Origin: Azolla caroliniana
Lineage: Eukaryota; Plantae; Polypodiophyta
Reading direction: 5' to 3'
Length of the DNA stretch: 64,000 nt
NCBI GenBank assembly: GCA_043228905.1
Contig: JBHGNT010000009.1
Coordinates: 12,834,001 to 12,898,000, forward strand
Shown: piece after piece, positions 1 to 64,000 of the stretch
Layout: every line of letters starts with the position of its first letter
Position numbering within the stretch: the stretch's first letter is position 1
Program-made: the position numbers and the translations under genes
The notes under the pieces: model-generated
The model's database searches: none
The model's input: the letters and a program-made list of their open reading frames with translations, nothing else
What the model was told of the DNA's origin: nothing

Positions 1-467
1 AAGAGCCCCTACACTAACTCCCAAATATATTCCTCACGGAATATCTTCCCTAACGACCTCCCGGTTTACGCACTCAGCCTAACCGATCGGTCCCAGCCGA
101 TCTGGCCGATGTTGAGCTTGTCTCTCAATACTCCCCCTCGAGCTCAACTTGAGGTTCTTCGGGATCTTCACAGCACCGGTTCCTCCTGGCTTCTCGCCTC
201 GCTCGCTCTCCTCGACCTGTTCGACTCCGGGCGCTTCGACCCTTCCGGTCGGCTTGTATGCTCATGCAGCCCTTATAAGCTCTTCCGCTGTTGCGGTGTC
301 GACGCTTCTCCTACTGCCTTTTCTTCCGCTTGGGCCTCGGTTGATTCAGCCTGTCTGAATCAAACATCCGAACCGACTCGGCTACCTCCGATCGGTTTTC
401 GCTCTCGTCCGAGTTGGTTGTCTCCAACTCGTCTTCGGTTTTCTCGCCCTTGATGGCGTCATCTCCC

Positions 468-3400
468 CTATCCGTGGTTGGCTTCGGCGCTCTCCTTCTG
501 TCCTCTTCTGAACTTTTCCGCGGGTCCGCCCTCGGCTTCTTCAGCCGATCCGTCTTCAACCGAGTCAACAAACGAGTCAACCGACTCGGTGTCATGGTCA
601 CTGCTCCTTTCCTGCTGCCTTGCTTGGTCGTTCGGGACTGGGACTGTTCTCCCCCTCAAGTTCGGCACGTCGAGATGACGCAACCCGAGCGCACTTGAGA
701 ATTGCCGCAACTTGTCCAGACCAAGAGGCTTGGTGAAGATGTCGGCAGTCTGTCGATCCGTCGGAACGTACTGAAGTTCGACTTCACCGGAAAGGACACG
801 CTCACGGACGAAATGGTAGTGCACCTCAATGTGCTTGGTCCGTGCGTGGAAGACGGGGTTCTTCACGAGCTGGATGCTGCTGAGGTTGTCGCAGTAGATC
901 GTCGTTGGATCAGACACCTCCTCTTGCAGGTCCTTAAGTAGCCGCTTCAACCATATGGCTTCGCATGTCGCGACAGCCGCTCCTCGGTACTCCGCTTGAG
1001 TGCTCGACAGTGCAACTATCGGCTGCTTCTTACTGCTCCACACGATCGCGGCACTCCCGAGGGAGAACGCGTATCCAGACGTGGATCGGCGATCGGCGGC
1101 GTTGCCAGCCCAATCAACATCGGTGTAGCCGACTAACTACACGGCTGCACCGGTCCGATATAGCAGTACTCAGTCCTTAGTTCCACTTACGTACTGCAGT
1201 ACGTGTTGCGCACACTGAAGGTGCTCCTCGGTAGGTCGTGCCATGAACTGACTGATCACCCCGACCGGATAGCTGAGGTCGGGTCGGGTGATGGTCAAGT
1301 ATATGAGGCTTCCGACAATTTGTCGGAACCTCGTCGGGTCGCATACCTTTCCCGTATTGGGACGAAGCTTGATGGTTCTGTCCAGAGAAGTCGAGACGGT
1401 CTTACAGTCGGCCATCCCGAATTTGAAGAGCATACTCAACACGTAATGACGTTGGCTGATCAATATGCCTTCGGAGGTACAGATCACCTCGATCCCGAGG
1501 AAGTAATGAAGGTCTCCCAGATCCTTCATGTCGAACGATGCCGCAAGCTGGAGCTTCACGCGGTCGATTTCACCGAGGTCGGCGCCGGTGATGACCAAGT
1601 CATTAACATACAGTAAAATACTAACCGGTCCGAGTCGACCTTTCCGGATGAACAGGGAAGAGTCCGATTTTGACGTGACGAAGCCCATCCGACGCAGTTG
1701 TTGCGTGATCTTCGCGTTCCAGGCACACGGGGCTTGCTTTAGTCCGTAAAGAGACTTCTTCAGTCGGCACACTGCCGAGGAGTTCGTTCCGGAGTGAAAT
1801 ACGGGGGGTTGTACCATGTACACCTCAAGGTCACCTTGCAGGAACGCATTCTTTACATCCATCTGATTTAAGTGCCACCCCTTGGCCGCGGCTACTGCGA
1901 GCAAAAAACCAACGGTCGTCATTTTTGCAACCGGCGCAAACGTCTCATCGTAGTCGATGTCGTGTTTCTGCGCATAGCCCTTTGCCAATAGCCGAGCCTT
2001 GTACCGGTTGACCGAGCCATCGGTGTTGTACTTGACCTTGTACACCCATCTACACCTGATCGGCTTCACACCCTTCGGTGCGTCAACCAGGTCCCAGGTC
2101 TCGTTCTCCGCCAATGCGTGCATCTCTTCCTCCATCGCGGCACGCCAATTCGCGTCTTTAGCCGCTTCTGCGTAGCTCTCCGGCTCACGCACATCCGCTA
2201 CACAGGTCATGTACACATAATGATGCGCCATGTACTCGTTGTATCCGAACCGCACAATTGGGTTCTTTTGGCGGGTAGATCGGCGTAGTCTCACATTAGC
2301 CGATGTCGAGGCCTTCTCGGTCGACGCAGTCTTCACCTTTAAAGATCTGTCATCGGTTCCCTCGGAGTCGGATTCGCGTCGGTCTGACTCGTTCCTTTCC
2401 GTGCCGGAATCCGACACCTTCTTCTTCCCTTTCTCTTTGCGCGTAAGCCGTCTCCTCGGCTTCCTGCGCGGGGACTGCACGACCGAGTCTCCACTACTCG
2501 CCGGCTCTTCATCTGACTGGTCGTACCGACTCAGTCATCCAATCGGTCCGCTTAACCGGAGTGAAATCGGACTCTCTTCGCGGGTCTCGATTTCGGGCAC
2601 ATCCGGAGGCATCTCGGCCTCGCTGACCTCATCGTCAAAACTTGGATTGGACTCGGGGTTCGGAGTCGGGGGCTTGTACCAAGATGCGGACTCGTCAACC
2701 ACAACGTCGCGGCTAACACACGCTTGTTTGGTGCGAGGGTTATAGCACTTATAACCCTTTTGCTCGTCCGAGTAACCGACCAAGATGCACTTCTCGGCCT
2801 TTGCATCTAGCTTCCTCCTTTTCTCCTTCGGTACATGCACATACGCAATGCTACCAAACACCCTCAAGTGTCGCAAGTTCGGCTTCGTTCCGAAATGTAG
2901 CTCGTGCGCCGACACTTTGTCTCCAATCCGGTTCTGGATGTATACTGCGGTCCTTACCGCCTCGGCCCAGTAGAACTTGGGTAAGCTCTTCTCCTCCAGC
3001 ATTGCCCGTGCCGCTTCCACAATCGACTGATTCTTCCTCTCGGCCACGCCATTCTGCTTTGGCGTGTATCTACAACTGAATTCGTGCCGAATTCCCATTT
3101 GTTGTAGATAACCGTTGAATTGACCGGAAAAGTACTCTTCCCCGCCATCCGACCGCAGGCACTTGATCTTCCCGTTTCGGCTTCCACGAACCCTTTGAGG
3201 TCTCGGAAACAGTCGAAGAATTCGCTCTTCCTCTCAATGAGGTAGATCCACGTGTGCCGCGTGTGGTCGTCGATGAAGGAGACGAAATATCGGCTCCCGC
3301 CAAGACTAACGTTTTGTGCCGGCTCCCACACATTCGAGTGTATATGGTCGAGCCTGTTCCGGCTCCGGTTTCGCTCGTTGGGGAAAGGAAGTCAGTGTTG

Positions 3401-4915
3401 CTTCCCGAGCTGGCAGGCTTAACAAATTTGTGCCTTTCGGCCACTAAACTTGGGCAATCCGAACATTACCTGTTTCGATTGCAGATCTTGAAGCCGCTGG
3501 TAGTTGACGTGGCCTATCCGCTTGTGCCACAAGTCGATGTCCGACTCGGCTTTTTGTCCCTTTGCGAACATTGCGGTGCCGCCGTCAGTGGAATCGAGGA
3601 TGAACATCCTCCCGTCTCTGCGCCCTTGCGCAATCACACGGCCTTCTTCCTCAATGAAGCACCCGAGGTGTGTAAACCGAACCTCCATCCCTTGGTCGAC
3701 GATCTGTCCGACCGAGACCAAGTTCTTCGTGATTGTCGGAACGTGCAACACGTTCTTGAGTTTCCCTTTCTGCCCTACATGGCTAAGGGGAACTTCTCCG
3801 ACATTCACGATCGGATGCGGAGTGTCGTCTCCTGTTGCGACTACTCCCGGTTGTATCGGTTTTTCAAGGTACGAGAACCACTCCTTATGGCTCGTCATGT
3901 GGTTTGACGCGCCGGAGTCCACGTACCACACCTCGTCCGATCTCGGGGTGCTCTGTTTCATTGAGTTTGCTTCGTGTTTCGTCACGAAGACAGACCCTTC
4001 TCCGGCTCTCCCGGAGTCTTCGGCGTAGTGCGATCGCTGCCGATTTCCCTTATCGGTATGTTTGGAGCCATTCCCGGAACCAGTTCTCTCCGAGTCAGCG
4101 CGCTTCTTCCAGCACTCGCTTTCCCTGTGGCCTTTCTTGCCACAGTACCAGCACTCCGCGATGGACTTCCCTTGCCAGTTCTCATCGCTTCGACTCCCCC
4201 TGTTTCCGGAGGGTCCGGAGTTGCTGTCGGCATCACTTCGGTGCCTTCTTTCTTGATCTCGTCGGCCGCCTCCATTGCGTGCCGACTCGACTCGTCCTCC
4301 ACGTCCACGAAGCCTATCTCCCTTTGTGTACAGCATTCTGTTGTCGGTGTGCGTGCTCGTCGACGCACCCGCGTGGTTCTCCTCTACCAGGAGCATCGAC
4401 TGTAAGTCGAAAAAGGACGGCGTATTCTCCCGGGTACACACAACCGTTCGGAACGCTCCGAACTTCGACGCCAAACCTCCGAGACAGATCTGGACCATCT
4501 CGCTCTCCTCGATGTTTACCTCTATGGAGGCGAGGGAGTTGCAGATATCCTTGATCTTCGAGGTATAGTCCGCCACCGACAAGTCGCGTTGTCGTAGGTT
4601 GCTCAACTCTTGTCGGAGCTGCAGCTTCCTGGCTGTGGTGCTTGCGGCGAAAATCTTCTTCAGATTTTCCCACGCACCCTTCAGCGTCTTTGCATCCCGA
4701 ACATAGCTCAATAGTTGTTCGCCCACACACGACGCGAAGCAGTATAGTACCCTGCTCGCTGATTGCTCCCACGACGGGAAGTCTCTGTGTGCCGCGTCAT
4801 TAGCTCCTTCGACCTAACTCCAGTAGCCATGCCCGAGCAGGTACTGGTGCATCTTGTAGGACCAAGACGCGTAGTTGGCTCTATCGAGCTTCTCTGTTGG
4901 AAGCGAGCTCGCCAT
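468..4915 (-). pseudogene. copia gag-pol, broken by stops and frameshifts
   Basis: CWYCGKKGHRESEC knuckle, WYVDSGASNHM protease, integrase core (KQNGVAERKN), RT (QMDVKNAFL, LYVNDL) and RNase H ([25 protein letters not shown]) spread over ORFs 3419-4726, 2954-3331, 2535-3098, 1170-2480 and 468-1043. Confidence 0.93.
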
Positions 4916-4999
4916 GCCTCTATCCATCGTTCTTCTTGTTCTTCTTCGTCAAGTTGTGTCGGCTGCAGAGAGGTTCTCAACCCTCGCGCTCTGATACCA

Positions 5000-5386
5000 T
5001 GTAGAAAGTAATGTGCGGAAGCAGGTATGAAGACAGAACAGAGGAAGGAAACACAGATTTAATGGAGAGCTTGGGCTTACGCAGTATACGCGGGAGAGAT
5101 AAAGAGAGAGATCAAAAACTATATTTCACAATAATACTCAATCTCTGTTTACATAAGATGTGCTCAGTGAGCACTTTTATACAAGTCCTAGAAGGACTGA
5201 CCGAAGTACTAACAATACTTCAATGCTCATCAAGAGCCCCTACACTAACTCCCAAATATATTTCTCACGGAATATCTTCCCTAACGACCTCCCGGTTTAC
5301 GCACTCGGCCTAACCGATCGGTCCCAGCCGATCCGGTCCTCGGCTTCTTCAGCCGATTTGGCCGATGTTGAGCTTGTCTCTCAACA
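5000..5386 (-). repeat. 5' LTR of copia-A
   Basis: TGTAG...CAACA termini, adjacent Met-i PBS, near identity to 1-130 apart from a ~24-bp indel between CAGCCGAT direct repeats. Confidence 0.93.
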
Positions 5387-6972
5387 TAGTACACAACCTA
5401 CACATGCAGAGGCTCGAAAAAGGCGCCAAGATGCAGAGAGAAAAAACCCCACGCATTGAGACCTTCTCCTATCGTGAACCAAGGAGAACAGACGCAGAGC
5501 GACGCGTTGTCGCGTTGTTACGCGCGTGCGTGGAGAAAGGCGGGACCACGGGGGTCTTGGACTAGGGAGTGACGGAGTGTAGGAAGTCGTACTTCACCGT
5601 TTCCGGGGCATCCCAGAAGCACACCGGAAGCAACCGAAGGGAGAGAGAGAAATAGAGGGAGTGTGCGTTTGACACCGACACACGCGCACACACAGGCCGA
5701 CCCGACTCACGCCCTTATGTACAGGAAACGCAGGAAAGGGGAAGCAGCCGACACCAACAGAGACACCAATATACATAGACAGACGCAAATGTATATATAT
5801 AAAAGGAGGAATACATTCCCGGCTTCGAGCCGGACCAAGGTAGGTTACAGTAGTCGTTGGCTGCCAAGCCGCAGGTCAGGAGCTCACAGGCTTGTCGCGC
5901 CGAGCGGGGTCTTGCACAGGAGACGAGCTGAAGCAAACCCTAAGCAAACAGAAGGGGGAGAAGAAGAAGAAGAAGAAGAAGAAGAAGAAGAACTAACCCT
6001 AAATCTAACGATATACCCTCTAACGCAAAATGGGCAACCCTTTCATAAAGACCGCTCCTTTCCTTTAATAGAACAAGGAGAGGGATGCGTTATAATGTGG
6101 GATAAATCCCGCCTTACATGGGATCGTCTGTCCCGACTTGACTACTCTTCGGCGCCATAAAGGCACACTCGTTATTCACACTAAATGTACAAGGGTGCGC
6201 ACACATGCTGCACCCCGCCGATGTAGCCAATGTTTCCCTGTTTCCGCCTCTGGCCGAAATTCTTCACGACATTCGCCCCCACCTAACCACACATCCACCG
6301 GTATGTGCCAAAACATAGGGGAGAGAACACGAGATTTTCGGCCACGACGACCGGCCGAGTCCTTAGCGCCCTCGTGGGCCCGCCCGGTTTTGTCCTCCAC
6401 TTCGAGCAAGACCACCCCCCCGTCCACACAAACTGTCGCCGCCTTCCGGTCCACCATCCTCGCCGAATGGTCTCGAACCGTCAGCGCCATCCGATCCGCC
6501 ACACTCGACGATGTTCGCCGAGTCATTGCCTCCACCCGATCCGCGACGTCCACCGTGGGTCCTTGAACCACCGACTACATCCGACCCGCTGTATCCGATG
6601 CCCGTGCTTTCCTCCCCGTTCGGTCCTCCCGAACGTCGTCGCTGACCCGGTTGCTCTTCCTTTGTCCGGCTCGTATATCCTCCGGATGAGCTCCCGGTCG
6701 CATGCCGGATTCCGCCCTTTGCGTGCCGCACACCTCGGCGTGCCGATTCTCTTCACTCCCCGCTTGCCTTCCGTAGGCTTTCCCCGTTGTTCACCGTGCT
6801 CTCTCGCGGTAGAGCGTACTGTCATCCCGACCTCCGTGTCGGTGTCCCTCGAGGCTCTCGTTACCGCTTCGCCTCAACTTGCGCCCTCTTGGCCCGCTTG
6901 GCCTTGCATGCCCTCCGGGAAGCCGCGCTTCCTCTTCCCGGCGCGTAGCCCGTTGCTCTCTGCGCACCTTCT

Positions 6973-9252
6973 TCATTTCTCAAGACACGACTCTCCGCTC
7001 ATGCCGATCGCGCTCGGCCCATGTCGTCGGTCTTGGTGTTTCGCCGCGCCATCCTTCGTCCCACAGTTGCCTCTCGAAGGCTTGACCTGACCGTCATCGT
7101 CGGTCAATCGTTGTCGCCCATGCGCCGTATGCATGATTGTGTCTTGGCCCTCCACCGGCCGTAATGCATGCGTCTCATGTCGCGCTTCCGCCGTAGACCC
7201 GACCTCCGCGTTGGTCTCCAACTCCTCGCCACCACCCACCGTTTCTTCGTTCTCCTTTCTATCCACGACCGCCGATGCCTCACGGGTAGGTGTGGAGGGT
7301 TCCTCCCACTCTCGGTCCACCACGGAGTCCTCGCCTCTCAAAGGCTCAATGGGTCCACCGTTTCCGGTCACTCGTTGACGCTCTCTCAGATGCATGCTCG
7401 TTCTTGGGCCCTTCACCGACCGTAATGCATGCTTCGTGTTACGCCCTTCATCCGTCGTAGACCCGACCTCCGCGTCGGCCACTTCTTCCTTTGTCACCGT
7501 AGCCCGTTCCGCCCCGGGCTCGCCATCTTGGACCCGCTCGTCCATCATCTCATACCGGATACCCGCTCCAATAACTTTGTCCGCTTCGGCCTCCGACTCC
7601 TCGCCGCCACCTGCCGTCTCTCCGGTCTCACGTTGATCTGCAACCGCCGAAGTCTCTAGAATGGGTGTGGAAGGTCCCTCTCGCTCTCGGTCTTCTAGCA
7701 AGCCGTGATCACCATGCCCACTAGGCCTCCTATCCTCACGGCCACCGCCCATCTCTCCGGTCTTATGTCCGCGCTCGGGCGCAACCGCCGAAGTCTCCGG
7801 CCCCGGTGTCGAGGGATCTCGCCTCCATCTACTACAAACCTCCTCTTCGTCATTTCGGTTGCCCGCCTTGCCGCCGCCACCGTCCGTCTCTCTAGGTCTC
7901 ACACCGGTTCTCGGGCCGGTTGCCGGAGTTTCTAGGACTGGTGTGTGGAAGGTCGTGGCACCGCCGCTCGTCTCCTCTTCTTCCTCGATTTCGCAAGCCT
8001 CGAGTATGCTCGCGAAATCCTCGTAGAACGTTTCAGGCAACCGCGTCCCGAAACTTTTGCCCACTCTCGAAGTGGCGTCCATTGCTCTGTAGATATCGGC
8101 CTCATCCATGGCCGTCCTCTTTCCACAAGTCGAGAGGGTCGCTAGCTTCGCACCCTCTCCCATATCGTCGTCGTGGTCGCCCGCCTTGCCGCCGCCACCG
8201 TTCGTTACCCTAGGTCTCACATGGGCACTCAGGCCGGCCGTCGGGGTCTCTTGAACCGGTGCGTGTAAGGTAGCAACGCCGCCACTCGTCAATGCTATGC
8301 CCGTAGCCACCTCCATTCGGACATCGTCGTCCGTGGCTACCCCGCCTCCGTATATGCAAGCCTCAATTATTCTTGCCGCCTCCTCTTCCACGGTCTCCTT
8401 ACCGTTGTCTCGGTTGCCCACCTTGCCGCCGCCACCGCTCGTCGCTCTAGGTCTCACGCCGGCAATCGGGCCGACCGCCGGTGCCTCTAGGGCCGGTGTG
8501 TGTAAGGTCATGGCACCGCCGCTTGTCTCCTCCTCACTCGGTGTTTCGGGCCGCCATGTCCCGAATCCGTAGTTACTGGCCTCCATGGCCGTCCATTCGC
8601 CGCAAGACGAGAGGGTCGCTCTTTCCGCACCCTCTCCCATGTCACCATCGTGGTCGCCCGTCTTGCCGCCGCCACCGCCCGTCACTCTAGGTCTCACACC
8701 GGCTCTCGGGCCGGTTGCCGGAGTCTCTAGGCCCGGTGTGCGTAAGGTCCTGGCACCACCGCCCGTCTTGTCCCTGCTCGATGTTCCGGGCCTCCATGCC
8801 CGAACTCCCTCATGTCCGCTCGAACCGGCGATCGCCGCCTCACCGTCCCCAACCTCGTCCTCGGTCGATCTTTCTCCGCATGTCGAGAGGGTGGCTCGCT
8901 CCGCACCCTCTCCCGTGGTACCGATGTACCATCCTCTTTCGTCCTCCTCATCCTCCGATCCGCTCAGGCCCGACTCCGCAATAAGCCCTTCTTCGACTTC
9001 GATTTGTGCCTCTACGATCTCGTACGCTTCCCGCACCAAGGCTTCGATGTCGAGCTCCTCCGAACCGATTTGCGTTGAGCTCTCTTCCGGCGATAGTGCG
9101 TAGTCGGTCGCCGCTCGCGGGCCGCGTTGTGGCCGACCGACTCTCATCGCATTGTATGCACGCCCATTCCACCTCGTTCCAATCTTCGGTGAGGCCGTAC
9201 GCACCTTCATCGTCTTCGAGGTAAGGAAAACTGGCCATTCTCCCCCTTTCAT
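6973..9252 (-). CDS. 759-aa low-complexity, internally repeated ORF inside element E, function unknown
   Basis: Open frame in the ORF track with four copies of GGAxTLHTPxLETPAxGPxAGVRPRxTxGGGGKxG and other internal duplications. Coding status uncertain. Confidence 0.45.
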   Translation of the reverse strand: MKGGEWPVFLTSKTMKVRTASPKIGTRWNGRAYNAMRVGRPQRGPRAATDYALSPEESSTQIGSEELDIEALVREAYEIVEAQIEVEEGLIAESGLSGSEDEEDERGWYIGTTGEGAERATLSTCGERSTEDEVGDGEAAIAGSSGHEGVRAWRPGTSSRDKTGGGARTLRTPGLETPATGPRAGVRPRVTGGGGGKTGDHDGDMGEGAERATLSSCGEWTAMEASNYGFGTWRPETPSEEETSGGAMTLHTPALEAPAVGPIAGVRPRATSGGGGKVGNRDNGKETVEEEAARIIEACIYGGGVATDDDVRMEVATGIALTSGGVATLHAPVQETPTAGLSAHVRPRVTNGGGGKAGDHDDDMGEGAKLATLSTCGKRTAMDEADIYRAMDATSRVGKSFGTRLPETFYEDFASILEACEIEEEEETSGGATTFHTPVLETPATGPRTGVRPRETDGGGGKAGNRNDEEEVCSRWRRDPSTPGPETSAVAPERGHKTGEMGGGREDRRPSGHGDHGLLEDREREGPSTPILETSAVADQRETGETAGGGEESEAEADKVIGAGIRYEMMDERVQDGEPGAERATVTKEEVADAEVGSTTDEGRNTKHALRSVKGPRTSMHLRERQRVTGNGGPIEPLRGEDSVVDREWEEPSTPTREASAVVDRKENEETVGGGEELETNAEVGSTAEARHETHALRPVEGQDTIMHTAHGRQRLTDDDGQVKPSRGNCGTKDGAAKHQDRRHGPSAIGMSGESCLEK

Positions 9253-9526
9253 TGACCGACTTCAAGAATACTGGGACCTTGTCCGCCCCCACCGATTCTT
9301 GATCCCGGACCAAAAGTTGGGAAAACCGGAGATCGAACTCCCGGAATGCCTTCATCGCGCTTCGAGGAGCCTTTGTCGACGACACCCATAGATCGAACTC
9401 GCATCGATCGTACTTGTACGCCTCTTCTCGTCTTTCTCTCCTTCTTGCGTAATCCCTTGCCATTCTCGTAATTACTTTCGCGATGTCTCCGTCTTCCATC
9501 TCCTTCCTCCCTTGCCGCCTCTTCAC
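8948..9526 (-). pseudogene. Gag remnant of element E
   Basis: FREFDLRFSQL..D...GADKVPVFLKSV..LEDDEG..GLTEDW aligns with the gag of the Trp element at 31320-39420 (LHEFEKRF..LDTSKVLLFIKSV..LETNNGLTTD). Confidence 0.7.
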
Positions 9527-9539
9527 GTCGGGTTCACCA
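9522..9539 (-). promoter_or_regulatory. Primer-binding site complementary to tRNA-Trp
   Basis: TGGTGAACCCGACGTGAA is the reverse complement of the recalled plant tRNA-Trp 3' end (TTCACGTCGGGTTCACCA). It lies 4 nt from the LTR. Confidence 0.85.
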
Positions 9540-10406
9540 AATATGTCGCGTTGTTACGCGCGTGCGTGGAGAAAGGCGGGACCACGGGGGTCTTGGACTA
9601 GGGAGTGACGGAGTGTAGGAAGTCATACTTCACCGTTTCCGGGGCATCCCAGAAGCACACCGGCAGCAACCGAAGGGAGAGAGAGAAAGAGAGGGAGCGC
9701 GCGTTTGACACCGACTCACGCACACACACACACACACACAGGCCGACCCGACTCACGCCCTTATGTACAGGAAACGCAGGAAAGGGGAAGCAGCCGACAC
9801 CAACAGAGACACCAATATACATAGACAGACGCAAATGTATATATATAAAAGGAGGAATACATTCCCGGCTTCGAGCCGGACCAAGGTAGGTTACAGTAGT
9901 CGTCGGCTACCAAGCCGCAGGTCGGGAGCTCACGGGCTTGTCGCGCCGAGCGGGGCCTTGCACAGGAGACGAGCTGAAGCAAACCCTAAGCAAACATGAA
10001 GGGGGAGAAGAAGAAGAAGAACTAACCCTAAATCTAATGGTATACCCTCTAACGCAAAATGGGCAACCCTTTCACAAAGGCCGCTCCCTTCCTTTTATAG
10101 AACAAGGAGAGGGATGCGTTATAATGTGGGATAAATCCCGACTTACATGGGATCATCTGTCCTGACTTGACTACTATTCGGCGCCATAAAGGCGCCCTCG
10201 TTATTCACACTAAATGTACAAGGGTGAGCACACATGCTGCACCCCGCCGATGTAGCCAATGTTTCCTGGTTTCCGCCTCTGGCCGAAATTCTTCACGACA
10301 GCGTGAAGATAAATCGTAGAGAGCTCGCACACAGAGAACCCCCTCCCTCAAAACTTTCTCTCTCACATTCTCCCCACCATCAAACCTCTCCGACCTCGAC
10401 GCAGAG

Positions 10407-13390
10407 ATGGACTGCCAAACGCTTTCTGAAGCCGCCAAGAAATGGTTACGGCAGCACGGTTTGGAGGGTTTCTTAACGATCATGGAGGCAGCGCCACACA
10501 AAGAGACCGAGAAGATTATAAAAGAAATCGACACGGAGGTGATCACGGAGGAGGCGATCCGTGCGTTAATAGGCTTTCCGGAGGGCGGTATCTACACGAT
10601 CAACAATCCTACCCCCGAGCAACTTATCAAATATTTCGGTGAGTACTCTCTAGCCAACAAGGGCTATAGTACACAAGGCGGCGAAGATATTATATTCCGA
10701 GAAATTGCCCGTGTGCTCCACGAGTTCGGCCACGTGTAACCTCGACCCCCCGTCATGCCTCAAAACCGAGCAGGCTTGATCATCGCAACGTACGAAGGGG
10801 TCAAGGTAGATTGGCCGGTGCTGATCGCCGATGGGTTGTGTACGGCCATTGATATAGTAAGGGGAAAGGACGGCAAGGAAGGCCGGAAAATATGGCATGC
10901 AGTGACACAATGGCTCACCCTGTTGGCGCCACCGGTCGAGCCCGTCCAAACCAAGAAGCGGGGAAGAACAACGGACGGCACCCCGAAACCTGCTTCGAAA
11001 CATCAACAACTGTTGGCTTCCAAGGCCACTAAGGGGAAGACTTCCGAAGTAGAGAAGGCGACGAAGGAGCGCGCCAACCGGAAGCGACCAGCGGACACGC
11101 ACGAGGAGACACCGGCACGGGCCTTGAAGAGCCCACTCCACCGACCAGCACAACAAGAAACGGACACCTTGGCCGCAAGAATGAATGTCGGGACTCAGAC
11201 GGAAGAGATGGAGGAAGAACCCACGGAGCACCTCCAGCGGCGGCCGGTGAAGAGCACCGCAGAATCAGTCGGGAAACGTTCAGACCCACAGAAGGATGGA
11301 ACACCCGCAACTCACGCTGAGCAACCCACGCCAAGGGAGGCACCGGAACCGGTTCGGATGGAACCGGTCACAGAAGTCCCGGCACAACAGGCAACACTGG
11401 CAAGCCCTGTCACCCAAGAGCCGGAGATACAAAGGCCAACCGCCCCAGCCGGCCAAGAACAACTAGACAAGGGGGCGACCAGACGAAACACACTTAGAGC
11501 CGGAACGGCAAAGTGGTCAGCTGGCAGAACCAGAAGCGCAGCTTGACACAGAAAGGCGGGACCAACCACCGGCGAGTGAACCCATCAGCCAACTCTCCGT
11601 GCAAGCGCAACAACAGTGCACCGGCAGCCAATGGCTCCGGTGGATAGGAGACCAAATTGCCGGAGTAGTCAGAGGAAAGAGCGCAAATGGAGTGATTGCT
11701 CGTCACAACCGATGAACTGGAGATGGCCCGGTCAAGGATCCGGTGCCTGGAACAAGACTTGGATCGTATCACAGGAGATATGGCCAAAATGGCCTTAACC
11801 GCAACGCAGGTCTAAGCACCGGTGACTCTGGTTGATGTACAGAAGAATAAGACCTCGGAGACACAAACGGTCCTGGAGAAAGAGGCGGCGCAAGCCCAAG
11901 AGCTTGCGGAATTACGAGATGAGCTAGCCGCACAAGAAGCATTACGGAGCCGCAAACGCGACTTGAAGAAGGCGGCTGAAGAAGAATTAAGAAAGACTGC
12001 TGAGAACCTTCGCCGTGCAAAGGAAAACCTGCGTAAAGGACATCATACTTACGACTAGCTGAAGGAGGAAAAAGAGAAAGTGTTGCAAGAAAAAGACAAG
12101 CTGCGACGGATGGCGGAAACGGAAATCAAGCGGGAGGACCACGCGCGTCGTCAAATAAACCAAAGGTTGAAGCAGAAGACCGATGATTTCGATCATCTGC
12201 ATCGGGACTACAAGCAGCTGGAGACGGAGCATCAGCAACGGATGGCCGAGCTCCGGCAAGAAGTTGATAAGGCCACAATGGCACTCGCCGAAGAACGAGC
12301 GGAAAGTTCCAGGCTATTGGAGGAAGCGTCGAATGCCCGGATGGAGCTCCACAAACAGAACCATGAAGACAAGGAAAGAGCGACAATGGTACTACAGAGG
12401 TTGCAAACAACCTATCAAACTCAATTGTCGCATTATAGGGAGTAGGAGGCGGACACGGTTCGGATCATCAAGCAGTTGAAGGAAGAGCGACAAGCCACAG
12501 AAAATAAATCACAGATGGGAGCCGAACGGATCCAGTGCATCCTCCGGTCATGGCTCACTAAAACCAAAAGCTTGATTGATGACAACTCTGTGCGTTGGTG
12601 GGCAAAATGGGCGCAGAATACCGTGGAACTCCAATTGCTTAGGGCGGACGTTGAAAATCGGCGAAAGGAGGGCGACAACTGCTATATGCTGACCTCAGAG
12701 GACTTGACCACCGTCAGGGACGAGCAGGCGGAAGATTTCACAGCCTAGCGACAAGCCGCAGAAAATAAATCACAGATGGGAGCCGAACGGATCCAGTGCA
12801 TCCTCCGGTCATGGCTCACTAAAACCAAAAGCTTGATTGATGACAGCTCTGTGCGTTGGTGGGCAAAATGGGCGCAGAATACCGCGGAACTCCAATTGCT
12901 TAGGGCAGACGTTGAAAATCGGCGAAAGGAGGGCGACAACTGCTATATGCTGACCTCGGAGGACTTCACCACCATCAGGGACGAGCAGGCGGAAGATTTC
13001 ACAACCCTGGCGGATGAACAATTGGTGCAGGTTCGACAGCTCGTAGCTCAACTAGACGATGATCGGCTGGAGGCTCAAATCCAGTTCGAAAGCTATGAGT
13101 GGTCCTGGCTCCGGGAAGAAAAAGCGCGAAAGACGGCAACGATCAACCTTAGTGATGAGGAACCGTCGCCGGTGCAAAGACCGGAGGGGGAACAGGCCGG
13201 GGTCAATCAGTCACAGACAACTCCGACGGAGGAACCAACGACGGAAACACCGGTGCCAGAGCCACAAACGGAGCAACAGCCACATCCGCAAATGGAACAA
13301 CAACAACAGCCACAGCAACAACAACAGATTCTCCACGAGCCACTAGAAATTTTGGAGCAAAGCATTCTGGACATTTTGGACGAAGCGTAA
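10407..13390 (+). pseudogene. Extra ORF of element A: N-terminal globular domain, Pro/Glu-rich linker, long coiled coil
   Basis: Consecutive ORF pieces separated by nonsense codons, homologous along their length to 58945-61764. Contains a 261-bp tandem duplication. Confidence 0.8.
12486..13007 (+). repeat. 261-bp tandem duplication within extra ORF A
   Basis: AGCGACAAGCC..GAAGATTTCACA repeated at 12486 and 12747. The junction creates an in-frame TAG. Confidence 0.9.
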
Positions 13391-13398
13391 AAGGGCCG

Positions 13399-13442
13399 GA
13401 TAGTGGGTTCGACGTACAAGGTACTATCCCACGGGCGTGCCA
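13399..13442 (+). promoter_or_regulatory. tRNA-Arg(UCU) 3'-half mimic / inverted PBS in place of the PPT (copy A)
   Basis: GATAGTGGGTTCGAC-GTACAAGGTAC-TATCCCACGGGCGTGCCA, then TG, then LTR start TGTTAC at 13445. Confidence 0.75.
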
Positions 13443-13444
13443 TG

Positions 13445-13907
13445 TGTTACCGGTCGGCAAAGAAGGCTAAAGGAGGTCCAAACCAGAGTGTGAAAGGAAT
13501 AGTTATTCAGGAACTGTTGGAATTAGTAGTCTTAATATATACATATTATTATATAAGAAGATGTGGACAGACGGACCGGAATCGGTATACCGATCCGGAT
13601 CCGGAACGATTCCGTAAAGATGTCGTTTGGCACCGTTTTGTATTTCGCACCAAAGACCTATATAAAGGCCCGGTTACAATGTAATCAGGAGCGGATAATT
13701 AATAAAGCTTATGGTCTTAATCTTCAAGTGTTGATTACCGTTCTGTGATTATTGTCATATCTTACGCGTGTTAATTACGGATGGCTAAGTAATCGATTAA
13801 GGTCTAATTAAGCGTTGTGCCGTAAGTCATTCTGCCGTACCACCCTTTGGTGACGTGTCTTAAGTGGACACCCTGTGTTAGGTTGTTGTCCAGCCCTAGC
13901 AATAACA
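13445..13907 (+). repeat. 3' LTR of element A
   Basis: TGTTAC...TAACA; clearly similar to the LTRs of element D (46249-46698, 61818-62267). Confidence 0.88.
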
Positions 13908-15188
13908 GCCAACGAACGCATCGCGGAGTTGGAACAGAACGCAACTATGGCACAACAGGAATCTCGACCAATAGACACCACCGGTGAGGTCCAGTCCCTA
14001 TGAGAAGAGCTTGAAGCCCAGATCGCCATCACCTCAAAAGCAAAGAGGGTCGTGTAGCTGGCGGAATCTGAGATTGACCGCCTCCGCTCCGAACTCTGCC
14101 AATCCTTCGACAGAGAAAAGGATATCCTGGCCAAAGGCCGACAAGTAGGGAAGACCCTCAAAGAGAAACTCGAAGCGGAGGAAGCGGTGCACACCCGCAC
14201 GAAAGAAGAAAACACCAAACTACGCGAGGAAGCGCAAAAGTCGGAAACGGTGATCATAGGACTCCGGGTGTTATTGGAAAAGAAGAAAGTGTGGTACGAC
14301 GAGCATCTCATACGGGAATAGGAGGTGAGGCATCAGGTCGAAATTCGCCTGAACAATGAAATGGGCAAGCTAAAGGAATTGCACTCGAAGGAATCTCAGA
14401 TATGGGCAGGAATGAAGAGCAATTATGAGGAAGTGGTTGTGGTCAGTAAGCAAGAAATCGAAAACCTCAAGAAATCCCTGGAAGAAGCACGTAACCACTA
14501 CCAAGTAATAATCGACAACGTGCGCATAGTTCTTCAGACAAATCGGGAGAGGTTTACGGCGCAATTACAAGCGGCGCTAGACAAAGGCTGGATGGCATGG
14601 GCAACACAAGCAGCGGAGTTGCATACCTACCGGGCGGACTGGGAGAACCGAAGCAAGGACAACTGAGGTTTCTACAAACTCAATGAGGAAGGCATTGCGG
14701 CAGTACGCGAGGACCTAGCGCAGGATTATCACACGCTAGCGGACCAGCACTCCGAGGAACTCGCGCAGCTACTGAACGATTTCGGCGAAAGTCAGGAGGA
14801 TATGTTTCACCGAATCATGCAAGCCGGCAGCACGCGGCCAAGCGCAGAACCAATCGCGATACCATAAAATGATACTCCCGAACAGGAGGAACCTCAGCCC
14901 ACTTGACCGGAAATAACAACTATGGCCGGCAACACTGAGGAAGTGGCGGACAGGACAGAGCCTCAACCTACCGTGAGCCCGTAGACGGATGAGCCAGCCA
15001 CAGTAGAACGGGATGAGCCAACAGAGCCCGATCCGCCCACACAGGGAGACGTTGACGCCATTGAGAGTCCCACCGAACAAGTACAAGACATGGAACCGTG
15101 CAACGACGCGCCTACGGACACTGTGTCGTCCCCAGACCAGGACATCGGAGTGGAACCAAACATTCGGGCTATTTTGGAGGAAGAATAA
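13908..15188 (+). pseudogene. C-terminal half of a divergent extra ORF (element B), interrupted by element A
   Basis: Coiled coil and motif WMAWATQAAELHTYRADWENRSKDN.GFYKL, matching WAKWAQNTAELQLLRADVENRRKEGDNCYML in A and D. Ends IRAILEEE* versus ILDILDEA*. Confidence 0.75.
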
Positions 15189-15192
15189 AGGG

Positions 15193-15233
15193 ATGGGTCC
15201 AACGTGCCATGGCATTGTCCCACAGGCGTGCTA
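15193..15233 (+). promoter_or_regulatory. tRNA-Arg 3'-half mimic / inverted PBS (copy B)
   Basis: ATGGGTCCAAC-GTGCCATGGCAT-TGTCCCACAGGCGTGCTA, then 2 nt, then TGTTG LTR start at 15236. Confidence 0.65.
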
Positions 15234-15235
15234 GG

Positions 15236-15701
15236 TGTTGTCCGCCGTAATAGTAACTGACTGACAAAAGCGCAGAAGCATTAAATATAGTAAAGCGTAA
15301 AGAAACACATGTAATGGTTCACGCGGGAAGCGTGAATGGCTAAAGGCCCTGCGTATATAAATGGCAGAAATCCTCTATAAGAGGTAGCTTGTAATTTTGG
15401 TGCATAGAGCGTTTCTCTAAGAGAATACTATCTTCTCTGATTTCTGTGTAGATCTATGGTTTTATCTACTGTGTTTCTTGTTCTTTGTTGCGTACTATTA
15501 ATCATAAGGGTGTAGGCGTAAGTGCGGATACTAGTGCACTTCCTAAGGAGTTCGGTTGTAGCCATCTCCCTTATACGCTACTAGGATACGAGGGAGTATC
15601 CCATTACGTATTACGGCACGACGATACCATTCCTTGCAACACAGTCACCTTGAGGCCTACGTCGAAGGACTGACCGTAGGCAGTATTCCTAATCGGTAAC
15701 A
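15236..15701 (+). repeat. Probable 3' LTR of element B
   Basis: TGTTG start directly after the conserved motif, TATA-like boxes, probable end GGTAACA. No second copy in the window, so the right end is approximate. Confidence 0.6.
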
Positions 15702-17144
15702 CCAGATCACTGCTGTACGATCGATAACTTCGATCGGAGCTTTGGTTGACTCGAACCTTCTTGTTCGGTCAGTACAATTTGCAATTGGATCACACACCAA
15801 TCGGCTAGTTCAATATGGATTACATGGGTCCTGGATTCGGTCAACTATTAGAAAACATGTTGAATTTCTTGTCTCACATACAAATGGGCACATCATCCAT
15901 GGTGAATATTCCTCCTCCTCATCCAAATTCTTCGTCTACAATGTTTTCCCCACAACCTAAGGAAGAAGAGCCACAAAGAATTACACAAGAAGAACAAGAG
16001 CACGAAAATGAGCATGAACGAGAAGAACATGAACAAGAAGTGCCCCAGATTGCATCTGATGAAGCTCCTGATACTGTGACTGGTTATATAGTATTTGTGC
16101 TATAGCTTAAGGAGCATCCAAAATTTAAAAGAAAGGGTGATGATCTGTTTGTAGAGCATGCCTTGAACCTTACAGAGGCTCTGTGTGGCTTCCAATTTGT
16201 TCTTCAGCATCTTGATGGACGATAGGTGCTGATTAAATCAAATGTTGGAGAGATTGTGAAAGCAGATCAATTCAAGGCCATTAACGATGTTGGCATGCCT
16301 ATGTATCAGAGACCTTTTATGAAGGGCAAGCTTTATGTTCAATTCTCTATAGAAGTTCCAAAATCAGGGTCTCTGTCTTTAGACCAATGTAAGGCTTTGG
16401 AAGCCATATTGGCCCCTCGGCCATCAAATGGAATGACAAATATAAAGGTTGAAAAATGTGAAGAAATTATTTTCCAAGATGTGAATATGGAAGGTTTGAG
16501 CAAGGTGCTCGAATTTTTGCTTAATATCAGAGAAGACTTCATCAATATGAGGCCTAAGCAATATCGAGATAGAGGGCCTGATATCCATCGTGGAGATGCG
16601 ATTTGCCGCCGTTGTTGCCGCTACCGCCATTGCGGAGATGAGAATTGTTGTTGCCGCCGCCGCCATCGTTGCCACCGTCGTCGCAATCGTTGTCGACGCC
16701 GCCATATTGATGTCGCTAGAATACCAGTCAAAGAAGATGGAGAGGAGAACGAAGAGAAAAGGGCAGAAAGAAATTTACAAGAACTCGAGGGCACGCACTC
16801 GAATTTCAAAAGCTCGAGGGTAGAAGAAAAAATTTCAAAAGCTCAAGGGCATGACATGAGATTTCAAAAATTGGAGGGCAGAATCCAGAGGCCGAAAATA
16901 AAATTTCAAAAAATTTGAGGGTAAAAATTTTAAAGACCAAAGGGTAATCTATATATATATATATAACTCACTTCACATGATGAAAGAAAGAATACACAAA
17001 TGCACAACACGATTTCACGACCCATGCTACATTGAACTAGCTGATTGGTGTATGATCCAATCGCGACTTGTGCTGACCGAACGAGAAGGTTCGAGTCAAC
17101 CAAAGCTCCGATTGAAGTTATCGATCGTAGAGCAGTGATCTGGT
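15701..17144. repeat. ~125-bp inverted repeat pair (15701-15830 and 17019-17144) enclosing a DnaJ fragment
   Basis: ACCAGATCACTGCTGTACGATCGATAACTTCGATCGGAGCTTTGGTTGACTCGAACC... is the reverse complement, with a few mismatches, of ...GGTTCGAGTCAACCAAAGCTCCGATTGAAGTTATCGATCGTAGAGCAGTGATCTGGT. Confidence 0.9.
16058..16493 (+). pseudogene. Fragment of a type-A DnaJ/Hsp40 (J2/J3-like) C-terminal domain, intronless, two TAG stops
   Basis: DEAPDTVTGYIVFVL*LKEHPKFKRKGDDLFVEHALNLTEALCGFQFVLQHLDGR*VLIKSNVGEIVKADQFKAINDVGMPMYQRPFMKGKLY...CEEIIFQDVNME. Confidence 0.9.
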
Positions 17145-17202
17145 CAAGGGATTTCCAACCGTTGAGACGACTGATGGAGTTCCAGTCGAGAAGAGTTGGC
17201 AT

Positions 17203-17247
17203 GGCGAGTGGGTTCACCGTGCAATGCATTGTCCCACAGGCGTGCCA
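17203..17247 (+). promoter_or_regulatory. tRNA-Arg 3'-half mimic / inverted PBS (copy C)
   Basis: GGCGAGTGGGTTCACC-GTGCAATGCAT-TGTCCCACAGGCGTGCCA, then TG, then TGTTAC at 17250. Confidence 0.7.
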
Positions 17248-17249
17248 TG

Positions 17250-17592
17250 TGTTACCGTAAGAATATACGGGGAGGCATAAGGGTATGTGTAATGATGTGG
17301 TTGATGTGTATGTGTAAAGTAAATGAGTATGTGAGGATGACTCTGTGTGAGCACATGCACAATTATGTGCATGTGACAAGAGTGTAACGGTCGTCTCTTT
17401 TGTAACGGTCATTATTTACCGTTACATTATGTATTATATAAACCCCTTATGGGGCATCTAATGGATATACATTTTTCCCCTCTCATTTTGTGTCATATTG
17501 TATTGGTCTTTCTCTCTTGCTCTCTCTCTAACTTAACCCCCTTAGGAGGGGGGTGAAGCCATTCTAGGTTTCACCCCCCAACCCCAACAACA
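17250..17592 (+). repeat. Probable 3' LTR of element C
   Basis: TGTTAC start after the motif, TATATAAA near 17435, CT-rich segment, ends near CCCCAACAACA. Right end approximate. Confidence 0.55.
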
Positions 17593-17593
17593 A

Positions 17594-17919
17594 TGTGCAG
17601 GTTTAATGGAAGCTACAAGAATAAGTAGAGAGAGCAGGAGAGACAGAGAGAGTAGAACAGTAAACCTTAATTCAAAAATAATGAACACTCTCTATACATA
17701 CAATGTTCTCAATGAGCACTTTTATACAAGTCCTTAAAGGACTGACATGTACTTCAAAGCTCGTACCGAGCGACTGACACTAACTCCCAAAAATATGCCT
17801 ACATACTAGGCTAGGATCGTAGGCCTCTAACGGCCTATTGGTTACACTCTGATCCGGACATTGATACGGCTCAGGCTTACTCAATCGATCCAGATCAGGT
17901 TGAGCTTGCTCGCACAACA
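17594..17919 (-). repeat. Solo or remnant LTR related to copia-A LTR
   Basis: Shares GAGCACTTTTATACAAGTCCT..AGGACTGAC and terminal GTTGAGCTTG..CAACA with 5000-5386. No TSD found. Confidence 0.7.
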
Positions 17920-18238
17920 GGACAGTCCCAAAGAGTCATAAGCAAAGTTGGGACAAGCTCATACAGCTCTGTTTCAGTCCCAATTTGAGTTGGGACTCAA
18001 GAAAGGAACTAGACCTAGTCCCTATCCCTATCCCTATCCCAAAAGGGGTGCCACCCTAGGTTGGGACAACTAGTCCCAATGGACTACCCAACGACTAGTC
18101 TAACAACTATATCTTGGCCTATATAAGGAGGAGCCTCTCCTCATTTTTTATGATTCTTTATCTCTGAATTGTACTCTCTCTCCCATTGTAATATTGAATA
18201 CTCTCTAGCCCTTATTTATCTTTTTGTTTGTCACAACA
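17920..18238 (+). repeat. Degenerate GTCCCA/TGGGAC-rich LTR-like repeat; related copies at ~28549-29795 (minus) and ~30190-30396 (plus)
   Basis: Recurring GTCCCAA and TTGGGAC motifs followed by TATATAAGGAGG, shared among the three loci. Confidence 0.5.
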
Positions 18239-20518
18239 TTGGGACGGTTGTAATCTTGTATCTCCTTATAATATAAATCATCTTTCTTGTCCCAATTCTC
18301 TCTAGATCCCCATAATCTAGGGGAAGAACACATTATCTCAATATCCTAATGATACTATTGAGATGTTGATGATGATCTTTTAGTGTCATAAGGAGGCCAT
18401 TGCCACAGGTGCATCATTTACTTTCTAAGTTCACTTGTGTGCTTAATAAGTAGAAACCATCCACATGTGCCTAACAAGTAGTTGGGGGCTTGGTGTTTTA
18501 ACTTGAAGAGCAAGTACCTTAGTGTGTGTGGTAATTGATGGCGGAAAGCATTATCAAATGTTGCAAAATTTATGTCATTGTCATGCTTTCTTCATATTCT
18601 CGAATATACGTTTTATGAGTTTTTGAACGTTTGATTATAATTTATAATGACATATTTTGATTCAATCTCTATAGTTCATACTCATTTTTTTATAAAGTTC
18701 TAAAAATGAAGAAATTGATATCTTCATTAGTTGCGAGATGAGAACATCGATAATTGCAAGATGAGCTCATCATCAATACAATTATGCCTTTGAATTATTT
18801 GATTTTTATGTTCGTGCTTTCTAATGTTTAGTAGTTAAGTAATTCCTAAGTTTTGAGCTTTCAATTGTGTTGACATTTGATTCAATCAATATATAATATA
18901 GACCATAGTCATTTTTTGAAATTCCAATCTTTATTTTTTTTCCAACTTTGAGATGATTTACCATACATGTTTGATTGAATCATTCTTGAATGCGAATGCA
19001 CGTATGTTACATATGGTTCATTCTATGGTTGCAAGTTTGCACATTCCATCTCGTAAACCGTTTGTATGTATTTTCTAGTTAGCAGAAGACACAATTTTGC
19101 TTTTACTTGTTTTAAATATTTTGTGGCTAGCATCCCAAGCATGGATTATAATGCAATATGCTTCTATGTCATTTTTTCACATACATGTGAGTCTCATAGG
19201 ACCCTTTAGTTTGATGGGTTTCACAACTATTTCAAGGAGTTGAATGGTGGTAAACGTTGAAATTTCCTACATGGTTTATGGATAGGCCAAATAGAGCAGG
19301 TGACAAGCGGCACCTGTCCTTTATCCTAAGATCGCTTCCAAACTCATGAAAGCAAACCATATTGTATTTTTAGCACACATTGCACTTGCAATTTTATGCC
19401 TCACACATGAAAGAATCCATGTTAGCTTACCCGTCTTTTAAGTTCTGCTCAGTGTTTTTTCTTAGTTGTTAACAAGAATCTTTACATTTGTTATCAAAAT
19501 AATTATTGTAAGGGAACTCTATGAGCTTGTAATTACCTCTCTTCTTAATTCCAAAGGCGAATTGCAAACATTTTGGATCATTTCAATTAATTTATGTCCA
19601 TGTGGATGTACATTTCTTTGAGTTAGCTTTCAAAGAAATCAAAGTATATCTCAAACTTGGCATAGTTTAACAACTCAATATTCCATGATAATTTCATGGA
19701 ATATAGGTTCTTCAATCAAGTTTCCAAAAAGATAATCACAAAGTAAGGAATGTAGAGAGATAGTGCAAGATAGATGAGAAAACAAAATTTTTCTGATTAT
19801 TGTTGATTATACTAGCAATTGCATTGTCCATGTTTTCTATATAATTGGAAACTTCAAATATCTGGATGGAACCAATCTCTACATTGTTATACAATGAAAG
19901 TACATACTTGAATATCAATGTCTTTCTCATTCCTCTTAGGAATAGTTTTGGCCTCTCCAATACAACTTAATTCATACTCACAAATTAGAGATTTAAAGGA
20001 GACCTAGACAACTAAGGGAATTTTCTCAAAGAACTGGTAAACTTACACAACTCAAGATTCCTCACTCAATTATAATGCATCAGGTGGTTGGTAGGTAGGT
20101 AAGTAGTTTACTACATAGTTTACCAACCATTGTTCCCCTATTAATGGCAAGTATTGAGAGAATTTACTTGATCCACTTGGTTTACTAGATTGTCTCGGTC
20201 CATCCCACTAAACGTGTGAGTATTAGGGGGGGACCCCTAATCTTAAGGGGTCAAAGCAACCTTATGAAAACCATTATTGAACTTGAAAATTTTCCTCTTC
20301 CCAATTCGAATATCTATCAGGAATCAAAACTCAATCCTAGAACATGAAACATCATGAGTCATTTCAATTTTAACATTAATTTACACTTAATTGTGCTCAT
20401 GATTAAGGCTCAACAAAGATACATGTCCAAATTCCTTATACAATGCCATTAAAAAGGCTAGAAATTCAAAAGTATGGTAACAATGATGAAGAATTTCCTA
20501 CACATGATGCATCTGTAA

Positions 20519-22293
20519 TTAAGAATCTGGGGCAAGCTCTAGAGCTGAAATTCCATAAGGACCAAGTTCGATCTCCAACCATTCACGTTCTCGTATCCAA
20601 TCGCTTCTTGCCTTGGATTTCCCTTCGGCAAAATCAGGTGATTGATTCGAACCCATAGTTATAGTATGCTCTCTTTTTGTCCTCCATTTCTTCTTCATTT
20701 TTGCTTGTATCACATTAGAACAGAGGCTTGAAACATTTATGCTATTTGAACTACTAATTGCACTACTATGTGCTCCTGAAGTTATATTAGAAGATTTTAT
20801 TAGCCTCTGTTCTCTTTTTATAGACTTTACTAACCGCTTATGCTCTTTCCGTATCTCCTTCTTATGTGCCTTTTCTGCATCCACATCTTTAAAGTTCACA
20901 TGAGATACATCCTCGTGTGGAACAGTTTCTTGTGTATGACTTTCCTCATATCTTACTTGCATTTTAGAAACGCCATAACTAATATCTTTACTGCTTGATT
21001 CTCCATAATGGACGTCGTCATGCTTGTTTCCTCTATGACATGATGTATTGAAAGAGTCAAATCTAACATTCTTGGTTTGTTGTTCCTCCCCCATTGTGCG
21101 TGGCTGGACATTATGAAGACTGTTTCTGGTGGCAATTGATTCAACTTCACTCTTTAAGAAAAAGTATACAGAGAACCGCTTCATACCCACTTTCTTGAAT
21201 CTAAGAGGTTGCAAATCTTCATCTGTTAAAAGATATCGCTGCTTTGCCTCCATCTTAGTCACCAAGGAATATTTCTGACATGCATGCTCACATCTGTGGC
21301 AGCACAAAATCTCATTGAGAATCTTCCGTCATGTCATCGTGATTGTGATCATGCTTATTGTTTGATTATAACCAAGCTGAATGAAATAGGAAAAAAAATG
21401 GATTCTATATATAATCAGACTTTGAACTCTTTCAGAGGCATACCTCTCACAAAGTGGAAAGCGAGAGCTAGATAAGGTGTGTACATATGAAGTATGCTCC
21501 TGACATTCAATGCATCTTCTGTTCTGTTTGCACAAGCAAATAAAGTAAGTTCTAAATAATAATCACTAAACTTCTTCTAAGTAATGGACTTACATCAATT
21601 TTGTGAAGCCCCAACCAATATAATCACTTATTTAAACGCCTTCCCATGTTTTATGTGATTTCTTGTTAACATACAGCATAATCATGCTACTGAAATGCAC
21701 CATGTCAAATTTGATGTCAAAAGAATCATGCATCATATCCTCAAACAAAAGATCCTTCACATGGAACTAGTTTATTTTTGGAAAGTTTTGTGCATTCTAG
21801 TGAATTCCAGAGGTATTTTGGTGTTTCACCCTCTCTCTGCTTGACCTCATCATATCTAGGGATTTCTCGCCCACGCCAGTGGAAATCTATGGGAGCGTGT
21901 ATATATCACTTATCCACAAAGTTACTGCTAACAAGAAACATCATGTGAAGGAATTTCATTTCATTCCCCTTCCATCTTCGTCTTCAGCTTTGATTTTCAT
22001 TTTGATTGTCTTGTTCATTTTCATCTTCACTTTCCACTTCCGAGAAAATTAAAAAAAACCTGTTTATAGCAGAACATTCGATGCCAAGAAGGCCACGGCG
22101 AAGGAGGAGACGTGAAAGGTTCTCGGAGACCCCATTCTAAGACGAAGATTGGGAACCAGAGGTTGTCTGAGGTAGAGACTATAGAGAGCCTCCTGTTGCA
22201 ACAGGAAAGCCTGGCCAGAGAGTCACGATCCAAGAGCGGAAGCACAGAATGGAGCAAAACAGAGTCGGGGATTGATTCCAAGGGTGCCTCCAT
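20519..22293 (-). CDS. F-box protein fused to an XPA-like Cys4 zinc finger/DNA-binding domain; 3 exons (22293-22060, 21523-21444, 21293-20519), about 362 aa
   Basis: Exon 1 is an F-box (LESIPDSVLLHSVLPLLDRDSLARLSCCNRRL...DNLW). Two GT-AG introns (536 and 150 nt) join in frame to give CIEC-x17-CERC-EHACQKYSLVTKMEAKQRYLLTDEDL. Confidence 0.85.
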
Positions 22294-22602
22294 CGCTGTG
22301 ACAAGCGATCCACGCACGCGCAAGATAAAAAAGAGCGTTAAACTCTCTCTCTCTCTCTCTCTCCTGATGTGAGAAAGAAAGAAAGAAAGAAAGAAAGATA
22401 TATTAACGTCTTCTAAGGCCAAAATTGGCCCATGAGACAAATGGTTTACAACAAAAATGGGATATTTACCCATTCATCGAAGTAAAAATAAAAATAAGAT
22501 GAAAAATAGAGTTTAAGCTAAATAGTTCTAAAAAATAACAAACATGTTTTATATAGAAACATGTTCTACTACAATGAAAATGGTGTTATACAATTGTTAT
22601 TT

Positions 22603-25600
22603 TCATTTCCATCCAAGTCTCTCGAAGAGAAGCGGAAGGTCAAAGGGTTGCGATGTGGATGTGGCCCGTGGTCCCCATGTAAGAGGTACCCCAACCATAG
22701 CTTCTAGTCGACGTAGCTCACGTTCCCTTATCTTCTTAATCTTGTCTACTCCGCGTTGACTTGTTTTGAAGCCCAACATTCGAGGGCGTTTCGTTATTCT
22801 TTGCATTTCTGCTTCCTCAAGGGAGAGGCCGAGCGGCGTAAGTGTATCCACATTCATCGTCTCCCCTTGTTCCTGAAAAATTACACTAGTTACATGGTGA
22901 TGAATACTAAGAGGGTTATCGTTAGCACTTTGTAATTTATTCTCCCTATGTTGTTTTAGGTCTAAGATATATCTACCTAGTCTCTTTACATTCGGGGTAT
23001 CTAATAGTTTGGAGAGGGTGGGAGAGGGTCCTAGTATGTCTTGGTATTCCGCTCGTATCTCGGCATAAGTTGGGCATTTGCATGTGAAGTGATACTCATC
23101 CGCTATCTCTATGTGGCATAACCTACATAACCTTTCCTCTCTAGGGACTCTATTAGCCCGACCATTCTCAATCTCAAGTTGGTGAGATGATATCCTAAGT
23201 TGTCCAATGGCCACCCTTAGTGCATTTGATAAGAATGTATCTAAATATCTTGGTCGTGTAATAAAGCCTAGCGTAGAGAAGCGCAAGAAGTGTTCCTTAT
23301 AGTACACCATTTTAGATGGGAGTGGTTCTCGTGGGGTGATCCATTTGTATCGAGTGTAAATTTGCCATATTTCTTGGCGTATCACTTTATTACGATCTTC
23401 GTGAGAGATTAAAGTTTGATCAGTCCCATGGTTGTACTTAAGGGGAGGTAGGTTATTAATGTCTATGCCGTTCGCACGGAGCCAACTCACCACGATGCTA
23501 TACCAAGAGCTAGTGTCGCCAGACACATATAAAGATCGAGACGCCTCAAAGGCTCGACGGGATATCCTATCTTGTGGTTGGCTATGTATCCGATGAATAA
23601 AAACTACCACTTGAAAGAGTGCTTCTACTAACATCGGGGGTAGACTGAACTCAGCTCTAATAATGTCATGTGGTACTGTCGATTTGCTTCGGAGTTGACG
23701 TGATAACATCGTCACTAAAGGTCTCTCTAATTGCGTCCACATGAAAGATGGTAAACCTGGAGCCCATACTACTGATGCATACATGAGGAACGGGGTCACT
23801 AATGAGTCAAAAAGCCATCCCTTAGTCCGTGGCTCTTGAAAGTATGCCTGATGGCATTGTCTCTCTAAGAGTGAGAGGGATGCATACCCTCTCGTTAGCC
23901 TATCTTTGACTGCCTGGGTCATCGAGAATTTACCTGAGCGAGCACTAAAGGTGACTCCCAAGTATACATACGATCCCACTACCTCAACTGGTTTATGAGA
24001 GAGGATTAGGTGACATTGACTCCTAACTCGGGACGATGTATGAAAGATAAGGACTTTAGTTTTCGCTAAATTCACTACCAGTCCTCGTTGTGTACAAAAG
24101 TCATCCAGGGCATTAAGATGCTTTTGTAGGTCGTGTTCCGACTCTGAGAGCAAGACAATGTCGTCTGCGTAGAGTAAGAGACTAACTGGCGTCTCCCCAA
24201 TAGCTACTCCCTTGCCTCCCTTACGAGCAATAAAATCAGTGATCTCATCAATGTAGATCCCAAAAAGAGTCGGTGATAGGGGGCAACCCTGTTTTACACC
24301 AATGGTGCTAGTGAAACAATCGGATAGGCCACCTGGGCATCTTACACACCCAGAGACTTGCTCATATAGGGCATAAATGGCCCAGATCATGTCATCTGGT
24401 ATCTCCAAGCTCTTAAGTCTATCAAACAACCTTTCCCTAGGAACCGTGTCAAAGGCCTTGCGAAAGTCCACAAAGCAACAATATAGTTTCTTCTTACGAG
24501 CCTTTGTCTGGTCAATTAAGCACCTGAGTGTGAAGATATGGTCAATAGTGGAGAAGGCTCGTCTAAAGCCAGCTTGCTCAGGTGCTCGAAGACTTAATGT
24601 TTCCATATAATCACTGAGCTCCGCTTCCATTACTGCACCATATAGTTTAGCGAGCGTATGACCTATCATAACGGTCCTATATGTATTTGGGTCCATTGAG
24701 TCCCCTCCTTTATGTATAGGGGCCACTGTGTTCATGGCCCATTGTGGTGGAAAACCCTCGGCGAGGGCGCGGTTGAAGATTAGAGTGAGAAGGGGGGCTA
24801 GGCACTCTCGAGCATATATGATGTGCTCGGCACACAATCCTGTGTGGTCCATGGATTTCCTATGTTGTAATTTTTTGATGACCTTCGTGACCCTAGAGGT
24901 CGTGAAAAGTGTCCCCATGGTAGGTCGAGGTGTGGAGGGCATTGGAATGGGTGGTTGGTTCGGGACATGGTAGAGTCTCTCAATATATGTGTGCCAAATA
25001 TTGGGATCCTCGATGGGTGTTTGTGGTCTCGGTTCCCGTAGCCTCTTCCATGCGAGGGCACAATCCCTACTCATGAGCATATGGTAGAGTTCCCAATATT
25101 GAGATGCTTCCCAAGCCCGTCTTTTACGACGTGTCATCTTGCGCATCTCTTTGCGAGCCTGTACTGAGGAAATAGTACCACTAAGCCGCGATACTTTAAG
25201 TTGTCTATACAACTCTCTACAATCCTCATCATACCACTTGTTCTATGGCATAGACCCAACTCTACTATGATTGGAGTCTTTCGTGTATGGGAAGCTACTA
25301 GTTGCTGCTGAGTGGAGGATGTGTGTGAGTTCTGTAGTGAGGTGCTCTAAAGGCAAGGAAGAATCAAAAGAGGAGAGATGCGCTTGAACATGTCGAGAAT
25401 AGATGTCAGCGAGCTCATGCGTGAAATGGATTATAGTGCGATGGGTTGGTTTACTAGAGTTGGTGGCGTGGGAGGCGTCACATTTTAGCTCAAAGTATAG
25501 GAAGCTATGGTCTGCGCCAATGGGGCATGGGGCCACCCGGAAGGAGCTAACCATGTGGGTAGCTTCAGGGCGTCCTATTAGGTAATCAACTGTGCTTTCC

Positions 25601-26346
25601 CCTCCTCCATGTGGGAAACATGTGAGCTCTTCCGAGCCCGGCCACTTGGCTAAGCCATTATATATGATCATCTGGTGTCGGCTTCCAAGTTCAAGCAGAT
25701 GATGGCCAAAGCTTGTGGCGTCCGCACCTTGATCTTTTGATGTACGTGTTATGCCTAAGGCTAAAGGGTCGACATTCACCATTTCTAGGTTTCTATCCAT
25801 CTGAAATATTGTGCATTGGCGGGATTGGGTTCTCGCATTGAAATCTCCTACAAGGAAGACTTCCCCTTGAGAAGAATATCGGATTATGTCATCCAATAAA
25901 GGTTCGTATGGAGAAGGCCCATGTGGCGTTCCTTCATCAACTATACTCGCCACTCCAGCCATATTATACCGAGATCCTTTCGGGGGGAAGTAACAAATGG
26001 CAATAAATATCACCTGATCTTTGCTAGTGAGTACTTTCACCCACATAAAACGGGCTTCTGGGTCTTTCTTTAGTATTTCTATCCTACTATGTATCTCTCT
26101 CCGAAATAATATCGCAACCCCTCCAGACCCTCTAGTAGTGTGTCGACGTGAGGTTTGTCTAAAGACAGATTCCCAACGAAAACCATCAACTCGTGGTAAT
26201 CCTCGATTTGGACTTTGATGTGTTTCTACCAAAAAAAGTATATCAGATACCCTCAAAATCTCCTCTAGACGGCCAGGGTGTGTCCAAAGTGCACCGTTAC
26301 AATTCCATAAACTCATCCTAAGTCTATTATTTGTCACATGGGCCAC
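22603..26346 (-). pseudogene. LINE ORF2p (AP endonuclease, RT, CCHC) with one in-frame TAG at 25243-25245
   Basis: WNCNG, LVETH, VGDFNA, TVDY and ADH endonuclease motifs; QAGFR, VDFRKAFD, GVKQGCPLSP and YADD RT motifs; CRLC..EYHFTCKC. ORFs 25243-26346 and 22603-25212 are in the same frame. Confidence 0.92.
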
Positions 26347-26352
26347 ACGCCG

Positions 26353-27144
26353 TCAATTGGCAGCGCGATCATTTATTATGACCCGTCCGTCTCGGTAGAA
26401 GGCACGATGCCCCTCTTTACGAGCTTGTATGACTCGCGGCATACAAGTTTTACGATGCTCAATTTGCATCTTGGTCAAGTCTTCATCGAGGTAGATGGGC
26501 TCCCCGCCCAATCCTCGAAGAATTGGTCTCTTTTTAAAAAAGGCGATTCTAGATTCCGAGTCCTTAAATTGAAGAACTAAAGCTCTTTTCCTAGTGGTGT
26601 CACGCCCTACCCTCCAAGTTTTAGTGATTGGTAGGGCTTCATATCCCAACATTTTACCCAAGGTTTGTGCATCTTCGTCGGGAGATGCCCCTTCCTTGAG
26701 CCCAGTAACTCGTACATTTAGGCGTCGAGCTTGACGCATTTTTTCCTCCTCGAGGGTAGTGTTTACAATATTTTCGTCCTTTAGTTCTTTTTTAATATTA
26801 TGTTTTACTACATCAACCCACCCAGTTTTTGCTAGTTCTATATCACTTTTAACCTCTTCTTTAACTTTTTTTATCTCGTCCTTAATATCCTCTAGAGAAG
26901 ATATTTCACCATCTTCCCTAGATGTTTCAAGGTCCTTAATTCGTTTTTGAAGGTTTACGTTATCTACCTTAAGTTTCGCTACTTCAGCAATAAGCAATTC
27001 TCTTTCTTCCTTATCTTTTTGTTTTTCAGCTTCAATTTCTTTCACCCATTTTTCCATTTTAACGAACCGGTTAAGGACATCTAAAAAATCTTCCTTACTT
27101 ATAATTTCTTCGTTTGTTTCCTTATGGTTTCGTCGAGAAGTCAT
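26353..27144 (-). CDS. LINE ORF1p (coiled coil plus RRM-like/CTD)
   Basis: Heptad-rich N-terminus, RRLNVRVTGLKE, WRVGR and IYLDEDLT motifs typical of L1-like ORF1. Confidence 0.85.
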   Translation of the reverse strand: MTSRRNHKETNEEIISKEDFLDVLNRFVKMEKWVKEIEAEKQKDKEERELLIAEVAKLKVDNVNLQKRIKDLETSREDGEISSLEDIKDEIKKVKEEVKSDIELAKTGWVDVVKHNIKKELKDENIVNTTLEEEKMRQARRLNVRVTGLKEGASPDEDAQTLGKMLGYEALPITKTWRVGRDTTRKRALVLQFKDSESRIAFFKKRPILRGLGGEPIYLDEDLTKMQIEHRKTCMPRVIQARKEGHRAFYRDGRVIINDRAAN

Positions 27145-28566
27145 CTTGTAATTCAAAAGATAAAGAAAGAAAAAGACAAAAGGACAGAAAAAACTTAGCC
27201 GAGCATCGACGTCTTTCGCGCTAGATATGAGTGTAGAAGCACATGTATGCTTGTTTCAGCCGGTGACGTCGTCCGGTAAGTGAAGTACCACGATGAAGGG
27301 CAACGGCTACACACGATAAAAGCGGCCAAGAATCGAGGACGGCGACAATCGGCAAACAACACGCCCAAGAACGACGGTAGACGAAAGAAGATGGCAACGG
27401 TGACGGCGACGGCGACAGTCGGCAGACGGCAGACGGCAGACGGCGGCAGCAGACGACGACGACCGTTGACAAACGACGGAGACGGCGGCGACAGTCGGCA
27501 GACGACGGCGACGACGATAGCAGGCGACGGCGGCGTCAGCAGCAGCAGCGACAACAAGCGGCGTCGTCGGCAGCAGGAGACGGCGGCGACAGCAGGCGAC
27601 GCGGCTGCAGACGACGGCGGCAGCAGATGACGGCCACGTAACGGTCCGAGACAACAGGCGACAAGTTAAGGCGACAATGTATGTACATACATACATATGC
27701 CCCAACAAAAGTTCAAGAGTCCGAGATATGTATATGTATATATAATCTGCGCTCGCTCTGCTTTGCTCTACCTTTGATCACCTTCAACACTATTATGCTT
27801 TCCACACATCTTCGGTCAAACACAATCCTTGTACGAATTTCTCTTACAATCACAATGTGCACTCTTGATTGCAACATTTATTGGTAAATTTCTTGATCAT
27901 CGAGAGTTGCTACTCTCACTTTCACATGTATTACGTGAAATGTAATATTTTTGGACTCATGGGTCATATTTAATCTCCAAAGACAATAATAAATTCTATC
28001 TATCCCTATTTTCTTAAGATACCAAATTACCACCTAAGTTTCCATGAATGTAGGCGTGTGTGCGCGTGCATTGCCTTGCCATCATCTTAACAAACGAGAT
28101 GTTGCACTTTGATGGTTCTCTGAGAACGAAGGGGGTGAATGTTCTTGTAAAGAGTTAGAAACGAGTTACAACTCAATTCAATTGGGTGTTTCTGCCCTTT
28201 GGATGGATGAACAATCACATGTGGCCGCCAAAATACCAAGTGAAATAGCGAAGAGTCTTGAATCTACCTACTCTGACACAAAATTGCTAAGGTTGCTCTA
28301 CCACTCCATGTTCACGAACTAATGCATAGTCTCTCACTTTCCTTTCTCAAGGCCATTCAATAGCATATAAATGACTACTCCCTTGATTAATTTTGATCAC
28401 TCAATTGTTGACCGGTCGTCAAATTCAAAGAGATGGCATATGGATATATATACACCTTGATTTTTCCATTGATTATATTCTAGTATATGGGTAGGTTGTT
28501 CTATGCTTACCTTGTTCACAAACACAAATTATAGAATGTAAAGCATTTTGTTGTAGACCTAAAACA

Positions 28567-29231
28567 TGTCGGGAACTCAACGCTCCTTATACCCAACGCT
28601 CGGCCACAACCGAGCCTCTTCAATACACAGGAAACAGGAAACGAAAACACGCGACACAAAGGAGAGAGAAAAAAAAGGGTACACAGAATGTTTACGTGGA
28701 AAACCCAAAGAGGGAAAAACCACGACAGCCCACAGGCTGCAAACTATCACTAAGTTGGAATGTACAAAAACAGTGAGTTCACAAAAGCAACGACCTTGTG
28801 CTCACGATCTTCGCCACAAGCAGCGGTTACAACAGAGGCAACGACCTCTTTCTCTCTCTCTCTCACTCTGTACACTATTACGTGCTCTCTCTTCTTCTTG
28901 CACCAACAAGAAAAGTAACAACCACACAATTAGTTTTGCCCTAAGTCATATTTATACTAATATGACTTTTCGGCTATTTACAAATATAGCCACAATGGGC
29001 TCTCAGAAACATATTTACGAATATGTCTCTTCCTCCGGTTCATACCGGGTCTGCACCATCCGGCTCTCCGTAGCCAGGTACTCCTCATCCGGTTCATACC
29101 GGGCCTGTATCATCCGGCTCTCCGTAGCCGGGTACTCCTCATCGGGTTCATACCGGGCCTGTATCATCCAGCTCTCCGTAGCCGGGTGCTCCTCGTACCG
29201 TTTCCCATCCGGAGGGACCTGTCTCCCAACA
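28567..29231 (-). repeat. Solo LTR, TSD AAACA, with three 54-bp internal tandem repeats
   Basis: TG..CA ends, AAACA at 28562-28566 and 29232-29236. Same family as 37039-37714 and 57583-58247, and related to the copia-C LTR. Confidence 0.92.
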
Positions 29232-32200
29232 AAACATGGGGATCTCGAAACAAGCTCAAAACATGGTTGGGACAAGAGAGATCAAGCCAAAACAATATTT
29301 CATTATCATTAAATAATTGTATACGTGATTACGAGAAGGGTTTATTACAAGCTCCTTAGAGCAAAGATAATTAGAGAATGAGAGAGAGTGAAATCCAAAA
29401 CTGAGAATCAAGGAACTCGTCAATGAAAATAAGGAGAACCTCCTCCGTATATACGACAAGGGGTGCCTAGTCGTTATGCCAAGAGCTATCTATTGCGTTC
29501 CCCTAACGTTCGGCCAAGCGATGGCTATTGGGCTCCCCTGTGTGTGGTCCTTGGGACTGGGATGTTGGGGTTGTCCCAACTGTATTAGGGAGTGCTCACT
29601 ATTTTGGGATTGTTTGGGATTGTCCCAACCCAAACCTTTCTTTAGTTTGTCCCAACTCTGTTTTGGACTTCTTGCTAGTTGGGACTACATGGGTGCACCT
29701 CCAACCTAAGGTGGCGCCTTCTTTGGGATTGGGACCGGGCCCCTTGGTGAGTCCCAATTCAGTTTGGGGCCATGTTCTGATTTTGAGAAATGTCATTTCA
29801 AAGTCATTGAACCTAAACCCAACCCATAATTTCTGTTTAAAGATACTCCATTCAATTTATATCAATTTACAAACGACTTTCAAAATTTATGCTTCTCTTC
29901 TAGAAGGCACTTTACAATACATAGTATGTAGATTATTCAAATGCTAGCTCTTTTTAGGTTTCTCTCTAAAAAGGGCACAATGAAAAAAGGGAACCAACTT
30001 GGAATTTCATGCTAGTTAAACATTTCGAAATGCCACAATCCTAGATTGTAGTATGGAAGGAGCCTAGTATGAGGGTGCTTATATCTATCTATGTGTGCAA
30101 AAATGAGTAGGGACACAAAGTTGAACATGAACATGGTTTAACGAACTTGGAGTTTATTATATTGTCTACATAAGAATCTTTCTCTGTGGTGTCCCTAGGT
30201 TGTCCCAACTAGGACACAGTCCCAATCTGAATTGAGATTCACCAAGGGGGCCAATCCCAGTCCAAAAGAAGGTGTCACCTTGGGTTGGGACAACCCAATC
30301 CCAACAGGTAGTTCCAAGGGGGACCACCCAACGGCTGGTCCCAACATCTAGCCACCCCAATAGCTAGTCCCAACGGCCATATTTGGCTTATATAAGTGTT
30401 AGGGTGTCATGCAAGATTCCGGTCACTAGCGAAAAAGCCCATAGGATGCGTGTGAACAAGGGTTGCATGTGTGCACATGAACAGGGTCTTATATACAAAC
30501 AAATGTAAATATCAAAATATTAATAAGTACAAGACAACATAGTTAATAGGTACTTACGGGCCCGCAGAAAGAGGGAGGAATGGTAGGATGTGATGGCAAA
30601 AAATCATGGGAGAATCTCTGACAGGAACGACGGTCATACCTACTAGTGTAACTAACTCTCCTTGAGCTATAAAAGGAGAGGAAAGAAATTGGTTTGGTGA
30701 GGTCGTTGGGAGAGGAGAAAGTTGTTGTCGGATCGTGCGCCAAAGTGTTATAGGAGTTTCTGTTCTATTGATTCGGTTAGGTGGTATGAGGCCTTTGGTC
30801 ACGTAGGTAGCTCGTGTGCTCCTGACTAGAGGCTCACTAGTCTGTGTGTGTCCATTGAGCTTGACGCTTTGCTAACCGGCTCTCTTTGTCTTCAATTGAT
30901 TATTTGGTATTGTTGTATTCGGGTGCTCTTTTTGTGGTCCCTGCTTTGGTCTCTCTATGGTATGTGAGCATTTGTATCTCGTATGTGGTGTTCGAGGAGG
31001 TGTTGTTGTTCCCTCCTCTGTTTTGTGCCTACCCAATTGTGTATGTGAGCCCATGTGCTCAACTTCCGGAACCCGGTGACAAAGCCGGATCAGATATGGT
31101 TCTACAAGCCTGTGTAGTTAGTATCCAACCTTTGGTAGCCAAGCCGGATAGGCCACTGCAAGCTTAGTAGTAGCTCCTCCTTAGGCTCCGTGGTCCGAGA
31201 CCCCGGTGATCCCGCCCGAGCCGACCTGCAAGCTGCCGAAAACCGCAACATCTTTGGTGAACCCAACATGAAGGGGTGGCCGGGGAGCTGCAATGTGGGA
31301 AGGCGAGCTAGCAAAGACCATGGCGGCACCCATTGACCGCCTTGTGAATGCTTAGGAGAGCTCAACTGGCCTCGACAAGGCCATCGAAACTATCGTCGGC
31401 ATGACAGGCCAATTCAGTGGACGGGATGTCACGAGTTACTTGGAGGCCTTCGTGGCCGAAATGCTGATGAGGAACATTCCGGGCGACAGTCGATTGTTCG
31501 GATTTGTCTGAGTCGTCACACAAAGCATCCACGTTGAGATGCTCGAGATTTAGGTTGACTGTCGTAATTGGTCGGAGTTTGAGGATCGACTCCTCAAAAG
31601 GAAGTCGACGACAATCGATTGTTCGGATTTGTCTGAGTCGTCACACAGAGCATCCACATTGAGGTGCTCGAGATTTAGGTTAACTATCGTAATTGGTCGG
31701 AGTTCGAGGATCGACTCCTCAAAAGGTATGACTTCGACGACTTGCTTCGGTTGTCGAAGAAGGAGCTCATGGAGTGGGTCAAGCTTCCGGGAAAAGGACA
31801 GAATATGACGACGCTTCTCCATGAATTCGAGAAGCGATGTAAAGAATCAAGAGATGGATTCTTGTGAAGCGGAAGAGATATGAGTTATGTGTGTATATGT
31901 GTATATGTGTGAGAGAGAGAGTGTGAGAGAGACAAGGAGTAAAACACAAAGAATACGCAAGGTTAAGTATATTAACAAAGGAGAAAGACTCAACACTATA
32001 CAAGGTGGGAAGAGGGTGCTTTATGTAGTCATCCTCTCTCTTCATTAAGTACAAGGCTCATGGAGCATGGGGAATGTGAAAGCTCATAAGTTATGTGTCA
32101 TAGAATATGATTCTATGACTCATACTAAATGCTAGAATACAAAGAGGTGACTTAATGATAACTCTTGACTGTTGGAGTGTCTATTCACTCTTAAGGTGAG

Positions 32201-32659
32201 TTCACACACTAGACCAAGTTGAGCTTGATTCTGAACACGCCCCCTCAAGCTCAAGTCGGGTCTGTTTCAGACGGTATCCAAAATCCGCTTCGGCTCACGT
32301 TCCGGAGTCCGCGTCGACTCGTGTCAACTTGCTTTATGCGGAGTTGCGGAATCCATGCTCCAGCTTGCGTTGTGCGTAGTTGCGAAGTCTGTGCTTCGGC
32401 TTGCGTCTTTCTTCGCGGCTTCGTTGCGTGGTTGCGTAATCCACGCGTTATTGCGTAATGTGCGCAGTTTGCGGAATCCACACGTTATTGCGTAATGTCT
32501 TCAGTACTCCTCCTCAAGCTTGGTAGGTCAGGGATCGTCAACCCGAGATCGGTCATGAATTGCCATAGCTTGTCGGCTCCTAAGGCTTTAGTGAAGATGT
32601 CGTCCGTTTGAAGATTGGTGCTAATGTGTTGTAGGTCGACATCGCCAGCCAGAACGCGT

Positions 32660-33804
32660 TGTCGTGAAAATTCGTCACTATGTGCAGATCGTGAGACGGA
32701 ACCGTCGGGGTTCTGGACTAGAAGGATTTAGTGCAACACGTACAACACAAGAAAGTTTTAAGCATAAGACAAGTGGGAGAGACAAATCATTCATTTATTG
32801 CAAAAGAAAATCGATTCTTTATAATTTCAAAATCGTGTTACAATGGGTCGGGTATGGAAATGAGAGATTAATTTTTCAAAGAAAGGAGCCAACAACCATG
32901 CAAGGAGTGCTCCGATATGAATACGAGAGATAATTTTTGACAAGAAAGATTGAGTCCCCAAAACTAGGAGTTTGATATCAATATGTGAGATCATTTGTTT
33001 CTCGAAAACCCAACGGGAAGAAGAAGGAAGAGGGGGGAAAAAAAAGTAGGAGGGAAAAAATGGGACATATATCAAGCTCCTCGTTGATCCTCCTCCCCAA
33101 TGTTACTTTGCATGCCCACTTTTAGTTGGATGGCCTCTATTTTTAGTTGCAAGCTTCCATTTTTGGATGCATGCCTTTTACTTTTAGTTGCATGGCCTTG
33201 GCTTTTGGTTGCATGCGATTGTCCGTATAATTCGGCCAAATGACACAATCATCCATAAAGTTTAGCCCGTTCGCAATCCATACGTGCGTCGCAACCAAAC
33301 CGTAGAAGCGTCCGCGCGCAAAAGTCTCGATCGCGTAGTAGTGTACGCATCCACGCATGTGCGCGTCCCAACCGCGCCGTTAGTGTACACATCCACGCGT
33401 GCGCACGTCCAACCCGCACCATGTACGCATCCGCGCGCACGCACGCATGCATGCGCACGCTCACTCACACATACGCCCAAAACTTGCATACACGCGTCCA
33501 ATTGAAGTCACCTTGAACATTCTATGCTCCACACATTGATAGAATGAATATGTTTTGGTTTCCCTTATATATTCTGGGTTCCAATGTTGTTCTATCTATG
33601 TGGGATATCTCACAGTTTTGTCTTTTCTTTTCTTTTCTTCAAACTTTACACTCACATAACTTGATACTTGTTTATCCGTTTTATGCGTAGTAAAATACGC
33701 TATGAAGCTCTTGAACACATTTATCTTTGCATATCCATATATTAAGCTAATCGTAAATAATTATTTTACTAGTTTTCATATCGTGTGTGAAAAACCACAC
33801 GACA
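32660..33804. repeat. Solo LTR (TGTCG..CGACA) inserted in the copia-B RNase H
   Basis: Interrupts HFI.ER/VLAG. Flanks are GCGT and GCGC (4-bp TSD, one mismatch). Confidence 0.8.
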
Positions 33805-36800
33805 GCGCTCTCAGATGAAGTGATGGTGCACTTCGATGTGCTTTGTCCACACGTGGAACACCAGGTTCCGAGCCAGATAGATACTGCTCATGTTGTTGTA
33901 GTAAAGGGAAGTTGGATCCTTGATGGGTACGCCCAGATCCTTCAAAATCTTCTTGAGCCATACGGCTTCACACGTAGCTACGACTACGCCCTTGTATTCC
34001 GCCTCTGTACTTGAAAGAGCGACGGTAGGCTGCTTCTTGCTACTCCAGGATATTGCTCTGCTGCTGAGGGAGAAAACAAATCTGGAGGTTGATCTTCTAT
34101 CAGCTTTGTAGCCGGCCCAATCGGCGTTTGTGTACCCCTCGTGTCGTATTGGCATCGCGGTCTTGTAGAGGATGCCGCAATCCATTGTGCCGCTCACATA
34201 GCGTAGAACTCGCTTAGCACAATCCAAGTGAGTATCACGCGGTGTTTGCATGAATTGGCTAAGGAGAGTGACCGGATAACTGAGATCGGGTCGTGTGATC
34301 ATGAGGTAGATGACACTCCCGATGAGTTGCCGATACTGAGTCGGCTCACACGCTTTGGTGCCGGAGTTCGCATCTAGTTTGAGATTGCGATCGAGCGGGG
34401 TTGCCGCGGATTTGCACTCAGCCATCCCGAACTTGTATAACAAGTTGAGGATGTGGTGCCGTTGAGAGATCAGGATTCCAGCCGGAGTCCGAATTACCTA
34501 GATGCCGAGGAAGTAGTGGAGCTCCTTCATGTCCGTCATCTCGAACTTGTCGGAAAGGAGGGATTTGACTTTATTGATTTCGACGAGATGCTCACCTCCA
34601 ATGACTAGGTCATCCACATATAAAATGATGACGATCGGACTTGCGGAATCGCTTCGTATGTAGAGGGAGTTGTCCGATTTTGACATACGGAAGCCGATTT
34701 GATGAAGATATTGCGTTATCTTCGAATGCCAAGCACGCGGTGCTTGCTTGAGGCCATAGAGTGGCTTCTTGAGTCGGCAAACCGCTTTTGGATGGGTGCT
34801 CGAGTTGAAGCCGGGTGGTTGTATCATGTACACCTCCTCTTCTAATTCGCCTTGTAGAAAGGCGTTCTTGACGTCCATTTGATGGAGGTGCCACCCTTTT
34901 GCCGCGGCAAGCACAATTACGGTTCGTACCATCGTCATCTTTGCCACTGGGGCAAAGGTCTCCTCGTAGTCAACTCCGTGCGTTTGGGCATAGCCTTTCG
35001 CTACGAGTCGCGCTTTGTAGCGGTTGACGGAATCGTCGGCGTTGTACTTCACTTTGTAAATCCATCTGCATCCGATCGCCTTTTTGTGTGGTGAGGTGGG
35101 AACAAGAACCCACATCTCGTTCTTGCGTAATGCCTGCATTCCTCGTTCATGTCTTCGATCCATCGCGAATCCTTGGCTGCTTCGGAGAATGTTTCCGGCT
35201 CACGTACTGTAGCCACCTTCATCATAAAGGCATTGTGATATGCCATGTAGTCGTTGTAGCCGAATCAGATGACCGGATTCTTTTCATGGGTGGAGCGACG
35301 GAGCTTTTCATTTGCAGAGATGAGGGCTTTCTTAGCTCCGATGGGAACATCGAAGCCGCCGAACTCACTGTCAAGTGAGTGAGTCGACTCATTGTCATCA
35401 AAGCGATCGTCTTCGTATTCCGCCATTTTTGCCTTGCCTTTGTCCATCTTCGGGCTACGTCGTGATGTGCTTTGATAGCTCAAAGGCTCTTGTGGTCCGC
35501 TTAGTCGGGTCATGATCGGACTTTCTTTGAACATGCGCATAAGGCGATCTTCATCCTCTATCGCTGGTTCGACGGATTCCGGGTCGAGCGGAGTCGGAGT
35601 CAGAGTTGTCTCTGGTGCGTACCAAGATGCAGACTCGTCAAATACGACATCTCGACTTACTCGATATTTTCGAGTTGAGGGGTTGTAGCACTTGTACCCC
35701 TTTTGCTCCAGTGAGTATCCTACGAGGATACATTTCTCCGACTTCGGGTCAAGCTTTTGACGCTTCTCATCGGGGATGTGCACGTACGCTATCGCGCCGA
35801 ATATCCGGGTGTGCGATAAGTCCGTTTTCTTTCCAATGTATTTTTCGTGCGGAGTGACCTCGTGCACGTCGGATGTTGCGCATCAGTTCATTAGGTAGAC
35901 AGCCGTATTTGGAGCTTCGGCCCAATATGACTTGGGCATATGCTTCTCGTTCATCATGGCTCGCGCTACTTCAAGGATGTGCCGATTTTTGCGCTCGGCT
36001 ACCCCGTTTTGTTGCGGAGTGTGTCGGCAAGGGAATTCTCACCGAATTCCTTCCTTTTGGAGATACGCCGTGAAGGCATCCGAGAAGTACTCCTTGCCGC
36101 CATCCGATCGAAGGCAGCATACATGTCGGCCCATGGCTTTCTCGACTTCATTCTTGAAGGTTTGGAAGTGTCCGAACACTTTGCTCTTTTGCCGCATCGG
36201 GTAGATCCAAGTGTGCCTGGAGAAGTCGTCAATGAAGAGCACGTAATATCGGCATCCGCCGAATGTAGCCGTCTGCGCCGGTCCCCATACGTCAGAATGG
36301 ACTACGTGGAGTAGACTTTTGCTCACGTTCCGCTCTTTCGGGAATGGGTGTCGGTGTTGCTTGCCGAATTGGCACGCTTTGCATACACCTTCAATCTCCT
36401 TCTTTTTGAATGTTCGGAGTCCGAGGACAACTCCTTTCGATTTCATTGCTTTGAGCTTTTGGAGATTTATATAGCCAATCCGCTTGTGCCATAACTCTAT
36501 GTCAGAGTCGGCTTTCGTGCCTTTCACGAACATGGCGGATTTCATCTCGTGTCAATCGAGAATGAACATCCGGCCCTCTCTTCGTGCGCGTGTGATGAGT
36601 CGGCCCTCTTTTTCGATGAAGCAACCGCCTTGATTAAATCGAACTTGCATCCCTTGCTCTACAATTTGGCCGATGGAGACCAAATTCTTCGTAATGGTTG
36701 GTACATGCAAGACATTTTTAATGTAATTTTGCTTACCTTCTTTTCCGAACGGAACATTGCCAATGTGCCGAATCGGGTGCGTAGTGTCGTCTCCGGTTTC

Positions 36801-37024
36801 GACCTAGCCGGGTTGGTCCGGCTCTCGAAGTTCTCAGAACCATTCTTGATGCGATGTCATATGGTTCGAGGCACCGGAATCGACGAACCATACGTCTGCC
36901 GGACCGGAGGCACTAGTTGAGGTAGCGGCTGACATAGAGTTTTCTCTATGTTTCATCATGAACATTCCGCCACGGTCGGAATTGTGCGCATACATTCCGC
37001 CACGATCTTCATAGTCGGAGTTGT

Positions 37025-37714
37025 GCTCTGATACCACTTGACAGGAACTTCACGCTCCCTATACGCAACGCTCGGCCACAACCGAGCTTAGAATCATACA
37101 CAAAAAACGGGAAATATATGCACGACACAAAGAAGAGAAGAGTACACAGGATGTTTACGTGGAAAACCCCAAACTAGGGAAAAAACCACGGCAACCCACA
37201 GGCTGCAAACTATCACTATGTTAGAATGTACAACAGTGAGTTCACGGAGGCAACGACCTCGTCCTCACGATCTTCGCCACAAGCGGCGGTTTCAACAGAG
37301 GCAACGACCTCTTTCTCTCTCTCTCTCTCTCTGTACACGGTTACACGCTCTCTCTCTTCTTGCACCAACAAGAATAACAACAACAACAAAAGTTTGCCCT
37401 AAGTCATATTTATACTAATATGACTTTTCGGCTATTTACAAATATAGCCATGATGGACTCTTAGAAACATATTTACGAATATGTCGCTTCATCCGGTGCG
37501 CACTCCTCACCGGGTCTGCACCATCCGGCTCTCCGTAACCGGGTACTCCTCATCCGGTTCTCACCGAGTCTGCACCATCCGACTCTCCGTAGCCGGGTAT
37601 TCCTCATCCGGTTCTCACTGGGTCTGCACCATCCGGCTCTCCATAGCCTCGGCCGAGTTTGTTCATCAACACTGTTCTTCTCCCTTCCCATCCGGAGGGA
37701 CCTGTCTCCCAACA
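37025..37714 (-). repeat. LTR (37039-37714) plus retained Met-i PBS inside copia-B gag
   Basis: Same LTR family as 28567-29231, followed by AG-TGGTATCAGAGC on the minus strand. Flanked by a ~60-bp duplication of host gag. Confidence 0.88.
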
Positions 37715-40470
37715 CATTTCGGCACGGTCGGAGTTGTGTGCATACATTCCGCCACGATCTTCGTAGTCGGAGTTGTGTGCGTAATTCGTGAGTTGTCGGC
37801 TTGTGGAAGCCGATTCACACATCTTCTTTCGGCACTCTTCTTCGTGGTGGCCGAGCTTTCCGCAATATCCACATTCGGTTGCGTTTTGACGGCTCGAGTT
37901 GGAGTGGAAGCTCCCCGTTCTTGCGAAGGTTCCTCGTTGGCCTCCGTTTTGCGGCTGAAATTGGGAGTTGTTGTCGTAGGTTGGACCTCGTCCACCTTGT
38001 CCTTGGCCGAATCGGCCTCTCGCTCGTCTGTGTCCTCTTTCTCCATTAGAGTGCGTGTAGAGCATGTGGCCTTCCGACTCATTCCTCCTTGTACGCACGT
38101 GGTTTTCTTCGATCAATAGCATTGATTGGAGCTCGAAGAAGGAGGGAGATTTCTCCCGTGCTAGAACAGCGGTTTGCATCGCGCCAAACCGTGGTGCGAG
38201 GCCGCCGAGGCATATTTGCACCATCTCATCATCATCTATACTTACGCTTATTGAGCCGAGCGAGTCACAAAGCTCCTTGATCTTCAAGGTGTATGTAGTG
38301 ATGGACATGTCCCTTTGTTGAATGTTGTTCAACTCTTGGTGGAGTTGAAGCTTCCTCGCGGTCGTGTTGGCGGCGAAAATCTTTCGTAGATTTTCCCACG
38401 CTTCCTTCGGCGTCTTGGCTTCTCAAATGTAACTGAGCATGTGGTCGTGAACACATGTCGCCAAGCAATACATCATGCGGCTTGCGGCTTGCTCCCATGT
38501 CGCGTATCTGGGAGCCGCTTCGGCAGGTCGGTCTTCATGCGCTCCTTTGATGTAGCTCCAATAGCCTTGTCTGACAAGGTATTGGTGCATCTTGTACTCC
38601 CGAGATGCGAAGTTATTTCGATCCAACTTCTCGGTAGGGAGAGCGCTCCCCATTTGAGTATTCATTATGTTGATTCTTCTTCTTCTTCTTCTTCTTCTCT
38701 CTTCGAATGCGAGCTATAGTGACGCTACGATAGCTATGAGCTGGTTCTTGGTCGCCGGCGTAGAGCACAACACACGATCACGATGAGACGAATGGGCTAG
38801 ATCGAGCTACCAAATCGCTTTGATACCATGTAAAGAATCAAGAGATGGATTCTTGTGAAGCGGAAGAGATATGAGTTATGTGTGTATATGTGTGTGAGAG
38901 AGAGAGTGAGAGAGACAAGGAGTAAAACACAGAGAATACGCAAGGTTAAGTATATTAACAAAGGAGAAAGACTCAACACTATACAAGGTGGGAGGAGGGT
39001 GCTTTATGTAGTCACCCTCTCTCTTCATTAACTACAAGGCTCATGGAGCATGGGGAATGTGAAAGCTAATAAGTTATGTGTCATAGAATATGATTCTATG
39101 ACTCATACTAAATGCTAGAATACAAAGAGGTGACTTAATGGTGACTCTTGACCGTTGGAGTGTCTATTCACTCTCAAGGTGAGTTCACACACTAGACCAA
39201 GTTGAGCTTGATTCTCAACAAGCGATTTGCACGATTCTCGGTGTTGGACCAGACTGTGCTCGATACGAGCAAGGTCCTATTATTCATCAAGTCGGTCGAC
39301 TCGCGTGATCGTGAGAAGGTGGGTCTCCTCCTGGAGACAAACAATGGCCTTACGACCGACTAGGCCATGGCCAAGAGGATATGCAGTCGTTTCGATAAAC
39401 GACGTGAATGGAACGACGAGGGGATGTTGTCGACTGGCCCAACCGCAGGGGGAAGAGTAGCAACGGATGTGCCAACTCGGTCGGATGAGGTGAGAAGGCA
39501 GACCAACTTGGGCCTAGTACTGACCAACGTGGTCGAGGGACCATTCGGGGGTGCGGCACTGGAGGAGCTAACAAAGATGGTTCGACACCTCCAAATTTCT
39601 CAGGCTCGGAGGGGTGGCGGGGGTCAATCGTGTGATCAATGCCCATCTAATGGCCTTAGATGCATGAGTGTGACGGTGTTGACCACATCCGGAGGGATTA
39701 CATTGACTTCGCCGAGGCGCTAAGGAAAAATGTGGTGTATCTATGGAATGGCCGAGTACACGCTAGTGAGACGAGGAGGTCCCTAGACATGAACACCAGA
39801 TGAGGTGGCATGAAGCGGATAATGGAGGAAGTTATGGCACGACATGTCAAAGCCATCCACTACTCAATGTTGACAAGTATCCAGGTAGGAGGGGAGAAGA
39901 ACACCAGCAGGTATCCGTGTAGGAGGGGAGGAGTATAGAGTCCGGCATCGATGGGCGAGAAAGACGACATGTGGAGGGGTGCTTAAAGGCATGCAGTGCC
40001 ATGGACCCCGACAACTCAATCAATGGCGCCGTGGAGGTGGTCTCATTCGACGACACCCTCAGAGAGATTGAGAGGGTGGTGATCAAGGGAGATCTAACCG
40101 GGGACTAGACGATTCCGATCAGCACTATCGAGATGTACGAGGTCATCAAGGATTTTGGGCATATGGTCGGGGCGGGTCGGACCACTCACGTTGACAAAAA
40201 ATACAAGACCGTGGACCAGAAGGTGAGGCCAGTCATGGCTCCCTTACCAAAGGATAGGTGGGAACGGATGAGAGGGGTCACGACTGACCCAAGTTTGTGA
40301 GAGACCCTATGGAAGCTCAAAATCGGAGGGGGTGTCTCCCTACTGCTTGCGGAGGAGGACTAGTTCCCAAGAATGCTCGAAAGACATGGAAAGGCTTTCG
40401 CATTCTCACTGGTGGAGTTTGGGTGCATCGACCCGACAATTGTAGAACCTATGGTGATATTCACGGTACT

Positions 40471-43400
40471 ATCCAAACCAAGAATAAAAGATAGAGTGAT
40501 GGAAGAAGGATATAAGGGAACACGAGAAGAAAGGAATGAAATGCTAAGAGAAGAATGGGTGTATTAAGATAGAGAAAGAAAGAGAATGGATACAAGATAT
40601 GTAATGAGAGCTAAAGACTAGTGTTTATTCGAATTGATTTGAGAATACATGTATGCCCTTATTTATAGGTTCCTATAGAATAGCTTAGAGATTTCTATAA
40701 TGTTCTAGAATGTTCTAGACCTAGAATGTTCTAGGAAATTCTAGAATGATGTAGAGTTTTTACAATAATCAATCTAATACAAAAAGTAGCTTTTATCCTC
40801 TTATACGACAATAAGCTACCTTAATGGGTTGAGGTTTTCAATTATGGATTACAAGGTTCGAGGTTCAAATCTAGGTGACGCCATAATGGTCATGTGTTCA
40901 TGACACTATCCCTCCTTCGAGAATGCCGAGTGGAAGTCGGCGTTAACATTGTAGGGCCGGGTTTGTTTGGATAGTGGTGATGGAAGTCGTCGACAAGAGC
41001 TTGAGCATTACAAATGTTATTGACAGGTTCCCAAGTGCGATCACTCGGAGGATAGCCAAGCCAATCAACTAGATAATAAAGCTTATTGCACACAATCTTA
41101 GAATCGAGAATAACAGCTACCTTGTATTCGGGGTCATTAACAAGTTGGACAGAAGGTGGTGGTGGTACGACACGATTAGGAATTAATGAGGTGTGGCAAG
41201 GTTCCAAAAAAGAGCTATGAAAGATTGAGTGAAGTCGCATATGTGCAAGAAGGTTAAGACGAGATGTTACATCATTAATCTGCATTGTGATGTCAAAAGG
41301 ACCTAAGCATTGATAATCGAGCTTAGCACACGGGCAGGTAGTCTTGATGTTCCGACGAAGCAACCATACTCTGTCACCAACCTTAAAAGGAGACTTAAGA
41401 CAATGCGATCGGTATTGGTCTTATGGTGTGCTTGCGCTTTTTGAAGATGTGAAGATAAGTCAAATTGGATTTGTTGTAGTTGGTGGAGGTGATCCGCCGC
41501 ACTAGGGTTTCGTGACACCTCAAGGAGATCCAGGATACACCATCAAGAGTGGTTGCCAGTGTAGGTAAAGAAAGGTGTAACTTTGGTAGAAGAGTGTACC
41601 GTGTTGTTGTATGCAAACTCGACATGATGTAAAATATTGCTCCAATCATCTTGTTGATAACTGATGAAGCATCGAAGATACTACTCGAGTGTTTGATTTG
41701 TCTGCTCTATTTGTCCGTCAATTTGTGGATGATAAGCCGAAGAGAGTTTGCAGGAGATTTTGAGGCCTGCCCATAGGTGATTCCAAAAGTCTGAGATAAA
41801 TTGAGGACCTCAATCGCTAATAATATCATTTGGGAGACCATGATGGCGAAACACCTCACACATAATGAGATCTGTAGTTTCTTCACTAGTAATGGTCTTT
41901 ACACATGGTACAAAATGTGCCATCTTTGTGAACCAATCCACCACAGCTAAAATACTATCAAAGCCTTTGGAAGGTGGTAGATCCGTAATGAAATCCATAG
42001 AAATAGACTGCCATGGCTTGCTGGGAGGTGATAATGGTTGTAGTAAGACCTAAGGATGATGCTTGGGTATTTTGGCACGACAACAGGTGTCACATGTGCG
42101 AACGTAATCTTTGACAAATGTTTGCATGTGAGGCCACCAAAACGAACGTTTCACCAGCTCAGTGGTCTTTGCAATACCAAAATGTCTAGCCATGGGGGCA
42201 TCATGACAATGTTCTAACACTGAAGTCGGGGTGATCCGTCAGGGATGTAAAGGAGATTCTTGTAGAAGAGTAAGTCATCTTTCCACGTGAAGTCCTGATA
42301 ATGTTGAGATGACCCTTGTAATTTGGAGCACGATGGACAACTTGAACCAATGTGGGCTAAGACATCCTTAGCGAAATCATCAGAGTGAAGTTATTGCCGA
42401 ATAGTGTCAAGAAGGCTAGAATCAAGTGGCGTGGCATAAATTGTTGTTGCATATAGCTTTGATGGCCTGAGGAGAATCTGCTTTTGATTGTCAAAGGCCA
42501 TATCTCTAGGTTGAAGAGCTAAATACGAACATCAAGACAAAGCATCTGCTTTCCCTTGTTATTTTCTAGGGCGAAAAATGATCTTGAAATCGAAACGTGT
42601 TGTCGTAGTGTGAAGCACACACTACATGAAATATGTAAAATACTATATCTGATTTAAAGTACATATAATAAATAAAATAAAATATTAAAAATATATTTAT
42701 TACGTGCATAGGGAAACATTCAAACCATATACCTCCACGTAGACAAACCCCAACCTTATCATTGTACTAACTTATCCTTAGTGTTCTAAATATAGATTTA
42801 ATACCTATAAGACCTTTATTTATGCCTACCTTTATTAAAAAGGTAAGTCATGCATTTTTAGAGTATGTGAATACTTTATTTAGAAGAAAAATGTAAACCA
42901 ATAAAATATTACTCATGCACATCTAGCGTGCATGAGCACTATATTTAGCAAATAAAAGCAAGGTTTAAAAATAAAATAAAAAACATCACATGCACATTTA
43001 GTGTGCATGAACACTTTTAGGAAAAGGAGGAAGCCATGTTTACCCTCTCCCATCCTTATATAAGGAGGAGAGAAATATGTATAAGGCTATTGATTATTTT
43101 AGAAGGGTTGATTAATATAATATATTTGTGGGATTCACGAATTTGCTAACTATTTTTCTCTCTTAATCTGAGTACTCACTAATATACTATACTCGTGGGA
43201 TTCATGAGTTTTTCATATCTTTCTTTCTTACAATATTTTTCATATTCTTAATTGCCTTAGAATTTTCTTTTCTCCTAGTCCAAAACCTCAGTGGTTCCCA
43301 CCCGACTCACACAGATCCGGAGCCGAAAGGCACGACAACGTTAGAAATTGGGCCCACCGAGCTTGTCGTCTATTTAATACTTGAGTGGTTTAAAATATGT

Positions 43401-46248
43401 GAGATTTTTGTGATCACTATAGATGATAATCTGATCAGGTGATCCTTCTAGAAAATGACGCATTGCTCGAATGAGTCAACCACAGCTAGTAACTAATGGT
43501 CAAGCACCTCATAGTTTATCTCCGAAACAATAAATTTTCTCGAGTGAAACGCAACTGGATGAGTCTGCACGTCCTCGTTTGGTTGCAATAGGATACTCCC
43601 CAATGCGAAGTCTGACGCATCCGCCTGAATAGTAAATGGATTTTCGAGATCAATATGCGCTAGGATAGGTGCTGATGTGAATGCTTCTTTCAGCCGAGTA
43701 AAAGCCTTGTCCGCTTCGATACTCCAAAAAAATGCCTTATTTTTCTTGGTGAGTTGGATGAGAGGCAACACAATGCTTGAATAATTACGTATGAATTTAC
43801 GATAGAAGTTCGCAAATCCGAGGAAACACTAGACGTCTCGAACTGAGCATGGGGGTTTCCATTCCAATATTGTTTGGACTTTTGTCGGGTCCATGAAAAT
43901 ACCCTTGGATGAAATAGTGTATCCCAAAAATTTGACTTGTTTGCAATCAAAACTGCATTTCTCAAGTTTGGCATAGAGACCATACTTTCTTAGGTGTTCA
44001 AGTACTTTCCGCACATGTATATCATGCTCCTCCTATGTTTTAGAGTAAATCAACTGATCATCTAGGTAGATGATGAGAAAGATATCCAAGAAATCCCGGA
44101 AAATGTCATTTGCCATATGTTGAAATACTGCGGGTGCATTTGTGAGCCCGAAAGGCATGACTGTATATACTCGAAATGACCATACCGAGTACGAAATGCA
44201 ATTTTCCACTCATCTCCTGGTCGAATTTGAACAAGATTATATGCACCCCTTAGATCAATTTTGGTAAAATGCTTTGCCCCACCAATGCATTCTAAGAGAT
44301 TGGAGATTAAAGGTAGAGCATACCTATTCCTTATGGTGACTTTATTTAAGCGTCGATAGTCCATGAACAAATGAAGGGAGCCGTCCTTTTTCTTCACAAA
44401 AAGGATAGGAGCACCAGCTAGAGACTTTGAATGTCGAATAAACCCATGTGCAAGATTTTCCTCGACGTCTTCTCGAAGAACCTCAAGCTCAATGGGTGAT
44501 AAATTGTAAATCGGACCCCATGGTGGCTCTTTTCCTGGTTGGAGATCAATAGGACAGTCGTACAACCGATGCTTTGGAAGAACACTAGCTTTGACTTTGT
44601 CGAAAACATAAGCATAGTCTTGATATTTTTTCGGGAATTTGGATGTCTGAATTCCCTTGAGTGGCACTAGAAGGTGTCACTGATACTGCAAATAAGAAAA
44701 GATCCTCCTTGCCTCCCACTTGGTGCAATTGTTGCAATGTGATGGCTGAAATTTGATGAAAAGGAGATGGTGCATTGGTAGAACTATATTCTTCAAGAGA
44801 ATAATCTTGAGTTCGATCCTTGGCAATGATATTTTCTGCTAAAGGGCACCAAATTTCTTGCTTCCTCCAATCAATTCTAGGGTTATGTAGCTCAAACCAT
44901 GGCAAACCAAGGACAATTGGATGCTCATGACTATGGATTGTGTTAAAGGAAACTACACATCCTAAATCACCTAAGAGTATGTGTATTGGCTCAAACTCTT
45001 CGAATATCTTCTTGGAAGCTATGGGACGTCCATCAATCACTACTACGGAAACTGGACAAGGAAGTGTATGCAAGGATATTTGGTGTTTTTGGGCAAAATC
45101 TCTATCCATGAAACAAGAATTGGCTCTAGTATCTACGAGGGCTTGGACTTGAAGTTGACAACTCGGTGTCCTAACTTGTACTTGGGTTGAGAAGACTCTA
45201 CTAACATGCTTGGAAGAAATGGAACCCACCTAGGTTGTACATATCTAGGGTTGTCCAACCAAATGTCTCATATTTTGGCCAGACTTATTCGTTTGACTCC
45301 TCTTCTAATTGGCTGAGGACTTCAAGCTTATTGGACAAAGGTGGATTATTCATAATATTAGATTCACTAACTGCTTCTAAAATGTTGGACTCATTTTTAT
45401 TGTCATAGTGAATTTGATTTCCCTGACGTCTCGGCCTACGGGAGAAATGAATGGCTATATGTCCTGGACCTCCGCAATATAAGCACAGAAGGTTTGCTCG
45501 GCGTCGTTGCTTCTCTTCGTCCGACAATGGTCCTCGTCGTTGAGTGATATCGATCTCCATGGGTGTAGGACTATCCATTGGGATTGGACTATGTGTTTGC
45601 CTTGGAGTTGGAGTAGGGCTATATGTTTGCCTTGGGGATGATTATGCCGTTACTAATGCATAAGTTGGTGTGAATCTTGATCTTGTTATTTATTGTTGTC
45701 GCTCACATCGACGCTCAAAAAGGCAATTATCACACCATATTGCTCGACTAATAGCTTTTGTAAGTGATATTGGATCCTCAAGGAAGGTAAGAAGTAAGTC
45801 TTTGACATCACTACGAAGGCCTGAACGGAATTGATTCATTAGGGCTTGTTCATCCCAAGGAATATCGCTTACGATGAGACGGAAATTGGTTGCATATGTC
45901 GAAGCTTACTGATCACCTTGATGTAGTGTATGAATCTTGTTGATAGTTGTTCTCGCCCCATCAGTATCTTTGAAACAAGCCTTAAATTCTTTGATAAATT
46001 CTTCAAAATTATTCAGTAGAGGAGAATTTGTCTCTAGCAATGGAGCAAACCATGCGTGAACTCCTCTTGTTGTTGCTACTTCTCTACAGTAACCTTTTGT
46101 AGATCCCCAAGTAGATGTTGATTCTCTACTTCAAGAGATGTGAACTTGGATTTACGATTCTCCATTTCTGCACCAAGGGTGAGATATTCTTCTGAGTTAA
46201 TGGCGGCCATGGTTTCGTGATGGTTACTGTGAAAGTGTTTTTAGAATT
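40471..46248 (-). mobile_element. Degenerate chromoviral Ty3/gypsy element (Tcn1/Tf-like) with chromodomain
   Basis: Gag knuckle CLYCGGPGHIAIHF, protease ALVDTRANSCF, RT (FTKIDLRGAYNL), RH (ADASDFALGSIL), INT (MDFITDLP), chromodomain (EYKVAVILDSK..YYLVDWLGY..DRTWEP). PPT GAAGGAGGGATAG lies next to an LTR whose boundary is at 40905. Outer ends approximate. Confidence 0.9.
42601..43337. repeat. AT-rich solo LTR (TGTCG..CGACA) inserted in the chromovirus pol
   Basis: Interrupts WAQFLT/RFDF. Flanks GTGT and ACGT can each be derived from GCGT by one transition. Confidence 0.8.
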
Positions 46249-48722
46249 TGTTACCCGACCGACAAAGGAGTTAAATACCAGAATGTGAAAGGGATTGTTA
46301 TTCAGAATCTATTTTAATTAAGTAGAATAGATTATAATTAAGTAGTGAACGGACGGACCGGAATCAGTATGCCGATCCGTTTCCGGACCGGTTCCGAACA
46401 GGTGCCGGTTGGCACCGTTTTGTACGCAGCACCGGTGACCTATATAAAGGCCCGGTTACAATGTAAAACTTTAACGGAGAATTAATATAAGCTTCTTGTT
46501 TTATCTTCACGTATTGATTACCGTTCTGTATTAATTGTTATATCTTACGCGTGTATTAAGTGAATGCCCTATTGCTAAGTAGCCAATTAAGTCGGATTAA
46601 TCATCGTGTCTTAAGTTATCTCGCCGTAACACCCCTTTGGTGAAGTGTCTTCCGTAGACAACCTGTGTTAGGCCATTGTCCAACCCTAAGGATTAACATA
46701 GTTTTTGGTGACCACGATTCCTGCACAATCGCAGCGAACAGCGGCGGGAATCGATGACGCGACCAACGAACGACCTGGTTACGGAGCGAGCAAGGAGACT
46801 TGTTGAACCACTGAGGAAGCGAGAGGCTTTCCAGCAAACGGCAGAAGAAATCAGAGTGGATCGCTCATTTTCCAAGGTGATCCGGACAGTGGCCAAGGAG
46901 TCACTTTGATTATCACAAAACGACTACCCGGACGAAGAAAGCAGCCTAAGCAGCCTAAGCAGCCTCCGGGAAGCGGAATCCCTTCTCCAGGCATTGGTAG
47001 CGGGGGAAGGTGAATCCGAAGCATTTTTGGCATTTGAATCGGGTTTGGACAGGGAATACAGTGCACAGACGAACTATCGCAAGAGTAATGACACCCTAGA
47101 CGGACCAGAGGACGAGGAGTCGGATACCTTGCCGACACCGGAACCAGAATTGACAAGGATGGAACATCCGGCACCGGAGGTCGACCACACTCTGGAACCA
47201 GAAGTCGAGGAAGAGAGACCTCTGACACCGGAAGTTGAGGAGGAGAAGCCTCCTACACCGAAAGAGGAGCGCGAAAGACCTCCGACGGCGACAGAGGACC
47301 GAGAAAGACCTCTGATGCCGACAGAGGAGGAGGAACGACCACCGACACCACCAGCCCATGTACCGACACCAGACGACGATATGCCGTTCCAATATCCCAG
47401 ATATCGGGATGATCCGGATGCGGAAGCCCACGTCCATGCGTTTCAACGGACCTGGGAGGCAAACCATATGTCCCAACGCTTAAATGCAACCGAAGAGGAA
47501 CGTTCAAGAAGGGCAGAGTTCGGCATGACCTTGGAGGGACCGGCCGCCAGATGGCACCGAACACAAGATCCCAACACCATCCCCAGGTTTGAAACATTAA
47601 AGACAAAATATTTGCATTTCTTTCACAAGGAGATGGACCAACGGGAAATGGTAGGCTTATTTTACAGTATCCGGTAGGAACCAATGGAGAACATTCAATA
47701 GTTTGTCATCCGGTTCCAGCGGATCCACAGTCAGCTCAGCCGAACACCACCGAAGGAAGAAACAAAGGCCATATTCTTAGCAGCACTCTGGGAACCCTTA
47801 CGAACGGTGTGCACCGTCATTGATTTCCGCACCAACAGCATAGATCACGTGATCGACCAAGTTGGGGAAATGGAAAACTCAAGTTCATGGCTAACCATGG
47901 GCGTACTTCAGCGTGCACTACCGACAGATGAGGACCTCCGTTTCTAGCAAGCAGTTCAATGTACAACATGCCTAAATGCCGGACATTCGGCGCTGGAATG
48001 CACCATGCATTCCCAATGCTTGCTCTGGCACTCCAGAAGTCATACAATGGAACGGTGTGAGTATAACTTGTTAAATCAACAAGCACCACCGGTCTGGGAA
48101 ATTGAACCACGAAGCAACCAAGAGGAAGAAGAAGAACGCTGGTGGCGAGAGGAGCGCTATCGGCCGGCACAAGATGTCCAGTACCATGATTGAAGAGACG
48201 CTTATGACCGGTATGACAGACAGGATAGATATTGGGACTATAATGGACGGTATGAGAGATACAACCGGGATCACTCCCCTGGTTACAACCAACGACGGGA
48301 CGACTATGGCAAGTATGACGACCAACAACATCAAGGTTACCGAAACAAAAAGAATTTCAACAAGAAACGTCATTTCAACAAAAAGGGGGGTCATCCACGG
48401 GAACCGGAAAAGGGCGTTCCAAGCCGCCAACCAGACCAAAACCAAGCACTTACCACAGGACCTCCACCAAGCACACACGCCGAATCCAGCAACACTTGGA
48501 AGCCGTACTGCTATTATTGCCAGCAAGAAGGCCACTATAGTAATCAATGTCCGGCGAAGAGCTACGACAAGCGACCAATTGTAAACATGGTAGACGCGGA
48601 AGTCGCGGACATACAACAAGTCACTACAAGATCAAAAGGCAAAGCCTCGGAGTGGGAAACTCAAGAAGCCATCCGGAAGCAGGCAACCGAATGGGTGAAG
48701 AAGGAAAATGAGAGGAATGCGG

Positions 48723-51700
48723 TGTTGGGATTTCGGTCCCTTTCGGATGGGATGGTCGGATATCGGAGATGAATGCCGACAAGCCCGGTTTCGGTTTCGG
48801 ATCCGGATGACGAAGACCCCGGTTTCGGTACCGGATGACGAATGTACCCGGAGAGCGATCCGGATGCAGGGACATATCCGTGAATATGTTCGCTATGGGC
48901 CCCTGAGGCTACAGTTGTAAATAGCCCAAAGTCATATAAGTATAAATATGACTTAGGGCAAACAGTTTTGTAGTTGCTTCTCATTTTTCTGTTTTTCCAC
49001 TTTAGAGGAGTGAAGAGAGAGCAGCCGCGAGAGAGATAGAGCGCGAGAGAGGAAGAGGTAGACGCCTCTGTGTATTTCCGCCGCCTGTGGCGAGGACAGC
49101 GAGCTCAAGGTCGTTGCCTTGCAGCTCGCCATTGTATATTTCTCTGTGCATAGTTTGGTTTGGAGTCTCGCACTCCCGTGGTTTTTCCCGTATAGGGTTT
49201 TCCACGTTAATCCCTGTGTATCGTGTCTTTCTCTGTATTTCCTATTTTCTGCTGCATTGATCCGCGATTACTCGGTTGTGGCCGAGGGAAGAAGGTGAAT
49301 AGAAGGGCCTATTCCCAACAAACTGGTATCAGAGCGACTGTTGCAGAAAATGGAAGGCGGCGGCAGCGGGCAGCCGATGATGATGGTGCTGAATGCGCAG
49401 AATTACGCCGACTGGAAGATCAAGATGGAGGATCTTCTGATTGTTCGGGACCTGTACGAACCGATTGACAGGTCGGAAATTCCGAAAGGGGTACTTGAGT
49501 CGGAGTGGAAGCTCCTGAACCGGAAAGCCGTAGCGACGATCCGACAATATGTCGATGTAAGCGTCCTACAACATGTGGCGAACGACACCAACGCATATGA
49601 GATGTGGAAGAATGCGTTGAACCGGACCTCCCTGATGAGGAAGATAGTGAATCTCAAGTACCGGGACGGCGAGAGTATGGTTGAACACGTAAGCACGTTC
49701 ATGGGATTCGTGAATCAGCTTGCGGCGATCAAGTTCCCGTTGGAGGATGCAATGCAAGCCATCATCCTGATGTGTACATTGCCGGAAAGCTGGGAGAACT
49801 TGGTGGTGACTCTCAGCACCTCGTGCACCGAAGATAACTTGTCCTTACAAACGGTAAAGACAAGTATTCTGAATGAAGAAGCGCGTCGGAGAGATAAGGA
49901 ACCGGCCTCCGACCCGAAGATGCTGTTTACCGAATCGGATCGGGGAAGACAATGGAACCGGAGTCCGCAAAGACGGGAGAAGTCGGGGACCCGGTCGCAG
50001 TCAAGAGGAAGGCCCACATGCTTCCACTGTGGGAAGCCGGGGCACTTCCGAAAGAATTGTCGGCATTACCGAAAAGACAATGGAACCGACAACACCGATT
50101 CGAAGAAGTCACCGGAGAGAAACGGTGCATACCGGGGAGCCACGGACCGGAATGGTTCGGATCGGCGAGGACAGGACCGGAAAGGAACGACGGCACTCGC
50201 GGCAAGTGAAGAGGAGATCATGCTCATCACCGAAGAAGGTGAACTAAACATTGCCGGCGATGAGACGACCTGGGTGGTCGATTCCGGAGCATCGTTCCAC
50301 CTGACCCCGGAGAGAAGATACTTCTCATCCTACACAGCCGGTGAGCATGGCTGTGTTCGGATGGGAAATGAAGGTACGTGCCGGATTGCCGGCATCGGAG
50401 ACGTGTGGTTGACAACCCCGACCGGATGCAAAATGCTGCTGAAGGATGTCCGACACGTTCCGGAGGTTCGATTGAACCTGATTTCGGCCGGGAGGCTAGA
50501 CGATGAAGGCTACACAGGTAGCATCCGGAACGGCGTAATGAAGTTCAGCAAGGGGAGCCTGATAGTGGCTCGGGCCCGGAAAGTCAACACACTGTACCTG
50601 ATGAATGCCCGGTTATGTCCGGAAGAGTTGAATGTGGCAGCCGACACTGCCGGTGAGCTGTGGCACAAAAGACTGTGCCACATGAGTGAGAAGGGGATGA
50701 AGAGGCTTGCAGAAGACAACCTCATCCCAGTGAAGCATGTGCACCTGGAGAAGTGCACCGATTGCCTGGCCGGTAAGCAGAACCGAACCTCCTTCCACTC
50801 AAGGCCACCGACGAGACGTAGCGCACCATTGGAGTTGGTGCACACTGACGTGTGTCAGGTAGAGACGAAGTCACATGGTGGAGCCCAGTACTTCGTAACA
50901 TTCATTGATGATCACAGCCGGAAGCTGTGGACGGCACCATTGAAGACAAAGGACCAAGTGTTGTGCGTCTTCAAAGAACTCCACGCGAGAGTGGAAAGGG
51001 AATCCGGCAAGAAGCTGAAAGCGATACGAGCGGATAACGGAGGGGAATACCGGGGGCAGTTCCAGGAGTACTGTCGCTCGAAGGGAATCCGGCTCGAGTT
51101 TACTGTGCCGAAGACGCCGGAACTGAACGGGCTGGCCGAGAGGATGAACCGGACCATAATGGAGAGGGTTCGGAGTATGCTGGCGCATGCGAAATTACCC
51201 AAGGGGTTTTGGGCTGAGGCAATGTCGACGGCGACATATGTGATAAACCGATCACCCTCAGTACCTTTGGACGGAGACACGCCGCAGAAAGTGTGGACCG
51301 GTAAGGAAGTGTCCTACCGGCATCTGAAGGTGTTCGGGTGTCTCGCATACGTGCATGTGGCAAAGGACCGGAGAGGAAAGCTAGATCCAAAGACCCGGCC
51401 ATGCATATTCCTCGGTTACGGCGACGACGAGTTCGGCTACCGAGTATGGGACCCGGTCGACAAGAAGATATTCAGGAGTCGAGACATCATCTTCATGGAG
51501 GACAAGACACTCGCCGACTGGGAGTCGGAGAAGAAGGTAAAGAGCTCCAAGTCGACCGGTGAGGATCAACTCTACAAGGAGCAGTCCCGACCGGCAAGGG
51601 ACCGGTTAGCACTCGAGGATCCGGCCGAAGACGGTGAAGAAACCGAACCGGCCGAAGAAGACGAAAATGATACCGGAACCGGCCCCGATCCCGAAATGGA

Positions 51701-54004
51701 TTCGGATGAAGAAGAATCGGAAGAACTGGTTACCGAAGCTCCGAAACGGAGATACCCTCAAAGAGAGAGAAGGGCCCCCCGGAGATTTCCGGAACCAGAG
51801 CACGTGTTGCTAACCGACGAGGGGGAGCCGGAGAGCTTTGAAGAAGCAAAGCACGACACCCAGAGCCGCAGGTGGTTGAGTGCCATGCAGGACGAGATGG
51901 ATTCCCTGCATGAGAACCACACATATGAACTTGTGGAGTTGCCGAAAGGAAAGCGGGCACTTCGAAACAAGTGGGTGTTCAAGCTGAAACCGGGAGATGC
52001 CGGAAACCCCCCGAGATACAAAGCCAGGATCGTGGTGAAGGGGTTTCAGCAGAAGAAGGGCGTCGACTTCGACGAGATATTTGCCCCGGTAGTGAAGATG
52101 ACCTCCATCCGGACGGTGCTGAGCATAGCGGCAAGCATGGACCTCGAGGTAGAACAGATGGACGTGAAGACGGCATTCCTTCACGGTGACCTCGATGAAG
52201 AGATCTACATGCAGCAACCGGAAGGATTCGAGAAGAAAGGGAAGGAGCACCTGGTATGCCGGTTGAAGAAGAGCCTTTACGGACTGAAGCAGGCTCCCCG
52301 GCAATGGTACCGGAAATTCGACTCCTTCATGACCGACGAAGGGTACCTCAAAACGCAGTCCGACCACTGCGTGTTTGTGAAGAAGTTCGAAGGAGGAGAC
52401 TTCCTAATACTCCTCCTGTACGTGGACGACATGTTGATCGTCGGACGGGACCAGGTCAAGATACGGATGCTGAAGAAGGCTCTTCACCGAACCTTCTCAA
52501 TGAAGGACTTGGGTCCGGCGAGGCAAATACTAGGGATGCACATCATCCGGGACCGGAAGAAGAAGCAGTTGTGGCTGTCACAGGAGAAGTACGTGACGAA
52601 GGTGCTTCACCGGTTCAACATGTCGGAAGCAAGACCGGTCGGATCGACCCTCCCGACAAACTGCAAGCTGTCCAGCAAGCAAAGTCCCAAGACAAAGGCT
52701 GAAAAGGAGGATATGATGAAAGTGTCGTATGCCTCAGCCGTCGGGAGCTTGATGTACGCCATGGTGTGTATGAGACCGGACATCAGATATGCAGTCGGAG
52801 TGGTGAGCCGGTACATGAGCAATCCCGGCAAAGAGCATTGGAACGCGGCCAAGTGGATACTCCGATACCTGAAGGGCACGGCAAACGTGTGCCTCCGATT
52901 CGGCTCCGGAAAGCCCGAACTCGACGGCTTTACCGATTCGGATATGTCGGCTGATGCAGATACCAGCCGGTCCACGTCAGGGTATGTGATGACGTATGCA
53001 GGGGGAGCTGTTTCATGGCAGTCGAGGCTGCAGAAGACGGTTGCGCTGTCAACCACGGAGGCGGAGTACATGGCGGCTGTTGAAGCCGGCAAGGAAATAA
53101 TATGGATGAAGGACTTCATTAGAGAGCTCGGTATCCGGCAGGAGGAGTACCGACTCTACTGCGACAGTCAGAGTGCAATCCACCTTGCAAAGAACGCGGC
53201 CTATCACTCCCGGACGAAGCACATCCAGCGAAGATATCACTGGATCCGGGAAAGGATAGAAGACAAGGAGTTCGTGCTGACGAAGATCCACACGGACGAG
53301 AACGGGTCGGATATGCTGACCAAGGTGCTCACACCCGACAAGCTGGAAGCATGCCGGAAGAGGATCGGATTGGAGAGACATCCCATGCCGAAGTGAAGGG
53401 GGAGTTTGTTGGGATTTCGGTCCCTTTCGGATGGGATGGTCGGATATCGGAGATGAATGCCGACAAGCCCGGTTTCGGTTTCGGATCCGGATGACGAAGA
53501 CCCCGGTTTCGGTTCCGGATGACGAATGTACTCGGAGAGCGATCCGGATGCAGGGACATATCCGTGAATATGTTCGCTATGGGCCCCTGAGGCTACAGTT
53601 GTAAATAGCCCAAAGTCATATAAGTATAAATATGACTTAGGGCAAACAGTTTTGTAGTTGCTTCTCATTTTTCTGTTTTTCCACTTTAGAGGAGTGAAGA
53701 GAGAGCAGCCGCGAGAGAGATAGAGCGCGAGAGAGGAAGAGGTAGACGCCTCTGTGTATTTCCGCCGCCTGTGGCGAGGACAGCGAGCTCAAGGTCGTTG
53801 CCTTGCAGCTCGCCATTGTATATTTCTCTGTGCATAGTTTGGTTTGGAGTCTCGCACTCCCGTGGTTTTTCCCGTATAGGGTTTTCCACGTTAATCCCTG
53901 TGTATCGTGTCTTTCTCTGTATTTCCTATTTTCTGCTGCATTGATCCGCGATTACTCGGTTGTGGCCGAGGGAAGAAGGTGAATAGAAGGGCCTATTCCC
54001 AACA
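48723..54004 (+). mobile_element. Young, nearly intact Ty1/copia element (copia-C, Tnt1/Tork-like), TSD TGCGG
   Basis: 598-bp LTRs 48723-49320 and 53407-54004 with only two mismatches seen by eye. PBS at 49324-49335. PPT GAAGGGGGAG. TGCGG on both sides. Confidence 0.97.
49350..53396 (+). CDS. copia-C Gag-Pol polyprotein, uninterrupted
   Basis: Single ORF with CFHCGKPGHFRKNC, WVVDSGASFH, LELVHTDV..ELNGLAERMNRT, QMDVKTAFLHG..LYVDDML and RNase H. Confidence 0.97.
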   Translation: MEGGGSGQPMMMVLNAQNYADWKIKMEDLLIVRDLYEPIDRSEIPKGVLESEWKLLNRKAVATIRQYVDVSVLQHVANDTNAYEMWKNALNRTSLMRKIVNLKYRDGESMVEHVSTFMGFVNQLAAIKFPLEDAMQAIILMCTLPESWENLVVTLSTSCTEDNLSLQTVKTSILNEEARRRDKEPASDPKMLFTESDRGRQWNRSPQRREKSGTRSQSRGRPTCFHCGKPGHFRKNCRHYRKDNGTDNTDSKKSPERNGAYRGATDRNGSDRRGQDRKGTTALAASEEEIMLITEEGELNIAGDETTWVVDSGASFHLTPERRYFSSYTAGEHGCVRMGNEGTCRIAGIGDVWLTTPTGCKMLLKDVRHVPEVRLNLISAGRLDDEGYTGSIRNGVMKFSKGSLIVARARKVNTLYLMNARLCPEELNVAADTAGELWHKRLCHMSEKGMKRLAEDNLIPVKHVHLEKCTDCLAGKQNRTSFHSRPPTRRSAPLELVHTDVCQVETKSHGGAQYFVTFIDDHSRKLWTAPLKTKDQVLCVFKELHARVERESGKKLKAIRADNGGEYRGQFQEYCRSKGIRLEFTVPKTPELNGLAERMNRTIMERVRSMLAHAKLPKGFWAEAMSTATYVINRSPSVPLDGDTPQKVWTGKEVSYRHLKVFGCLAYVHVAKDRRGKLDPKTRPCIFLGYGDDEFGYRVWDPVDKKIFRSRDIIFMEDKTLADWESEKKVKSSKSTGEDQLYKEQSRPARDRLALEDPAEDGEETEPAEEDENDTGTGPDPEMDSDEEESEELVTEAPKRRYPQRERRAPRRFPEPEHVLLTDEGEPESFEEAKHDTQSRRWLSAMQDEMDSLHENHTYELVELPKGKRALRNKWVFKLKPGDAGNPPRYKARIVVKGFQQKKGVDFDEIFAPVVKMTSIRTVLSIAASMDLEVEQMDVKTAFLHGDLDEEIYMQQPEGFEKKGKEHLVCRLKKSLYGLKQAPRQWYRKFDSFMTDEGYLKTQSDHCVFVKKFEGGDFLILLLYVDDMLIVGRDQVKIRMLKKALHRTFSMKDLGPARQILGMHIIRDRKKKQLWLSQEKYVTKVLHRFNMSEARPVGSTLPTNCKLSSKQSPKTKAEKEDMMKVSYASAVGSLMYAMVCMRPDIRYAVGVVSRYMSNPGKEHWNAAKWILRYLKGTANVCLRFGSGKPELDGFTDSDMSADADTSRSTSGYVMTYAGGAVSWQSRLQKTVALSTTEAEYMAAVEAGKEIIWMKDFIRELGIRQEEYRLYCDSQSAIHLAKNAAYHSRTKHIQRRYHWIRERIEDKEFVLTKIHTDENGSDMLTKVLTPDKLEACRKRIGLERHPMPK

Positions 54005-57000
54005 TGCGGTAGAGCTCGAATAACAAAAGGAGAATGCTGAAGAGCTTACCGGCCCAGGGCAGCCCGAAAACCCAACATGGCAGGCGTTACAAGACTGCCA
54101 AATAACGCTGCCATTAGGCCGGCTATTGCAACTGGTACCACGCTTCACAGAAGGACTGAAGACAGGAAGGACGACAGTTGACACACCACCGGCTCGGGCA
54201 TTCTTTTCAAATCCGGAGGAAGAACCGGCAGTGGTGGACACTAGCAGTCTGGCAATCACAACCATCGTGAAAGGAAATGAGCTACCATGCACGATTATCG
54301 ATGGAGGATCCGGTGTGAACGTGATCAGCCTTCGATCGTGTAACATTCTAGGTATCCATGACTGGGAACCGTGCCCATTTTGGCTTCGGATGGCAGACAC
54401 AAGCTCAGTATGGCCGATCGGGTTAATACGTGATCTGGAAGTGACCATCGGGGGTCACACATTTCGCATTTCCGCAGTAGTTCTCTAGCTACAGGGTCAG
54501 GTAGCTTACCCACTATTGTTGGGACGCCCTTGGTTAAAAACAACACACATCAAGCAAAACTGGAGGAAGAATATAATTACGTTCCGGCGTGGAAAAGCGA
54601 AAGTACGAGTACCGACTCAAACACGGTCCGGTACCGGAAAGGAATCGACGCCGCTATATGCGGAATGTGTCAACATGAAGAGGTCAATCAATACTTATAG
54701 GAAAATCCGAAGATCGTACCTCTGTTCGAGATTGATGTAGCCGGAGCAGTATCATCGTACATACTGCAACCGGACGGGACCGACGAGGAACCGGATAAGG
54801 AAGCAATTCGGGAATTACGGCAAGCACAGGAGGCACTGGAAAGAGAAATGGCAGTGTTGCAGCACGTGAAAGCATCCCAACTAGAAGAGGTGAACCTAGG
54901 TACCACAGAGGACACAAGACCGTTGCACATCTCCAAGGAAATGACCCCAGAGAACAAAACGGCAATGATCACACTCCTAAAAGAATTTCGCGATGTGTTC
55001 GCCTGCTCCTACGAGGACATGCGGGGACTCGATCCTCAGTTGTATCAACACCAGATACATCTGAGTAAAGATACCAAACCGGTAGCGCAACGACGTTACT
55101 GGATGAACCCAAATTACGCAGCAAAAGTCAAAGAAGAAATCGACAAGTTGCTAAGAGTGGGCTTCATCCGACCGGTAAAGAAAGCCACATGGCTCAGCCT
55201 GATAGTCGTAGTACCCAAAAAGAACGGTAAGATAAGAGTGTGCGTCGACTACCGGAAATTGAATGCGGCTATGGTAACGAACGCCTTCCCACTTCCATTC
55301 ACGGATGGAGTCCTGGATGTGGTCGCCGGTCATGAGGTGTACAGTTTTTTGGACGGTTTCAACGGCTATAATCAGATCCGGATGCACCTTGCCAACCAAG
55401 AGATAACCGCTTTTGTCACCGAATGAGGAGTCTTTGTTGTCGTAGTGATGATGTTCGGACTAAAAACGGCGCCGACAACCTTCCAGCGGATCATCATGGA
55501 GATTTTCGGAGAATTCATTCCGGCGTTCATGCAGGTGTTCTTGGACGACTTTGCTGTTTATAGCCGGGAAGGGGATCACCTTCAGTACCTCCGACTATGT
55601 CTGGAGAAATGTAGGGTTTACCGACTAAGCCTGAACTCGGCAAAATGCGTGTTGGGAGTAACCAGCGGAGCGTTACTGGGCCACAAAGTGAGCAAGGACG
55701 GTATCGCAGTGAATCCAGACAAAGTAAAAGCAATCCTGGAGGCACCGGCACCAGCCATGGCAAAGGTACTAAGCCGGTTCTTAGGACAAATTCGGGGGCA
55801 TAGTCGAATGCTCCGGTATCTAGCAGACCTGGCTACACTATTGAATGCCGCGGTACATTGGACACCATTCCGATGGACGGACACAGAAGACCAGGCTTAC
55901 CGGGCACTAAAAGTACTGTTGCCACAAGCGCCGGTGGTGTAACCTCCGGATTGGTCTAAAGAGTTCCATGTGTTCGTTGACGCGTCCGACATCGCAATCT
56001 GGAGCGCGCTGATGCAACTGACAGAACCAAAATGGTACCAACCAGTGTATTATGCCAGCCAGAAGCTGTCCCAAGCGGAACATAATTATTCCACAACGGA
56101 AAGAGAGGCCTTGGGTATGATGTATAGTGTCACCAAGTTTAGACACTATCTGCTAGGAAGGAAATTTTCCTTTCACGTAGATCATTTGGCGCTCCTTTAC
56201 TTGGTGTCCAAAGCATCACTCACCGGTAAGCTGGCCCGATGGACGTTACTATTACAAGAATTTGACTTCGAGATATTCCACCGACCCAGCATACAACATG
56301 CGGTAGCAGATTATTTGAGCCGGTTAGATTCCGGCGAAATCGGTGACGGCGTCCGAGATGACTTTCCGGATGCAGAGCTGTTTAGAGTTACAGCAGAAAC
56401 TGCAATGTATGGTACGGTCGCAGAGGAAGACAAGTGGCTCACCAACATGCACCAATTTCTGAGCACCGGCTTACCTCCAGAGGAGATGAACAGAGACGAA
56501 AGGAAACGCTTAGCGGTTCAAAGCGGCACTTTTGTCTATTACAGGACATATTGTACCACAAAGACGCAGATGGCATATGACGGCGTGCAGTGTGCAATGA
56601 CGAAAAGGAAATAATATTGCGCGAAGCACACTACGGCGTGGTTGGAGGACATTATGCCGGAGACGCTACGACAAGGAAAATATGGCAGAGTGGACTATGG
56701 TGGCCGACGACATTGAAGGACGCAGTCCGGTACGCTAAAGAATGCGACCTATGTCAGCGAATGGGCCAACCAACCGAACAAGCCAGGATGCCTCACCAGC
56801 CCGTGCTACCATTAGAACCATTTCAGAAATGGGGGCTGGATTTTGTCGGTCCATTCAAACCACCGACAATGAGAACCGGCAACCAGTACGTGATTGTCAC
56901 TACGGATTACTACACAAAATGGGTGGAAGCCAAAGTAGTACGCAACAACACCGCAGCATCCACGGCAAAATTTTTATATGAATGCATTTGGTGCCGGTAT

Positions 57001-57582
57001 GGACGTCTGATAGAGCTCATAAGTGACCAAGGTGGGCACTTCTTAGGGCAAGTAGTGGAAAGTTTGACGACGTTTTATGCGGTGGTGCACAAACGGAGCA
57101 CTCCCTATTATCCGCAAGCCAATGGATTAGCTGAGTCAACAAATAAAACACTACAGAACATCCTGTGAAAAATTGTCAATGAGATCTGGACGGATTGGGA
57201 TACAAAGCTGCACAGTGCACTTTGGGCCTACCGAACGGCATATAAGACAAGTATCCGCACAACACTGTTTCGCCTAGCATTCGGATTGGAAGCAGTGATG
57301 CCGGTAGAGTTCCAGGTACCGAGTTTACGAATACAGATTCGGGAATGCCTAAATGAGAAGGTATCGGAACCTATTCGGTTAACCGCGCTGTGCGAATTGG
57401 AAGAACATCGGCTAGCCAGGATCATACACCTAGAACTAGAGTAGCGGCGAAGGAAAGCGTTCGTGGATCGTCACTGAAAAGGGAACGAAAAGATGTTCGA
57501 AATCGGTAAGCTGGTACTAGTATTCCAAACCCGGATGGGTAAGATGCCGGGGAAGCTACGGTTTTGGTGGACCGGACCATAC

Positions 57583-58247
57583 TGTTGGGAGACAGGTCCC
57601 TCCGGATGGGAAGGGAGAAACCGGATGAGGAGTACCCGGTTACGGAGAGCCAGATGGTACAGACCCGGTTAGAACCGGATGAGGAGTACCCGGCTACAGA
57701 GAGCCGGATGGTACAGACCAGGTGAGAACCGGATGAGGAGTACCCGGCTACGGAGGACCGGATGATGCAGACCCAGTGAGGAGTGCTCTTCGGATGAAGA
57801 GACATATTCGTAAATATGTCTCTTGGAGTCCATCGTGGCTATATTTGTAAATAGCCGAAAAGTCATATTAGTATAAATATGACTTAGGGCAAACCTTTTG
57901 ATATAGTTGTTGTTATTGTTGTTTGCGTGAGATCAGAGCGCGTAACTGTGTACAGAGAGAGCAAGAGAGAGAGGAAGAGGTCGTTGCCTCAGTTGTAACC
58001 GCTGCCTGTGGCGAGAATCGTGAGCACGAGGTCGTTGCCTCCGTGAACTCACTGTTGTACATTCTAGCATAGTGATAGTTTGCAGTCTGTGGGCTGCCGT
58101 GGTTTTTCCCTTAGTTTGGGTTTTCCACGTAAACATCCTGCGTACTCGTCTCTTCTTCGTTTCGTTCATTATTTCCCGTTTTTTGTGTATGATTCTAAGC
58201 TCGGTTGTGGCCGAGCGCTGCGCATAAGGAACGAGTAGTTCTTGTCA
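57583..58247 (+). repeat. Solo LTR, TSD CATAC, in the integrase tail of element D
   Basis: CATAC at 57578-57582 and 58248-58252. Same family as 28567-29231. Confidence 0.93.
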
Positions 58248-58944
58248 CATACTGGATTACACGTGAGTTCAATGGTTCCTACTAGTTAGGGACACTCGCC
58301 GGTGAGGTTCTGGGTAAATGGGTCAATGGGTTCCGACTCAAACCATACAATGGACTCATGCCAAGAAACCCATTTGAACAAGTAAAGGCCGACACAGAAC
58401 TAGACACCAGTAAGATGCAAGAAACGGCAACACGTTCAGCAATCGGCAAGCGCGAAGCCGGTAAGAGGGAGCACGAGCCAGCAAATGACGCCACGGCAAG
58501 CAGTCCAGCAGCCGGAAAGTCCCACAATCCGGATAGGGGTTCAGTGGGACCGGATGCGAATTAACCAAACCATTTTTACCAAAAAATAAAAATAAAAAAT
58601 CAAATCAAATCAAATCATGCAAGGGCGAGGGGTGAACGGACACATGCAAGAACAAGGAGTGAACAAACACTTCGAAAAGGTACGTAGTGGGCTATTAATA
58701 GGATATTAAACTGCCACCACATGGCACGTCATTCTATTTTAGTACACGACGTGCACACGCGCAAGTCAGAAAAAAAAAGGCGGCAACATGCAACAAGAAA
58801 ACTCCCACCGCGTGGAAACCTTCACATTTCGCGAACAAAGGAGCACAAAGGAGCACAAGCAATCAAAGATCAGCAGACGCGAGCCCACACACAGAGCCTC
58901 CTGAAACACACCCCTCACCAGTGCTCACCGACCTCGAAGAAGCC

Positions 58945-61764
58945 ATGGACTGCCAAGCACTCTTTGAAGCAGCCAAGAAGTAGCTAAGGCAACACGGGTT
59001 AGAAGGTTTCCTCACAATCATGGAGTCTCCACCGCACTGGGAGGCGGAGAAGATAGTAAAGGAGATCGACACGAAACTGATCACGAAGGAGGCCATCCAT
59101 GCTTTGATTGGCCTTCCGGAAGGGGGCATCTTCACTATCGACAACCCTACCCCGGAGCAACTCCGAAAATATTTTGGGGAATACTCTCTGGCTAGCAAGG
59201 CCTACCGGACACAGGGCGGCGAAGATCCACTCTTTCGAGAGATTGCCTGTGTGCTCCATGAATTTGGACATGTATACCCTCGACCCCCATGCATGCCTCA
59301 GAACCGGGCCGTCTTAATCATAGCAACATATGAAGGCGTGAAGGTGGACTGGCCAGTACTTATTGCGGATGGGCTCTGTGCGGCCATCGACTCTGTCAGA
59401 GGCAAGGAGGGTCGGAAGATATGGACGACAGTGGCGCAATGGCTCACCCTATTGGCGCCACCTATCGAGCCCGTCAAAACCACGAAGCGGGGAAGAACAA
59501 CCAAAGTCACCCCAAAAACAGCCTCGAAATGGCAGCAGTTGTTGGCCTCTAAGGCAACCAAAGGAAAGGCGGCCGACACGGACCAGGCGGCAAAGGAGCG
59601 CGCCAATAGGAAGCGGCACGCGGAAACGTAGGAGGAGCCACCGGCATGGACAATCAAGATCAGGCTTCACCGACTGGTTCAACAAGCGCCAGACCCCTTG
59701 GCGGCGAAAATCAACATCGGGAATCACGAGCAGGAAGCGGAGGAGGAACCGTTAGAGCACCTCCAACGGCGCCAGAAGGCAAGCCCCTCCGAACAGGCCG
59801 GGGAGCATTCAGACCCAAAGAATGATGGAACGCCTCTACCCCGCACTAATCATCCCGCACCAAAGGTGGAACCGGAATCGGTTCGGACAGAACTGGTCAC
59901 AGAGCTCCCTGCACGACAAACTATACCGGCAGGTCAGGATACAGCAAGACCCGAAATGCAAGTGCCAGAAGTACAATTGCCTACCCCACCGGCAGGTCAA
60001 GAGCAATCAGAGGCGGAGCGCCCAACGGAGCGGCAACCAGAACCAGAGACAAAGTTGCAGCTCGACAGAACCGGACAATACCGACCACTGGCCAGCGACA
60101 CCAACGGCCAACCCTCCGGGCAGATGCAACAACAGGGCACCGACAACTAATGGCTCCGGTGGATTGGAGAACAGATTGTCGGAGTAGTGCACTACATAGA
60201 GGCGGAAGAGAAAGCGCAGATTGACCGGTTGCTCGTCACACCCGAAGAACTAGAGAGGGCCCGGTCAAGGATCCGGAGCTTAGAACAAGACTTGGACCTG
60301 GCCACAAAAGAATTGGCCAAAATGGCCCTAACCGGACCACCGATCCAAGCACCGGTGACTCCGGTAGATGTATAGAATAAAGAAACACCGATATCTGTAC
60401 ATAGCAATAAGACCCCGGAGATGAAACCAGTCCAGGAGATAGTGGCGGCGCAAGCAAAAGAGCTTGCTGAACTGGGAGATGAACTGGCCACACAAGAAGC
60501 ATTACGCACCCATGAGCGGGACTTGAAGAAAGTGACAGAAGAAGAGCAAATAAAGACTGCTGAGAACCTCCGTTGGGCACAAGAGAATCTGCAGAAAGGA
60601 CACCAGGCATATGACCGGCTGAAGGAGGAGAAAGAGAAGGCGCTGCTAGAAAAGGAGAAGCTGCGACGGATGGCGGAAACAAAGATCGAAAGACTGAAAG
60701 AAGAACTCCGTCAATAGAAGGATCGGGAAGACCGCAGTCGTCAACAACTCAACCAAAAGCTAAAGCAGAAGACCAATGATTTTGAGCACCTGCATCGGGA
60801 CTACAAGCACCTAGATATGGAGCGTAAGAAACAGTAGGAGAAGATGGCAGAGCTCCGGCAGGAGGTACATCGAGCTGAGACGGCGCTAGCGGAGGAACGG
60901 GCTGAAAGAACCACGCTGCTGGAGGAAGCTGCGCAAGAACATATGGAGCTCCATAAGCAGCATTATGAAGAGAAGGAAAGAGCGACAATGGTGTTGCAGA
61001 GATTGCAGAACACCTATCAAAACCAATTGTCACATTACCGGGAGCAGGAGGTGGATACGGTGGCACTAATCAAGCAATTGAAGGACGAATGGCAAGCTGC
61101 GAAGGACAAATCGAAGATGGGATTGGAGCGGATCCAGTTCATTGTCCAGGCATGGAGGAACAAGACCAAACACTTGATTGACGAATGCTCCGCGCAATGG
61201 TGGGACAAATGGGCAAAGCACACAGCCGAGCTCCAGTTGCTAAGGGCGGATGTGGAAAACCGGCAGAAGGATGACGACGACTACTACATGCTAACAAAAG
61301 AGGAGTTCACCGTTGTAAGAGATGAGTTAGCAGAAGATTTTGTAACTCTGGCGGAGGAACAGTCAGTAGTGGTCCGACGACTGGTAGCACAGCTAGACGA
61401 TGATCGACTGGATACTCAAATCCAGTTTGAAAGCTATGAGCGGACCAGGCTACGGAGAGAAGAAGCAAAGCAGGCGGCGACCATCAACCTCAGCGATGAG
61501 GAGCCATCACCGAAGCAAGGACCGGACGGAGACAAGGCCGGGGTGAGTCAATCGGAGTCAAATCCGGCAGTGTAGCTAACGGAGGAATCACCGCCACAAC
61601 CGCTTGTACCGGGAGCCGAATAGATACCATCTAAGGAGCAACAATCGGAGGAGCCGGAGCCACAACAACAACAACAATAGTCGCAGCAACAACAACAACA
61701 GAGTTCCGAACAACCATTGGATACCCTAGATCAGAGTATTCTAGATATCTTGGATGAAGGCTAA
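58945..61764 (+). pseudogene. Extra ORF of element D (about 940 codons, several nonsense mutations)
   Basis: Starts MDCQAL.EAAK like copy A, is colinear with 10407-13390 and ends ILDILDEG*. Confidence 0.82.
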
Positions 61765-61770
61765 GGGCTA

Positions 61771-61815
61771 GATAGTGGGATTCAACGTACAAGGTACTGT
61801 CCCACGAGCGTGCCA
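61771..61815 (+). promoter_or_regulatory. tRNA-Arg 3'-half mimic / inverted PBS in place of the PPT (copy D)
   Basis: GATAGTGGGATTCAAC-GTACAAGGTAC-TGTCCCACGAGCGTGCCA, then TG, then the LTR at 61818, whose boundary is fixed by the paired LTR and TSD. Confidence 0.8.
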
Positions 61816-62574
61816 TGTGTTACCCGGCCGGCAAAGGAGTTAAAGACCAGAATGTGAAAGGGATTGTTATTCGGAATCTATTTTAATTAAGTAGAATAGA
61901 TTATAATTAAGTAGTGAACGGACGGACCAGAATCGGTATGCCGATCTAGATCCGGACCGGTTCCGAACAGGTGCCGGTTGGCACCGTTTTGTACGTAGCA
62001 CCGGTGACCTATATAAAGGCCCGGTTACAATGTAAAACTTTAACGGAGAATTAATATAAGCTTCTTGTTTTATCTTCACGTATTGATTACCGTTCTGTAT
62101 TAATTGTTATATCTTACGCGTGTATTAAGTGAATGCCCTATTGCTAAGTAGCCAATTAAGTCGGATTAATCGTTGTGTCTTAAGTTATCTCGCCGTAACA
62201 CCCCTTTGGTGAAGTGTCTTCCGTAGATACCTTGTGTTAGGCCATTGTGCGGCCCTAAGGATTCACAGAATTCAAGCCATTGAACGTTACAAGAATATAA
62301 GGTATAGAGCATTCACATTTGGAGGCAAAGAACACGAACCAATATCTTAAGAATAAGTCAAAAGTAAAAGTAAGAGACATAGATAAAAGTAAAAAGAGAA
62401 AAAAGCGGGCCATAAAAAATAGTAAAAAAGGAATGGTCATAACTCTTTCGTTTTAAACCCAAATATTCTGTTTAAATATGGGTTAGAAAGCGTGTAAATA
62501 GAGCTATCTATAGCTTTTTAAATCTCTAAATTTGGAGCTGGGATAAGGGAGATATCACGATTAGAAGTTCGATG

Positions 62575-63036
62575 TGTCGTAGCTAAAAATAGGAGATAAA
62601 AAGCTTCTAAAAATAGCGTGAACGAGAAAGAAGAAGAAAATTATAAAAGAGGAAGTGATAATCTTAGAAAAGGGGGTCCTAATAGAGAAGAGGTCCTAAT
62701 AGAGGAGGAGGAGTCTTGGAAGGAGGGATCCTATGAGTGGGGGAGGAGTCTTGGGAAGAGGTGTCTTAGTGGAAGAGGAAGGGTCTTAGTAGTGGGTTTG
62801 AATGATTGGAAGTAAGAAGATCTTTGGTTTTTTAGTTCAATGTGGAGTTTATCTCCTCTGTATGGTCTTGATAATTGAATATTATAACATTCTTATCCCT
62901 TTCTCATCTTCTTTATCTTTTGTGTTAATTTCTTGAGTCTCCCTCTCTAATTCGTAGTTACCTTGGTCGTTATAATCTATTTTAATTCACAACTCTCTCT
63001 AATATGCTTGGTCAAGCCCTCATATTGTGTACGACA
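62575..63036 (+). repeat. LTR-like segment TGTCGTA..TACGACA
   Basis: 7-bp inverted termini of LTR type. No TSD or partner copy found. Confidence 0.4.
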
Positions 63037-63058
63037 ATCCTTTGCCTTATACACCCTA

Positions 63059-63959
63059 TCATTTTGGCACTCCAGGGAGGGTCGATCCTTTTCGTATAGG
63101 AGGGTGTACTTATCCTTTCTTTGTGTTACTATACTACATTAACTAAGCAATGCAGTTCACATTTTTGGGAGAAAGAACACAAGATGCTGGTGCCTTTTCG
63201 ACATCCTTTGAGCATCATGCTGTCTCTATTGGATGCATCGCCGACAATGAAAAGTTTCCCTTGTTGGTAGCTACATGCTATGGTCGAGCTCGTGAATGGT
63301 ATGACTCTCTTCCACCAAATGAACAAGGAGAATATCAATTGTTGGTGCACCAGTTTCATTCCAGATACATTCCATGACGAAGTGCAACGAAAGTAAGGGA
63401 AGAATTTTTTCGACTCAAGATGAAATCACCTTTTGGTTTCATTGAATATGAAATAAATTTCAAGGACTTGTGGATGACATGGATTCGTCTTCGTGGTGGT
63501 ACTGAAGACGAGTGGTTTATGATGGAACGATTCAAGATGGGTCTTGACATGTATTTTCGTTTGGAGGCAAACTTGAAGGATCTACATCTTTTCAAGCTCT
63601 TCTCCAAGTTTGTCAAGGTTATGATCGGCAAGTGAAAATTATGAGTTCCATGGGGTTTCCCCAAATGACGGCTTTAGGTGCAAATTTGATGCCTCGTGCC
63701 AATCTTCAAACCTCATCTTCAATTCTGCATAGTGGACAAGTGTTTCCAAATGTGTATACCACCACAACAATAAACCCAACAAGTATATTTCAAGAAGTGG
63801 AGCAAGGAAAGAGTGAACAAGGTATTATGGCATCTTGTGTTCTTTCTCCCAAAAACGCGAACTGCATTGCTTAGTTAATGTAGTATAGTAACACAAAGAA
63901 AGGATAAGTACTCCCTCCTATACGGAAAGGATCGACCCTCCCTGGAGCGCCAAAAATGA
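63059..63959. mobile_element. Short element with ~130-bp internal inverted repeats (63059-63187 and 63830-63959), each beginning with a PBS, enclosing a gag remnant
   Basis: TCA-TTT-TGGCACTCCAGGGAGGGTCGA.. is mirrored by ..TCGACCCTCCCTGGAGCGCCA-AAAA-TGA, with about 5 substitutions and 1 indel between the arms. Confidence 0.85.
63150..63635 (+). pseudogene. Retrotransposon gag capsid-domain remnant
   Basis: LVATCYGRAREWYDSLP..YQLLVHQFHSRY..EEFFRLKM..EYEINFKDL..MERFKMGL pattern, with one in-frame TGA at 63375-63377. Confidence 0.75.
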
Positions 63960-64000
63960 AAGAATGATGATAGAAAGAAAAGATATATAAATCTAAAACT

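What the first reader, a model, noticed from the sequence alone, without database searches (positions are those of the whole stretch)
13399..13450. The PPT-replacing motif is a covarying RNA/ssDNA structure: tRNA T-arm with a hairpin inserted in the T-loop
SEEN, four copies aligned. A: GTGGG TTCGAC GTAC aag GTAC TAT CCCAC GGGCGTGCCA. D: GTGGG ATTCAAC GTAC aag GTAC TGT CCCAC GAGCGTGCCA. C: GTGGG TTCACC GTGC aat GCAT TGT CCCAC AGGCGTGCCA. B: ATGGG TCCAAC GTGC catg GCAT TGT CCCAC AGGCGTGCTA. The outer stem GTGGG/CCCAC is retained. The inner stem changes sequence but keeps pairing (GTAC/GTAC versus GTGC/GCAT). Deleting the inner hairpin from copy A leaves GATAGTGGGTTCGA.TCCCAC.GGGCGTGCCA, a tRNA variable loop, T-arm and acceptor strand. 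INFERENCE: this is either a bipartite tRNA-binding site that opens both strands of the primer T-arm, or a tRNA-like structure processed by RNase Z/P-type enzymes. In A, B and D it begins within about 10 nt of the extra-ORF stop codon.
Basis: partly seen in the sequence, partly recalled or inferred. Interest (0 to 1): 0.82.

Follow-up and report, generated by a model that had tools for sequence, protein, structure and literature searches.

The report
tRNA-shaped hairpin replaces retrotransposon PPT
Many families of a plant jumping-gene lineage lack the purine tract that normally starts the second DNA strand and carry there a conserved copy of an arginine tRNA's tail split by a small hairpin whose pairing is kept as its letters change, which likely forms a docking site that lets a host tRNA start the second strand too.

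Summary
Four copies lie in the window (0 of 100 shuffles), each 2 nt before the 3' LTR of a Ty3/gypsy-type element, where a polypurine tract (PPT) should be. 69 metagenome copies fall with them into 16 flank clusters. The inner 4-bp stem has three family-level forms (GTAC/GTAC, GTGC/GCAC, GGGC/GCCC); its two middle pairs are unbroken in 73 of 73 copies. This rests on only 2 to 4 independent double changes. The rest equals tRNA-Arg(UCU) positions 49-76, with the hairpin inserted between 58 and 59 and base 66 missing. The same 9-10-nt site is the ordinary 5' primer-binding site of three sister families. Best reading (0.57, inferred): on minus-strand DNA the motif is a split binding site for host tRNA-Arg, which primes the plus strand. 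Rival (0.22): the element's own RNA hairpin is the primer. RNase P/Z processing is not supported: no acceptor 5' strand (1 of 69), and families without the extra ORF keep the motif. Folding does not tell which strand folds. The scan reported this PPT-less lineage before on other DNA of this genome; new here are the covariation count, the 58/59 insertion point and the shared 5' site.

The parts
13403..13442 (+). Motif copy A: GTGGG (tRNA 49-53), TTCGA (54-58), 13-nt insert 13413-13425 holding the inner hairpin 13414-13424, two bases (59-60), CCCAC (61-65), 10-nt arm ending in CCA (67-76); read on the minus strand it is an inverted primer-binding site
13443..13444 (+). 2-nt spacer (TG) between CCA and the LTR
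13445..13907 (+). 3' LTR of element A (TG...CA)
   Evidence: 72-76% alike to the LTRs of D
10292..13390 (+). Broken extra ORF of element A, ending in an acidic C-terminus 12 nt before the motif; its start is cut off by the nested element at 5508-10300
15193..15233 (+). Motif copy B (decayed: ATGGG, CTA end), followed by a GG spacer and a different LTR from 15236
13908..15188 (+). Broken C-terminal part of the extra ORF of element B, into which element A is inserted
17208..17247 (+). Motif copy C, of a family with no extra-ORF end upstream
17250..17589 (+). 3' LTR of element C
46249..46698 (+). 5' LTR of element D; preceded by target-site copy GAATT, not by the motif
46706..46715 (+). 5' primer-binding site of D (TGGTGACCAC; family form TGGCGACCAC), 7 nt after the LTR, followed directly by a predicted stem
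54005..57600 (+). Broken pol of D: RT, RNase H, integrase in Ty3/gypsy order (gag lies before the nested copia at 48723-54004)
58730..61764 (+). Broken extra ORF of D (start approximate; about 1000 aa when intact in L030, L059, L068); no Pfam family
61775..61815 (+). Motif copy D
61818..62267 (+). 3' LTR of D, 95.6% identical to the 5' LTR, followed by target-site copy GAATT

Best explanation
The motif is a conserved, hairpin-split copy of the 3' part of tRNA-Arg(UCU) that sits where the polypurine tract should be in a lineage of plant Ty3/gypsy retrotransposons, and it likely works on the minus-strand DNA as a second primer-binding site, so that a packaged host tRNA-Arg would prime plus-strand synthesis. 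Shown: position 2 nt from the LTR, absence of a purine run, tRNA match, covarying inner stem, independence from the extra ORF, and use of the same 9-10-nt site as a normal 5' site in sister families. Inferred steps: (1) After minus-strand transfer, RT copies the motif and RNase H clears the RNA. (2) The exposed DNA folds into the nested hairpin and leaves a toehold complementary to tRNA bases 67-76. (3) The tRNA (or its 3' fragment 59-76) anneals there and branch-migrates into the outer stem, which has the same sequence as the tRNA T-stem; the inner hairpin stays folded at the 58/59 junction and base 66 bulges. (4) RT extends CCA into TG plus U3, and RNase H removes the primer at the CCA junction, leaving the 2 nt that integrase trims. 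This would explain why the tRNA-matching bases stay fixed while the inner stem, which pairs only with itself, covaries.
For: Position: CCA + 2 nt + TG-LTR in 4 of 4 window copies. D's target-site duplication fixes the LTR border and shows the motif is internal. gag-pol lies upstream on the same strand in D, L030, L059 and L068. Four other LTR elements in the window have a G-rich PPT at this place. Conservation: summed contig depth at the motif is 340,000-586,000 against 1,800-30,000 upstream and 17,000-92,000 in the LTR start (run X1). Contigs turn unlike the window just before GTGGG and just after TGTT in DNA runs of three more organism labels. tRNA match: a phage tRNA-Arg(TCT) has the same T-arm and acceptor end; it and two tRNA-Lys genes in L025 have 8 nt between T-stem and CCA position, the motif 7. 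The same site is a 5' primer-binding site in clusters 0 (10 contigs), 3 (4 contigs) and the gag-pol-coding cluster 6 (L046). L012 holds two homologous leaders that differ in which tRNA site they carry. Cofolding favours the minus strand (-21.9 to -37.2 kcal/mol) over the plus strand (-4.1 to -12.6) in 16 of 16. Arm variants seen in several contigs are G-to-A, which keeps a G-T pair with the tRNA. T-to-C at tRNA position 55, also wobble-compatible and not a deamination product, occurs in four clusters. Precedent for 10-nt and split sites: Ty1, Ty3, Drosophila Gypsy.
Against: No biochemical or cDNA-end evidence. The host's own tRNA-Arg was not obtained; a phage tRNA stood in, and RNA/RNA energies stood in for RNA/DNA. 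The minus strand pairs well with the tRNA by construction, so that result shows feasibility only. The search pattern fixed GTGGG, CCCAC, most of the arm and the TG spacer in all 69 loci, so their invariance there is not evidence; only searches are freer of this. G-to-A is also the usual methylation decay. Cluster 3 has a fixed C-to-T at position 56 that breaks pairing with the tRNA. Mismatches at the outermost inner-stem pair are G-T on the plus strand in 10 copies and on the minus strand in 3, a slight lean to a plus-strand RNA fold. Shuffle z-scores do not separate the strands (plus better in 7 to 11 of 16). A 17-bp tRNA/DNA hybrid is itself an RNase H substrate (Ty3 active sites lie about 13 bp apart), so the primer must be protected somehow.
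Confidence: 0.57

Rival explanations
1. The element's own genomic RNA is the primer. After RT has copied it, the RNA refolds into the nested hairpin, escapes RNase H as double-stranded RNA, stays annealed by its 10-nt arm and is cut at CCA. RT then sees a built-in mini-tRNA mimic in place of a PPT.
For: The plus-strand RNA is predicted to fold both stems in most representatives. G-U-compatible mismatches lean to the plus strand (10 vs 3). An A inserted or substituted after GTGGG (clusters 1, 5, 7) lengthens the outer stem in cis, and one further cis pair is possible in 29 of 48 rows. It needs no second tRNA and keeps the usual rule of an RNase H-made cis primer (PMC5371799).
Against: A cis primer is always complementary to its own DNA copy, so it does not explain why the arm and outer stem keep the tRNA sequence across 16 clusters with unlike flanks while the inner stem covaries; protein recognition would have to be invoked. 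The same arm site serves as a normal 5' tRNA site in sister families.
Confidence: 0.22
2. The 3' arm pairs in cis with the element's own 5' primer-binding site, to circularise the RNA or to self-prime the minus strand; plus-strand priming happens elsewhere.
For: In clusters 0, 3 and 6 the arm is complementary to the family's own 5' site over 8-10 nt; many cluster 0 copies have a T-ended 5' site and an A-started arm. Ty1 needs a 5'-3' CYC pairing (PMC3592414).
Against: The gag-pol-coding cluster 1, including A and D, and cluster 2 have a different 5' site (TGGCGACCAC) that pairs with the arm over only about 4 nt, yet keep the arm. L005, L006, L049 and L046 mismatch their own 5' site. It leaves the fixed 2-nt distance to the LTR and the missing PPT unexplained.
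Confidence: 0.06
3. A tRNA-like structure cut by RNase P/Z-type enzymes, making the 3' end of an extra-ORF mRNA or a small RNA ending in CCA.
For: It ends in CCA and lies mostly 4-12 nt after the extra-ORF stop in coding families.
Against: A match to an acceptor 5' strand lies within 60 nt upstream in 1 of 69 copies, so there is no acceptor stem. The T-loop is broken by the insert and its letters vary. ARAGORN and Rfam do not see it. Clusters 0, 2 and 3 lack the extra-ORF end and keep the motif. That RNase Z acts on CCA-less precursors is recalled, not from a call.
Confidence: 0.03
4. It is the ordinary primer-binding site of an antisense-replicating element: a full-length antisense RNA is the genome, or either strand can be.
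For: On the minus strand the motif reads LTR-CA, 2 nt, TGG..., like a textbook primer-binding site, and the two sites face inward symmetrically.
Against: gag-pol, the extra ORF, the LTR TATA-like box and a 5' primer-binding site are all on the plus strand. Even so, one strand would still be primed at an inverted tRNA site, since no purine tract is evident at the other end of D either.
Confidence: 0.05

Closest known systems
Canonical Ty3/gypsy reverse transcription (S. cerevisiae Ty3; PMC5371799, passages read)
   Same: gag-PR-RT-RH-INT order, two LTRs, 5-bp target-site duplication, tRNA site after the 5' LTR, a primer position fixed just upstream of U3.
   Different: Ty3 primes the plus strand from an RNase H-resistant purine tract; here there is no purine run and a tRNA-sense sequence ending in CCA stands at that place.
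Split primer-binding sites of Ty1, Ty3 and Drosophila Gypsy (PMC3592414 passages; PMC5371799 passages; PMC1635307 abstract and section 19)
   Same: A short 10-11-nt core site plus further pairing to the T arm, with template looped out between the segments; a second tRNA site near the 3' end.
   Different: Those sites are complementary to tRNA on the genomic RNA and serve minus-strand priming; Gypsy's 3' site binds the anticodon and T stems and is dispensable. Here the site is tRNA-sense on the RNA, includes the CCA end, points into U3, and could bind tRNA only on minus-strand DNA or antisense RNA.
Plant non-chromovirus OTA elements (Athila, Tat, Ogre, Retand; PMC6317226, passages)
   Same: No chromodomain hit, a long extra ORF after pol, a non-Met tRNA site; that paper lists tRNA-Arg among non-chromovirus primers.
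   Different: No second RNase H domain found by Pfam (so not Tat-like); the extra ORF has no Pfam family; PPT replaced. No tree against reference lineages was possible.
tRNA-like elements cut by RNase P/Z (MALAT1 mascRNA type; recalled, no call)
   Same: tRNA-like sequence inside a longer transcript, near a 3' end.
   Different: No acceptor stem, interrupted T-loop, CCA already encoded and followed by LTR.

Membership tests
Ty3/gypsy LTR retrotransposon | RT, RNase H, integrase in that order after gag and protease | tested here: met
   D; intact relatives P0004, P0006:
Ty3/gypsy LTR retrotransposon | Two direct LTRs (TG...CA) and a target-site duplication | tested here: met
   D: 450-nt LTRs, 95.6% identical, GAATT on both sides
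Ty3/gypsy LTR retrotransposon | Primer-binding site just after the 5' LTR | tested here: met
   TGGCGACCAC or TGGCACGCC(C/T) type, 1-7 nt after the LTR; the tRNA for the first type is not fixed by a call (bacterial Asp and Arg tRNAs both end so)
PPT-primed LTR elements | Polypurine tract just upstream of the 3' LTR | tested here: not met
   Longest purine run 2-3 nt in 73 of 73 (for 69 of them largely set by the search pattern); four other elements in the window do have one
Chromovirus | Chromodomain after integrase | tested here: not met
   No chromodomain family in P0004 or P0006
OTA / Tat | Additional (archaeal-type) RNase H domain | tested here: not met
   Only RT_RNaseH families, at one place, in P0004 and P0006
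OTA / Athila | Placement of RT-RH-INT inside the Athila clade | not testable with these tools
   No reference set of plant lineages was at hand; named relatives are fern and liverwort proteins at 43-61% identity
OTA / Athila | Extra ORF 3' of pol | tested here: met
   About 1000-aa ORF in L030, L059, L068; no Athila ORF-1 or other Pfam family above cut-off
tRNA or RNase P/Z substrate | Acceptor stem stacked on a 7-nt T-loop arm | tested here: not met
Conserved RNA/ssDNA structure | Compensatory changes in a helix | tested here: met
   Inner stem; 2-4 independent events on the extra-ORF tree; R-scape not available
Conserved RNA/ssDNA structure | Compensatory changes in the outer stem | tested here: inconclusive
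   No change on both sides, but the pattern fixed these bases
Functional primer-binding site | tRNA anneals and is extended by RT | not testable with these tools
   Needs particles or in vitro RT

The most novel reading that the evidence does not exclude
A successful lineage of plant LTR retrotransposons has abandoned the polypurine tract altogether: a host tRNA-Arg docks on nascent minus-strand DNA through a strand-exchange site (toehold, T-stem swap, three-way junction at the 58/59 step) and primes the plus strand, so both strands are tRNA-primed.
Probability: 0.55. Interest if true: 0.88.

Novelty: new variant of a known kind. Interest (0 to 1): 0.76.

Why it matters
PPT priming of the plus strand is treated as general for LTR retrotransposons and retroviruses (PMC5371799, PMC6317226). 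A lineage with many families across at least four organism labels that replaces the PPT with a structured tRNA-derived site would break that rule under either leading mechanism. It shows how an RT/RNase H pair can be re-wired to a new primer and gives a 40-nt element that can be swapped for a PPT in a yeast or in vitro system. It would also expose a second site to host tRNA fragments, and annotation tools that require a PPT would miss or mis-orient these elements.

Tried and rejected
No whole genome was held, so no genome-wide model, no host tRNA gene and no search for primer scars. Viral contigs: the motif pattern gave 1 hit without hairpin or LTR context, taken as chance; no pol relative; no tRNA for the second 5' site. 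Bacterial genome scan for that site's tRNA: most of 120 loci held no tRNA; those ending in the site's complement were Asp or Arg, so the isotype is not fixed. No RNA holder listed; one run guessed to be RNA had 4 contigs that run over the ends of the stretch laid, which says nothing on cleavage or expression. The narrow read-laying listed no per-base variants. A third, basal helix (upstream GGC or CATGG pairing with GCCA) is predicted in some families. It is not general: GGC within 12 nt upstream in 0.31 of families against 0-0.11 further up, and longest complementary run 3.3 against 2.7-3.2. A T-loop complement downstream of the 5' site was looked for; a GAAC or GTCGAA stretch after a hairpin occurs in some families only, not counted as evidence. 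Strand of folding: undecided. Careful tree not finished; the quick tree was used, and 2 of 35 rows under 70 aa were left out. Protein atlas unavailable for the extra ORF. Literature: ten searches found no description of tRNA-primed plus strands or an inverted site replacing the PPT; subscription journals are mostly not covered. PMC13468544 and PMC10508981 hold none of the primer terms (term search only). The five supplements of PMC6317226 held as text (17,418 characters) lack both site sequences; larger per-element tables, if not held, may bear on lineage and primer.

Full report
1. Observation. The four aligned copies are in the window as written. The pattern has 4 matches against 0 in 100 shuffles, and a covariance model built later finds no other strong copy. 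Each copy is followed by 2 nt and then a TG-starting LTR. Element D settles the anatomy. It has 450-nt LTRs at 46249-46698 and 61818-62267 (95.6% identical) and GAATT on both flanks. Its pol reads RT-RNase H-integrase on the plus strand, followed by a long broken extra ORF and then the motif. The 5' LTR is not preceded by the motif, so the motif is internal sequence at the PPT position. Four other LTR elements in the window carry a G-rich PPT at the same place.

2. More copies. No genome was held. One scan of metagenome contigs, with the inner part left free, gave 69 loci. Their contig names are of one series, so they are probably one host group, not 69 independent samples. With the four window copies they form 16 clusters by flank similarity. 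In L030, L059 and L068, close relatives of gag-pol lie upstream on the same strand. In L036, L060 and L064, pieces of gypsy protein lie on the opposite strand, which I read as nested insertions without testing it. Clusters 0, 2 and 3 have no extra-ORF end before the motif (one weak cluster 0 hit, L004, sits on a very long branch, and L048 in cluster 0 is a coding element linked through its LTR). Laying DNA contigs of four runs on D showed depth at the motif 10 to over 100 times that of the flanks. Contigs become unlike the window right before GTGGG and right after TGTT, also in three other organism labels. So a 45-nt island is conserved across families whose LTRs and upstream sequence differ. 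Named protein relatives are from Adiantum, Marchantia and Riccia at 43-61% identity, which points to a non-seed land plant; earlier notes disagree between fern and moss, and I did not test this.

3. Is the structure real? On 48 distinct rows the inner 4-bp stem has 93% paired cells. The second pair is U-A in 42 rows and G-C in 5; the third is G-C in 32 and A-U in 15. In all, 23 cells changed on both sides, reached by 0 of 500 shuffles, and all six slid registers score lower. RNAalifold finds the same helix unaided. With loop length allowed to be 2-4 nt, 56 of 73 copies have four Watson-Crick pairs, 15 have three and 2 have two; no break falls on the two middle pairs. The shuffle control ignores relatedness, so I counted events. 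On a quick tree of the extra ORF (33 of 35 rows; many open nodes), the three forms need at least 2 double changes, and 4 if nodes with support 86-88 are accepted. That is real but thin, and R-scape could not be run. Copies with the longest intact ORFs have perfect stems. The outer stem shows no covariation, but my pattern fixed it. A basal third helix appears only in some families.

4. What the sequence copies. A phage tRNA-Arg(TCT) has the same T-stem, T-loop and acceptor end. In standard tRNA numbering (my knowledge) the motif is positions 49-76 with a 13-nt insert between 58 and 59 and one base (66) missing. That plant tRNA-Arg(UCU) ends the same way, and that 58 is methylated and stops RT, is recalled, not from a call. 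Position 59-76 is the classical 18-nt primer-binding span (PMC3592414 gives 18 nt for retroviruses). No acceptor 5' strand lies upstream (1 of 69), so the motif cannot fold as a tRNA half that RNase P or Z would take. T-loop letters vary by family: T-to-C at 55 in four clusters and G-to-A at 57 in several fit wobble pairing of a tRNA with the minus strand, while a fixed C-to-T at 56 in cluster 3 does not.

5. The 5' end. Cluster 1 (with A and D) and cluster 2 carry TGGCGACCAC-type sites after the 5' LTR. Clusters 0, 3 and the coding cluster 6 carry TGGCACGCC(C/T), the reverse complement of the motif's arm. So this lineage already uses that 9-10-nt site in the ordinary way, and the matching tRNA is likely packaged and extendable by its RT. 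In Ty1 and Ty3 the site is not renewed from the tRNA, so the C/T difference need not reflect tRNA variants.

6. Mechanism. Shown: position, missing PPT, tRNA match, covarying inner stem, independence from the ORF, shared 5' site. Inferred: after strand transfer the minus-strand DNA presents a 10-nt toehold beside a nested hairpin. tRNA-Arg anneals and swaps partners with the outer stem, whose sequence equals its T-stem. The inner hairpin remains at a three-way junction and base 66 bulges; cofolding with the stand-in tRNA gives this geometry in the four cases printed (RNA energies). RT extends from CCA and RNase H removes the primer, leaving 2 nt for integrase. In Ty3 RT a local distortion redirects RNase H cutting 10-12 bp downstream; the bulge 11 nt from the 3' end could play that part, which is speculation. 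The insert at 58/59 could also be a relic of origin, a captured RT copy of a primer tRNA that jumped at the modified base. In that case the distal T-arm pairing need not be functional and an 18-nt tRNA 3' fragment could be the primer. The main rival is a cis primer made of the element's own refolded RNA. The 10-to-3 lean of wobble pairs to the plus strand and cis extensions of the outer stem favour it mildly, and folding energies do not decide. It explains less well why tRNA identity is kept while the inner stem drifts. Self-pairing with the 5' site fails for clusters 1 and 2, and RNase P/Z processing fails on structure and on the non-coding families.

7. Comparison and novelty. The elements are Ty3/gypsy, non-chromovirus by domain content, without a second RNase H; their place among OTA lineages was not testable. 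Split and doubled tRNA sites are known (Ty1, Ty3, Drosophila Gypsy), but those are complementary to tRNA on the RNA and serve the minus strand. Ten paper searches found no tRNA-primed plus strand or inverted site in place of a PPT. What I saw of papers: PMC6317226 passages and a term search of five supplements; PMC5371799 and PMC3592414 passages; PMC1635307 abstract and section 19; PMC13468544 and PMC10508981 term searches with no hits; the rest only as listings. The scan has reported this lineage before on other pieces of the same genome (15 notes from this genome shown, most favouring tRNA priming, one a cis mimic). These are unchecked notes and not independent support; my reading was recorded before I saw them.

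8. Verdict. New variant of a known kind; tRNA-primed plus strand 0.57, cis RNA primer 0.22; either would be a PPT-free priming route. Interest 0.76.

Noticed in passing
window 61915-61958 (and the matching part of LTR A, about 13565-13615): A palindrome-rich box about 100 nt inside the LTR gives a second depth peak (about 346,000 in run X1), so it too is shared by many more copies than the LTR sequence around it; possibly a structured cis signal or promoter element.
   Followed up: no
L012 (reverse strand, about 160-210 and 2500-2550): Two homologous leader sequences after LTR ends that differ in the primer-binding site (TGGCACGCCC vs TGGCGACCAC): a primer switch between related non-coding families.
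   Followed up: partly
L007 1160-1208 vs L048 448-496: Same motif and LTR start but unrelated upstream sequence (non-coding family vs extra-ORF family): an apparent recombinant with its junction at the motif.
   Followed up: no
L026 1546-1639; run X11 joint 61820 back to 61787: Short tandem duplications of the 3' half of the motif plus the LTR start, seen in two data sets; may be slips at the plus-strand start or assembly artefacts.
   Followed up: no
L069 (1055 nt): Miniature element: 5' primer site only about 460 nt upstream of the motif, keeping a stub of the extra ORF.
   Followed up: partly
L030 242-3169 (-); window 58730-61764: The extra ORF is about 1000 aa, without a Pfam family, and ends in a conserved acidic tail (…ILDILDE/IFDD) mostly 8-12 nt before the motif; function unknown.
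   Followed up: partly
window 46699-46705 and loci: The spacer between the 5' LTR and its primer site varies from 1 to 7 nt between families, whereas the spacer on the 3' side is 2 nt in the four window copies.
   Followed up: no
window 5508-10300 (-): LTR element (about 775-nt LTRs, 93%) with a 762-codon open frame without Pfam hit, a TGGTGAACCC-type 5' site and a normal G-rich PPT; inserted into element A.
   Followed up: partly
window 48723-54004 (+): Young intact Ty1/copia (1365-aa open frame, LTRs 99.7% identical) nested in D.
   Followed up: no
window 15701-17144: Element with 139-nt terminal inverted repeats (87%) lying between B and C; the internal part looks like a captured host coding fragment (DnaJ-like by my reading, not tested).
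   Followed up: no
window 22603-27255 (-): LINE with endonuclease and RT; next to it at 20519-21328 a frame with an XPA C-terminal Pfam hit.
   Followed up: no
L025 1062-1137 and 2756-2828: Two tRNA-Lys genes (TTT, CTT) downstream of a motif-bearing LTR.
   Followed up: partly

What the first reader, a model, noticed from the sequence alone, without database searches (positions are those of the whole stretch)
15701..17592. Inverted-repeat cassette carrying an intronless DnaJ fragment, ending in the tRNA motif and an LTR (element C): possible gene-capturing non-autonomous partner
SEEN: ~125-bp inverted arms (15701-15830 and 17019-17144) enclose an acidic ORF (15815-16105) fused in frame to a DnaJ C-terminal domain fragment. 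About 60 nt beyond the right arm lie the tRNA-Arg motif and an LTR start. The left arm stops exactly where the LTR of element B ends. INFERENCE: B inserted into the left arm, whose missing continuation would mirror 17144-17247 and supply a normal PBS TGGCACGCCTGTGGGAC, the same symmetric design as 63059-63959. As I recall, plant J2/J3 genes have introns in this region (near DEA/PDT and VKP/D), so the uninterrupted fragment suggests capture through mRNA.
Basis: partly seen in the sequence, partly recalled or inferred. Interest (0 to 1): 0.7.

Follow-up and report, generated by a model that had tools for sequence, protein, structure and literature searches.

The report
Fern retroelement carrying spliced gene pieces

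Summary
C is the 3' part of a non-autonomous LTR element in a fern. The arms are real (113 bp, 92%) but are not terminal repeats. The right arm is the family's ordinary hairpin region about 65 nt before the tRNA-Arg motif. The left arm is an inverted copy found joined to the cargo only at this locus. The 'acidic ORF' is a piece of a host RING E3 ligase gene, joined to a DnaJ piece and an unknown third piece at short overlaps; two stop codons break the frame. Host DnaJ contigs break off at both predicted intron sites, so mRNA capture is supported. Processed sister copies exist, also in a second species label. Relatives share LTR, arm and motif but carry other cargo (pyrophosphatase minus two introns, HSP70, AAA ATPase), all in sense. 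None of 16 full internal regions has mirrored ends, so the symmetric design is not a family trait. The sequence left of B could not be read. This is Bs1-type capture, a known process. The tRNA motif at the polypurine-tract position was found by this scan many times before on other DNA of this genome; cargo polarity adds independent support for that orientation.

The parts
15236..15701 (+). 3' LTR of element B, a later insertion into the left arm (context); expected target duplication CCAGA
   Evidence: contigs end at 15701; B's extra ORF resembles that of autonomous elements
15702..15814 (-). left arm: inverted copy of the family's 3' hairpin region, joined to the cargo only at this locus
   Evidence: (91.4% to the right arm, 4 shared rare alleles)
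15813..16072 (+). captured piece of a host zinc-ribbon/RING-H2 E3 ligase gene (the 'acidic ORF')
   Evidence: other contigs continue upstream in RING frame before 15813 and one leaves at 16072
16058..16493 (+). captured, spliced piece of a type-A DnaJ (J2/J3-like) mRNA, lacking introns at 16066/67 and 16265/66, without 3' end or poly(A); stops at 16103 and 16223
16487..16605 (+). third foreign piece, donor unknown; occurs in other sequence contexts
   Evidence: loose ends; only protein hit is a copy of the same cassette, P0124
16606..17030 (+). family-type GCC-rich repeats and purine-rich 3' region
   Evidence: (75% to L020 from 16734)
17031..17143 (+). right arm: the family's conserved 3' subterminal region, predicted three hairpins (17042-17133)
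17208..17247 (+). sense copy of the tRNA-Arg(UCU) T-arm and 3' end, split by a hairpin, 2 nt before the LTR, in place of a polypurine tract
17250..17592 (+). complete 3' LTR of C (TG...CA, 343 bp)
   Evidence: 86% to L020; same end point as family 5' LTRs
17593..17919 (.). target: a copia-type LTR lacking its first ~48 nt, which should lie beyond C's left end; expected target duplication ATGTG

Best explanation
C is the 3' part of a coding-free LTR element carrying spliced, sense-strand pieces of a RING E3 ligase gene, a DnaJ gene and a third unknown source, likely gathered when reverse transcriptase switched templates between co-packaged RNAs inside particles of an autonomous Ty3/gypsy partner. 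SHOWN: family anatomy (LTR, short Arg PBS, variable middle, hairpin arm, tRNA motif, LTR); intron loss; short overlaps at three junctions; sister copies with the same RING-DnaJ junction; different cargo in relatives; an autonomous element (L063) with the same short Arg PBS and 3' motif. INFERRED: mobilisation in trans by that lineage; template switching as the joining step; amplification of the chimera by retrotransposition; priming of the second strand at the tRNA motif. The left arm is likely a later one-off: a switch onto an antisense template (the nascent minus-strand DNA, or an antisense RNA of the same subfamily) that cut into the RING piece and copied the 3' arm backwards. B then inserted into it and A into B. 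The chimeric frame has decayed and is likely a pseudogene.
For: Host-like DnaJ contigs end in a TTGCAG acceptor just before 16067 (2 contigs each in X1 and X3); five long contigs lay only from 16262, 16268 or 16292 to 16493 and go on in DnaJ frame; ~92%-identical intron-free contigs bridge both sites in X1, X3 and X11. Overlaps: 2 nt at 15813, DEAPD vs SDVPPD at 16058-16072, 7 nt at 16487-16493. L005 lacks two GT-AG introns present in L006. HSP70 in L038 and an AAA ATPase piece in L049. Identified pieces are sense in 5 of 5 within C and closed units (P 0.03) and 7 of 7 with two open-ended units (P 0.008). No gag/pol hit lies inside any PBS-to-motif region; the 3 of 43 C-like loci with hits have them in flanks. 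The arm lies in right-arm orientation in 35 of 36 hits. Arm divergence (8.6%) resembles sister-copy divergence (7-9%). Inverted self-pieces also occur in L061 and L038.
Against: C's 5' end is outside the window, so two LTRs and a target duplication are not shown for this copy. Only 3 of 14 distinct full internal regions gave an identifiable host piece; Pfam hit 2 of 149 frames sent (148 of 434 candidate frames plus one window frame). The relatives are short-read metagenome contigs of a related plant and may be chimeric: 13 of 19 scorable 3' LTRs run straight into a PBS, and L006 may be a path into the host gene. RING and DnaJ sit in one element, so the polarity counts are not fully independent, and three frames were picked by eye. 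D in this window has a different 5' PBS, and C's LTR resembles A, B and D only at the motif and termini, so the true helper is not identified. Covariation support for the arm hairpins is weak (2 of 27 pairs; 118 of 500 shuffles reach it). Junction overlaps were not tested against a simulation.
Confidence: 0.75

Rival explanations
1. One reading: the left arm continues as a mirror of 17144-17247 and gives a long PBS after a direct 5' LTR. It could arise in one round: after a fold-back switch the minus strand would end in the tRNA motif, and the plus-strand strong-stop DNA could anneal there, giving a viable symmetric element.
For: The junction lies at the 5' side of the arm, as fold-back predicts; the arms share 4 rare alleles and are closer to each other (91.4%) than to 15 other family arms (at most 88.6 and 90.5%). 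Mirrored ends occur at 63059-63959, and in L038 an inverted PBS abuts an LTR start.
Against: 0 of 16 family internal regions is clearly mirrored. The closest analogue, L061, begins with an inverted LTR end, not a direct LTR plus PBS. The comparison arms come from another organism, so closeness may only mean the same subfamily. The junction is not shared by sister copies.
Confidence: 0.17
2. The arms are terminal inverted repeats of a Pack-MULE or Pack-CACTA-type DNA transposon that captured genomic DnaJ DNA and sits inside an LTR element.
For: Inverted repeats of ~113 bp around gene fragments look like a Pack-TIR element.
Against: No 2-11 bp target duplication at the arms (the left flank is B, so this test is weak). 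The right arm continues into family sequence and is single-orientation in 35 of 36 hits. Introns are lost. Sister copies lack the left arm.
Confidence: 0.02
3. The pieces entered at the DNA level: existing processed pseudogenes (made by LINEs) or cDNA were patched into a resident element by double-strand-break repair, and sister copies arose by segmental duplication; the left arm is ectopic recombination with a neighbouring inverted copy.
For: Short overlaps at junctions also fit microhomology-mediated repair (established knowledge). A LINE lies nearby. The number of sister copies is small.
Against: The DnaJ piece has no 3' end or poly(A). All 7 identified pieces are sense. Different relatives carry different spliced pieces at the same place.
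Confidence: 0.1

Closest known systems
Maize Bs1 (as described in PMC5131818 and PMC13317346, passages read; the primary paper was not held)
   Same: LTR element with partial exonic pieces of three host genes fused in one frame; one to five copies across related species sharing the switch points.
   Different: Bs1's chimeric ORF is reported as transcribed and translated; C's has two stops and many amino-acid changes. C belongs to a family whose members carry different cargo and has a tRNA-like motif instead of a polypurine tract.
LTR-mediated retroposition by microsimilarity-guided template switching (Tan et al. 2016, PMC5131818, passages read)
   Same: Partial retrocopies, several parental genes, short shared stretches at junctions (median 6 bp there), secondary amplification as non-autonomous elements.
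   Different: There the retrocopy replaces part of an autonomous element's ORFs; here the carrier is an established coding-free family, and one junction is to an inverted piece of the element itself.
Plant non-chromovirus Ty3/gypsy, OTA group (Neumann et al. 2019, PMC6317226; passages and supplementary table 5 read)
   Same: Candidate helpers (D, L063) have gag-RT-RH-INT, an extra 3' ORF and a 5-bp target duplication; tRNA-Arg PBS is common in Ogre, TatIII and Retand.
   Different: No polypurine tract; a sense tRNA-Arg 3' copy stands 2 nt before the 3' LTR. No phylogeny was run here. 'Fern' does not occur in that paper's text, and its element table was too large to read.
TRIM / LARD-type non-autonomous LTR elements and template-switch complex elements (Sabot and Schulman 2007, PMC1950507, abstract read; TRIM capture as cited in PMC13317346)
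   Same: No coding capacity, conserved structured ends, occasional capture of foreign sequence, hybrids made during reverse transcription.
   Different: Internal length 0.6-2.7 kb (3.5 kb in L006, which holds introns) with ~340-390 bp LTRs; no polypurine tract; patchwork middles.

Membership tests
Non-autonomous LTR retrotransposon | Two direct LTRs with TG...CA ends | tested here: inconclusive
   3' LTR complete; 5' end outside the window; relatives have both
Non-autonomous LTR retrotransposon | PBS after the 5' LTR | tested here: met
   In relatives only: short Arg PBS in 16 units; L015 holds a whole reverse-copied tRNA-Arg(UCU) at this site in a related family
Non-autonomous LTR retrotransposon | Polypurine tract before the 3' LTR | tested here: not met
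   Purine fraction at most 0.6 in 66 distinct motif contexts, which were selected by the motif; the copia in the window has a normal tract
Non-autonomous LTR retrotransposon | No gag/pol coding capacity | tested here: met
   No hit inside PBS-to-motif regions; none in the visible part of C
Non-autonomous LTR retrotransposon | Target-site duplication | not testable with these tools
   Right flank ATGTG lies in a split copia LTR; left flank not held
LTR-mediated retrocopy (Bs1 type) | Introns of the parental gene lost | tested here: met
   DnaJ; the first site lies inside the RING overlap and is the weaker one; pyrophosphatase in L005 vs L006
LTR-mediated retrocopy (Bs1 type) | Partial copies, no poly(A), short similarity at junctions | tested here: met
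   significance not simulated
LTR-mediated retrocopy (Bs1 type) | Secondary copies with the same switch points | tested here: met
   Contigs bridging RING-DnaJ at 91-93% in X1, X3, X11; their flanks are unknown
LTR-mediated retrocopy (Bs1 type) | Transcribed, functional chimeric ORF | tested here: not met
   Two stops; 110-111 of 145 identical to three close DnaJs that are 137-139 identical to each other; transcription untested
Pack-TIR DNA transposon | Arms are the element's termini, with a target duplication | tested here: not met
   For the family; for this copy not testable

The most novel reading that the evidence does not exclude
In this lineage both DNA strands start on tRNA-Arg sites, so an inverted copy of either end can stand in for the other. 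Fold-back during reverse transcription then yields viable symmetric elements, C being one, and the coding-free C family acts as a standing mRNA-shuffling vehicle (a retro counterpart of Pack-MULEs) in ferns.
Probability: 0.2. Interest if true: 0.75.

Novelty: new variant of a known kind. Interest (0 to 1): 0.45.

Why it matters
Capture of spliced mRNA by LTR elements is known, so the cassette alone is a good but ordinary example. Two things add value. First, the polarity of the cargo shows which strand is the packaged RNA in a family with no ORFs, and that strand places the tRNA-Arg copy at the polypurine-tract position; this argues against a simple misreading of orientation. Second, units of 0.6-2.7 kb that keep only a short PBS, three hairpins and the motif define the minimal cis signals and would be a small substrate for testing tRNA-primed plus-strand synthesis. 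A family with different host pieces in different members would also be a source of exon shuffling and of small RNAs against host genes in ferns. I found no description of this family or priming route in searches, which cover open-licence papers only.

Tried and rejected
Scans of viral contigs (motif: 0; cassette protein: 1 unrelated weak locus) and of prokaryote genomes (arm pattern: 0) gave nothing. Rfam: only a chance hit far below threshold. No tRNA gene in the window. No RNA holder listed. The protein atlas gave no answer for the third piece, and its donor stays unknown. L049 had no PDB match. L048, L051 and others gave no Pfam or NCBIfam hit. The family leader is absent from the window. 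A functional chimeric gene was rejected (stops, drift). Tandem arrays were not claimed, because LTR collapse in assembly explains them equally well; L012, L027 and L063 have repeated ends like circular contigs. 63059-63959 was rejected as the same design. A paper search for DnaJ intron positions (listing only) was not used; the contigs answered it. One X2 contig leaves the window at 15707 with 28 letters that were not shown, and the X1 contig across the arm junction has 14 differences; both remain unexplained.

Full report
SETTING. The window is a nest of retroelements from a fern: the best named match to the DnaJ piece is an Adiantum protein. No genome is held. Element D (46249-62267) is a full Ty3/gypsy on the + strand with gag, RT, RH and integrase, 95% LTRs and a GAATT target duplication. 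A, B, C and D each carry a sense copy of a tRNA 3' end 2 nt before their 3' LTR. A sits in B, and B's LTR ends at 15701, directly against the left arm.

OBSERVATION. The arms are 15702-15814 and 17031-17143, 104 of 113 identical. The frame from 15815 runs through DnaJ but has TAG at 16103 and 16223. Other copies read CAG at 16103, and the stop is present in part of the depth of X1, X2 and X3, so it is real. The LTR 17250-17592 is complete and lies in a copia-type LTR that lacks its first ~48 nt, as expected of an insertion whose left end is out of view.

CARGO. The acidic ORF matches residues 62-149 of a 426-aa zinc-ribbon/RING-H2 protein at 83%. Contigs that run on before 15813 read in that protein's frame, and one contig leaves at 16072. 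DnaJ spans 16058-16493. Laying contigs of four runs on 15790-16800 showed loose ends finishing in TTGCAG right before 16067, the PDT codon, in X1 and X3; five long, ~82%-identical contigs that lay only from 16262, 16268 or 16292 to 16493; and a continuation in DnaJ frame after 16493. The first site falls inside the RING overlap and is the weaker of the two. Intron-free contigs at 91-93% bridge the RING-DnaJ junction (X1 record 2, X3 record 25, X11 record 10) and the second intron site (X1 record 3, X3 record 27, X11 record 13). The chimera therefore exists in at least two copies in X1 and X3 and also in the run labelled organism C. A third piece (16487-16605) overlaps DnaJ by 7 nt; its donor is unknown. 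The DnaJ piece has drifted.

FAMILY. A metagenome scan for the motif returned 108 stretches, stored as 106 loci. Of these, 29 carry the arm, 34 a C-like LTR and 43 either. Sixteen units (14 distinct) run from PBS to motif. Fourteen of them follow a family LTR end or are cut at the contig start; L038 and L051 lack a normal 5' LTR. The 5' end is a short TGGCACGCC-type PBS and a pyrimidine-rich leader. It does not mirror the 3' end: scores 14-23 against shuffle limits of 19-24, with only L076 above its limit, and 184 for the control. The arm is a single-orientation 3' element in 35 of 36 hits, mostly 65-77 nt before the motif and sometimes duplicated in tandem. It folds into three conserved hairpins with 96.8% of cells paired but weak covariation. 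The middles are largely unrelated patchworks. Identified pieces: pyrophosphatase in L005, lacking two GT-AG introns seen in L006; HSP70 in L038; an AAA ATPase in L049; and, in open-ended units that may be assembly paths into host genes, ubiquitin E1 in L064 and a GRDP-like piece in L006. Eleven of 14 distinct units gave no identified piece. All identified pieces are sense. L063 is an autonomous element with the same short Arg PBS and the motif. L015 has a whole tRNA-Arg(UCU) with CCA copied in reverse after its LTR, which names the primer; the motif is that tRNA's T-arm and 3' end with a hairpin inserted and one base missing.

LEFT ARM. Depth in bin 15790-15823 is explained by RING contigs starting at 15813 plus one contig in X1 (35.2) and X2 (15.0) and none in X11; X3 shows a similar small remainder, not computed. 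Those contigs carry the window's own alleles at 15844-15861. So the arm junction is seen only at this locus, while the cargo is shared. The arms are closer to each other than to 15 other family arms and share four rare alleles. Their divergence is like that between sister copies, which fits a self-copy made when this copy arose; this is inference. L061 shows a 149-bp, 92.6% inverted self-copy that begins with an inverted LTR end. L038 shows an inverted unit whose PBS abuts an LTR start. Inverted self-pieces thus recur as accidents. What lies left of B decides between a mirror with a direct LTR, an inverted LTR, and an internal antisense capture; I put the first at about 0.17.

MECHANISM. Inferred: the family's RNA is packaged by an L063-like helper; minus-strand synthesis starts on tRNA-Arg at the short PBS; reverse transcriptase switches among co-packaged mRNAs at short similarities; the plus strand likely starts at the tRNA motif; integration gives a coding-free chimera that can be copied again.

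COMPARISON. This matches Bs1 and LTR-mediated retroposition (PMC5131818, passages; PMC13317346, passages). Template-switch hybrids are known (PMC1950507, abstract). tRNA-Arg PBS types are listed for Ogre, TatIII and Retand (PMC6317226, passages and table; its large element table could not be read, and may bear on novelty). Earlier notes of this scan report the tRNA motif many times in this genome; these are unchecked and are not independent support. No note held all the words of my cargo query. Searches showed no paper on this family or on tRNA priming of the plus strand, judged from listings of open-licence papers.

VERDICT. A new variant of a known kind. Gene capture is supported, the symmetric design is not a family trait, and the mirror at this locus is untested. 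Interest 0.45.

Noticed in passing
L015:2079-2160: A whole tRNA-Arg(UCU) including CCA is copied in reverse directly after an LTR, at the PBS position: a fossil of read-through of the primer.
   Followed up: partly
window 63059-63959: 126-bp arms (96%) made of a different PBS, leader and the first ~12 gag codons, around a gag remnant; no matching LTR pair in the window. The PBS looks tRNA-Asn-like (recalled, untested).
   Followed up: partly
L061:134-1231: C-like element whose left end is an inverted LTR end followed by a 92.6% inverted copy of its own 3' region.
   Followed up: partly
L038:500-3206: Two family 3' ends face each other; the inverted unit carries HSP70 and its PBS abuts the start of an LTR in the other orientation.
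   Followed up: partly
C-like loci: 13 of 19 scorable 3' LTRs are followed by the family PBS: tandem arrays or assembly collapse.
   Followed up: no
window 46699-46730: D's 5' PBS is not the Arg type although its 3' motif is.
   Followed up: no
window 48723-54004: Young copia nested in D: 99.7% LTRs and an open 1365-aa polyprotein.
   Followed up: no
window 20522-21328 (-): 269-codon frame with a Pfam XPA_C hit (E 1.2e-6); host gene exon or processed piece.
   Followed up: no
window 5508-10300 (-): Element with 93% LTRs and a 762-codon repetitive frame without a Pfam hit, nested in A.
   Followed up: no
window 22603-27255 (-): LINE with endonuclease and RT frames.
   Followed up: no
L040:1062-1137 and 2756-2828: Two tRNA-Lys-like sequences in inverted orientation, possibly SINE heads.
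   Followed up: no
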